A DNA stretch of 64,000 bases from Haliotis cracherodii (taxonomy: Eukaryota), in NCBI RefSeq assembly GCF_022045235.1, contig NW_027266264.1, positions 84,072,001-84,136,000 on the forward strand, in the 5' to 3' direction. The position numbers and the translations under genes are program-made. Under the pieces are notes generated by a model. That model was not told where the DNA came from, made no database searches, and worked only from the letters and a program-made list of their open reading frames with translations. Positions 1 through 64,000 of the stretch are shown here, piece by piece. The stretch's first letter is position 1, and each line of letters begins with the position of its first letter.

Positions 1-121
1 CCCAGTTACACAATGCAGTGTACTTAATGTTCAAGAGCAGACGAGAGCGCGATACAAAATAAAATGCTAACCATGCCTGTGATTTGTATTGGGGTCCTAA
101 AGTGTAAGACACATATCTTAC

Positions 122-457
122 CATTTTCGTTATTATAGCAGAGGACACCAGCGCTCTGTCTAGAGCGTCCCGGTGGGGAGTTGCAGCCGAGGTCAACTTT
201 GTCGTCAAGGTCACTGAAAGGACAGCTGGTCAGATTAGTCTCTCCACCCTGACAGTTGAATTTTCCGACCAACATGGGAGTCGATGAGTAGATCTGCCCA
301 CTGAAAGTGACGCCACCAACAAAGCCCATAGAACGGCATGCAACGTCGGCGTCCTTATTGTTCCAGCCAACGTTGCAAACGGGTCCCCAGAATCCGTACC
401 TATTGACCTGAATGGAGCCATAGTCCCTGGAACTAGCTTGAAGACGGACAGCGGCGT
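122..457 (-). CDS. SRCR gene exon 20 (SRCR15)
   Basis: AAVRLQASSRDYG...WGPVCNVGW...AGVLCYNNEN; GTAAGA donor, so the gene continues off-window. Confidence 0.92.
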
Positions 458-1963
458 CTGGAAGATAAAGGAACGAGAGGTGTAACTGAAAGTGACCAGA
501 ACCTATAACACATGTAGCATGTAGCACCTCCTGCGTTCATGTTTCCACGTTAAATATAATGAATTTCCCTTAGTCTTGGTCTCCATTGTCTTATTATTTT
601 CACATTATTTGTTTTTTTCTGTTATGTTGGACAATTTCGGAATTAGTTTTGAAATAATACACTATGCATTCAAGAAAAAAGATACTGTCTTCACATTATA
701 AGTATAACTGGACCTGAAAGTGTCGCCGACCATAAAAAACACGTGTTCTGATGAGGAAATACATTAAAAAATTAATGACACATATAGACGCAATATCTGA
801 CAAACAAATCATGGTTATATGACAAACCATTTGCGAAGGTATAAATGAAGTGTATAGTTTGTACCGTTACGGCGTATGTTGTTGTAGGAGCAATAGACGG
901 TGGCGTATTTGCCGGTAGTGCAGGTGCCAAAAGCAAGGTTGCAGCTGAGAAGGTCCGACTCAGTGCCAGTGCAACCATTGACGGTGACGGTGATGGTGGA
1001 GGCGTCGACATCTCCCACTGCGTTACAGCACTGAGACTTGCCGTCGGTGTAGCCTAGTTTCCTGCATACAACGCGGGCAGCAGTGTTGTCGAAGTTGTGG
1101 TCGCAGACGGGGGACCATTGGTTGTTCCTGTACACTTCGACACGGCCGTAGTTGACGGTGGAGGATCCCATTACACGAACTGGGGAGAAGGCGAAAATCA
1201 TCTCAACCAATATACGTGAATATTCGGCTTGCTTGTGTTACTGTGTTCATGAAATACCGTGTTGTAAGCTAGATGTAAAGACTTCTTTACAGCAGTTTCA
1301 ACAGTCATTTCTGTTTTTATTTACTTTAATATTGTGTACTCACCGTTGTCAAAACACATGATAGCGTTATCCTTCTTGTGGTTAGAACAGCCGAAGTAGC
1401 TCTGCCTCCACTGAGACGCACACTCGGAGATAGATCTCTCCGTCCCTTTGCAGTTCAGACGGCTAAGATAGATCGTTCCACTTCCGGGGCCAAATGTTCC
1501 CAGACCCATGTGACGACCGGTGGTGTAGTTGAGCATGCGGCAGAGGACGTCGGCGTTTTTGTCCATGTACCACCCCGAGTATAGTGTACACATGGTACCC
1601 CAGGACCCGTCCACGCTCAGCTCAACCCGACCAGCAGACCCCGTCTTGTTTCCCAGGCGCACCTGTAGACCTTCAGGAAAATGAATGAGCACATTAGTGT
1701 TTGCGGTTCAAATCCGATAACCTCTCAGCTTAACAGTTCGGGAGCAGGCAAGCCAGTTGTTGGACATGGTATCTTCGCCTCAGGGGCGATGAAACACGGT
1801 CTGCCATTTGACAGGTGAAAATATCTCATACACATGGTAACTTCAGCAGTAGTTCAGTTCTATCAGGTGTGACAGTTTAATGTGGGAGGAAAACCCGAAG
1901 TAATGTATGCTATAAACGTTTAACATTTTCATGAAATGACCACGGCTTTGGTACCGCCAAACC

Positions 1964-2000
<37 letters not shown>

Positions 2001-5000
2001 GTTCATTTATATGGCGCTGTACTCCACTCGCTCGTCTGACATACATTGGTTTAGTATACGTTTTATTCATTTTCTGTGTATAATCATATGTACAGTAGAA
2101 CTTATTCCATTGCTTCCTTTCTCTTTTTATTTGATGTTTGGGGACACGGGTGGCCCAGTCGTCTTCAGTGCCATCGCTGTGCAGAGCTGCGTCCCTTGGG
2201 CACGCCAGAAACCTATGATTGTGGGTTCGAATCCCGGTTCGCCCCGATTAAGTTTCTAGGTTTGTCAGCACCATACCCGTGCTCGTGGGTTTCACCGAAG
2301 TGGTAAACGTCTGTGACCTGCATCACTTCTGGCTTTCCTCCCACATTAAGCTGACACGCCGCGATACTGGAATATTGTTCAAAGCGGCGTTAAACCCAAC
2401 TCAGGCACTCATTATTTCATGTGTAAACAGGTCACCATAACCCTTACATAAACTGGCCCATGGCATTAGATTCTGATGTCAATACCCACCACTAGTTTGG
2501 TAGCAGTAGACGGCGGCATCCCCTTGGGAAGAACAGTTGGCAGTGTCGCCGAACCGAACTCCAGCACAGTTAGAGAGGTAGGTTTCTGAGCCGTCACAGT
2601 TAATATTGGACAACCATCTCACTGTGGAAATGGTGTAGAAGGAGTAGTATCTGTTGTAGTAGGTGTAGGCGAAGCCCCCGGTGTATCCCTTTTCTCGGCA
2701 GATCACCATGGCCTCCCTGTCGTCGAAGCCGTCGGGGCAAATGTAGCCACTGATGCCCATGTGACCGATCGTGACGCGGCCCTGGTACGTGTTTTGTAGG
2801 GCGAGGGTGTACCCTGTAGGGAAACTCTTCTTGTGATTAACTTAGTAAGGCATGCAAACGGAACATTATATGTATTTAAAAGCAAGATAGTGTACTCTAA
2901 AGGTATTCTGTAAACGCTTGTTCACCATGACGCTATACACTCCTTGCGTCTACTTCTCTGTGATTTGGACACGTTGCTCTATGCTCTCCGCTTTTACCAA
3001 GGTGTTCAATGATCGATCTATGATTGTGACAGGAACCGCCACACCACCAGCTATTACCAATGTATTTGAGTCTCTCGTGGGTAGTTCTATCATTACCCTT
3101 GTTTTCTACACCAAAGAAGACCATTTCTGATGCCCACGTCACGATGTGACACAAATGTAAAGACAACAAAACTCTCCAAAATGAGACTGAATGAACGATG
3201 CATAAATATTATGTTTGAAGCCCGTTCTTACATACTCCAAGCGTTTTCATAACGTCAGAATTGTCAAAAACGATCAGATATGCTTTTTTCTCTTTATATC
3301 TACCTGATCGAGGGTTCGTGTTGGAGCAGACCGCCGAGGCATACTTCCTACTGGGACAATAGGTCATGCTGATGTCATGGGGGCAGTCTCTGAAGCGAGT
3401 CTCGCGGCCTGTGCAGCGGACGTTAGTGTAGCCAATACCGTAGTACTGTCTGCCGAAGGCGGAGGCACCGACACTGACGCCGTACAGGTAGCCAATCTGG
3501 TTGCACACAACTTTGGCGCTGATGTCGTTGAAGTTGTCTGCACATACCATCTGGTAGCTGCTGACGCCGTCGTACACCTGAACAGCCCCATACTGCCTGT
3601 TTGGTCGGAGGCGAACTGAGAAGTGAAAACAAGTTTTAAGTTCATTTCTACTGTTGGAGGTGATTCGTAAATTACTGACTTAAATACATTATAAACTGAA
3701 TTTTGGTCTTGCAAAAAAGGTGTAACCACTGACAACCATATCAAAATTAGTAACGCCACACTTGCTCACCTGGATATGTAGTCTAACAGTTTAATATGTC
3801 AAGACAGCCACTTCAGAAAAGTGTTCTCAGGCTGGATATTCAAATTTGTTCTGCATATATACTGAGAAAATATTAACTATAAAATCTAAGGATTTGAACA
3901 AAACATAGTGTCATCATAAGGACACGCACAGGCCCAAGTTCAGCTAGCTCAGTCTGACAACTTCAGAGAAAATCTCAGGGCCAGATATGCATTTTGAGAT
4001 CAAGATCAAAGTTTAAAATATCGCAAAAAAAAATGACCAGTAAACTACGGTTAAAACGAATTTAAAGGGACCACTAATTTTAGTTCGTTATAAACGTAGT
4101 TCGTTATAAACATATATACAACGTATGTTCAGCAAATGGTCGGGACAAAAAACACAGCTTGGTATATCCGTCAGTTCTTAAAAGCGTGTTCGTTATAAAC
4201 GTAGTTTACTGTATGTTGACTAACTACATATTCTACACGTTCACCATACCATTACATTTTGAAGAGCCAAAAATAGCTTTTTCAATACATCTGAAATATA
4301 CAAAAGCGTATTCGAACCTCATGAACATATTCAATCATTGATGGGGACAAGCAGAGGAGAAGATGTTTACAGTCCGAGGAAGTACATTTTATGAGATAAT
4401 TTAGTCATAAGGTTAAGTTGATCGAACAGACAGCAAATAATCAACATTAGGTTCTCAAATTTCGAGTAATGGTTCACTGCTAAAGTGTTTTCTGAGCATA
4501 TGTTGTTCACAGTGCAGGGAAAGCCATTTTGAGAGAATTTAGGAGCAAAGTCGATTTCAAAGGTGAAATCAAAATAAAAAATATCGAAAAAAAAGGAACA
4601 CATTTGTTGATCCCACTATTATATACACATGCAGCTAATGTCATTACATTTTTAAGAAATGGCTGATCTGGTAATGGCCAAAACGAGGTCTTTCAATAAC
4701 ATATTCCTCAAAACCAGCACGACAGCCATAATTATTGGCTTCAGTGCAAGGGAATTCATTTTGAGAGAATGTTTTAGCATGGTTGAAATGCAAAGGTCAA
4801 ATTATGTGAAATAAATTTAATATTGCCCATAATGGAACCTACGTGTTGAGCCCCAGGGCTAACTACACATAGGAGGGCGTTCATTATATTTTGAATCTTA
4901 ATGACAGAGTCATAGCAAAAGGAAGTTTCAGCTTTCAATATTGTTGAAGTGCAAAGGTCAAATCGGGCATCTGTTTTTAAATATCTGAAAAAAAACAGAA

Positions 5001-8000
5001 CATCTTTGTTGAGCCCCACTACTAACTACACGTGAATTATATTTTGGAAATACATGGCTGATTATTGGGCCAAACTGCCGTGGTGGCCATATTGAAACTC
5101 GGATTCAAACATCTTGAATAAATTTGGATGTCATCCTTCCGGCATTTTGGTCACGTGGGTTCTCAGGAGACTTTCAGTCACGTGAGCCAAGAACCTACAT
5201 GGTTCGGGTTTAGTTGCACCTTACAGACTTAGTACCATTTACTAGTTTGTTTGCAATTGCTGATATGACGCAAACCATGAGGTTTGGTTTGAGTCTCGAT
5301 CAGACAATCCAGTGATTGACACCATGAGCATCGATCCACGCAATTGGGGTACAATTACACGCACCAAGTCAGCTATCCCGTTAGTCGCCTTTTACGACAA
5401 GCATAATCGCCATTTACGGCAACTTGGGCTGCTGAAGACCTATTCTACCCCGGATCTTCACGGGTGCAAACCATGAGGTAACACACAAGTTAACACCAAG
5501 AAAATATTGAAATACAATAAAATATACAATATCTCAATACCTGAACTACACAGTTTTATTCACTGTGGGAATTCATGGTGGCTAACACCTGTAGTCGAGC
5601 ACAATATACATGCGTCATTATGGTGAGTATATGTGCACATACTCACCTAGACCAGAACACTGCACTCCAACGTCGTATCGGTGACCGTTGCAGGGGTAGC
5701 TGTTGGTGACATTGAACCTGCTGGATCGACAGTTCCATAGCGCCTTCTCTGTACCCGAGCACGTTGGAGAATACAACCACACGGGCCCAGTCCCTCTGCC
5801 GTAGGTGCTCGTGCTTTTACCGGAGCCATCAGGATAGCCCAGGGACTTGCACACCACGCGTGCGCTGCTGGAACTGAAGCTGTAAGCACAGACGCTGCCC
5901 CACACACCGCCGATCTGAACCTCGACGCGTCCAGCACTGTTGGATATTTGTCCGTTCTTTATCAGACGGAGGTTCACTCCTACCAAAGATGTAAAGGTGG
6001 AGGTCATGCAAGTGTTTTAGTAACGTGTAGGAATAGGAATATACCGATCGATACATATATAACTGCCATGCTATGTTGATGTTCCCTGTTCAGTTTACCT
6101 GTGTTGTCGTTGTAGCAGTAGACATATGCAGCCTTGTAATAGGACGAGGTGCAAGAATACGGAAGACGTGTAGAAACGGCGCAGTCCTGAAGCCTCGTCT
6201 CGTTACCGATACAGCTAGCCGCAAACAGGCGGGGAGGGGTGTTGTAGGCGTATCCCACAGGGCCAAACGCGACACCCGACACGTATCCCTTGGATCGGCA
6301 AACCACCCCAGCTTCCTCGTCTCCCCACCCGGTATTGCAGACAGTCGCATTCAACCCCATCTTCTGAATCCTCACCATAGATGGGAAGGTTGTGCCAAGC
6401 ACAACGTCAAAATCTGACAAAGGGAAAGTGCATGAAAAAGAATCATTTTCATATTCTCAAAAAGTTTAATTCCCTCACGTGTCAATATATGGTAGTAAGC
6501 TTCCATTATGTTACAATAAATATCCCTTCATACGTAGGCAATACGTCAAATGATATATAAAGCTGTGTGTTTATTTGCTTTTGAATATATTTGAATATAT
6601 ATCTAGCGTTGGAAAATGCTGACGTTTACACGATGAACCTTTTTCCAAATGACATAGGACCCTAACTCACCGTTGGTGACAGGTTGCTTAGAGCAGATGA
6701 CGCTGGCGTAATTGTTGTAGGGGTAGCTGTTGACGCAGCCGCCCACTCTGAAGCCGCAGTTGGCTACAGTGGTCTCTGAGCCGGTACAGTTCAAGTAGCT
6801 GATCGCGGCGGTATAATATTGAGTCCCAAACGTCCCCCTGGGAAGAGCAAAGCCATAAGGGTACCCCAGCTCCCTACACACGACTGTTGCATCGTAGTTG
6901 TCAAAGCCGCTGCCACAGATGATGCGCCAAGAGCTGTCTTTGTAGAACTGTACAATGCCAGTGGACGCATTTACATTCGTAGTGCCCCGTACAAGTTTCA
7001 CTGGGGATGGAAAATGGACATGAAGAAGATACATATATTTAATTATTATAATTATCACAGACATAACCTTGATACATTTTGGTCTGACATAGTTTTATCT
7101 CTATTGTATCATCAAAGTGACCTTCACCTGCTGTTACAAGTAGCAAGAATACAAATACACATAACTTAACATCTTATACATGCCTCCCATAAACCTTTCG
7201 CTGCATGACATGTCACAAGAAACTTATTTTAATATGGTTAATACTACAATGTAAGCACCATAAACATGATATTGGTACAATGTTCGAATTAACAGGGTTC
7301 GACCTTGTAAAGTTGTAAGGACTAGTGACCGCCCCCCTGGCCTGGTGGTAGAGCGTCCGCTCGGAGAGCAGAAGGTCGGGGGTTCCATTCCCGGCCGCGA
7401 AACAAGACGTGACCTCATCTTACCTATAAAGACTAGTCGTGTTCTACCATGATTTATTGTATTTGCTAACATTTTGTTATGCTCCAATCTCATAAAAAAT
7501 CAGGTCTTAGTCCTCGCTATCGCTAAACAAAGATCTGAGGACATCCCATTACGGGTCACGTCAGAACGACCTTTCATCCGACCAATCAAAGCGTGGCTTA
7601 CCAGATCATGAAAGCGACAGTCGTAATGTGTTTTCTAATCATGCAACCACCAAAACGTTAACAAGGGCTATTTCGAACAACAGTTACGACCGGTACGACT
7701 GATTCCGTCAAAATTATCGTCTGTCTCTCGCTTTTAAACATTTGAACGGAGGAGACGTTGCACAGTACGCGGGGAGCACTGCATTACAATCTCAAACATA
7801 TATTAGACATTCCGGAATGTTCGTTGTTCAGTTTTCAGAATTTTAATCGAGAACTGTGTCAACATATTTTTCAAGCGTAGTCTGAAATGGAAGTCACCGG
7901 ATTGAAACGAGTGCCCTAAAGCTCGAGAAAGCTGCTTTCTAATTGGCTGATGTCGACTTCCTGTTCGTCGTTTTAGTGGTCGGTCAAAGTTCGCGAAAAG

Positions 8001-11000
8001 TCGTTCTGACGTGACCCGTAATGGGATGGCCTAAGATCTTTGTTTAGCAGCAGCGAGAACTAAGATCTGATTTTTATGAGATTGGTTATCCTTATTCGTA
8101 CTTGCGCTGTATGCGCCGACCATTTCAGTGCCATGTATACTAGAATATCGAGAGTAGGCCCCAGTGGTTGATAGCAAAAGTTCCATACAGGCGGGTTAAA
8201 AGGCACACTGTCATGGCATATATTGTAAGCACCAATCCTCATGTGTAGGTATGACGTCACGCCTTGGATACTGGGCCGTGGAAAGTATCCCCCTGGTGAT
8301 ATATGTATATTGCGTAGGTTTGTGTTTTAATAGCATAATTGCACCTACCATTTCCGTAACATTGGACGCCCAGATCGTTGGCGTGATTCTGACATCTGGT
8401 CGTGGTTGCACCAAACTTATTATTGACACACTGGAATACGCTTGACTCAATCCCGTAACAGTAGGGATCAGATAAGTACACTTGTCCACTTCCAGGGCCA
8501 AACGAACTGGTAAAAAAATATTGTTAGGCTTTTATTCTAAAATAGCATCCTGCCAATGGTAAGAATGACTCAAATTAGAAACAGTATGTATACTATCAAT
8601 ATATCCACGTTCTAATGTCCTCAATATCTATCATATAATGGGGTTGTTTCTTTGTTTGTTGTTTACGCAATATTAAAGCTACATGACGGTTGTTTGTAAA
8701 TATTAATTTAGTCTTAACCAGACAATCAAGTGATTGACATCATGAGGATCGATCTACCAATTTGGATACGATGACAGGCATCATCCAAGTCAGCGATCCT
8801 GACCACCCGAATAATTCTAACCTGAATCTTCACGGGCAGGATAAAGCTGGTTAAAGCCGGATAAAGTCGGATAAAGCTAACGGGTAGAAACGTAGCCACG
8901 AGTGTAAAATCCTCTTCTTCCCCCGTCACGAGATGAGAGAAAAACGATATTTCACGAGTGACATGGAATATCCTTCTTATTATACACTTTTTTGTAGTTG
9001 TCTACCGGAAAACTAAATTATTTCAATACAAATGTAAAACCTTGATACACAGGTACGGTTCGCCACCCTTTGTATTTGTAACTAAAAAGTAGTTTTGTGT
9101 TTGCAAAATTATAAAAAAAATATAAACAAAAGTAACAAATAAATTCTAGGTCACGAAAATTCTGTATCATACATATACAAACGATTCTATACAAAATCAA
9201 CAAAAATATTCTTGAAAACTAGGACACCGCTGTTGGTAGCGAAAGAATACACGCTTGAATGAGAAATTTACAGTTTATAACGAAACATTTTCGAGAGAAA
9301 AACAAACGGCAAGAAGTGATATTAACTCCATAAATGACCATCTGTTATTATTTTGCATGTGGAATGTGGAACTAACGTAAAAAGAACGTCAACCGTTTGT
9401 GTTCGGGCTAGACACTTATGGTAAAGGGAGACAATTTAAGGGGACGTAACTCTTGATTGACAATAGTTCCGTCACACTGTTGTGTTCACTGCAGTGAAAT
9501 ATTAAGTGTTATATTCACTGCAGTGAAAATATCACTTTTCTCAACTTCAGAAGACTCGTTCTTTCATTTCTTTCCCACTGAAATATATACTAAACCACGC
9601 TTCGTTCTTCATTGATCTTTCCGATTTATCGCGTAGCTATCTTCTATATATATCAATACAGTAGCTCGCATCAATATTTCCTACATCACAAAATAGTCGT
9701 TCCTGTAAATATATCCTACATCACAATACAGTAGCCCCCGTCAATATATCCTGCATCATAATACAGTAGCCCCCGTCAATATATCCTGCATCACAATACA
9801 GTATCTCCAGTCAATATATCCTACATCACAATACAGTAGCTCCTGTCAATATATCCTGCATCATAATACAGTAGCCCCCGTCAATATATCCTGCATGACA
9901 ATACAGTAGCTCCTGTCAATATATCCTACATCACAATACAGTAGCTCCTGTCAATATATCCTGCATCACAATACAGTAGCTCCTGTCAATATATCCTGCA
10001 TCACAATACAGTAGCTCCTGTCAATATATCCTACATCACAATACAGTAGCTCCTGTCAATATATCCTGCATCACAATACAGTAGCTCCTGTCAATATATC
10101 CTGCATCACAATACAGTAGCTCCTGTCAATATATCCTGCATCACAATACAGTAGCCCCCGTCAATATATCCTGCATCACAATACAGTAGCTCCTGTCAAT
10201 ATATCCTGCATCACAATACAGTAGCTCCTGTCAATATATCCTGCATCACAATACAGTAGCTCCTGTCAATATATCCTGCATCACAATACAGTAGCTCCTG
10301 TCAATATATCCTACATCACAATACAGTAGCTCCTGTCAATATATCCTGCATCACAATACAGTAGCCCCCGTCAATATATCCTGCATCACAATACAGTAGC
10401 TCCTGTCAATATATCCTGCATCACAATACAGTAGCTCCTGTCAATATATCCTACATCACAATACAGTAGCTCCTGTCAATATATCTTACATCTCAATACA
10501 GTAGCTCCAGTCAATATATCCTGCATCACAATACAGTAGCTCCAGTCAATATATCGTACATCGCAATACAGTAGCTCCAGTCAATATATCCTTGATCTCA
10601 AGTCACTAATTACCGCCAATCCGAAAACCCCACCCACTTACCGTGAGGCAATACCGTCATTGAAGCCCAGTTGCCTACACACAGCTTGTGGGACGTACGG
10701 TGAACGATAACTGTAGCACACGGTGCCTCGCACGCCCTCGTAGATGATCTCTACCCTCCCTGACATCGCAGTTCCTCCAACCAGCTCCAAGCGGGTTGCT
10801 GTAGCGGATCAAGTATGTAACGTAGAGAACGAGATCATTAATACCACCATAACCTTCATGGGCATATTTTGTATGGATAATGGTGTGTGTGTGCGTTTGT
10901 GCGTGCGCGCGCGTATGTGTATTTGGGCAGGTCAATTATAAGAACGAGCTTGTTTTCTCAAATATAATGATTTAAATCTTCCAAATTTTCCAACAAAAAC

Positions 11001-11691
11001 GTTGCACCTTTTTTTTAAATGACTGATGAGTAATCATAAGATAATAATCTTCTCCAAATCAACGGAATAAAATGTGTGGAAAGGATAACGATTTGCCTTT
11101 CAGAAACATTTATTATGAAGTAAAAAAGGCCATTGTATTGATTTTAAAGTCCTCTACGTTCATGGTCTCTGTAGGGAAGTTGGAAGTCGTTCAACTCACG
11201 ATTGTTTCTGTAACACAAAACACCTGCGTCGAAACCAGCATAATTCCGAGATGTGCAGACCTCACTTCCGGTGGCACAATTAAACAGAGAGGTCTCGTTG
11301 CCGAAGCAGTTCACCTCGGACAACAGGAACGGTCCAAAAGCTCGTGTGTTGAACTGATAACTGACACCACCCGCCATTCCCAGTTGGCGGCAGACGACAC
11401 CAGCGTCTGTGTCATCCCAATTCACCTCGCAGACTCTCCCGGAAATTCCAGATTTTTTAACTGCGACGTGGCCCGTGACAGAACTATACTGGTCGGGACC
11501 GCCAGTGAGCTTGATAGAAGTGTCTGAAAGTTAAATAGGTTATGATGTCTGGGCAATTATTCATAAACACCTAGGAGTTCAAATGTACTGTCTTCGTATA
11601 TAGAATTAAAACATCAATTCAGAGAATAATTTGTGTCGATTATGTGCCGAACAGATTCCATTTGGCATAAACGTCCCTAAAAGGTGATGAA

Positions 11692-11729
<38 letters not shown>

Positions 11730-14700
11730 AAGAGAGAGAGAGAGAGAGAGAGAGAATGGTTGATAGTGCAGCGGGCATATGATGTCGATCCACGGCCCCC
11801 CTGATACGAGGGGCCAGACCTGGTCCGCAATGGTTATCATCTGTCATCTGCGGGATCACTCCACACCCTGATGCATCCTCCCCAAACAACAGACAGTGAT
11901 CGAACGTGCTCAGACCCACAGTGTCGTGGACATGTCCGCTTCCCGTGATGGGACCTTTTGATCCGAGGTCAGACGCCTTGTGAGCCTTGTCCATATGACC
12001 TAACCCCGACAGCAAGCTTACAAAGTACATATGTCACCTGATGACTCCAAGCCCCGCAACATAAGTATCGGCGTCGAGCTACAGTGACTGCTACGACACA
12101 TGGTCCGGCATGTTACACATCTTATCGTTGGCAATGTTGCAACCAATCAAGTCACCATCCTCAACAGACTGCATGCAAGTTGGTTACCCATTCCAAGTAT
12201 CTAAGCAGTCTCACACAAGAATGTACCACCCGAGAACAGAATCGTTTGGTTTCCGTTACTTACCTGTATTTAGAGTTCCATTGTAGCAGGAAACTGACGC
12301 ATATCCGGTATAGCCCTGGCGACTGCATGTCCCACTTCCTAACGTGCAATTCCTGATTGAGGCCTCGTTGCCAGTGCAGGTGATGTTGCTGCCTAAGTAG
12401 GTGGAGTAGTAGTAGGTACCATAGGATCCCCTTGGCAAGGCTCGGCCATTCTGGAAGCCTAGTTCTCGACAGACGACTTTTGCAGCCGTGTCATCAAAGC
12501 CAGTTCCACAAAGGGGTTGCCAGCTCGAGTACCTTCCAAACTGCCTCCAGATGAGGACTACACCGTGGCCATGATCTCCTCTGTATAATCTCACTGAAAA
12601 CGACGTGAAACTCACACTTAAAATGAATTTTTTTCAGAAGGAATGGGGGACATTTTCTTCATTAAAGTGTCCCTTTCTTCCCCATTCTTATGAAAATACT
12701 GAATCCGTGGTTTGATTGACTGGACATCCTAACAACCCAGAGCTACGTTCCGGCCCCTTTACAAATCTGTGTACAGTTGGTGCCTAAAACCGCTTGTGTT
12801 TAAAAAACAAAATATCAGGACCAAGTGACAAATGTCCTCACCTTTTCGCGTAGGTTGAAAACAGCTGTGTTGTATGTAAAAATAACAATGCGCTCACCAT
12901 TTGTCCAGCAACATGATGACGGCATGTACATAATCTGTATCAGACAAACCAGTGATTGATAGTATGAGCAACGTTCCGCGACGCATATATTAAAATATAA
13001 AGAGATTGGTGCTTAACCAATTTGTCCATGTGCATATTTCATGTATCAGACAAACAAGAGCGTTATCGTTATCCCCTTTGGTAAGGGTTAGTGAAAGGAT
13101 TTTGTTTAAGATTTATAATTTACATTCATTGAAGCAGGTGACTGAAGCGTCCTTCGAGTGGTCGACACAGGATGATGCAGGATTCCTCCAGCCTCGGTTA
13201 CGACAGGACCACAGTGTCTGTTCATATCCCCCACAATATAAACTATCCATAAAGATGGGACCGCTCCCTCTCCCGTAGTACGATCCTGTTTGAAAACAAA
13301 GCCAGGAATGCAAATGTTGTAGATATTTGTCAGTGAAAGTTATGATTACATTTCTTTAGAAAGAAAACAATTCTTTGGATCGGAGAGATAAAATTACAAC
13401 GGTGTAATATCTTGAATTATGTAATATCATTAAAGATGTAGCCTACCAGTCAGGTAGTTTCCGTCCTTGAAGCCTAACGTTTGGCAGACAACTCTTGCAT
13501 CCCCGTTCGTGAAGCTGTTGTCACAGACTGTGCCTGTCTCTCCGTCGAAGGTGATTTCCACTCGGCCGTGACTGGAATCTCCACCAGCAAGGCTGAGTTG
13601 TGGAGGACCTAGAACGACATGTATTAGAGATTAGAGTCCGTAAACCCGTCCCAATAATATCTTCCCAGAATTCGCACAGTTTAAATGTGCACGACAGCAA
13701 AAAGGAAATGATTTTTTACGACCATTTATATTTTTTCGCATGTATGATTGTGGCGCTGTTTATTATACAGTAGATATGTCAATAACATATATATTTTTAT
13801 TTATTGTAACGACCACGTTATGACCTTTCACCTTCACATAATCTTTGTAAAACTAACACTAAAGGTTGGACATCTCCCATGAAACGACACGTCCCGAAGC
13901 TAAGTAATTTTGTGTATGGAAGAGCCCAGCAATGATCTTGGAAAACTGGATCCCAGAATTTGATGTGATGTTTTTATCTAGACAGATTAAGTGAAGACAT
14001 CACTTCTACAGGTTTGTAATTGTAATGATGTTAGAAGGTACGTATGATGACACATGGCCATCTAATACAGCTTCGGCTGGACCAATTCGAAGAAGTGCAA
14101 GCATGGGTCTCTACTCTGTTAATAATGTCTTATTGGGAAGCTAAGTTCTATCTGTGTATATCAAGGTAGCGTTTTACTATTGCAGAAGGCTTAAAATCTA
14201 TACATCCGAGATTAAAAAAAGAAACTAAATCAACGGATAGGTACAGGAGAAACATTGATTGTTTAGAATACAATAGACACAAGATGAATAGGTGTCTTCA
14301 TACTTCGCCATTATCAAACTTTAATAACAAACATGACTCCCGTTTCACCAGTAGTTACATTTAGGTGACGGACGAAAATTATTTAATGTCTAAACCTACC
14401 GTTATTGTAACAGAGGACATTTGCAGGATTACAGTATCCTCTTGGTACACCCCAGACGGAGGACACACACTGGTCCTAACTAAACCTACCGTTATTGTAA
14501 CAGAGGACATTGGCAGGATAGCAGGAGCCTCTTGGTACACCCCAGACGGAGGACACACACTGGTCCAGGCTCGTCTCCTGGCCAGTACAGTTCACTGACG
14601 TGATCCACACAGGAAGGTCAGTCCTTGCGGATGTAGTGCCGAAGGTGACACCGCCTCTGAAGCCAAGCTGCTTGCACACCACGTTGGAGGCGTTGACGTT

Positions 14701-17700
14701 CCAGTTGCTGGCACAAATTTTACCCGCAACCCCGAGCTTTGTGACTTCAACTTGCCCTGACACGTCTGTGCCGTTTACAAGACGAAGGCTGAATCCTGTA
14801 ATTGAAGTGATTGGACCAATAGGCTCCCCTGGATATGCTTACACAAACAAACATCTGCATCGTCAACACACGACCATCCTCCATAATGATACAACCAGTT
14901 AAATATTGACACTGTGTTAAATGACGAGTAATATGCTTCCAAAGCGCATGTGACACATTTTAGTTATCATTCGCGACTCCAGATGAAAATTGCTGGTGCG
15001 GCATGTAATATAAACTCACTCACTATTACCATTCACAAAAGCTTTGGGCCTTATTGTTTGGGGGAAAATGTTTAGAAACGACAAAAAGTAGCCTTTCCTT
15101 CATCTTCCCGAGGCAAGAGCGTCCACTAGCCTTTCAATCTCATTAAAATCAGATCTTAGTTCTCGCTATCGCTAAACGAAGATCTGAGGACATCCCATTA
15201 CGGGTCACGTCAGAAGGACCTTTCATCCGACCAATCAAAGCGTCGATTAGCAGATCATAAAAGTGACAGTCGGAATGTGTTTTCTAATCATGCAACCTCC
15301 AAAACGTAAATACGGGGTAACGACAGTTACGCCCCGTACGACTAATTCCGTCAAAATTATTGTCTGTCTCTCGCTTCGTGGGTTAAACATTTGAACGGAG
15401 GAGGCGTTGCACAGTACCTGGGAAGCACTGCCTTACAATCGCAACCATATATTAGACATTCCGGAATGTTCGTTTGTTCAGTTTTCCAAATTTTAATCGA
15501 GAACTGTGTCAACCTATTTTTCAAGCGTAGTCTGAAATGGAAGTCGCCAGGTTGAAACGAGTGCCGTAAAGCTACAGAAAGCTGCATTCTAATTGGCTGA
15601 TATCGACTTCTTATGAGTCGTTTTAGTGGTCGGTCAAAGTTCGCGAAAGGTTGTTCTGACGTGACCTTAATGGGATGTCCTCAGATGTCCTCTTTGTTTA
15701 GAGGCAGCGAGAACTTAGATCTGATTTTAATGAGATTGCTAGCCTTTTTAGTAGGCTTTGATAAAGTCTAGTGGCCACTCTTTACACAGGTATACTAGGC
15801 ATTGAGGTATGAAGGAGCTAACAATACAGCGCTCGGCAACTAGGTGTTATCTTCTTTGCAGTCTACTAGATCTAGGTGAGACAATGATAAGCGCACTCTT
15901 ACCCATCTCAACTTCACCCTTCGGTTGAGAGTAGCAGATTGCTGACGCAAGTCGTTTATAACTGCAGTCTGTGTTACGCAGTTGATTTGTGCAGTTGAAG
16001 ATGCTAGCTTCGTTCCCAGAACAGTTAAAGTTCGTCCTTGAGCGCCTTGTGTACAGGTATGGATTACGGGTGTAGGGGCTGAGTTGACTGCAACACAGAG
16101 CTGACCCATCCCGGTAGCCCAGAGACCTGATGATATAAATAAAGTTTCCGTGACAATTGATTGGCTAACCGAGCAGTTTCATTCATAAACCGAAAACATA
16201 GGCTAAGTTCACCGACTACTTTTTCCTGATTGGCTGATAATATAACAGGCGGAGCTTTTGCTGTAATACTGCGCTGACTGTATCACTGATCGCGTGCTTT
16301 TGTCCACAGTTGTTGAGTGTTAATGGTTAAATAATCAGTCTGTGAAGTTATTAGTGCTGACGTATTTATTTTTCTAAAATGACGTTAATGAAATTCCGTT
16401 TATGGAGTTGTAAACAAACACACCGATGTGCTAATTTGCGTAAATCCGCAAAAATATTGAAGTTAAATTCTTGACCAAACAGATTACCATACATACAGCC
16501 AGTTATGGGGGTACACTGACCTGATTCCTGTGATAGGGAGACTAGCTTGTAGTGTTACCTGAATCATTTTCTACCAATTGGTCCTGAATCTACTGTATGG
16601 ATGAATCTCCATCTGTACCTTGATGTTTCACATGTGTCTTTCCTGGTGTTGTGTATCGGGAGCCAGAGATGCCCACTAACAGGCTATCACTAAGTTAATT
16701 TAACTCGAGATGGGAAACATTACCACCACACGGGCTCATGATCTCCATGTTAACGCCACATCTGGTGACCCAAGACACATGATGAGGTGAGGTGAGGTGA
16801 GGTGAGGTGAGGTGAGGTGAAATGGGGTTTAACGTCGCGTCCAAGATTATTGCACTTATAGAGCGACGTTCATGTACGTGTGTGTGTTTGTGTGGCTGCT
16901 TGTACTAGTCCGGACTGATGCTGATTTATAGTGCTAGCTCACTGAGATACCATGCCGCAGTTTAACATGAATATCTCACTCAGACACAGTATACTGACTC
17001 CGAGCCGACCAGTCCTTGTTTTAGCCCCTCAATGGCGAGCGCCAGACAGGGTAACAGGGTAACAACAAGTACCATCTTCAACCAACGTCTTTTGGTATGA
17101 CACGGCCGGGGATCGAACCCGGACCTTCCGCTCTCCGGGCGGACGCTCTACCACTAGACCACGGAGGCGGTCCCAAGACACATGGATGTCAACGTCTGAG
17201 TACAAACGTTTCAAGCCTACTTCGTGCACCTTCATCAGGCTACTCCAACAAATCGAGCAGTGTAACATTCACCTGGTATAAGATGCAATAAAAAGCCTTG
17301 AAATTTTATGTATAAAGAATAAACACTTTCAGATTCATATATCCTAGGTCTCTTTGAACCACATGCTAAATGTCTATCAAAGACGTCTGGTGAGTAACGG
17401 TTGTTAGATACCAAATACCTGCACAAAACCTGGGCATCTCTGTCGTCCCAGCTAGAGTCGCACACTGGTTTCCAGCCGGTCGGATCTCGGTATTGCACAG
17501 CACCAAACGATGTGGAAGGCGCTCTGTACCCGGAGACTAGCGTGTTGCCAACCAAACGGACTGCAAAGTAAATATTCAGGCATAAGTGGCTACATTTTCC
17601 TTTCAATTAACACACATGTTACGCATGTTCGGTGATGTTCAGATGTACTAGCTATGTATGTCTTTGGGTCAGACACCCAATATGTTTCTAGGACTGTCAG

Positions 17701-20700
17701 TACCATTCCCGTGCACTTAAGTGGTAAACGTCTGAGACTTCGGGTTTTTCTCCCACATTAACCTGATGTAACTGAAATTCTGTTAAACCGAACTCACTCA
17801 CTCACAAAGAAGATGCAAATTATGAAAACGACTCTTTAATTATTCCAAGCAAGACCCGTAAAAAAACGTTTTAGTGTTCAATATGTAACAAGACATTGTC
17901 CGATCATCTATACTGCGTGTATGTGTTACATAAACAACTCTGTCTGGGCCCACTTGCACAAAGCGATCGTAGCGCTACGACTATTGTAAGCCTATGTTAA
18001 AGTATGGTAGTTACGATCATCTTAGCGCTAAGATCCCTTTGTGCAAGTGGGCCCTGTTGTTTATTGCTGCACAATATTCAAGCTAAAAGACGGCGGTCTG
18101 AAAATAATCGAGTCTGGACCAGACAATCCAGTGATTGACATCATGAGCATCGAACTCATTTGGGATACGATGACATGCATCAACCAACTCAGTAAGACTG
18201 CCCACCCGATCCCGTTAGCCGCCTCTTACGACAAGCGTGGGTTACTGAAGACCAATTCTACCTCGGATCTTCACGGGGGACAAGCGTGGGTAGCTGAAGC
18301 CCATTTTTAACCCGGATCTTCACGGAAAAGCAACACCCCTGCAAAACGTTAAGGTTATATTGGAATGTATAGTGTTGAAACTCACAGTTATCGTTGGAAC
18401 AAGACACCCCAGCATCTCTGTTATGGCTACGACAGTTGTGATTGGCCCAGCCAGCATACGGACATGAGGCGAGCGTGTTCTCATTGCCTGTACAATGTAC
18501 GTTGTCCATGTAGATCATGCCGCTCCCGCCGCCGTAGTTATAGAGGGCCTTTTGAAAAGCGATAATTGCAAACAGTCATGTGTAGATTGTATATGTCAAG
18601 GTTCCCAATCAATATTGTTTTGAAATCAAATAGAACATGAATATGCCAATGAAAATAGGTGACCCTTTTGGCACATCTTATTCCTCCATTTAATATTGGG
18701 TGAAGTTTGAACAAGTGTGTTGCTCAGTGATGGTGAGGAACTGTCAAGCAATTGGTATTTCTTTTCACGATAGAAACTAGAATGCGTGCATCGCCAGTAC
18801 CTCATAAGCGCGCCTGCCCTACGTTTGATGAAGGAACACATGTCAGTACCTCACGACAGTGTATGCCCTACGCTTCATGAAGGAATTTATGTCAGTACCT
18901 CACGACCGTGTATGGTCTACGTTTGATGAAGGAATTTATGTCAGCACTTCACGACCGTGTACGCCCTACGTTTGATGAAGGAACGTATGACAGTACCTCA
19001 CGACTGTGTACGCCCTACGTTTGATGAAGGAACGTATGACAGTACCTCACGACTGTGTACGCCCTACGTTTGATGAAGGAACACATGTCAGTACCTCATG
19101 ACCGTGTACGCCCTACGTTTGATGAAGGAACGTATGTCAGTACCTCATGACCGTGTACGCCCTACGTTTGATGAAGGAACGCATGTCAGTACCTCATGAC
19201 CGTGTACGCCCTACGTTTGATGAAGGAACGTATGACAATACCTCACAACCGTGTACGCCCTACGTTTGATTAAGGAACACATGACAGTACCTCACGACCG
19301 TGTACACCCTACGTTTGATGAAGGAACGCATGTCAGTACCTCACGACCGTGTACGCCTTACGTTTGATGAAGGAACGTATGTCAGTACCTCATGACCGTG
19401 TATGCCCTACGCTTCATGAAGGAATTTATGTCAGTACCTCACGACCGTGTATGCCTTACGTTTGATGAAGGAAGGCATGTCAGTACCTCATGACCGTGTA
19501 CGCCCTCTACGTTTGATGAAGGAAGTTATGTCAGTACCTCTCGAGCGTGTATGCCCTACGTTTGATGAAGGACGTGCATGCCGGTGTGTGTGTGTGTGAC
19601 TGCTTGTACTTGTCCGGACTGATGCCGATTTATAGTGCTTGCTCTATACCATGCCGCCGTTTAACATGAATACCCCACTCAGACACAATATACTGACACC
19701 GAGCCGACCAGTCCTTGTTTTAGCCCCTTAATGCGGAGCGCCAGACAGGGTAACAACAAGTACCATTTTTTAACGTCTTTTGGTATGACGCGGCCAGGGA
19801 TCGAACCCTGGGCCTTCCGCTCTCCGGGCGGACGCTCCACCACTAGACCACGGAGGGGGTCAAGATCAATATGTAAAGCTCAGACATTAAATAACTCAAA
19901 GTTACACCACACTTTTCGCTTCATAAAATCGAGTGGTTCAGATATCTTCACTGTCGCATGTATTTTAGTTTTCAACTATTTTCAGTAAGAAGATGTTGTG
20001 AATTTAGATCCAAAACTCGGGTCAAACATCTCATTTGTTTATATATTAATTTACATACCGTCCCCCAGCGGTAGCCCAGCATTCGACAGGTGACAGTAGC
20101 ATCTTTGTTCCCCCAGTAATCGGAACACACAGTTCCCCATGGCGCTGTCGCGTTGTTTCTGACCTCCACTCTACCATAGGTCGCAGAAGTGCCAACAATC
20201 CGGACTAAAATCGCTGAAATAAGAATTTAAGAAGTGGCATCAGGTTACTACATTCATTGGGACCATGGGTGGCCCAGTCGTCGACGTCCCCGCAGCTCGT
20301 GGTTCCAGGAGCCAGGGGTCGTGGGTTCGAATCCAAGATTCGTCCTTAATATGGTCCGGCGTTCGTCAGCTCCGTGCTCGTGGGTTTCACCTCCGGGTAG
20401 ACGTGCAGGGTATACAACACTGTGGACTTTCTTAGCCTAGTGGTTAAAGCGTTCGCTCTTCACGCCGAAGACCCGGGTTTGATTCCCCACAGTGGTACAA
20501 TGTGTGAAGCCCATTTCTGGTCTCCCCCAGTGATATTGCTGGAATATTGCTAAAAGAGGCTTAAAACCAGACTCACTCACTCACTCACTCACTCACTCAC
20601 TCCGCCATTATGCTGACGCATTGTACAGCTTGTGTTAGAGGCAGACATGTTTTCGGTCACTACTTCAAAAGTACTTACACAAAAAAAGTATGGCCTTTTC

Positions 20701-23700
20701 TTTTAATGTTGTTTTGAGTCAAGAAAAAGAATAGATGTTTTGAACTAATGTATATATTGCGATTTCGATTAGTGTCTAGAATAGGTCTTCAGCAACCCAT
20801 ACTTGCCGTAAAAGGCGACTATGCTTGTCGTCAAAGGCGATTGACGCGATCGAGTGGTCAGGCTCGCTGACTTGGTTAATACATGTCATCGATCCCAATT
20901 GCGTGGATCGATGCTCATGATGTCAATCACTGGATTGTCTGGTCCAGACTCGATTATTTACAAACTGGAATATTGCTGAGTGTGGTTTTAAACAACAAAC
21001 AAATCTTACAGCGGTCCGACTCGATTATTTTACAGACAGCCGTCATATTTCTGGAATATTGCTGATTGCGGCGTTAAACAACAAACAAACAAACAAATAG
21101 TGTCTAGTGTCTGATGATCACTACGTCAGATTAATTTAATCGAAGAGTGTTATAGGCATTTACATATTGCAGGAGTGCTGTATAAAATGATTCAGCTGAG
21201 CGCGGGGGCAGAAATAGCAATACAGAAGGGGAGTGTATTGGTAATTGTGACAGGTAAACGTGTGATAATGCGGTGATTAGGATCATAATACACAGGACAA
21301 AAGAGTGTACCCTTTGGAATAGAATCAGTCATGTGAGGTGTGGGTTAATCGACAGTGATGAGGAGACATCTTGTCATGTATGAACATGTGTTTGGTGTGG
21401 TAGTTACTGTAGCGCATGTTTGTCAGTAGAGGGGATTGTTGTAACACGATAGGCCCTGTGTAATGTCTAACACGCCTCTTGTTGGGTAACTTTATCTGGC
21501 CATAGGTGATCACAGGGGCGTTTCCACAGGTACGGGGGGTGTCGAGAGGTGTCGGGAAGTGTCGGGAGATGTCGAGAGGTGTCGGGAAGTGTCGGGAGAT
21601 GTCGGGAGATGTCGAGAGGTGTCGGGAGGTGTCGGGAAGTGTCGAGAGGTGTCAGGAGGTGTCGGGAGATGTCGGGAGATGTCGAGAGGTGTCGGGAAGT
21701 GTCGGGAGATGTCGGGAGATGTCGAGAGGTGTCGGGAGGTGTCGGGAAGTGTCGAGAGGTGTCAGGAGGTGTCAGGAGGTGTCGGGAGATGTCGAGAGGT
21801 GTCGGGAGGTGTCGGGAGGTGTCGAGAGGTGTCGGGAAGTGTCGGGAGATGTCAGGAGGTGTCGAGCCAAGGGCAGACAACACGGGAGACGGCAGTTCTG
21901 TTGGTAGACAAATACAACACTAGAGGATATCACTTCAGCTATGGCGACAGTTTGTGTTCCAGAATATAGTCGGAAAAAGTAGACAGATCTATGTGGATTA
22001 ACTGGACTATTGATAAAGTACCAGTACATGGAAGACGTGCATGGGTTAACTGGATATTGACAAAGTATATGGTAGATGTGCATGGGTTAACTGGATATTG
22101 ACAAAGTATATGGTAGACGTGCATGGGTTAACTGGATATTGACAAAGTATATGGTAGACGTGCATGGGTTAACTGGATATTGACAAAGTATATGGTAGAC
22201 GTGCATGGGTTAACTGGATATTGACAAAGTATATGGTAGACGTGCATGGGTTAACTGGATATTGACAAAGTATATGGGAGACATGCATGGGTTAACTGGA
22301 TATTGACAAAGTATATGGTAGATGTGCATGGGTTAACTGGATATTGACAAAGTATATGGTAGACGTGCATGGGTTAACTGGATATTGACAAAGTATATGG
22401 TAGACGTGCATGGGTTAACTGGATATTGACAAAGTATATGGTAGACGTGCATGGGTTAACTGGATATTGACAAAGTATATGGTAGACGTGCATGGGTTAA
22501 CTGGATATTGACAAAGTATATGGTAGACGTGCATGGGTTAACTGGATATTGACAAAGTATATGGTAGACGTGCATGGGTTAACTGGATATTGACAAAGTA
22601 TATGGGAGACGTGCATGGGTTAACTGGATATTGACAAAGTATATGGTAGACGTGCATAGGTTAACTGGATATTGACAAAGTATATGGTAGACGTGCATAG
22701 GTTAACTGGATATTGACAAAGTATATGGTAGACGTGCATAGGTTAACTGGATATTGACAAAGTATATGGTAGACGTGCATGGGTTAACTGGATATTGACA
22801 AAGTATATGGGAGACATGCATGGGTTAACTGGATATTGACAAAGTATATGGTAGAGGTGCATGGGTTAACTGGATATTGACAAAGTATATGGTAGACGTG
22901 CATAGGTTAACTGGATATTGACAAAGTATATGGTAGATGTGCATGGGTTAACTGGATATTGACAAAGTATATGGTAGACGTGCATGGGTTAACTGGATAT
23001 TGACAAAGTATATGGGAGACATGCATGGGTTAACTGGATATTGACAAAGTATATGGTAGAGGTGCATGGGTTAACTGGATATTGACAAAGTATATGGTAG
23101 ACGTGCATGGGTTAACTGGATATTGACAAAGTATATGGTAGACGTGCATGGGTTAACTGGATATTGACAAAGTATATGGGAGACATACGAGGGTTACCTG
23201 GAGTAGAGACAAGGTATAACAAACATTATTACTCGCCAAAACAAGTAGTGAAAACATGTGACTGTCTATTACTACAAGTCGTGTTTGTCATATATTGCCA
23301 ACCGTCCTTACAACACTGTACTGACAATATCAGAGTCCATCACAAGTATATATAAATACAAGACCACTTCACAGTATGGAGACGTGACGAGGCACAACAA
23401 ATACCGTACAGGTGTACCCCCAGCCTTGTCACAGTCTACTCTCGTGTCTGTTCATGGTTATTTTATCATTATTAACGTAGATACATCGAGCCTCTGGTGA
23501 ACAACATACATTAACCCCTACCCCGAGCACTACCCTACCTACGCCTTCCTTACCCTTTTGCTACCCTTACCTTACCGTACACCACCTACACGATACCCTA
23601 CACCGCCACACCACACCACACCACCTCAGATAACACTCGATCCCACCCCACCTTACCCTACCCTACCCTACCCTACAGGCTCGTGTACCTGGGGGTAACC

Positions 23701-24357
23701 GGAGGGGCGTGGCTCGGGATTTACACAATCACTCAGATTACAGTGAGTGAGTGAGTGAGTAAATTGGGTTTAACGACGCTTTGAATAATATTCCAGTTAT
23801 ATCACGACGTGTCAACTTTATTTCGGACGAAATCTGAAGTGATGCAGGTCTCAGAGGTTTACCACTTTAATGAAATCTACGGTGGTAACAGGACGATGGT
23901 AACTGGTTAACTGGGTGGACAGGACGGTGATAACTAGTTAACTGGATGGACAGGGCGGTGGTAACTAGTTAACTGGATGGACAGGGCGGTGGTAACTAGT
24001 TAACTGGGTGGACAGGACGGTGATAACTAGTTAACTGGATGGACAGGGCGGTGGTAACTAGTTAACTGGATGGACAGGGCGGTGGTAACTAGTTAACTGG
24101 GTGGACAGGACGGTGATAACTAGTTAACTGGATGGACAGGGCGGTGGTAACTGGTTCACGGCGTGAGCATACAGATGCATATATAGACATGGTTACTGTA
24201 TATCTAAATGCATATATCCTGCTCGTTTGAAAGATTTTACAAACACATAACAACGCGATTCTTATTGAACTGTAAAAGTGGACTTACTGCTTGGTCGTTG
24301 TGCGTTAACACTGACCACAATGGCCAGTGCTAGGACCAGACTGAGATGGTGGTCCAT
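122..24357 (-). CDS. Multi-SRCR (scavenger receptor cysteine-rich) DMBT1-like secreted/surface protein; signal peptide + >=15 SRCR domains; 3' end lies beyond the left edge
   Basis: 20 exons, all GT-AG with consistent phases: 24357-24288, 20213-20059, 18548-18386, 17560-17419, 16126-15903, 14795-14490, 13608-13447, 13285-13124, 12593-12264, 11523-11200, 10798-10642, 8506-8349, 7000-6671, 6413-6099, 5979-5647, 3615-3304, 2813-2490, 1670-1344, 1179-865, 457-122 (4945 nt, no stop). Repeated GRVEV..W..VC..A.VVC..LG..C.G.E..L..C..C..A.V.C SRCR signature. Orthology to DMBT1 is not established. Confidence 0.93.
865..1179 (-). CDS. SRCR gene exon 19 (SRCR14)
   Basis: RVMGSSTVNYGRVEVYRNNQWSPVC...YATVYCSYNNIR; donor ambiguous (exon end 865 or 871, both phase 1). 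Confidence 0.88.
1344..1670 (-). CDS. SRCR gene exon 18 (SRCR13)
   Basis: LQVRLGNKTGSAGRVELSVDGSWGTMC...HKKDNAIMCFDN. Confidence 0.92.
2139..2410 (+). mobile_element. SINE family D
   Basis: Matches the copy at 43399. Confidence 0.82.
2490..2813 (-). CDS. SRCR gene exon 17 (SRCR12)
   Basis: YTLALQNTYQGRVTI...GYICPDGFDDREAMVIC...AAVYCYQTS. Confidence 0.92.
3304..3615 (-). CDS. SRCR gene exon 16 (SRCR11)
   Basis: RLRPNRQYGAVQV...MVCADNFNDISAKVVC...YASAVCSNTNPRS. Confidence 0.92.
4038..4211. mobile_element. Tc1/pogo-like MITE (CAGT termini)
   Basis: CAGTAAACTACGGTTAAAACGAA...TTCGTTATAAACGTAGTTTACTG followed by TA; diverged inverted copy at 38322-38485. Confidence 0.7.
5284..5465 (-). mobile_element. 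SINE family B
   Basis: 14-bp TSD GCAAACCATGAGGT at 5270-5283 and 5466-5479. Confidence 0.82.
5647..5979 (-). CDS. SRCR gene exon 15 (SRCR10)
   Basis: VNLRLIKNG...GRVEVQIGGVWGSVC...HRYDVGVQCSGL. Confidence 0.92.
6099..6413 (-). CDS. SRCR gene exon 14 (SRCR9)
   Basis: FDVVLG...ATVCNTGWGDEEAGVVC...AAYVYCYNDNT. Confidence 0.92.
6671..7000 (-). CDS. SRCR gene exon 13 (SRCR8)
   Basis: KLVRGTTNV...WRIICGSGFDNYDATVVC...YASVICSKQPVTN. Confidence 0.92.
7485..8084. mobile_element. Second copy of the same Mutator-like MITE
   Basis: Same TIRs and interior as 15135-15738; degenerate TSD GTTATGCTC/GTTATCCTT. Confidence 0.85.
8349..8506 (-). CDS. SRCR gene exon 12 (SRCR7 C-half)
   Basis: SFGPGSGQVYLSDPYCYGIESSVFQC...HANDLGVQCYGN. 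Confidence 0.9.
9640..10600. repeat. 35-bp minisatellite, about 27 copies
   Basis: ATATCCTGCATCACAATACAGTAGCTCCTGTCAAT. Confidence 0.95.
10642..10798 (-). CDS. SRCR gene exon 11 (SRCR7 N-half)
   Basis: TRLELVGGTAMSGRVEIIYEGVRGTVC...AVCRQLGFNDGIAS; phase-2 GTAAGT donor. Confidence 0.88.
11200..11523 (-). CDS. SRCR gene exon 10 (SRCR6)
   Basis: TSIKLTGGPDQ...SGRVCEVNWDDTDAGVVC...AGVLCYRNN. Confidence 0.92.
11692..11754. repeat. (GA)n microsatellite
   Basis: Seen directly. Confidence 0.9.
12264..12593 (-). CDS. SRCR gene exon 9 (SRCR5)
   Basis: RLYRGDHGHG...WQPLCGTGFDDTAAKVVC...YASVSCYNGTLNT. Confidence 0.92.
13124..13285 (-). CDS. SRCR gene exon 8 (SRCR4 C-half)
   Basis: SYYGRGSGPIFMDSLYCGGYEQTLWSC...HSKDASVTCFNE. 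Confidence 0.9.
13447..13608 (-). CDS. SRCR gene exon 7 (SRCR4 N-half)
   Basis: PPQLSLAGGDSSHGRVEITFDGETGTVCDNSF...VVCQTLGFKDGNYLT. Confidence 0.9.
14490..14795 (-). CDS. SRCR gene exon 6 (SRCR3)
   Basis: FSLRLVNGTDVSGQVEV...ANVLCYNN; phase 1-1. Confidence 0.92.
15135..15738. mobile_element. MITE with ~90-bp TIRs and 9-bp TSD (Mutator-like)
   Basis: CAATCTCATTAAAATCAGATCT...AGATCTGATTTTAATGAGATTG; TSD CTAGCCTTT at 15126-15134 and 15739-15747. Confidence 0.88.
15903..16126 (-). CDS. SRCR gene exon 5 (SRCR2 C-half)
   Basis: SLGYRDGSALCCSQ...FNCSGNEASIFNC...LASAICYSQPKGEVEM; this frame is not in the ORF track; CAG acceptor, GTAAGA donor. Confidence 0.88.
16782..17172 (-). mobile_element. tRNA-derived SINE family C (other copies 19572-19861 -, 28363-28703 -, 37722-37877 + partial, 33094-33235 - degenerate)
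   Basis: A box TGGTCTAGTGG, B box GGTTCGATCC, (CACCT)n tail, TSD CCCAAGACACATG. Confidence 0.85.
17419..17560 (-). CDS. SRCR gene exon 4 (SRCR2 N-half)
   Basis: RLVGNTLV...GWKPVCDSSWDDRDAQVLCR; phase-2 donor. Confidence 0.9.
17947..18053. mobile_element. Small palindromic MITE with CTG TSD (PIF/Harbinger-like)
   Basis: TIR GGCCCACTTGCACAAAG / CTTTGTGCAAGTGGGCC, flanked by CTG on both sides. Confidence 0.75.
18056..18325 (-). mobile_element. SINE family B with duplicated head
   Basis: Core as above; GGATCTTCACGG occurs twice. Confidence 0.8.
18386..18548 (-). CDS. SRCR gene exon 3 (SRCR1 C-half)
   Basis: ALYNYGGGSGMIYMDNVHCTGNE...HNRDAGVSCSNDN; AAG acceptor, GTGAGT donor. Confidence 0.9.
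18816..19572. repeat. 49-bp minisatellite, about 15 copies
   Basis: TACGTTTGATGAAGGAACGTATGTCAGTACCTCACGACCGTGTACGCCC. Confidence 0.95.
19572..19861 (-). mobile_element. SINE family C abutting the 49-bp minisatellite
   Basis: Matches the copy at 16782. Confidence 0.8.
20059..20213 (-). CDS. SRCR gene exon 2 (SRCR1 N-half)
   Basis: TILVRIVGTSATYGRVEVRNNATAPWGTVCSDYW...CRMLGYRWGT; CAG acceptor, GTATGT donor. Confidence 0.92.
20433..20602 (+). mobile_element. SINE family A, directly after a family D head (20259-20400)
   Basis: Same body and (TCAC)n tail. Confidence 0.82.
20780..21097 (+). mobile_element. SINE family B with duplicated tail
   Basis: TSD TAGTGTCTAG; reverse complement of the other B copies. 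Confidence 0.82.
21537..21866. repeat. 10-bp tandem repeat, about 33 copies
   Basis: GTCGGGAGGT/GTCGAGAGGT/GTCGGGAGAT/GTCGGGAAGT. Confidence 0.95.
22020..23190. repeat. 41-bp minisatellite, about 28 copies
   Basis: GACGTGCATGGGTTAACTGGATATTGACAAAGTATATGGTA. Confidence 0.95.
23885..24156. repeat. 31-bp minisatellite, about 8 copies
   Basis: GGTAACTAGTTAACTGGATGGACAGGGCGGT. Confidence 0.92.
24288..24357 (-). CDS. SRCR gene exon 1: start codon and signal peptide
   Basis: MDHHLSLVLALAIVVSVNAQRPS: hydrophobic core and VNA-Q cleavage-like site. Donor GTAAGT, phase 1, joins exon 2 in frame. Confidence 0.85.
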
Positions 24358-24468
24358 CTCAGACAAGATGTACACTCCGGCCGGCGGTCACCTCTTACCG
24401 TAATAGACCAGGTCTGACTGACTGCGAAGGTGAGTGTGAATTTATCGCATGCAACATACGCCCCCTAA

Positions 24469-24474
24469 TTTATA
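24469..24474 (-). promoter_or_regulatory. Candidate TATA box for the SRCR gene
   Basis: TATAAA on the minus strand about 110 nt upstream of ATG 24357; position only, no transcript evidence. Confidence 0.35.
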
Positions 24475-24829
24475 ATCCTCTTCTAATTTCTGGTATCATC
24501 GTGTGTGAAACACCGATGTGCCAGACCATCCTCAGTAAGTCACATGTCAAAGGTTTTGTCATCTAAGTTTCATAATGCACGAGTATCGATGTCCACAGGT
24601 TGATTTCATTTACTACTAATCGAATTAAGTGATCTCGCAGTTATTACCCGATACCCACGAGTCGGACATTGGTAAATATAACATAAGCAATAGAGGAGCC
24701 ACGTGTAGTTGGATTCGGTTGAAAACACATATAACCGATGTATTTCGGTGTGCGGAGCTTCAACATTGCCGCTGTACAGTAGAGGCGCATATAAGAGGTG
24801 CGGTGTGCGGAGCTTCATCATTACTGCTT

Positions 24830-25103
24830 TTTATTTGTTTGTTTTGTTTGTTGTTTAACACCGCACTCAGCAATATTCCAGCTATAAGACGGCAATCTTT
24901 AAATAATCGAGTCTGGACCAGACAATCCAGTGACTGACGTCATGAGCATCGATCCACGCGATTGGGATACGATGAGATGCGTCACCCGAGTCAGCGGGCT
25001 TGACCATCCGATCCCGTTAGTCGACTCTTACGACAAGCATAGTCGCCTTTTACAGCACGCATGGGTTGCTGAAGACCTGCCCCACCCCGGATCTTCACGG
25101 GTC
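24830..25103 (-). mobile_element. SINE family B
   Basis: Full-length match to the copy at 56950. Confidence 0.82.
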
Positions 25104-25564
25104 ACATTGCTGCTGTACGGTGCAGACATATCACGCAGGAACACGCCTCTGGTTGTTGCGGCTGTGTATTGTAACACGAGGAACACATGCTCATTTCACA
25201 ACTACTAAGTCCTGTAATGTACTCTGCATGGTGTCAGGTTGCAGTGTGTTCTACTTTGCATAAAGAAATATCTATTGTGTTGAACGTAAATTAAGAACTA
25301 GAATTAATCATTTTTCACATCAAGTGTGTCCATTTCATTTCACTATACAAAATTGTATTGTCCGGGTAAACTAGAATTCTCATGAATGATAGATATTCCA
25401 GGCTGATTAACAGAACGTCTTCACTATTTGACCATGACCTTTGACTTTGATGACACATGCAGGTCAGGCGCTGTTGAGCTATAGACATGTCATCGCCATG
25501 GGAGCTGTATCAGAGAATACGAACTGTAACTGACACGTGTGAGGCAAGGAGTAGTCTAGTGGAT

Positions 25565-27054
25565 CATATCCTATCAATACCCATGCATGGGAGCACCACA
25601 AGACACCACACACAAGAACTGGTGCTATCCCATCAATTCCCATGCTTGGGAACACCACAAGACACCACACACATGAAGTGGTGCTATCCTAGCAATCCCC
25701 ATGCATGGGAACACCACAAGACACCACACACATGAAGTGGTGCTATCCTATCAATAACCATGCTTGGGAACACCACAAGACACCACACACATGAACTGGT
25801 GCTATCCCATCAATACCCATGCTTGGGAACACCACAAGACACCACACACATGAACTGGTGCTATCCTATCAATTCCCATGCATGGGAACACCACAAGACA
25901 CCACACACGTGAAGTGGTGCTATCCTATCAATTCCCATGCTTGGGAACACCACAAGACACCACACACATGAAGTGGTGCTATCCCATCAATCCCCATGCA
26001 TGGGAACACCACAAGACACCACACACATAAACTGGTGCTATCCCATCAATCCCCATGCTTGGGAACACCACAAGACACCCTACACATGAAGTGGTGCTAT
26101 CCCATCAATCCCCATGCTTGGGAACACCACAAGAAACCACACACATGAAGTGGTGCTATCCCATCAATCCCCATGCATGGGAACACCACAAGACACCACA
26201 CACATGAAGTGGTGCTATCCTATCAATACCCATGCTTGGGTACACCACAAGACACCACACACATGAACTGGTGCTATCCTATCAATTCCCATGCTTGGGA
26301 ACACCACAAGACACCACACACATAAAGTGGTGCTATCCTATCAATTCCCATGCATGGGAACACCACAAGACACCACACACATGAAGTGGTGCTATCCTAT
26401 CAATCCCCATGCATGGGAACACCACAAGACACCACACACATAAACTGGTGCTATCCCATCAATCCCCATGCTTGGGAACACCACAAGACACCCTACACAT
26501 GAAGTGGTGCTATCCCATCAATCCCCATGCTTGGGAACACCACAAGACACCACACACATGAAGTGGTGCTATCCCATCAATCCCCATGCATGGGAACACC
26601 ACAAGACACCACACACATGAAGTGGTGCTATCCTATCAATATCCATGCTTGGGTACACCACAAGACACCACACACATGAAGTGGTGCTATTCTATCAATT
26701 CCCATGCTTGGGAACACCACAAGACACCACACACATGAACTGGTGCTATCCTATCAATTCCCATGCTTGGGAACACCACAAGACACCACACACATGAAGT
26801 GGTGCTATCCTATCAATCCCCATGCATGGGTACACCACAAGACACCACACACATAAACTGGTGCTATCCTATCAATTCCCATGCATGGGAACACCACAAG
26901 ACACCCTACACATGAAGTGGTGTTATCCCATCAATCCCCATGCTTGGGAACACCACAAGACACCACACACATGAAGTGGTGCTATCCTAGCAATCCCCAT
27001 GCATGGGAACACCACAAGACACCACACACATAAACTGGTGCTATCCTATCAATT
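25565..27054. repeat. 59-bp minisatellite, about 25 copies
   Basis: CATGGGAACACCACAAGACACCACACACATGAAGTGGTGCTATCCTATCAATCCCCATG. Confidence 0.95.
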
Positions 27055-28249
27055 TACATTTGTCCAGCATCTAAAATATACCCAGGACACAGTTAAATGT
27101 GTTCAATAATACTTTATAATTCCGCACGTCCCGATGCGCTTTAAATTGCATCTGAAATATATATAATATATGGGGAAATATATGTTACCCATTACCAACG
27201 AGTTGACAATTGTTTTATGTATGCCCGTTTGCATCAGGATACTAAACGTTTGGATATTTTAAGATGAATAGGTTCTCTATCGAGTTCACCAAAATCATGA
27301 ATTTCGGTGTGCCATTTCATAACCCAGTAGAATCTGCAGGTGTGTGTACACATTCTATAACGTCACCTCGTGTAACCCCATATTTCAAACTTGTAAAGCA
27401 ATATTGGTAAAACTAATCTATCAAATTCTGAGAGCAGAAGATCAACCGGTAATATTACGTTCCAAGCACGAGTAGTGAAACAAGCTTTCTTACGAAGTTC
27501 AGCAATGAGTTTTACAGCAATGTTTAGACGTCTATTTCTGTGTCGTAATGTTTCTTAGTATCTATATGCATCTTCGACCTCTATTTTCTTATTAATGAAA
27601 TATAAAATTCTTATAACTAGCTTCAGGCTCAGTACCAACTACAATATCCTTAGTACAATATCATTATCAATATTTACCTTCAATTTCAATGTTTCAATTG
27701 GCAAAATGGTCAATCATATGTAGATATTTTATATAAAATGTTAGTTTGTCACTGGTAGAGTCAAGTTGTATGCCACCACCGAGGATTTTGTCTAAAACAG
27801 ATTTCAGGTCATTCAGAAATATTGAAAACAGTAGTACATTTTTGTTACCATACATTTGAAATAACCATATATTTCAAAATCCTAACTTACACAGATTTAT
27901 TTTTAACTTTGTAAGCACATTTACCCGACCTTGCTCATCATACAAACACGTCAACTCATAACATTTTCGGTAAACGATACTGCGACATTGTCAAAGTATT
28001 TAACCAATACTTTACACATCTTGTCTAGTCAAGACTCGATGAATTACAGACTATCGCCATATTGCTGCGTGAGGCGTTAAACAACAAACATGACGTGGCA
28101 TCTTACCACCAGCTTGTAGGTTGCTGGGGACATAGTCTCAACCGGAATTATCAGGTTAGACATGGTTTATAGGAAACAAAGTCAATAAGGGTATATACTT
28201 CGAAGAGAGCGTTATGGTGTATGGTTGACTAACACATACCACAGAGGTT

Positions 28250-28836
28250 TGAGCGAGTTAGTGGGTTTATTTGGGTTTACAGCCGCTTCGAATAGTATCC
28301 CAGTTGTGTCATGGCGTGTCAGCTTATTGTGGGAGGAAAACCCGAAGTGATGCAGGTCTGAAAGGTGACGTGAAATTGGGTTTAACGTCGCGTCCAAGAT
28401 TATTGCACTTATGTAGCGACGTGCATGCACGTGTGTGTGTGCCTGCTTGTACTAGTCCGGACTGATGCCGATTTATAGTGCTAGCTCACTGAGATACCAT
28501 GCCGCAGTTTAACATGAATACCCCACGCAGACACAGTATACTGACTCCGAGCCGACCAGTCCTTGTTTTAGCCCCCCAATGGCGAGCGCCAGACAGAGTA
28601 ACAACAAGTACCATCTTATAACGTCTTTTGGTATGACGCGGCCGGGGATCGAACCCCGGACCTTCCGCTCTCCGGGTTGACGCTCTACCACTAGACCACG
28701 GAGTTATACTACTTTCATGAAGCCCGGGCGAAACCAGGAATAGAACCCACGACTACAGGTTTCTGTGTGCCCAAGGGACGCAACTCTGCACATCGAATTG
28801 CGGCGCCTAAGACGACTGGCCGGCATCCCGTATCCC
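28250..28836 (-). mobile_element. Nested SINEs: family C (28363-28703) inserted inside family D
   Basis: Family D 3' part at 28250-28362 and 5' part at 28704-28836 flank a near-complete C copy. Confidence 0.78.
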
Positions 28837-30219
28837 AACATAACAGAGGTTATGATCAATATACGCGGTGGTACAACATGTTAATCTTCAAACACCCCTT
28901 GCCCAGCCATGTTTCATGCAGTCACCCACCCACCAACCATATACTCCATCACCCCCATCCGTCCACCCCCACCCCCTCTACAGTTCCCCAACTTACGGTT
29001 TTTGTCCACTGTGTCAACTCGACTCATCTGCTACCCACCACATATCACAACCTCGCCTAGCGTACCAAAACACTAAAAGCAACGAATTCTGCAAATTTTA
29101 TGAGCGCTTTAAATGACCATAGTTTGCGTGATAACCTTTGTCATTATGAAAGTGCATGTGTTGCTTGAATTTTTATGTTCTATGGCCTGGTATCTTTCCC
29201 AGGACAGGTAAGTTGCAATTATTTCAAGGACGGGTAAATTATAATTATTTCCAGTACATGTAAATTGTAATGAGTTGTCTTGTAAATCACAGCCTTTGTG
29301 TAATTAGGGCCACTACGCTCGAGTCATCACCAGTCAAAGCAGGCCTGAATCAGGTCATACAATCAACATTCTACCTGCCCGCAAACATGGCTTATTATCT
29401 TGATTAATCGACAATGACTTTTACAATTAAATAACACCTTGATTTCATACGAGACAGGGTTATAAAATCAGAACCACGCGGAAATAGACTGGACACTGAG
29501 CACCAAAACTTCCATATAACTGCTAGATTGACAAAAAGTGTGTTTTTTAAGGATTTGAATGAAACATGCTATTGCTGGCTATTTGCCCCAGCCTAGTTCC
29601 CTCCTTTTGTAAGATACCGCTATACTTGTTAACAGTAATTTTATAAGTTCCGATTTACTTGAAAGGAAGACAGACAAAAGACTTAGCTGCATAATTATTT
29701 TGGACATATGTATTTGTTTATTGATTAAAATGAAAAATCACACAAATTGACTCGAGTTGTTACCAAAACAGTAGGAGTTTAATTTCTCAAATCATTTCAA
29801 AGAGAATTGCAATATATAGATCGGCACTATGACCACTGAATATAACACAGTTGACAATTGTACGGCTAAAAGCACGATTTTGCATTAACATCACAAATTT
29901 AAATACACATTCATCAGAATACGCGATGAGAAAATAATGGTTTTGATTTCAGTCGGCCCTTTCAAGCTGCTGCAAGTGCGTGAGAATTTCGTTTCGTGAA
30001 CACATCATTCCACAATTTGTATACTACTCTAGTCGATTTGCTCCGCACTTACGCCTTTGTTCCCAAATAATTGATTGAATTTAATATTTATTATATTCGG
30101 GGTGCATATGTGACTGGGAAAATAACAATTGATTTTTGTTCAATGTTTTGGGGAGTTTGGATTGAATTTGGAGACAAAATATTGACATTATCTTCGCGGA
30201 TTAAGTCCAGCGGGAAGGA

Positions 30220-30456
30220 ATGAAAATGGCGTCGACTTCTAATGAGCAACCTTGGTACACAGCCCTCCTTGGTTTTGCAGAAAATTTCAGGACTTCTAAC
30301 CCACCAAACATCCGACTTTGCATACACTGTCTTCAGTCGATCTTTACTTTCAAGCCTCCGCCACAAATCGAAGCTCGTACGCACCTCCAACTCGGCAATA
30401 TTTTACTGACCCACACAAAAAACATCGACGCAGCCCGGGCACATTTGGAAAAGGCG
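30220..30456 (+). CDS. MAU2: MAU2 exon 1
   Basis: [25 protein letters not shown]...AARAHLEKA; GTATGT donor. Confidence 0.95.
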
Positions 30457-33400
30457 GTATGTTCAAGTATTTTTGTCACTTTCTTAGAGCGATCAAGGCA
30501 TTTTTTGTAGTGTATTTTGTAGCCACATATGTGTATTTTGATAATATAAGCACTTTACGATAATAATTTCGTTTTACTTTTATTTTCAGTGGAGCGTGTC
30601 GTCATCGGTATCCTTCTGAAATGTGGCATGCCAATGTTAGAGAAGCCAAGCATGGAACAGGTGCACATTGTGTAAACTAACATTATCACGTCAGCTAGGC
30701 CTTTATGTTGGCATACTACAATGACAACGTTTGCAATGACATTATGTAGTTGACATGTACAGTCATGTGTCCCACAGTGTATTCATCATGTGATCGTGTC
30801 AAAAGAGGACAAGACTAGGGTTTCTTATGTTCTGACAGCTGACTGCTTTGTTTTGATCATGTGACCTATATCCATTAAAGTTGTGTTATCTTGATTTCCT
30901 ACTTCTGAATGACATTGATTCTGAGTAATTGTGAAGTTACCTTGTTAAAAAACAGAATATTTCAAAATAAGTAATAATTTTACTTGAGAACTGTTTACAT
31001 GTGATGATTAATATACTGGTCTGCATTTTCCATGATATGGGTTAAATGTTTAGGCCTATTGGTCATACATCATTTACATGTTGAACTTCCTGAATACTTG
31101 TATCAATAAGTAACATGTACAACTAAGAGTTAAGTTAAAAATTGATGACAGTACATTTGTTTTGAATATGAAAGATCATGTGATGAGGAAAATGCATATT
31201 CAGCACTTTTACCAGTAACTGTCTGAAATCTTTTACTCTCATCAAGGTTCTCAAAAATGATTTTGTTTAAAAGTCATTTGAAACCAATTGCTGTAATGCA
31301 ATTTTGCATTAGCCTGATTGAACTCTTGTGTTTTGAAGTTTTCTGGAACAAGGATTAAGTTTATTAATTTAATATATTGTCTTGTCAGTATTAGTTTAGA
31401 GTTTAATTAATTTCAATTCATTGTGACAATGATAAAACCAGAAAAAGTTGGAGAATTATTTTAATTTTTTTCCCTGTTTAATTGAGTAGAACAGTTTAAG
31501 ATTAGTCGATGAGAGTTGCAGTTATTGTTAACTAATTCTGCATTGTTTTCTGTGAATATGCAGAAGTATTCATTTATGCACACAAGTTCCATTTATGAAA
31601 TGGGAACGAGTCAACTTGAACATATAGTTTTAATACAAAGTTAACATGATTAGACCAAATCACTGCCTATAATCATGTGATAATCCAGTTGAAGCTTGGT
31701 CAGCTTGTAAGATTAGATACTTAACTGAACAAACATTATGTCATTGTTGTTTTTGTCAACTAAATGTACAGTCTGATTATTTTATTAAATACCTCAGTGG
31801 GTAGTAGATAAGTTTTGTACATAAATCATGTACAGATTGTAGTTTGTTTGAAAATTATGAATTATATATGCCGCAACTGATAATTCTACCACTGTATTTA
31901 TGTTTTTGCATTTGTCTTCATCGTGGGTTATACATGTAATTTGCACCCCATTACAAAAGGACATCAAAACATAATAAAAAGGAAAAGACTTATAATAATG
32001 AGGTTTACATTGTTGTATTGGATGCAATACCAAATAACTGTGTTAAATAGCCTGTTAAGAAAAAAAGAATGTTTTAAGAAAATTCTCACTTTTAGACAAA
32101 GTAATACTTTCCCCCTATTTTGGCTGCCTCAGATATGCAAATTTGAAAATTAATACCTGAATGAAAGTAGATCCAATAATTAAGTTCAATATCATTCCAT
32201 CACTTATTACCTATCAGGTATGGATGCAAATCAAATGCTAAATGTCCAAAAGAAAACAAACCTGGCTAACCTGCCAACATATAAATGTATAGGGCTAAGT
32301 TCTAGTAGTTACTTGTGTATGGGTGAGAATTATTTGAGGAGGCATGGTAAATGCTACATTGAGAAATTGGAAGAACCAATGTTTTAATACTGATTGAAAG
32401 GGTAGGATAGCATCATGTTACGTGCAACATGTGGACCTGGTATTTTATTTATGAACATTTAGATAATAGAAAACACACACACATTATCATGATTATTAAA
32501 GTATTGAATTTTACAGGTTGGGGTTATAAATGTTATGATTTCATATGATGTCTCCACTTAATATTACTGTGCTGCAGTGCTCAGCTGTGTGACAGCGGTG
32601 TCGGAAAGCTATGAGTTGCAATGCATCTGTAATAACTGTTGCCATCACTATTTATGCAATGGATACTAATTTGAGCATTTGTTATTAGATATTAGTTATT
32701 GTATGATTTAAAGTTCGTCACATAGTGTAAAAAACTAAACTTGCCTCACAGCGATCAACTGATGACACGTGGGCAGAAATCAATACTGTCAGAAGAATTG
32801 ATTTGTCAATCAATCTTCATATTTCAGTACAAAGACAAGCATACATTATGCCGTAGTCAGGGTTTTACCTTGACTTACAAAGGTGGGGGTCCAGAGGACC
32901 CCCAAAAATTAAATTTAAGGGTCCTTGCAAGCTATATGAGGGTCCTTTGAAGTAATGAAATGGTGTAGTGTACTGTGCGTTTATATAATTACTTTAGAGC
33001 CTGAAATGAACTAATGATCATGTGGACAGTGGTCATATATTGAAGGATGAAACGACTGACACCAATAAGTGCTCTTTGCGCTGTAAATAAAATGAGGTGA
33101 GGTGAAATGGGGTTTAATGTTATGTTCAAGATTATTGCACTTCAGTTCTTGTTTTAGCCCCTTAATGCAGAGCGTCAGGCAGGGAAACAAGAAGTACGAT
33201 CTCTTAACATTTTTTGGTATTCTGCAACCAGGGATGTTTCGTATTAGCAGTGGTGAGAACATGAAGAATGTGTGAGAAAATGTTTTTAGTTCAGTGAGTG
33301 AAATGTTTGATTACCCATTGCAATTTTAATGTTGAGGTTTTGGGCACACTTAAGTACTTAATACTTAAATGTTTAAACTATTTGTCTGTTTGTTGTAACC

Positions 33401-36400
33401 TTAACCATCCCAGCTATCTGCAAATGATGATGTCCTGTTTGAGTCAGCCAGTATCCTGTCTCAGCTCTATGAACAGCAGGTAAACCACATACCTTTGTGT
33501 TGTTTTCTCTTAGCTTTGAGTCATATATTAGCATTGTTACAAGAATTTGTTCAAATGACACACAAGATTCAAAATATCAAGGATATGTATTAATAGTACC
33601 CCAATATATGTTCAAGTACAATTACAAAGTGGCATATTTTGTCTTATATTTATGTTGTCTGCTCTGTGATGTATTTCAAATGGCTGAAACTGACTTTGGA
33701 TTTTTAAATATTTTTTTTATATTTGTTTAAGAACCAGGTTCAGCTGGCCAAACCAATCCTACATCGGGCCATTGAGATGTCCCAGCAGGCTCCTTATTGG
33801 CATTGTCGGCTTCTGTTCCAGTTGGCGGTGTGTACAACAGTATTTACCTTGTATGATACCTGGTTAGAATAGGTCCCCACTACCTCGTGCATGTTTTGAT
33901 ACACGACTAATAAGGGATTGGTGGCTGGGTTCTGTGACTTGGCTGGTTGCGTGACATTATGACCCAAGTGTCATGGATGGTGGAATATGTTTTCATCCAC
34001 TGGTTTTCCCCAGTTCAGACTCAAATATTTAAAGGGCACCATGATATAGTTTTACCTTGTCCTGACTCACACCAATTGCTTGTCTCTTATTGCTAGAGGT
34101 AGTGGAAACTTCCTGTCCTGTGAAAGAACAGGAAAACATCTCCCACACACTCCATCTCACATGCAGGTGCACCGGAACCATGTGACCAACATGTCTGACT
34201 CATCACTTATTTTCTCTCATTAATTTTTGGTTCATCGATTATTTTTTGGATTTTGCAATAACTGTTACCCTTTTCCCATAATTCACCCTGTTTTCACAGT
34301 GAAAACATGTATTCAATGTCACCATCGTATCTCAGATTGTGATCTCTGTCCTATCCTTCCTACATGCATTCATCACCATTGTACTGCTGAAGTTTGTTGC
34401 GATTTTTGCTCTTCTCTTGAAGATGAAGAATTTTCAGAATATATATACGTTGTGGAGAGGAAGCTAGGCAATGTTTTATATCCAGGGATTAAGATTTCCT
34501 TGTGTATTTTCTCGTAAATTTAGCCGGACATAGCAATCAGCTGTACACACGTTTTCTTGGAATCTACCGGTGATTTGGTCAAGACACACCCAATGATATG
34601 ACTTTACAGTATTTTAATGCAAGGATCGGCAAAAGTTATATCTGAAACTTTTTTTATCAGGAATAATATATTTCAATACCATGTTAATTTAGATGCAGCT
34701 TTTACTAAACATATTTAAAATAATAACAACCCTAAGCGAAGCAGCTGATCGCTACTGCCGGGTATTATTTTTTACATGGAACCAGTCACCGTCAAAGCTC
34801 CGTGAATATGATCGCGTGATCGCGAAAATTAGGTGTTGACATAGAATCGTCCAACAAAAACAAATATGACTTTAAACGAATCAAAGTATGGCATTTATGA
34901 TATATGTATCCATTCTCTGTCAACTTAAGTTCGTTTCAAGGCGTCAATAGCAGTAATCTGACCGTGGTTGCTGTTAATAACGGAGAGTTGTGCGATCTTC
35001 TGATCGCTTCACACAAGATTTCGCCGAAATTAATTAAAACAATATTAAAAGGAATTTTGAATAAAATTAATGAAATAAGTTACAAACATAAGTCCAGATA
35101 TACAAAGAACACTTTTTATAGCCAGACAGTGTAATTACATGAATAATTTGCGAACTTCAGTATGGATTAGTTGACATGGTATTTCCGGTGTTAATGCTCA
35201 TGGTAATGTCTTACCATGGGGGAAAAAACATCAAAACTCATTAATCCGTTTATAATGCGCACCCCCTTCTACACAGCTGGGTTTTTTTGGGTTTCACTGA
35301 AGTGGTAAGTCTGAGACCTGCATCACTTCTGGCTTTCCTCCCACATTAAGCTGACTCGCCGCGATATAACTGGAATACAGTTAAAAATGGCATTAAACCC
35401 AACTCACTCACTCATTCGAAGACCCTTCAACTGCTTTTGGTCGCACATTATTGGCCAGTGAGAACATGGTTCCTGGAGCTAGTCACAATGGCAGGAAAAC
35501 CAACTCTTTAGCTCCTTATCTGGACAAATCTGCTCCTTCATCCACACTCAAATAAGTTCATCCAAGACTGGATCTTTTAGAGCTTCATATATGGTGCATA
35601 TTACAAAAACATATAAGTAGAGAAAACTTGACTTGTATGACGACAAGTGATAGTGATTTTACCAGTTGGCGAGAACAAAAGTTTTCACAGCAGCAAAAGC
35701 TACTTCACTTCATGTGTTGGATTTCTTGTGGCATCGCAGGAGCACAAGGAACCTCAAAGTTTTGACCTTAGGAAGCCATCAGCTCTGTCTTAACAATGAC
35801 AAACAGGAAGAAAAACTCAACAAAAGTTCCTCAACTGAAAGCCTACAAACTTAAAGATCAAAAGAAAAGGTTTAGAGCCCCAGCTTGGTATCTAAACATA
35901 GTCTTGCAACATCTTAACTACTGATGTTTACGAGACCACCAGAACAAGCTGACTATGAACGTCTGACATAAAAGACCTTTTTAATCTTGGGACTAGCTAC
36001 CGTAGCCAGAATGTCAAAAATACATGCGATCGACTTCAGTTGTACTAGGTTTGACATGCATTGACCCATGTGCCCTCATAGTGAAGAACCAGTTACCTGG
36101 ACAGCCAGATGGACAATTTCATATCCTAGCACTCTTGTCCATTCTAGGATAAGAAGACATTAAAGACTTGTCCCTTGGCAAAGTTCTGGCTTTATGCATA
36201 AATCTTCTAAATGTTCAAAGTGTTTTGTAAGTTGGATTACATATCCTGGATTACCAGGGGTATGAGTCAGGATAAGGTAACATTTTTTTTAGGGTAAAAG
36301 TATCATTTATGCTTATCCTGACTCATGCGCTGAAGCACCCACCCAGCTGTCCCTACTCTCCGATGTAATAGTGGCCGAAATAGGATTTGAAATTGTAGAG

Positions 36401-39400
36401 TGATTAGTCGGACGGGTTTGTCACATGGTTCCGGTGCACCTGGATGTTAGAGGAACGCGTTAGGGTGAGATGTTTTTCTGTTCTCTGGGAACAGCACAGA
36501 AAGTTTCCACTGCCTTTGGGCAATAAGAAGAGATAAGCAAATGGTATGAGTCAGGATAAGTATAAAAGGTATTTTTACCTTTTTAGAAACTCATGCTGGA
36601 ATGTTACAGACTGCAACTTGAAACAACATTTATTCATTTATGATGACATCAATGAACAATGATCATAGCTGGAGAATTAAAAGTCATACCTTGCATTTTG
36701 TGAATTTCAGTAGTGTCTAGTAATGGTAATTCAAATTTTCTAAATGTTTTACTGTGTGTACATAAGAAGTATGCCCCTGTTGAAAACATGATATGTATCC
36801 GTCCCCTAATTAATAATTAACGTGTTACCTTGATATCAATCTTCAATCCTTATTATTATGATTCTCAAATTGTTCATTTAGAAATGTTTTTTTCAGGAGG
36901 ATACATTAAGTTCATACTGATCCTGCTGATGAGTTTGTGTACTTTTTAAACACTTTGTAACCATGTATTGAAATCTTTTTGTAAGTCAGAAATCACAAGC
37001 TGTCACGAGCCTACTCTGGTAACAAACACATCTCATTCCCGTCTTTCAGTCAGTAACATTGGCCATTAGTCCTTAGCCCAGGTCCCGTAAATTTTCTTTT
37101 GGTCTAGTTAGCATTTGAGGCATGGCAATCATCCTTTAACACTCATGAACAGAATATGATGTCAACTGACATAATCACGTTAGCTGAGTCAACAGACTGG
37201 TCTTTGTTCATCAGAATCAGTCCTAATCTGGTTCTTCTGTTTTTCAGCAAATCTTTGCCATAGAGAAGGATTTCTTATCTGCCTGTGGACTGCTTGGAGT
37301 CGGGGCAGAGTTTGCACGAACAGCTCAGTCAGACTACACACGGATGCTGTTCCTCCTTAGCAAGGGCATGGTAAGTTTCTGGATTTAAAAATTCACACTT
37401 GTCCACTCCATCAAGACTATGTTATTGATGGTAGTCCTCATTGAGGGGCGATCCGGTAGCCTAGTGGTTAAAGCGTTCGCTCGTCACGCTGAAGACCCGG
37501 GTTCGCATTGCGACATGGGTACAATGTGTGAAGCCCATTTCTGGTGTCCCCCGCCGTGATATTGCTGGAATATTGCTAAAAGCGGTGTAAAACCATACTT
37601 ACTCACTCACTCACCCAGTGCATATGAGGGCAGGTGTGTGGAAATGTCAATAGCTTGGATGACTTGTGAAATAAGGTTTCCTGTAGTCCCCTGGACTGGT
37701 ATTTAAAAAAGACGGAACTGTGACATGGTATCTCAGTGGGCTAGCACTATAAATCGGCATCAGTCCGGACTAGTACAAGCAGCCACACAAACACACACAT
37801 GTACATGCACGTCGCTATATAAGTGCAATAATCTTGGACGCGACATTAAACCCTATTTCACCTCACCTCACCTCATCCATCATCTCTGCACACTGCCTTC
37901 ATAGATGTCTGTGTGTGTGTAACTTTGAAGAAACTGATAATACAGAAAGGTACTGTTTTCTTTATAGCTTCTGCTGATTGATAAGAAGATGAAGGATGTT
38001 GATGAGTGTCTCTCCATGGTGTCTGGTCTCATTGAAACATACCAGGGATCACCCATACACAAGGAATCTCTGAAAGTCTTCTTCCTGGTTCTGCAAGTGT
38101 GTCACTATCTCATGTCGGGACAGGTAAGGCCTTAGTGAATATATCTTTGATATTGACTCTTATTCATGGAAGAACATGGCTGAGTTGCTTCACTTCAAGC
38201 TGAAACTTTATGTCGGATGATCCAACAACAGCACAAGTAGTAATAGACCCTTGCTTAATGTTTGACCATGTTCAAAATGATTTCTGGAGCTTTTTCTGGT
38301 CATGCATTGATACAGAAAACACAGTCGAACACTCTTATAAAGAACTGACGGATATAACAATCTGTTTTTGGTCCTGTCCATTTGCTGTATGTATGCTGTA
38401 GACATGAACATGGGTGTAATGAACTACGGTTATCACAAACTAAAAGTAGTGGTCCCTTTGAGTTCATTGTGACCGTAGTTTACTGTAGTTGAAAATTCCA
38501 ATGTTGGTATTTTGCTTCATTGTCAGGTGAAAAGTGTGAAGCCAGCACTGAAGCAGCTGCAGCAGAGTATCCAGACAATAACACAGATACACACGGATGA
38601 TGGTGAGAATACAACTTCAAATTATTTACATTATGGCTAACTGAAAATATGGCTGTCCCTCTCATTCTTTCATATTTGTAAATGGAAATCAGGGTTAAAA
38701 AATAACAGCTTCCTTTACTCTGAGACTGGTAAGATTCAGGAAAAACGAGTACATTTCCTGTGTACTTAAATATTGGGTAAATCGCAACTCTGACAGATAA
38801 TTTTTACAGCCTATTACAAATATGAATTAATATCTAACCTAGGAAGAGAATGTATTATGACATATGTCGGAACTCTTCTTGACTTAACAGGAATGGCATC
38901 CTTAACGGGATTACTTATTCAGTGAAATGTAAAAATGTACATTAAGAAATGCATGTAACTGTGCAACTTTCACTCCTAGTGTTAGGTTAATACTTGACCC
39001 ATACCACTGTATACCATGACCAATTGTTTTTTGACCATGATTGTACAATCTATATTGCAGTTCTACTTTCAGAGCCCCTGTCCGGGAACCCAGTGGACTT
39101 GTTCCAGTGGCTGCCTAAGGAACACATGTGTGTGCTGGTGTACCTGGTAAGTAGTCCTCACCTATCTTTGACCACAAACCTATGATCGTGGGTGTGAATC
39201 ACAGTTCGCCTCAATTATGTCTAGGTTTTTAACTACCATATCCGTGTTCATTGGTTTCACCAAAGTGGTAAATGTCTAAAACCTGTGTCACTTTGGGATT
39301 TTCTTCCACATCAGACTGACATGATATTACTGGAATACTGTTCAAAGAGGCATTAAATCCAACACACTCACCAATTTCCTTAGAATCAGATCTTTTGCTC

Positions 39401-42400
39401 CCGTATTGTGTGTGCCCTGAGGAGGGAAGGATTTGTCAGACATCCTGAGAGCTATCATATTGCAGAAAAAGATCTGGTTTCAATGAGATTGGTATCATTA
39501 TATTATATATGTACAATTTATGACAAAGGACTCCATATGTGACCGAATGCTGGATCTACTTTGATGCTTGTCATGGTGGTTTTAGGGTTCTAGTACATTG
39601 TTATGTCAAGGGTTGTGTGGAGCAGGGCTCTGGGAATTGTTCACAAATGGGACATGGGTGTCCTAGAGACATTTGTTTCTTACCCTTGAACTCAAACAGC
39701 TTTCCCACAGGTACAACAATTGAACCCATTTTGGGGCCCTCAGTCTTGATGCGCTTTGAATATTTAAGTAAACATACAACATTATGGACAGCAATTTCTG
39801 GTTTGTTGCATTTAGCTATGTTTTGATGTATATTCTTACACAGTTTTCAAGCTGGAGTGTGTGTTTGAATATTCTCAAAGACAAATGTAACCATACTTTG
39901 TTGACATCATGTTAGAAGCTAGCTGTTTTATTTCTGTAAATTGTCATCACTTAGGATGCGATGTGAAAGTCTACTTGATACTTCCCAAGTGTGTGTTTGG
40001 TGAATTGTTTGATAGGCATTACTTAGAAGTTGATGAATGACAAAGTAGTTACAATTTTTGGATAACAACATCTTAAATACGGTAAAGGTGACGTTTCAGT
40101 ATAGATCCTTATACTGTTGTCAAGCAAGACTTCAGTTTCAAAGACTTTGGTTTCAAAGGTGACGTTTCGGTATAGATCCTTATACCGTTGTCAAGCAAGA
40201 CTTCAGTTTCAAAGGCGACATTTCGGTATAGATCCTTACACCATTGTCAAGCAAGACTTCAGTTTCAAAGGCGACATTTTGGTATAGATCCTTATACCGT
40301 TGTCAAGCAAGACTTCAGTTTCAAAGACGATGTTTCGGTATAGATCCTTATACCGTTGTCAAGCAGGACTTCAGTCTTGCTTGACAATGGTATAAGGATC
40401 TATACCGAAAAGTCGCCTTTACAGAATTATAGAAGTTGTTATCCATAAATTGTGTGTACTTTGTGTGTTTGGTCTCCAGCAGCAGAATGTTTCCATGTGC
40501 TGTTATTCCAGGTGACTGTGATGCACTCGATGCAGGCAGGCTACATGGACAAGGCACAGAAGTACACAGATAAGGCACTCATGCAGATTGAGAAACTGAA
40601 GAGTAAGTCATCACTTTCAGTCGACAATAAGATTGTTTATCATTAAATGAATCTTGGTTCCCAAGTCAAGCTGACTTCTTTTGAATTAGAATTTTCAATA
40701 AGTCTCTGTATAGATTGACATGAATTTTAAAGGTAACACTGACTAAGCTGTGATAAGAATTTCATAGTTCTTAAGTGAGGACCAATATTCAGCATAATTA
40801 TCTTGAGGTATTATATGGTATTCCATTTGTAATTCAGTATCTGGAATGATCTTGCCAGAATTTGGCTGTCTGCGGCAAGAGTACTTAAGTGTTATTGGCC
40901 TTTGTGTATCAGTGAACGTCATGACATGCTTGAGATGTTGATGCTTGCATATGTTGGTGCTACATGTATATCCTCTGTTTCAGTGCTTGACTGCCATCCG
41001 CTGTTATCATCGTTCCAGCTTATGCTGCTAGAACACATCGTCATGTGCCGTCTCATCATGGGCAACAAGTCCATGGCAATCCAGGAAGTGAGTCTATTTC
41101 AGTTCCCGGCGAAAGTTTTGGGACTACAAAATGGATGCCATTCTCCCATTGGGATTCCGAGTTAGAATAGGTTAAAAAGAAAAGTGGCGAATTGATCGGG
41201 TTTTCAGACTTAGTGCCTTGGTTGATGGCTCGCATCGTATCCCAAGGATGTTGATCATTGCTCGCAACATATAGTCACTGGATTGTCTGACCCAGACTTG
41301 ATTAATTGCAGGCTGTGTCATATAGCTGGAATATTGCGGAGTGCAGTGTTAAGTGTTAACTGACCACCAAACTGATCTGACTAAAATAAGAATTGGGCAG
41401 TCAGTGTGCTCATGTCATTAACCACTGGTTTGACAGGCAATCGCTGAGTTATTTACAGGTCATCTTGATATGGTTGTATATTGAGAGGAAAATTACCTAG
41501 ATCATAATAAAACATATTTTTGTCATCTTTTCCAACTCTGTTACTTATACTGGTTTTGCTTCCTCCAGATATTCCAGGCGTGTCATGTTTGTCAGCAGCA
41601 ACCACGGTTATTTACAACACACGGGGCACAGATTCACACGTTACTGGTGAGTTGCACACTAAGTACTCCTATCTTGTGCGACAGTTTGCACAGATTTGGA
41701 ATGCGCTTGAATTTAGCCATGTCCAATAAATAATGTTAACCCTGTATCAACCCTGGTTTCACATGCTTATTTGTGCAGTGTATTATGTCTCCATTCTGGT
41801 ATGATGTATGTAGTCCTTGGACCCATTCACGACAACAGCTTCATTTCAGAAGTGATGTCACCAGTGCTCTCTCTTGTATCACTAATTTAGCGCAGACTTT
41901 CTCTCACTCATGTGATTAAAATCAATGTCCAATCAAAATGCAACGTCTGACTGCAAGTTCAGCATAGATTTTCATTGATAATTAGTGTTAATCATTGCCT
42001 TGTCCAATCGAGCCCTTGATATATTTGATTAAGTCGGGAGTGTGTTATGTAGGTTTTCTACCTTTATGTACAAATCTATTTTAAGGGTCCATGCAGGCAC
42101 TATGAATGTCCTGTAAAGTAATGAAATAGTGTAGTGTACTATACGTTTAGATAATTACTTTAGAGCCTTCCATGAATTAAACATCATGTGGACTGGGGCC
42201 ATGAATGATGGATGAAATAACAGACACTCTTAACTGCCCTTGTTGTGCTGAAGGTACTACAAATATAATTGTGCGTCCCATGGTACGCAGTAATTTTGTT
42301 TTCTGCATCCATTCTCTATATTTGTTTGTACATCTTCCTGAGGCAAAGGAGTTAACTGACTATGAAAGTCCAGTTTCCACCCATGCCAAAATAGGTTGAA

Positions 42401-45400
42401 ATTTCGTGGCACAATCATAGCGCCACCAGTGGCTATTACGAGTTATGACCCTTCCCAATCAAATTCCACATCTCAGATCACTTTCAAATAAAATGGTGAC
42501 GCCCAGTCAAGATGATCTGATAAATAATCAAGATCTATAGTGTAGTAAGATGCAAATCGCATCAAATCATTTGAGCATCGTTTTTAGAAACATGAAAAGA
42601 TTTGGAAAATGTATGTTGATGCCCAGTTCGCAGTACACATGCTTTGCAAAACCTGCAGTCGACCAAAGTCTGCACTTTGAAATCCATGTTGTTTACAAAC
42701 CAGATGTCAAGTTTGTTCCACGATTTTGATTGGACTATACATAGACTCATTTGTCCAGCCAAAATGTAACTCCAGAATTCCAGCCAAATTTGGCAAGGGT
42801 GGACACCAGACTTTTGTACTCAGTTAACTCCCTTGCGTTGGGAAGATGTGAGTACTGGACCCACATTTCTGTGTCATAATTGTTTAGCTGGAAAAGATGT
42901 TTTCTAGAGTACTTAAGACAAGGGAAGGGATGTCCTTTTGCTGCAGAGGTGTTTGCCTTATATTTGCAGTGGCACACAAACGTTGAGTTGGGTACAGGTG
43001 ATGTCACCCCTTGTTTCAATAATGAAAGAACAGTGTCATTTGATTGGTCTATTTGTGAGGCTGTGTCATTTGAACTATGATGGAATCGTGGCGATTGTGT
43101 CTAGGGTATTTGTCATTCCAGAATGGAGATTTGATTCACTGGATTATAAAGGATGTGTGCTGCTTATTAATTGAAGCATTAATTGAGGGATCAACAAGAC
43201 TTCTGTATCTTTGCGTTCTGCTGATTGTGCCTGGGTTGTTTTCAGGGTTTGTATGCAATGTCCATGAACTGTATGGAAGCAGCTGAGGCTCAGTTCAAAA
43301 CCGCATCCAAGGTAAGCCACTCTCACCGTGTAGCACTGACAATATTACACATGTTGCTCTTTCACAAATGAAAAAGTAATCATCTTCTTCATACTGAGTG
43401 GGGGGGCACGGGTGGCCCAGTCGTCTAAGGCGCCGCGATTCGCTGTGCAGAGTTGCGTCTCTTTGGGCAGGCCAGAAACCTATGATTGTGGGTTCGAATC
43501 CCGGGTCGCCCTGATTATGTTTTTAGGTTTGTCAGCACCATACCCTTGCTCGTGGGTTTCACCGAAGTGGTAAACGTCTCAGACCTGCATCACTTCGGGC
43601 TTTCCTCCCACATTAAGCTGACACGCCGTGATATAACTGCAATACTGTTAAAAGTGGCGTTAAACCCAACTCACTCACTCACTCACTCACTCACTCACTC
43701 ACTCACTCACTCATACTGAGGGGATAAACAAGGACTGGACTAATTCGTTATCAGTATAATGTGTCTCAATGGGTATTCATGGTAAAACTGTGGCAGGGAA
43801 TCTCAGTGGGATAGCACTATGAAACCAGCATAAGTCTGGACTAATATAGGCAGACACACACATGTTAATGCATGTTGATATTTCAGTGAAATAATATTGA
43901 ATTTAATGTTAAACCCAATTTCATCTTGCCACAAAACTGTTATTAATATATCTTTTGGGCTCAGCAATATCACAACTTTAGGCATCAGTTTTCAGTTCAT
44001 TTTTCAACTCTTAGTGTTGTTTATAGGTTGATGTTTGTTAGATGTAACTTTTCCTCTATATATGGGAAGGACACAGCACTAAACTATCATTTATAAAGAT
44101 GGAAACTAAACAGTTGTAATACTCCCAGCTGTGCCATGAGGCCTCATGCAACTCAATTGTTGTTTCCTAATTTTATGTTTCTTATTATCTGGTTAGATGA
44201 ACATTGTTTGTTTTCTTTTCAGTTAACTACAGTATCAGACCTAAAGAGTTTTGTAAATTTAAATCTTGCAATTGTATACCTACGAACAAATCGACAAACA
44301 GAACTAGTGGGATTGTTAGAAAGTATAGATCCTGAGAAGTTGGAATCAGGGTGAGTGACTCCTCATATGAATACACGTAAAATCTTTTTCAAGAGAAAAG
44401 TCAATCTTTATCTTCTTTCATAACTTTTGGTCAAGGTTTGTAATTTGTAAGTTACTTTGGTTAAGTTTATAGAACATTGAAACTATTGAGATTGTTCTTC
44501 ATTATTACCATCTTAAGCATGGGCACTCATCTCTTGTGAAACATTTCCTTCCAGATCACATAGTTTAAAGGCAGCAGCATATTATGTCCAGGGTTTACAA
44601 GCATTTTTCCAAGCAAGATACAATGAAGCAAAGTAAGTGTCAGGTGGCATCCTTCCCTATTCTAGATTCCTAAAAGATGCTGTCAAATTGTTGATGTGGC
44701 ATTATGCAACATTCATCCACTCACACTTAGTAGACTGGTGAGGGAGCTGGTATGTCAGTATGGGATAGAATACAGTTTCTATCTTAAATAAGGGTGTGCA
44801 GTAGTATTAGTTTTATTGGTAAATTGAGGTGAATTCTTTCCACGATTCGTATCACAATAGCATTTCTTCATGCTCGATATATTGGGTGATCTGTTCATCT
44901 TGTTTTGTTCCATTTATGAACTTCAATTCATATCATAGTGTATCAGATTGTTTCTTAATTCAAAATTTAGAATTATACAATATATCGTGATAATATGTCC
45001 TTGTCCATCGCAAAATATTGTGATACACTTTAAACCTCCAATACCCATCCTTTATCTTAAACCATCAGATAATCATTCTTGTGTTATTGCTAGTGTGGAC
45101 AATAAACAGCAAAATGTGTAGGACATCTACACATCTTTTCATGTCATGAAATTACGAATTGCATGCATGATTATGAGAAGAAAGATGACTTTGATATTAG
45201 ACTGATGCCTTATTGAAGGTGACATTGTGTTGCAGGCGCTACCTCAGGGAAACATTGAAGATGTCCAACGCAGAAGATTTGAACAGATTAACGTCGTGTT
45301 CACTCGTACTCCTGGGGCACATATTTCTTTCATTAGGAAACAACAGAGTACGTAGTTTGGTTGGTTTGTAAGCACTGTTGATCTGTATATGTCACAGATA

Positions 45401-48400
45401 TTGATCCAGTAGTCTAACATGTGAACATCTTACTGTTAACATGGTTACAAATTATGACAACCAGGTCAAGTGTTTAGCTGTTAAAACGCTTATGTGTCAT
45501 GGATTTTGTGGTCATTATGATTAAGAGCCGATAGTATTGATGGATAACTGCTTGAGAATGCCTCCTTGACAGCAGTCTCCATGTACCCCTCCCCATAAGC
45601 TGGGTCAGTGCTTGCACCACTACAGGCAGGGTCAGTGCTGGCACCCCTACAGGCAGGGTCAGTGCTTGCCCCCCTACAGGCAGGGCCAGTGCTTGCACCA
45701 CTACAGGCAGGGCCAGTGCTTGCACCACTACAGGCAGGGTCAGTGCTTGCCCCACTACAGGCAGGGCCAGTGCTTGCACCACTACAGGCAGGGTCAGTGC
45801 TGGCACCACTACAGGCAGGGTCAGTGCTTGCCCCACTACAGGCAGGGCCAGTGCTTGCACCACTACAGGCAGGGCCAGTGCTTGCACCACTACAGGCAGG
45901 GTCGGTGCTGGCACCCCTACAGGCAGGGTCAGTGCTTGCACCACTACAGGCAGGGTCAGTGCTTGCCCCACTACAGGCAGGGCCAGTGCTTGCACCACTA
46001 CAGGCAGGGTCAGTGCTGGCACCACTACAGGCAGGGTCAGTGCTTGCCCCACTACAGGCAGGGCCAGTGCTTGCACCACTACAGGCAGGGCCAGTGCTTG
46101 CACCACTACAGGCAGGGTCGGTGCTGGCACCCCTACAGGCAGGGTCAGTGCTTGCACCACTACAGGCAGGGTCAGTGCTGGCACCCCTACAGGCAGGATC
46201 AGTGCTCACACTTGCACCCTACAGTCAGGGTCAGAGCTCTTACTTGCACCCTCCAGGCAGGGTCAGAGCTCACACTTGTACCCCTATAGGCGGGGTCAGA
46301 GCTCACACTTGCACACCTAAAGTCAGGGTCAGAGCTCACACTTGCACACCTACAGTCAGGGTCAGAGCTCTTACTTGCACCCTTCAGGCAGGGTCAGAGC
46401 TCACACTTGTACCCCAATAGGCAGGTCAGAGCTCTTACTTGCACCCTTCAGGCAGGGTCAGAGCTCACACTTGTACCCCTATAGGCGGGGTCAGAGCTCA
46501 CACTTGCACACCTAAAGTCAGGGTCAGAGCTCACACTTGCACACCTACAGTCAGGGTCAGAGCTCTTACTTGCACCCTTCAGGCAGGGTCAGAGCTCACA
46601 CTTGTACCCCTATAGGCGGGGTCAGAGCTCACACTTGGCCCCCTACAGGAAGGGTCATTGCTCTCACTTGTACCCTACAGGCAGGGTCAGAGCTCTCACT
46701 TGTACCCTTCAGGCAGGATCAGAGCTCACACTTGTACCCTACAGGCAGGATCAGAGCTCACACTTGTACCCTATAGGCAGGGTCAGAGCTCACACTTGTA
46801 CCCCTACAGGAAGGGTCAGAGCTCACACTTGTACCCTACAGGCGGGGTCAGAGCTCACACTTGTACCCCTACAGGAAGGGTCAGAGCTCTCACTTGTACC
46901 CTACAGGCAGGGTCAGTGCTTACACATGTACCCTACAGACAGGGTCAGTGCTCACACTTGTACCCCTACAGGCAGGGTCAATGCTCACACTTGTACCCTA
47001 CAGGCAGGGTCAATGCTCACACTTGTACCCTTCAGGCAGTGTCAATGCTCAAACTTGTACCCCTACAGGCAGGGTCAGTGCTTACACTTGTACCCCTACA
47101 GGCAGGGTCAATGCTCACACTTGTACCCCTACAGGCAGGGTCAATGCACACACTTGTACCCTACAGGCAGGGTCAATGCTCACACTTTTACCCCTACATG
47201 CAGGGTCAATGCTCACACTTGTACCCTACAGGCAGGGTCAATGCTCACACTTGTACCCTACAGACAGGGTCCGAGCTGTCACTTTTACCCCTACAGGCAG
47301 GGTCAGTGCTTACACTTGACTGACACCCTTCCTGTTCACTTCACACAAGACGCTAATGCACTTATTTTGTCACTTTTGTCTAAACTATGAATTGACTTTA
47401 CTTGCAGTGTTGGCAGAGAGAAACTGTAGACATTTGTTAACTTTAACTTTAAACTCTGTTTTCTCATTGCACATGTCTGATTTCCAGGAAGCAATGAACA
47501 TGGTAACACCTGCAATGCAGCTTGCTGGGAAAATACCTGACGTTCATGTTCAGCTGTGGGCGTCATCTCTCTTGAAAGGTAAACATGGTAAATTCTCTTT
47601 AAGTTGAAGATTAATTGTACAAACTTCAAACTTCATGAACATGATGATAGGGGATGATAGGCTCGCTTCCATTTTTCCAAATATTTTCTTGCTGTACAGA
47701 GTTACATCCCTTAGGCATGCCCGAAACCTTGAGTAACCCTGTCAGCTCAATACCACTGTGTGCGTGGGAAGTGGTTACTATCTCCATCACATCAAACTTT
47801 CTCCCACATCAAGCTGACATCATGATACAGGTATAACCTCTGAAATGTTTACTCGCAAATATCTTCATACATGATATCTTTGCTGTGTCGTTTTCAGACC
47901 TTTATCGTATGTGTGGGGACTCTCATAACGAGGCAGAAGAGTTCCGGATGCACTCGAGCTTCTCACAGTCCCTCCTCAAAGACCACTTTCAGTCCTCACA
48001 GATGTCGGAACATGGACTCATACAGGTCAGACTCGATCCACTCCCTGCTTTCTGTACCATGTGTTACCACCGATCAGATTGGCAAGGACAGCATTTGAGA
48101 TCATAAACAGTTGACAGAGATAGATCGAGGATCTGTTTAATTGGGGTGGCTAGAATATAGGAATGGGCCTTTAGGACATACAGTTCATCACAAGCTGAAT
48201 TATCATTGAACTTCATCCAGGAAGTTTCTTACCTGTTACACTGTAAATCTTTAAATTAACGCGAGCGTGAATTAAAAGTGAGAAATGCAAGTGGTCTTTG
48301 TTCACATTAATGAAACTTTGCATTTATGCCTCAAAAAGGACTATCAGCAATAAGACGGATAATGGAAATACCAACTTGAATATATACACAAACCTGGTTT

Positions 48401-49611
48401 ATTGAGCAGCAGTTGTGACAAGTACATAACAATGTCAATTAAAGAATAGGAATTACACAATAGATGTCCGGTGAGTTATCACTGCAGAGGTCAAGAGTTC
48501 TACCCACTTATGTCAAACTAGGCATCACTAGCCACTCCATTCAGTGAACTGTTGTTGTTTTTTATGAAAACACTGTTTGTTATTACAGAAGTGTTTTACT
48601 AGTGGTAATAAGCAGTACTATTTGCTGTTTGATTGGATTAAGGTATTGATATTCCACTGGGGATGGAGTGGGGGGGGGGGGGGGGGGGGGGGGAGTTGCA
48701 TTGATTTTGAGTCACATGTTTTGCGAGGGGTCAGCAGTCGTATTAATTTGGAAATGCATTAATTTCAAGATTTTCAGTATGCAATCAGACATCAGGTAAA
48801 CTTCAATCAAGAAAATAAACAAGGAATTCAGAGCAAACTTTTTGAAACTCTTCACATTTCATGTCAATGATATAACAATCCCCTTGGTCTGATGGGGGCC
48901 TCATAAAGTCTATATTCTGAGCTTCCCTGATGGTAGCCAGGAATTAATCTCAAGTTTGCAATTAGGATGTAGGGATGTGACATTGTTTTGATGTTTGTTT
49001 TGACATTGTTGGATTGCATTGTCACCTGTTATTAATGGTTCGCGTGGGGGTCTCTTTTTAACCATTTTGGAAAATTATGTTAATATTAAGGTATACCCAC
49101 AAATAAAGAATGTCCATAATATAAAATATGTGACAAGAAAGTACTTCCTTTTAACTTAATCCAATGCCCTTTTGTAACTAGTTCAACGAGTGTAACTGTC
49201 TCATGGCTTGTATTATGTTAGCATACAGTGGACAGGAAATATTTGTATCAAGTTAGGTATCAGTTTTTTATCATGGGAGGGGAGGGAAATTGGTCTTAGG
49301 ACTGTATCATATTCTGTTGACACCCCCACCCCGCGCATTTCATGTAACATTTTTCAAGGCAAAGTTTTCGGTAAGTTCTTAGTATAAGAATATCAAAGTT
49401 ATTCAGTACCTTTCAAAATGTATTAAAAAATGAGGATCCCTCATACTCATATTAAATTCATTCACTCAAAAAGATGCATTAGGGACTACACTTGTGTTTC
49501 TTTTTTTTCCCTGACATTTAGTGTGATATTTTTTCTGCATTTCAGTGGACAGATGGTCAGTGCCCGTTTCACTTGTGTAGTACATCAGTGGCGTCCAGCT
49601 CTATGTTGTGA
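30220..49611 (+). CDS. MAU2: MAU2 (Scc4) chromatid cohesion factor / cohesin loader subunit, complete, about 595 aa
   Basis: 18 exons: 30220-30456, 30590-30607, 33414-33479, 33732-33827, 37248-37370, 37968-38123, 38527-38602, 39073-39146, 40512-40602, 40984-41087, 41569-41646, 43246-43311, 44223-44350, 44555-44632, 45236-45347, 47488-47578, 47898-48025, 49546-49611 = 1788 nt in frame to TGA. Recognisable MAU2 motifs: [101 protein letters not shown]. The start may be ATG 30226 (AAAATGG). Confidence 0.96.
30590..30607 (+). CDS. MAU2: MAU2 exon 2, 18-nt microexon (WSVSSS)
   Basis: ttttcag acceptor; followed by U12 donor GTATCCTT; fills the 6-aa gap between HLEKA and exon 3. Confidence 0.85.
30608..33413 (+). 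other. U12-type (minor spliceosome) GT-AG intron, MAU2 intron 2
   Basis: 5' splice site GTATCCTT (30608-30615); branch site ACCTTAAC (33398-33405) about 10 nt from the CAG; no polypyrimidine tract. Confidence 0.9.
32859..33060 (+). mobile_element. Interspersed repeat (possible hAT-type end, CAGGG start); second copy at about 42080-42230
   Basis: Shared aagtaatgaaat.gtgtagtgtact...ataattactttagagcct block. Confidence 0.5.
33414..33479 (+). CDS. MAU2: MAU2 exon 3
   Basis: [22 protein letters not shown]; U12 branch site CCTTAAC just upstream. Confidence 0.88.
33732..33827 (+). CDS. MAU2: MAU2 exon 4
   Basis: [32 protein letters not shown]; a second in-frame CAG acceptor lies 6 nt downstream. 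Confidence 0.9.
34051..36582 (+). mobile_element. Decayed DIRS1-type tyrosine-recombinase retrotransposon (internally deleted)
   Basis: About 155-bp imperfect ITRs (34051-34207 / 36400-36560). Internal complementary region at 36259-36326 matches both termini; TTT ends. Relic peptides [15 protein letters not shown] (35437-), [13 protein letters not shown] (35877-) and [22 protein letters not shown] (35963-36031). Confidence 0.85.
37248..37370 (+). CDS. MAU2: MAU2 exon 5
   Basis: [23 protein letters not shown]...LFLLSKGM. Confidence 0.93.
37445..37614 (+). mobile_element. tRNA-derived SINE family A (other copies 20433-20602 +, 55829-56013 -, 62916-63083 -)
   Basis: A box TAGCCTAGTGG, B box GGTTCGA, body TGTGTGAAGCCCATTTCTGGTGTCCCC, (TCAC)n tail. 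Confidence 0.85.
37968..38123 (+). CDS. MAU2: MAU2 exon 6
   Basis: LLLIDKKM...[21 protein letters not shown]. Confidence 0.93.
38322..38485. mobile_element. Diverged copy of the CAGT-ended MITE at 4038-4211 (opposite orientation)
   Basis: Shared internal segments (gaactgacggatata, agtggtccctt) and CAGT..ACTG-TA ends. Confidence 0.65.
38527..38602 (+). CDS. MAU2: MAU2 exon 7
   Basis: [25 protein letters not shown]. Confidence 0.93.
39073..39146 (+). CDS. MAU2: MAU2 exon 8
   Basis: [25 protein letters not shown]; alternative in-frame acceptor gives a start at 39061. Confidence 0.9.
40044..40460. repeat. Inverted-repeat element with five tandem ~56-bp units plus one inverted unit, each carrying a minimal hammerhead-like motif (Penelope pLTR-like)
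   Basis: Units start at 40084, 40155, 40211, 40267 and 40323; the inverted unit is 40373-40420. Flanks 40044-40083 and 40421-40460 are also reverse-complementary. Confidence 0.8.
40512..40602 (+). CDS. MAU2: MAU2 exon 9
   Basis: [30 protein letters not shown]. Confidence 0.95.
40984..41087 (+). CDS. MAU2: MAU2 exon 10
   Basis: [35 protein letters not shown]. Confidence 0.94.
41569..41646 (+). CDS. MAU2: MAU2 exon 11
   Basis: [26 protein letters not shown]. Confidence 0.92.
42331..42848. mobile_element. Non-autonomous DNA transposon with ~75-bp imperfect TIRs
   Basis: CATCTTCCTGAGGCAAAGGAGTTAACTGA... versus ...TCAGTTAACTCCCTTGCGTTGGGAAGATG; left flank TA. Confidence 0.7.
43246..43311 (+). 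CDS. MAU2: MAU2 exon 12
   Basis: [22 protein letters not shown]. Confidence 0.92.
43399..43710 (+). mobile_element. SINE family D with tRNA-Leu-like head (other copies 2139-2410 +, 23743-23880 -, 35285-35415 +, 39186-39371 +)
   Basis: TGGCCCAGTCGTCTAAGGCGCC...GTGGGTTCGAATCCC; (TCAC)n tail; TSD TCATACTGAG. Confidence 0.85.
44223..44350 (+). CDS. MAU2: MAU2 exon 13
   Basis: [21 protein letters not shown]...[12 protein letters not shown]. Confidence 0.92.
44555..44632 (+). CDS. MAU2: MAU2 exon 14
   Basis: [26 protein letters not shown]. Confidence 0.93.
45236..45347 (+). CDS. MAU2: MAU2 exon 15
   Basis: [37 protein letters not shown]. Confidence 0.95.
45602..47318. repeat. Compound minisatellite in MAU2 intron 15: 27-bp units (45602-46200), then related 32/33-bp units
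   Basis: GTCAGTGCTTGCACCACTACAGGCAGG, then GTCAGAGCTCACACTTGTACCCCTACAGGCAGG. Confidence 0.95.
47488..47578 (+). CDS. MAU2: MAU2 exon 16
   Basis: [30 protein letters not shown]. Confidence 0.95.
47898..48025 (+). CDS. MAU2: MAU2 exon 17
   Basis: [43 protein letters not shown]. Confidence 0.93.
49546..49611 (+). CDS. MAU2: MAU2 last coding exon
   Basis: [24 protein letters not shown]; WTDG motif as in other MAU2 C-termini. Confidence 0.9.
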   Translation, partial: WTDGQCPFHLCSTSVASSSML

Positions 49612-52600
49612 AAGCTGACTCAGGTGGGGTCCAAATGACCTGGCTGTGTATAGAATATATGGACCTGGGCTTCAGGCCCCCCTGTCTGTGGTTGCCATGG
49701 CTACAGTGGAGCCAACTGCAAGCAACCATGAGGGTCCTTTGAAATGTGTTAAAACACATCATGGCAGCAACAAGGAAACCTGAACGAACATTGTTCTTGT
49801 TTCTGGTTTGGGCTCTCCTGAGAATCCAAGCACAGAGCAACAGCAAGTGTTGTGGTACGAGGCAGTTCCTTACCCCCTCAGGACAAGATCTACAGAGCTT
49901 GACTGACATGAGTTGTTATCGGAACATGATGTCAGGGAATAGTCAAACCTCTTGCTCACAATTGGAGATGTTTCGGAGGGCAGGATGAGTCACAACACCA
50001 GCAGAGCTGCCACATTTGTGGACTCAAAGTTGAGATACCCATCAGGAGGAAGGGCAGGTCCCTTTGCTATTGTTCTTGTCATCAATCGATATCATGGTTA
50101 GCAACGTCTCTAATGCAGATATTTCTGCCATATTCATATTCCTCGGAAGGGACTGAGACATTTATCCTACATCTACGGTGACTGAGTTTGAACACTGTTA
50201 TGCGACGTGCACACTTGATTTGTCCTGTTAGCTGCTAGTAATGCCTGTGTTCATCCTATATGTTGACTGCAGTTTATTTCAGTCTCACTTTACATTTTAC
50301 AGATAACTGTTTTAGTTTTACATTATATGCAGAAGTGCTGAGAGAAAATGATCTTATCCTAGAACATTTTATTTGACCCCATTTAAACGGTAGTAGATTT
50401 TATATTACAACACAAGTAATTTCACTTCAGTGTAACAAAATAGTGTTTGATACCTTTATTTTTTCAGCCCTATGATATGGCTTGACATGCAATAAATAAG
50501 ACGATGCTAAACAGTTTTATATAGAGCAGTGAATTATTTTGTTTTTAACATAAAGTCAGATTCAAAACCTGTTATATAGTTGAACATGTAATATGCTTGT
50601 GTTAATGTTGATTCTACGACATTCTTCACTCTGAAAAGAGACTCAACTAATGAATTCTATCAGTACCTTACGTGTAAATATACTGACTTTTTTTGTGCCA
50701 ATTGCATCTGCATCATGAACGTTGAAATCATCATCCTGTCAGTCACAGTGTGACCAAGTCTTACAGTAACCCATCACTAATTTATGAGTCTGCGACTTAA
50801 GCCCCAGTCTAGTAAAATTCTGTTCTCTCTAGTAAACTCCACTTATATTATGATAAGAGCAAAGTTTGCATGAGTAGACTAAAAAACATTTGGCGTAGGC
50901 AAGTACAGGATAATAATATCATTTCCTATTGTTTATGTAAAAGTCTGGCTACAAGGTTAGGTTCATATGAAACAAAGCAATTTTAATGGTATACATAATA
51001 TTATTATACACTTAAAGTGGATTTATTAATTTAATCAATGAAGTTCTGATTGAGTATATACTTAAGTGAATGGATCATAATTTTTAAACCGGTGTATTAC
51101 ACAAAGGCATTGTGTCCCTTTGTGAAATTGGTTTACTTGATGATTGTAATTTGGTACTACCATGTGCTGGGTTTCACAGAATAAACTTTTAAAGTCATGG
51201 AATGTAACATAATTAGGAGAAGCAGGCATGGAAGAGAAATAGCATTACAGCCTGACCTGATTATTCATCTAACAACATTAACTGCAACATACATTTATCA
51301 TGTAAAGTTTATCCATGCGAGGACGTGGCAAGGCACCGTTACTCTTGCCATGGCCTGTTTTCATTCATCATGTGATAAAAGACTTTGTCCCTTCTATGTA
51401 TAATCCGTTTCACATTTTGTAAAGTTGTATCCAGATGTTCTCATTATCAGCTTGATGCCATGAATAACTCTTTGCAGGTTCTGGGAATAATATTTTCATG
51501 GGCGTATACTTTATCAGTGATAACTAAGTATTGCTTTCTGAGGTTTAAACAAGGATTCAAGATGTTGGAAAGGTTTTACTTTATGTACAGTGAACACATT
51601 CATAATTATAGCTGTGGTTCTTTTTAACCATAATCCTTAAACTGAAAATGTCTCTTCTATTTCATATCAATTATCACATCGAGGTGGAACGATGTTATGT
51701 TTGCCTTTCATAGCCATTAAATGATATTAGTGCTGTATTTCAAGGTTTTCAACATAGCTAAATCACTCATATATATATTTTTAGATATGACACTATTTTC
51801 CTTCACACCAATCCACAATGTGTGTTAATGATATATGCTGGTACGCCCTAGTCTGACACAGCTATGGCGCCTTGTCGGTGGAGAGAGAAGGTTGATACCA
51901 CTGAGGGAGTTAGTACCAATCTGTGATGGATCCCCTTGCTGTCGAGGTTTATGTCGAACCAATGTACATGGTCATTATCCTGTATGTCTTGTCTTTATGT
52001 TGTGATTATCAATACCCATTGTCATTGTTACTTTCTGTTTCATCCTAAAGTCAATATTTTTATGGCTGTGTTTCATGTCATACCAGGAAAAGTGTGTGTT
52101 AATTTGTGTCATTCTTTATCCTAAATATCAAGATATTCTCACATCATTGAAATGAAATCGAAAGTATGTTTTGTATGTGATGTCATACAGGACCTGATTC
52201 AATGAATGACTGTTCCTACCTGCAAGGCACAGATATGTCAGACATTAAAATATTACCTCTAATTTACTGATAATTATTGCAACAGTGACCTCCTGTATAC
52301 TGGAGATTTTGGGTTAGAATAGGTCCCAGTACTTTATGGATAGGAAGGTGAGGCGTGGTGACTTGGTTGATTGCATATCATCATGCCCCAATGACCTGGA
52401 TTGTTCCTCAAAATGTCGATTACAGGCCATGTCATAGATAGAATATTGAGTACAACGTTACACAACAAACCAACAGAAAATCATAATCATATTGCCTTGT
52501 AATATCATTTTGGCCAATAAATCATTTTAGGTGACAGGGCATGATTGCCACTCACTCAACAGAGTTGCTTCCCTTAACCTGACCAGGAGCTGCTTATCTA

Positions 52601-55359
52601 AGCCTTAAAGCTAAAGTCCAGATGTTAGGTCTGTCAGCACCATAACTATGCTAGTGGGTTTCATCTGAGTGATAAATGTATACAGCCGTCTCCTGAGCTG
52701 AGCATTGTGATAGGACTGAAATATTTTTCTAAGCAATGTTGAACTTGAATGTACTTGACAGAGTATGGGACAGTTCATCAAACCATGTGTCTTGTATGCT
52801 TCTGCTTCAGTCTGCTGCTTTGGACAAACATAAGTGAAACATTGTATGTCAAACAAAACGTGATTCAAAATTATTTGGTAGGGGATTATCACTAAAAGTA
52901 TTAAAGGTATATAGAACATGATTTCTTTGCAAAGATTCAGAAGTTGTTAATTATGTGCAGCTATTTGTATACTAGAATGGTTAGATCGCTTAATTTAAGG
53001 TAACTGGTATTAATTTAAACATGATTATAGAATTTTATTGATTAATACAAACAATTACTATATCTTGACTAACTATGGGAAAGGATATCTGGAAATACTG
53101 AGTACCACCTGTATTAGATAGACCTCTCATAACTGCCAGCTTAATTACTTTAAATGATTGAAAGTAAAACTGCAAAAATGTAAGAATAATCATGAAATGA
53201 TGTTAGTTTGCATGAAGTTCTAGGCGGTATGTTAATTCTGTCCGAAACCTGTTCCTCAAAGTCATCTTGACAATATGATCATTGTAGCCTACTTGTTGGT
53301 ATGAGTTACAGTTCTGAGACAAACACTTTTCGGAACAGAAACCGTTCAGATAAACCCACACTGAATATCTTTTTGTTTAGAAATAAAAAATATATGATCT
53401 ATGTACCAGAGATATGCATGAATTGAGGCGATACATTTATTTCTACATGTTAACTGTTCTGCTGTGTTTCTATGTCTTTGTTTGCTATTCAATCATGATG
53501 AATTTCTTCAATAGAATAACAACTCTATGGGACATTTTCACATTGAGGACATGTTAAGATGGATCAGACACAGGGCAGTAATGTAGGAGAACAACCTTGT
53601 GGCCAGTATCAAAACAAAAACATCAATGTCAACCTTTTAGATCAAGTTCAAGTTAGGCCAGACTCTTTGTTGAAAGAGAAGACTAAAGACACTCAGCATG
53701 GATTAGGTGTCAGATTGAGATAGGGCTAACACTTTCGACTGATTTTCGCCCACTGTGATAGAGGTATAATGGATTACAAGTGAGACAACATTTAACCAAG
53801 CAGGCCTTTAACTTTTTATGCTAACAATAGACAGGGTTACAGTTGGTCACCAGCAACCGACTTGGTGTGCTTGACATATGAGGCAGCTTGGCTGATTGTG
53901 TGTCACCTAGTCCAACAGCTTGGGGCATGGCTCATAATATCAATCACTGGTTTATGTGGTCCAGATTTGATCTTCAGGGCCCAGTTACATAGTTGGACTT
54001 TTGTTGCTTAAACAACAAACTGACAACCCCATTGCAGGAAATCATGAGGAATCCATTACATTTATGTCATCGTGTAGGTTCAGGTGGACAAGTTGGTGTC
54101 TGTGGATGATACTGCTCTGTGACTTGTTGAAGTTTCTGACAGCTTACTGACTGAGAGATCATGTACGTTTCTGTGAGAACAGCCAGTTGACCAAATGAAG
54201 TGCAAAGGAGGGATGTGGAAATGACTTGTTTCTGGTATGATCATGGAGCTTGCTGATTACTGTTATTTTCTCTCTTGTTTCACTCACCTCATTGAACGTC
54301 ACTACAATACATGTAGGTTGATGTACACGTAGGAGTGCTTTGTAAATACGTCATTTTTATGTATTTTACAATCAAATCAAGTTTATAAAAACATAAAAAC
54401 TAAGCAGGTGTTTGTCGTTTTTTTATGGGTTTTGTACAGGCTCCAACATTGACAAGACATGTTTATGATGTAATAAATTACAAGATCAATCAAGTGTTTT
54501 TATAAAGGTAAATACATACACAACCATATACTAGAATGTTTGCAAGTGGAGGACTCGGGCAATTACAAGACATGTTCAGAGAACTAGTATTGCCTTCCAT
54601 CGATGGACTCTCGTCTAGAGGTTGTCCTATGTGTCAAATGCCTACTATTACTCCTATGCTACTTGGCCGAAGCTGTAATACCGTCACAAAGCAAAATCCA
54701 TTTTTCCAGCAAAGTGCTTTTCACAATGATCTGGTAGGAATGAAGTGTTCATAAAATCAGGACTCTGCCCATGCCAACGTAGATGTTTACTGAGGTTTGA
54801 GAGTTTTAAAGAAACTAAATGTGAAGATATGTATGATTGGAACCTTAAGGAAAAGTGCCTAAAATGATGGTTGCGAGGGAAGTGAAAACGTAAAAAGATT
54901 TAACTGACTAGTGAAGTCCAAATTAGATCTCGAACGTGACTGTCCAGGTCGGTAGTGATCTCGCTACACTTCCCGTGTCAGTCCCTCTACAGAGTAGTGC
55001 CCATCTCTCACCCACCCTTTCCACCCAGGCCCCGCCTCTGCGGATTAGATTCATTCGACTGGAAACGAGATCAAAGGCAAGATGAAATTTACTCCGGGAA
55101 TAGTTTCTCCAGTGCACAATAGTTGACATTTCCGGGTAAAGAAATAGCTCGTCTGCGAGGCGGTATCAAACAGTTCCGAGTCTGGCATATCTGGGTTGTT
55201 GTGATGCGTACGTGTGACAATTGTCTTGACCTCTTTGTTGAGTCATCTTTCACAAGTGGCGTGCTTCAGTGCGATGACTTGCTGATAATTGACTTCCACT
55301 TTGATGTATCCCACCCCTTAGCAAGGAAATGGACAAAACTGAGTAAAAATGAATAAAAG

Positions 55360-56440
55360 AAAATATCCAAGAGGGTCAATCACCAAAGAATATTGATGAT
55401 AGTAATGATTATGAAGGATGAAGGAATTTCAGCCTGGGAGAGAGTTTGGAAGATGGCCCCCTGATCTTATGGATCGTCCAACAGCAAAGAAACCGCTGAT
55501 GCCGTCCACAATCTTTTACTGAAAAATAGGCCCATTACGCTCCATGAAGAGACCACATGCTTCTCGTAGAGATCAATAGAAACAATCCTCCATGAACATC
55601 TACTTATAATGTCAAAGATGTGTTCCTAGTTGGCAAATAGAATACTATAGGATAAAATGAAGCTACGCGGACCTCCGCCTCTGATGCCTTATCAACCAGA
55701 TACAATAGAAACCCTGAAGATTTTCATTTTAGGTTGGTGGCCAGATGAGACCTGGAGCCATCATTACGATGACAGGTGCAAACAGGAATCCGTGGGGTGG
55801 AAACACTGCGGGTTCCCCAAACCAAGAGTGAGTGAGTGAGTGACTTTGGTTTTACGCCGCTTTTAGCAATATTCCAGCAATATCACGGCGGGGGACACCA
55901 GAAATGGGCTTCACACATTGTACCCATGTCGGGATTCGAACCCGGGTCTTCGGCGTGACGAGCGAACGCGTTAACCAGGCTACCCCCCCCCCCCCCCCCC
56001 CCCCCCCCCAACCCCCCAAACCAAGAGGCTTACAGCAACCAGACTTACTAAGATAGTTATGGCCACCTTCTTTTTTGACGGCTTAATACACATCGATTAT
56101 TTACCACGGAGAAGGAACACCCAAGAATGGTGAATATTATACCAGCTTATTTGAAAGATTGCGTGCATGTGTCAAAGAGAAGCGTCGCGCCAATCTTCGA
56201 CGTGATGTTCTCCATCAGGACAATGCTCCGGTTCACACCAGTCATGTTGCACTAGTTGCTCTTAATGAATGTGGATACGAGCTACTGGCCCACCCACCTT
56301 ATTCAGCAGCTCTGGCCGCTGGTGACTGCTGCGTGTTTTCACAATGGAAAACAATACTTGCATGGTCAGAGATTTATCGACGATGAATTGGTTGTTGCTG
56401 TCTAAGGCTGGTTGACAAACCTGGATATGACTTAAGCAAA
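55360..56440 (+). mobile_element. Mariner (DD34D) transposase pseudogene, interrupted by a SINE
   Basis: DETWSHHYDDRCKQES.W (55744-), VMATFFFD, and LHQDNAPVH..HPPYSAALAAGD with exactly 34 residues between the last two Asp. Frameshifts and stops; TIRs not resolved; boundaries approximate. Confidence 0.88.
55829..56013 (-). mobile_element. SINE family A inserted into the mariner relic
   Basis: 14-bp TSD CCCCAAACCAAGAG at 55815-55828 and 56014-56027. Confidence 0.88.
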
Positions 56441-56949
56441 ACAGTGATAACTTATATTCACCACTCACTCGTACTAATAGATTTCCATTACATTTACCCT
56501 TTTCACTCATTTTAGCCATATTTGACTATACGACCATGTCAAACGTCCCAAACTTCCAAGTGTAAGAATTCTCGTCAGCCCTAAGAACATCTCTGAAGAT
56601 GTTTACGCCAATATTGCAAAGTTTCCCACAACATTATGATAAGACATTTCCAGTGGACCAAATCGGGCAAAGTCTCCTTTGTTGTCATATGAATCGAGTG
56701 GTCTAAACTTGTAACTGATGTGAGCCGGGTGGCGTGGGTCGTTGGTCGTGTTTTAGTCAGGTATATTTACACCCCCTTATCTTGCCAGATGCTCAAAAAC
56801 ATCAATAATTCATTAATGATTTGCCTACTTATACATGTTCAGATGACTGGAATTAGCAAACTATCTCTGTACCAACATTCATCCTGATGTATTCATTAAT
56901 GTCTTATCAGCCAGGAAATAATACAATAAACTGCCGGGCCGCTGTAAGA

Positions 56950-57246
56950 TTTTTTTGTTTGTTGTTTAACGCGGCACTCAGCAATATTCCAGCTATATGA
57001 CGGCGGTCTGTAAATAATCGAGTCTGGACTAGACAATCCAGTGATTGACATCATGAGCATCGATCCACGCTATTGGGATACGATGACAGCGAGCCTGACT
57101 ACCCGATCCCGTTAGTCGCCTCTTACAACAAGCATTTTCGCCTTTTACGGCAAGCATGGGTTGCTGAGACCTATTCTACCCGGATCTTCACGGGGGAGAC
57201 AAGGCATGGGTTGCTGAGACCTATTCTACCAGGATCTTCACGGGTC
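56950..57246 (-). mobile_element. SINE family B, non-tRNA head (other copies 5284-5465 -, 8645-8836 -, 18056-18325 -, 20780-21097 +, 24830-25103 -; degenerate 41150-41370 +, 52310-52475 +)
   Basis: 13-bp TSD GGCCGCTGTAAGA; conserved core AATAATCGAGTCTGGACCAGACAATCCAGTGATTGACATCATGAGCATCG; (AAAC)n tail. Confidence 0.85.
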
Positions 57247-57669
57247 GGCCGCTGTAAGACAGTATACACCCATGTTTACTGATGACTAAGAATTAAACAA
57301 ATTAGAAGTGGTTATTCAATGTTGATTTAGGGATATTGGTCGATCATTTTTTACAACTCCGAAGCTTAAATTATTTTGTTCAAGATCCTTTGGGGACAAA
57401 TCTGTTTTCGATAAAAGCCCAATTTTTCTGTTGCAAGGCAATTTGCATTCGATGTAATATAAAAATGTAATAAATCCTTCCCAGACTGATGAGACGAATG
57501 TTTTTCTATTGTTTGTAATACTTGTCTTTTGTAGCAAACAAATACAAGTTGGATAATAAATAGGCCGTGATCCAGCTATAAGAATTTCCGGGTTAAACCA
57601 TTATCAGCTGATGCTGATATACATACCTATTTCTGAAATAATACACAGGTTCTGCACCTCCCATGTACT

Positions 57670-59186
57670 TAACAATCTTCTGTTGAGGATCTCAGATATA
57701 GTTTACAATATTCTGTTGAGGATCTCAGATATAGTTGACAATATTCTGTCTAGGATCTCAGATATAGTTAACAATATTCTGTCTAGGATCTCAGATATAG
57801 TTGACAATATTCTGTCTAGGATCTCAGATATAGTTGACAATATTCTGTCGAGGATCTCAGATCTAGTTGACAAGATTCTGTCTAGAATCTCAGTTATAGT
57901 TAACAATATTCTGTCGAGGATCTCAGATATAGTTGACAATATTCTGTGTAGGATCTCAGATATAGTTGACAATATTATGTCTAGAATCTCAGATATAGTT
58001 GACAATATTCTGTCTAGGATCTCAGATATAGTTAACAATATTATGTCTAGGATCTCAGATATAGTTAACAATATTCTGTGTAGGATCTCAGATATAGTTG
58101 ACAATATTCTGTCTAGGATCTCAGATATAGTCGACAATCTTCTGTCGAGGATCTCAGATCTAGTTGACAATATTCTGTCAAGGATCTCATATATAGTTCA
58201 CAATATTCTGTCGAGGATCTCAGATATAGTTGACAATATTCTGTCGAGGATCTCAGATATAGTTGACAATATTCTGTCTAGAATCTCAGATATAGTTGAC
58301 AATATTCTGTCTAGAATCTCAGATATAGTTTACAATATTCTGTTGAGGACCTCGGATATAGTTGACAATATTCTGTCTAGGATCTCAGATATAGTTAACA
58401 ATATTCTGTCAAGGATCTCAGATATAGTTGACAATATTATGTCTAGGATCTCAGATATAGTTGACAATATTCTGTCTAGGATCTCAGATATAGTTAACAA
58501 TATTCTGTCTAGGATCTCAGATATAGTTGACAATATTCTGTCTAGGATCTCAGATATAGTTGACAATATTCTGTCGAGGATCTCAGATCTAGTTGACAAG
58601 ATTCTGTCTAGAATCTCAGTTATAGTTAACAATATTCTGTCGAGGATCTCAGATATAGTTGACAATATTCTGTGTAGGATCTCAGATATAGTTGACAATA
58701 TTATGTCTAGAATCTCAGATATAGTTGACAATATTCTGTCTAGGATCTCAGATATAGTTAACAATATTATGTCTAGGATCTCAGATATAGTTAACAATAT
58801 TCTGTGTAGGATCTCAGATATAGTTGACAATATTCTGTCTAGGATCTCAGATATAGTCGACAATCTTCTGTCGAGGATCTCAGATCTAGTTGACAATATT
58901 CTGTCAAGGATCTCAGATATAGTTAACAATATTCTGTCTAGGATCTCAGATATAGTTGACAATATTCTGTCGAGGATCTCAGATATAGTTGACAATATTC
59001 TGTCTAGAATCTCAGATATAGTTGACAATATTCTGTCTAGAATCTCAGATATAGTTAACAATATTCTGTCTAGGACCTCGGATATATTTGACAATATTCT
59101 GTCTAGGATCTCAGATATAGTTGACAATATTCTGTATAGTATCTCAGACATAGTTAGTTATATTCTGTCGAGGATCTCAGATATAG
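57670..59186. repeat. 33-bp minisatellite, about 46 copies
   Basis: AGGATCTCAGATATAGTTGACAATATTCTGTCT. Confidence 0.95.
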
Positions 59187-59946
59187 CTTTCCTTCCACAT
59201 TGAGGCGTTTACCAAACTCACACACACATTATTCTCATGTGAGCTTTAGGTCCTTTAGGCGTTGTCCGTCCGTCTGTTAACTATCGTGTATTGTGATGAA
59301 TCCAACTATCGAAAGTTCACGAACAAAGACGAAGATGCTAGAACGTCAGCAGTTAGTGTCTTAGATTTAACTATAAACAATATTTCAGTCGACATATTCT
59401 AGGCTATATATATACATACAACGTCGGATGAAGAACCCACCAGCACAGGTATACTGCTGTTCTGCCAAGAGTCCCAATCAAAGCAAATCTGGAATTCATG
59501 CTAAAGATACGGGCATCCTGACACGACTAAGGGACGCAACTATGCTCAGCGGTGTCGCTTCCTATCAGCGAGGCAATGACAGTGTAATGTTGTCGATATG
59601 AGGCACCTTGCTGCTATTAGGCATACTGAAGGGTGCACATGTCCTAGTATCCACGTTCTTATTCAACACTGCTCAGAAATACTAAAATACAATGATAAAA
59701 CATATCCCATGTGTTCTATGGCTGGTTGATTTGTTATTATTAAGGACGAGAACCAAACAATGACGTCCTGTGAAACATGTACCCGCAAAGATGAATGGCA
59801 CACGGTGTTTGTTTCTGCGCGTGAACAGAGGTCGACATGCGGTCTTCAGTAATATAAATTCACGTTGATATGCACACGGGCTACGACAATTATAATGTCA
59901 CGGTGCGACCATTTGTCTTGCCCAAAACAATCTGATCAGTCTCCTA

Positions 59947-60132
59947 CCCCCCCCCCCCCCCCCCCCCCACCCCAAAAAAAAACAACACACACACACACAC
60001 ACACACACAAAAACAACACACACACCGACGCGCGCGTGTACACACACACACGAAAACACACACACACACGAAAACACACGCGCGCGCGCGAACACACACA
60101 CACACACATACACGAACACACACAAACTCACA
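59947..60132. repeat. Poly-C followed by a (CA)n-rich low-complexity tract
   Basis: Seen directly. Confidence 0.9.
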
Positions 60133-62915
60133 CCTTTCAATAAACACAGAGGGGGCTATTGTGCATACATGATCGATTTTTTCAACGACGCTGGGCCTCT
60201 GATGTGCATCAACGTGGTGGAGGTCTGCATGTTTAAAGTCAAGCTGTGTACATATATCGCCATGGTGTATTTGTATAATCTGACAAGCCTGACGTCTCAT
60301 AGCAGTCCTCGTGGCAAATATCAACCAGGGGGACCAGCATTTGTTCTTTAGATATTTCATAGTGTTTCATTATGGAATTGTCAAGTATCCAAGGCTTCAT
60401 CCTTGTCCCCCAAACTGCCGTCATATTTAGTGAGCCTGTTGTATGCGCCATTGGTGATGAGATGCGTGACAAAGCATGTCCATGTTGAGGATATATTGGG
60501 ATTATATAAATATATATATTAGAGACGGTTGACGTGACATGGGAACCACTGACTGTCCATGCACAAAGAAGTATTTTTAGGTTTCTTAAGCATCGCCCAC
60601 TACTTGTCCTCTATGGACATACCATACCCCTGAGCACAAGATATGGCACTAAGCTTCCATGTCAGTTTGTCTTTTTGGTTAAGCTGCTTTTCTTAATGAG
60701 TTACCATAGTGATAGAAGTGTATTATTCTTGTTGACTCTGGTTTTAGAAATATAAGACGCCAGTAACTGCGTCATCAATCTGTGTAGACCAACACACACG
60801 CATGCTCATGTGGTCCAGCTCGAGGCAGACGACACCGCGGACAAGACGACAGGGAAGCAGACGACACTTTGCACACGGCGCTCAATGGCCGCCCACTCAA
60901 ACCGGATCATACCGCCTCATCACGCCTCAACTGTTAGTGTTGATTATGTAATTACAAAATATCGATTCAACATTATAACACCACATTAATAATATCCTAG
61001 TTAAATACCCATGGAGAAAATAAAGATAATCATGTTATAAAGATAACGTTGGTAGATCATAATATTGTTTCATAGATTTAAAAAATTGATTTGACTTATC
61101 ATTTTGGCAAAATGCATATTTTATCGATAAAATGATACTGTGTGTACCTTGGTTTAAAGCGATGGTGTTTTGTATGTGTTTTTTACGATATATGAAACAT
61201 TGACGGTATTGAACACCGTGAAGAGACCTTGCTTCCGTTTCATCAGGTCGACAGTCCCATGTGATATGTAATGGCGACAGATGTATCTCCCTCCATCTTC
61301 CATTGTGAAAACCATATTGTGCCCACAAAAATCAAAGCAATATTACCGCGTCACATCAATATATCTTCCGGTCACACAGCATCATAATACCATTACGATT
61401 TGAAAATATAAAAACAAATGGATTTTAATTGGTGTTTATGACCATCGTGGTGCTAATTTATTACAAAAAGAGGTTAAATATATCCTCTCCATGTCATCGG
61501 TGACCTAGTTTCTGGTCGGGACCTGAAGACATTGATCAATATAGCTGTGATCCGAGCTAGCTACAGGGGGTCACGTGACCGGTCCTGCACATGTCAAGTT
61601 TGACTAAGTAATACCAGTGATTGGTCAACTACTGCATGTGGTCAAAGCTGCACTCAGGGATCAGCTGGAGGTGGCTGCCGTCACTAACTGCATATTCTGA
61701 GACATATCGCCATTGTCATGTAATATATTTTGTTTTCATATACATGAATAGTGGGATTTTTAATTCAGTCCGATCCTTATAGACAGAAATAGTTACGACT
61801 CTATTACATTATTATATCTGCAAGGTCAGACTGACATTTATTTTCAAAATAAAAAGAATAATCCTTTATTTTGATTGTGGAAACCTGCGAAGAGAATGCT
61901 AATGTGCAAATAGCAACACTTTATATTACATCCTGATATGGAAGTTCTTTATGTTTATTTAATTACTCAACTCACAGCCCATCGAGCGTCTACACAGAAG
62001 ACAAGTAATATGACGTCGAGACGAAGCGTTGTTAACTTTACGAACTGAAACTTATGCGAGAAAAACTAGATAAAGACACCTATCCTAGCGTGTAAATGTC
62101 ATTCAATGGACGCTTGATGGAGACGTATACACAAAGAGTAGATACTTTGAAGAAAATAAGCGCTGTCACCCGTGTTTCTGAACGTGGAAGGACTTTCAGA
62201 AAAGTCCCGTTTAGTCGAGCGTATAGCGTGTCTGAATATGTACAAGCCATACTGAGGGAGTGAATTGGGTTTGTACACCTATTCAAGGTGATCCTTGAGT
62301 ATCGAGTGTGTTTCCATTCTATTGTAATAAATACCCTGGCCCTCTCGCTACCAGTGCCTTGTTTTGAGATAGATTCGAATGACTCCACGCTGAAATCAGA
62401 CATCCAATCACACCAATGTTCGAGAGATTTTGGGTCGACCTTATCAAGAGAAAGATTGTTTGTTTGTTTGTTGGTTAACGCCACACTCAGCAATATTCCA
62501 GCTATATGACGACGGTGACCTCGCTTCCAAATCTCGGCTGTGTAGCGAATGGATTCGTTGTATGTACATTACCAAATGGAAATAAACCGCCGGACAAAAG
62601 AAAGTATACACTCGAACGTTGGACTTGACCAAAACGTCACAAACGTTACTACGCGGTCGCCGAAACACTCCTACGTTAAGGTTCCAAAACACAACTATGA
62701 TACCATGGATGTATACTTTCTTTTCTCCCGGCAGTTTGCAATACACTGGTAATCGAGGATGTTATTTGCAATACTCAAACCACACCAAAACAAGGGACAC
62801 CCAGAAAGGGCTTGACATATGGACAAACGACCCCGGGTCCTTCTGAGACGAGCGAACTCTTTCACCACTGGGCTAACCTACCTCCACAACCAAGTCTGTC
62901 TACCAGGGAGGCATA

Positions 62916-63083
62916 GAGTGAGTGAGTGAGTATAGTTTTACACCGCTTTTAGCAATATTCCAGCAATATCACGGCGGGGGACACCAGAAATGGGCTTCAC
63001 ACATTTTACCCATGTCGGGAATCGAACCCGGGTCTTCGGCGTGACGAGCGAACGCTTTAACCACTAGGCTACCCGACCGCCCC
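62916..63083 (-). mobile_element. SINE family A, full length
   Basis: Near-identical to the copy at 55829. Confidence 0.85.
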
Positions 63084-63699
63084 TGGGGGGAAGGAATTGA
63101 GATGAGCATATTATAAGGTAGTGAATATTGGAATGCTGAAGCTACTGGAGACAACATAATTATATACACGGATAAATAGGTACTTACGTGTAATGCTGTT
63201 GTATACAGATGTTTCATGAACAAAGTTTCGTGAAACCAAGTTGGTTTATGCACCGCATTAGATGATGAAATTGGCTCGGAATGATCTTGGCGTTAGTAAG
63301 AATGTCACGACTTTCATTGTTCTCTGCAACTGGGCAATACATGAAAGGCCAATGTAAAAAACGGTACTTAATTATACCAATGTATTGCAAATATAACTAA
63401 GTGAAGCAGCAAAACATTTTCCATAATCCTAAGAAATATTTTTCTAAAAGAAGAATCCAATGTACGATTCCGGCTATATAGTGGGCATGTGTCTATGAGT
63501 CACTATCTTATAGTGGAGATATCGGGTTTTCGCGAAAAGATGAACGTAACCCGCCTCACCGGTGGCATTCGTCACAAACACATGCAAAGGCAAGTCAAGT
63601 GTTCACCTGAAAACAAACACGGGAACATATGGTACATGACAATATAATGGATTACATCAAGCATCCTTTGTGTAACTTAATCGTTAAAATGGGAAATGT

Positions 63700-64000
63700 T
63701 CTTCACGTGTGTATTATAAACCTTTTGAAATCTTGGCCTTGAAAGTTGTAACCCTGATCAAACAAGTTTTGAGCAAGAGTCGTAAGTTGCTTTTTAAAAT
63801 CTTCGTAGAAAGAGTATACTCGATTGTATATCAAACCCCAAATGCTGGAGCTGCTGGGATGTAGCTCGACATAAGGGGAAAGTCCTCGCTCTTGTCATAC
63901 AATCTTCTGGATAGTTTTGGTCACTCGAGATCTTCATGCATAGATCTACACGTGAAACAGATGAGGCGGTTTCACAATATTCTTTTGTTTCTAACTCAGA
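63700..64000 (-). mobile_element. Penelope-like element reverse transcriptase relic (C-terminal/thumb region), cut by the window edge
   Basis: Frameshifted translation SELETKEYCETASSVSRVDL / LYDKSEDFPLMSSYIPAAPAFGV / RVYSFYEDF..LAQNLFDQGY resembles the PLE motifs ELEIK.T.ES..SASYLDL, LYDKRDDF..SSNIP..PAYGV and KLL.QGY (motifs recalled, not searched). Confidence 0.78.

Follow-up and report, generated by a model that had tools for sequence, protein, structure and literature searches.

A 26-domain SRCR gene of Haliotis cracherodii with three alternating domain classes: a candidate endocytic receptor

Invertebrate SRCR arrays are usually taken as fast-changing, lineage-specific immune expansions and are lumped together as DMBT1-like. 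Such an array is located in a 64,000-nucleotide stretch of the Haliotis cracherodii genome (contig NW_027266264.1, positions 84,072,001 to 84,136,000; hereafter, the window). A first-pass annotation described it as 15 domains in a repeating three-domain order, (X-Y-Z) x5, and suggested that an ancient SRCR trimer was duplicated and possibly folds as a unit. The locus thus raises the question of whether this order is real and what kind of protein is built from it.

Gene Model, Membrane Helix, and Tail

On the minus strand, from position 20213 to position 122 of the window, 19 exons can be spliced without a stop codon into 15 SRCR domains. All splice sites of this stretch are of the AG..GT type, and all inter-domain introns are in phase 1. 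The full model contains 33 exons, 20 in the window and 13 beyond it, and encodes a type I protein of 2,989 residues, which consists of a signal peptide, eight XYZ blocks, one more X domain, one canonical SRCR domain, a short stalk, a membrane helix, and a tail with an NPxY motif. Exon 1 (24288–24357, minus strand), whose 23 codons include the start codon and encode the signal peptide, is an addition to the feature annotated earlier. Besides the splice model, it is supported by the tandem paralog, in which the corresponding exon is 97% identical, and it has no RNA-contig cover.

All further exons are on the same strand. Three X domains are split into a first and a second half, all placed by the splice model: SRCR1, which is also the cap (20059–20213 and 18386–18548), SRCR4 (13447–13608 and 13124–13285), and SRCR7 (10642–10798 and 8349–8506). 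SRCR2 (Y) is also split (17419–17560 and 15903–16126); its second half contains an adjacent Cys-Cys pair, and the joint of the halves is found in contigs. For SRCR3 (Z, 14490–14795), the acceptor at 14795 was chosen over those at 14828 and 14837 by comparison with the paralog, because the latter has an AG at the 14795 site and none at the 14828 site. SRCR5 (Y, 12264–12593) and SRCR6 (Z, 11200–11523) are supported by the splice model and Pfam, and contigs additionally support SRCR8 (Y, 6671–7000), SRCR9 (Z, 6099–6413), SRCR10 (X, 5647–5979), SRCR11 (Y, 3304–3615), SRCR12 (Z, 2490–2813), SRCR13 (X, 1344–1670), and SRCR14 (Y with a Cys-Cys pair, 865–1179). SRCR15 (Z, 122–457) is placed by the splice model. 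The adjacent 200 kb contain 11 further SRCR domains: SRCR16–26, the stalk, the membrane helix, and the NPxY tail are encoded by the 13 exons outside the window (contig positions 84071388 to 84057209). The Pfam SRCR profile (PF00530) was matched by all 11 single-exon domains tested.

The exon joints 457/865, 1668/2488, and 5978/6098 are present in contigs of all four sequencing runs, the joint 16124/17417 in three of four, and 1177/1344 in two of four; these runs come from related organisms, are presumed to be RNA, and bear on the exon joints, not on tissue or level. No spacer exon was seen between the contig-joined SRCR exons. An intact tandem copy (93.6% identical, 33 of 33 exons) lies directly downstream, and a more distant paralog, 30 Mb away, has 27 domains in the same order.

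The C-terminus, for which TM, ZP, or CUB had been expected, was recovered from the adjacent sequence and is of the TM kind. The last exon encodes a Thr-rich stalk and the membrane helix, followed by a basic stop and ~75 tail residues that include NPNY; neither ZP nor CUB follows domain 26. In the 27 full-length family members compared (see below), the membrane helix is always present, NPxY/F is found in 23, and FxNPxY/F in 11. There is no NPxY in Tubulanus, Dimorphilus, Patella vulgata P0123, and one Gigantopelta copy. FxNPxY is the uptake signal of the LDL-receptor type; NPxY also serves signalling adaptors, which counts against reading the tail as uptake-only. NPxY is a classical uptake signal, shown for another scavenger receptor (PMC4493455).

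Judging by its sequence, this single-pass protein with 26 SRCR domains is probably an endocytic scavenger receptor, the blocks of which would fold as rigid units; we put the probability of this reading at about 0.58. Between the receptor and the mucus protein that the first-pass annotation had left side by side, the helix and NPxY tail decide for the former. With DMBT1/SALSA/gp340, the abalone protein shares a long SRCR array, the commonest database name, and the fold (domain 26 model: Z 18.8, rmsd 1.6); in contrast to DMBT1, it has no CUB, ZP, or Ser/Thr spacers, is anchored in the membrane, and has diverged domains. A DMBT1-type protein secreted into mucus or the shell matrix would agree with the DMBT1-like names of many members and with the finding of a different membrane SRCR protein in limpet mucus (PMC7333891), and shedding is possible. 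Since the helix is found in every full-length member, while CUB, ZP, and spacer exons are missing from the gene model, such a protein is largely refuted for the full-length form and retains very little probability.

Domain Classes and Duplication History

The strict X-Y-Z alternation of the 15 domains is borne out by identity, permutation, and phylogeny. The mean identity in domains 1–15 is 33.7% for pairs of the same class (30 pairs) versus 28.9% for other pairs (75 pairs), and a gap of this size was reached by one of 200,000 permutations. On the 15-domain tree, each class is separated from all other domains by a moderately supported branch (X, 82/86; Y, 84/81; Z, 77/80), and none of 200 label shuffles was as clustered as the real tree. 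Clustering by neighbourhood or at random, named beforehand as the outcome that would speak against the alternation, was not seen; the tree contains three period-3 clades. The domain-end motifs quoted in the annotation are all present, with FD/FN in four of the five Y domains.

Profiles made from domains 1–15 alone class domains 16–25 as X, Y, Z, X, Y, Z, X, Y, Z, X, that is, as predicted in all ten cases, domain 16 being classed narrowly (81 vs. 78 bits). Leave-one-out assignment returned the class of 25 out of 25 domains. Domain 26 is a canonical SRCR outside the alternation, and on the 26-domain tree, the support of the Z class goes down to 66/52. The periodicity is thus real, while the count of five blocks is not: the gene continues to eight blocks and two domains. 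As had been noted, the copies are highly diverged (between-domain identity of 20–44%), unlike those of DMBT1, and Ser/Thr spacers are absent; linkers mostly have 3–12 residues, and the exons are joined directly in contigs.

The X class retains the canonical G-R-V-E, W-G-T, and H-x-x-D motifs. Y domains have Y-A-S-V ahead of the final cysteine and a shorter last loop, and Z domains have G-x-A-Y following the helix. An ordinary SRCR falls into X by default, whereas Y and Z are the derived classes. Six cysteines are found in 209 of 216 X domains, 206 of 215 Z domains, and all 27 copies of domain 26. Y domains have six (107 of 216) or eight (108 of 216) cysteines and seven just once, so the adjacent Cys-Cys pair is gained or lost together; it likely bonds to itself. 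With six cysteines per domain, the protein belongs to group A SRCRs. The additional pair of Y is an adjacent one, not the group B pair, and there is no cysteine at the columns of the C1–C4 pair that characterizes group B, including CD163 and WC1 (PMC2906472). The X-to-Y linker has three residues in 98 of 129 junctions, and the medians are nine residues for Y-to-Z and seven for Z-to-X, as determined by a rough motif rule that misreads some junctions.

As for the history of the array, a tree with outgroups (short alignment, low support) places domain 1 beside domain 26 and canonical SRCRs, and X4–X25 form their own group. The history may therefore read cap-(YZX)x8-cap. Shorter bivalve relatives with 15–16 domains start at a Y-class domain, end at X or XY, and have no domain 26; such mid-block ends count against the endocytic receptor with rigid XYZ blocks. 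Because domain 1 groups with domain 26 and the short forms start at Y, YZX as the duplicated unit would fit the history as well as XYZ. Of the ancient SRCR trimer claimed as the duplicated unit, then, the three-domain repeat is confirmed, and its phase may be XYZ or YZX; history and folding unit may differ in phase.

The period of three could also merely reflect how a cassette of three exons was duplicated, possibly YZX flanked by two canonical caps, with domains that fold and act separately. Since the inter-domain introns are all in phase 1, any block can duplicate in frame; the grouping of domain 1 with domain 26 leaves exactly (YZX)x8 between them, and the short forms start and stop inside XYZ. 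Nevertheless, the three-residue X-Y linker is kept in three phyla, the class signatures are retained though identity goes down to 33–53%, and the XYZ triplet model described below has a pTM of 0.87, so we consider separate folding quite improbable.

Conservation across Phyla

Relatives were collected from the best 120–150 matches of each of three protein searches and one representative search, plus one cluster look-up. This gave at least 384 proteins, at least 80 of them with two or more XYZ blocks, at least 56 with three or more, and at least 28 with 26 domains and at least six XYZ blocks (isoforms and alleles included). The closest named relatives among the matches listed are Haliotis asinina fragments (81–93% per domain). 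The periodicity looked for in mollusc proteins was found in gastropods, bivalves, and cephalopods. Proteins with 26 domains occur in the gastropods Patella, Babylonia, Littorina, Nucella, and Gigantopelta; the bivalves Pecten, Mizuhopecten, Mytilus, Saccostrea, Ruditapes, Mercenaria, Mya, and Dreissena; the cephalopods Octopus and Argonauta; the nemerteans Tubulanus and Lineus; and the annelid Dimorphilus. The distinct invertebrate receptor architecture proposed earlier thus exists, and its reach extends beyond molluscs. The common ancestor of molluscs, ribbon worms, and annelids is more than 500 million years old.

The comparison of 27 proteins, all chosen because they share the 26-domain order so that the counts pertain to a selected set, revealed the expected class in 640 of 648 domains (positions 1–24) and a best match to the same-numbered abalone domain in 561 of 702, with 23–26 such matches out of 26 in gastropods and 11–13 in worms. 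Some relatives have 27 or 29 domains, and many models are partial. Molluscs have two paralog groups, one with a short stalk, which includes the gene studied here, and one with a long stalk and FxNPLY. That 26 domains have stayed in one order over three phyla suggests that the function is a central one and that the protein has a single definite three-dimensional shape.

Among the 384 matches listed, no arrays of three or more XYZ blocks were found in deuterostome, cnidarian, sponge, or placozoan proteins, and no brachiopod, phoronid, or flatworm is among the named ones. The sponge protein P0337 has two XYZ blocks by weak labels and mostly matches domain 26; it was counted as noise and excluded from the covariation analysis. 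A single Z exon used as a query returned one unrelated oyster protein only, and an atlas search returned generic SRCR clusters only. The equality of eight blocks with the eight units of gastropod haemocyanin was considered and dropped, as bivalves, cephalopods, nemerteans, and the annelid also have eight blocks.

SRCR expansions of sponges, sea urchins, and oysters resemble the abalone family in their group A arrays, signal peptide, helix, tail, and tandem copies. These expansions are lineage-specific and fast-changing, whereas in the abalone family, the number, order, and positional identity of the domains are retained from molluscs to nemerteans and annelids. The available portion of a 29-species invertebrate SRCR survey describes one- and two-domain duplication units in sponge and notes no conserved three-domain family (PMC10855680).

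It can be supposed that the protein is a receptor with which haemocytes or the gut epithelium sense or engulf microbes; the array would then attach to microbial surfaces, and engulfment or signalling would be driven by the tail. According to the same survey, the digestive tissues of nine invertebrates show the highest levels of SRCR genes taken together, not of this gene in particular. In addition, the differences between the two tandem copies are greatest in a few exons, and in some of these, amino-acid changes outnumber silent ones (exon 3: 13 vs. 3). However, the domain count and order are fixed across three phyla, unlike in the lineage-specific expansions (PMC10855680), and 24 of the 26 domains no longer have the cation site that DMBT1 uses to bind microbial ligands (PMC7043408). 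Microbe sensing is thus rather unlikely. It would be compatible with an endocytic receptor; the readings weighed here are not all mutually exclusive.

Predicted Folding Unit, Calcium Site, and Proposed Function

The AlphaFold2 model of the X19-Y20-Z21 triplet of the H. asinina protein (44 sequences) has a pLDDT of 90.2 and a pTM of 0.87, the latter obtained for XYZ as the only phase folded as a triplet and giving no ranking of its rigidity against YZX, ZXY, or an ordinary SRCR triplet. Three independent domains would be expected, by estimate, far below this pTM. The 12-residue Y-Z linker lies in a block with a pLDDT of about 95. X, Y, and Z are predicted to pack into one compact rigid unit, and the earlier suggestion of a folding trimer holds at the level of structure prediction. 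The nine-domain model (13 sequences) has a pTM of 0.53; as this is above the value estimated for a single rigid block, the block-to-block joints may be ordered too. When the XYZ model was compared with two- and three-domain pieces of CD163, CD6, CD5L, Pit54, and LOXL2, the rmsd was 9–16 Å, versus ~2 Å for single domains, a predicted new mode of SRCR packing. The modelled domains match solved SRCRs with Z of 15.8–18.8, which places them in the SRCR superfamily.

Covariation was analyzed in two runs with 358 and 348 pooled windows, the data being mostly common to both. Plausible intra-domain contacts were recovered. At z > 5, two and four X-Z pairs inside XYZ were found in the two runs, versus none from Y to the next X and one from the previous Z to Y. 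Only X44–Y72 and X44–Z45 exceed z > 5 in both runs as inter-domain pairs; the top pair of the first run did not recur, and the Y-Z pairs dropped from four to zero. Covariation may thus lend XYZ as the unit weak support.

The calcium triad was taken as site 2 of SALSA (D1019, D1020, and E1086; PMC7043408) and mapped by cysteine spacing and by aligning domain 26 to CD163 domains. Among the 27 members including this gene, the full D-D-E triad is present in domain 1 of 14 and domain 26 of 20, in domains 19 and 22 of one each, and in none of the other 22 domains. The usual acidic triad has been lost from domains 2–25 almost completely. The dual cation site of the DMBT1 type, said to be conserved across SRCRs (PMC7043408), is likewise absent in domains 2–25, with site 3 judged from the column table alone. 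The family is therefore a counter-example to the proposal of a cation site general to SRCR domains. In the abalone gene itself, domain 1 lacks two of the three acidic residues, and in the paralog one, which counts against the proposed calcium-dependent work of domain 1 in the endocytic receptor.

Among known SRCR proteins, CD163 (M130) and CD163L1/WC1 are similar in their type I topology, tandem SRCRs as the only domains, and short tail with an uptake signal. The topology and putative endocytosis motif of the abalone protein are those of this group, and CD163 also has a canonical calcium triad in its membrane-proximal domain, as in abalone domain 26. In contrast to CD163 and WC1, the abalone protein has 26 domains, a period of three, the six-cysteine pattern of group A, a triad only at the ends, and NPxY instead of YxxPhi in the tail. 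The precedent for SRCR supermodules is the WC1 cassette, a-b-c-d-e-d-b-c-d-e-d'; multi-domain cassettes are described in both WC1 and CD163 (PMC2906472). By analogy, a CD163-like endocytic receptor is likely. In CD163, the triad of the membrane-proximal domain, SRCR9, mediates calcium-dependent oligomerization, which enhances uptake; the oligomers are believed to dissociate in endosomes (PMC12279954). Of the features linked to calcium-dependent oligomers and haemoglobin-haptoglobin uptake in CD163, the abalone sequence shows only the acidic triad of domain 26.

For the endocytic receptor, the following mechanism can be proposed. The eight calcium-free rigid blocks would form a scaffold of set shape and a binding surface, and the canonical end domains would do the calcium-dependent work: domain 26 would play the part of SRCR9 of CD163 and cluster the receptors, and domain 1 would help to grip cargo. 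The NPxY tail would then recruit clathrin adaptors for uptake, and low calcium in the endosome would cause cargo release and receptor recycling.

A structural explanation has to be weighed here as well, namely a spacer, adhesion, or filter protein: a fixed-length rod would connect membranes, cilia, or microvilli and would be tied to adaptors by its tail. The fixed domain count suggests a measured length, the middle domains are without ligand sites, and each domain has one or two N-glycosylation sequons. Yet 11 of the 27 members have an uptake-type FxNPxY signal, and a stalk that varies from about 14 to 158 residues among relatives fits a ruler poorly; we regard the spacer as improbable.

Megalin (LRP2), cubilin, and the cation-independent mannose 6-phosphate receptor also have giant ectodomains with a fixed module count, FxNPxY signals occur in the LDL-receptor family, and a three-domain unit is described for the mannose 6-phosphate receptor. 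Their domain types are unrelated, so this is an analogy only. A bolder version of the endocytic reading is possible, though doubtful: a giant receptor family of Lophotrochozoa, a counterpart of CD163 or megalin, in which 24 SRCRs have given up calcium-based binding and form rigid triplet blocks of a geometry not found in solved SRCR arrays, eight between two calcium-binding caps. Its size would have stayed constant from the common ancestor of the three phyla onwards because its shape is matched to one ancient large cargo.

No description of a 26-domain triplet family was found in the open literature, subscription journals being mostly outside this coverage; the accessible portions of PMC7333891, PMC7736800, and PMC8614816 concern other or unspecified SRCR proteins. 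The deeply conserved architecture is new within the SRCR superfamily. It provides a candidate uptake receptor in farmed abalone, oysters, scallops, and clams, and the X, Y, and Z class profiles separate the family from misnamed DMBT1-like genes.

Copies of the SRCR gene

An intact tandem copy of the SRCR gene lies directly downstream, also on the minus strand (G000:C1:84042752-84013378, stretches L005-L008; G000:C1 is contig NW_027266264.1). Exon-by-exon comparison revealed an identity of 95-99.7% in most exons of the pair, with only 80-90% in exons 3, 4, 5, 11, 12, and 14. Since the high- and low-identity exons form a patchwork, the sequences suggest gene conversion plus local divergence.

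A member of the long-stalk paralog group was found on the plus strand of the same contig (G000:C1:53950393-53993155, L026-L030). One additional canonical SRCR domain is located at its N-terminal front, which brings the total to 27; the split exons at domains 1, 7, and 17 are common to this paralog and the SRCR gene.

Duplications at splice sites

The end of the SRCR3 exon and its splice donor are included in a 90-bp tandem duplication (window 14390-14566). If the frame is read through to the second donor, a stop is encountered. The second copy of the duplication is similar to the paralog's version.

The last intron contains a 54-bp tandem repeat (G000:C1:84058194-84057581, L004), every copy of which has a splice acceptor and is open in frame; the same repeat was detected in the tandem copy. 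Judging by the sequence, the use of an upstream acceptor would insert 18-residue hydrophobic repeats ahead of the stalk.

Neighboring gene and minisatellites

The SRCR gene and the gene of the cohesin loader MAU2, whose first coding exon begins on the plus strand at window 30214 and has a Pfam Cohesin_load match, form a head-to-head pair, their start codons being ~5.9 kb apart.

Intronic minisatellite arrays were identified in five stretches of the window: 9654-10592 (period 35), 18816-19572 (period 49), 21533-27053 (periods 10/41/31/59), 45602-47318 (periods 27/32/65), and 57672-59186 (period 33). The long open frames in them look like repeat sequence rather than genes.

Variant and other SRCR arrays

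Among the matches listed, a second mollusc SRCR family (P0355, P0357, P0358, P0360, P0361, P0363, P0365, P0369, P0372, P0373, P0375, and P0377), found there in bivalves, gastropods, and one chiton, has a constant 17 canonical SRCR domains per protein and additionally matches LDL-receptor class B and sushi. The domain count is fixed, as in the 26-domain SRCR family.

In the latter, the Lineus member P0283 has a precomputed kringle match (PF00051). The oyster short form (P0012/P0265) carries an N-terminal cysteine-rich extension ahead of the first SRCR. A period-2 class pattern (xYxY..., XyXy...) can be noted in the SRCR arrays of P0154 and P0319, one of which belongs to the brittle star Amphiura.
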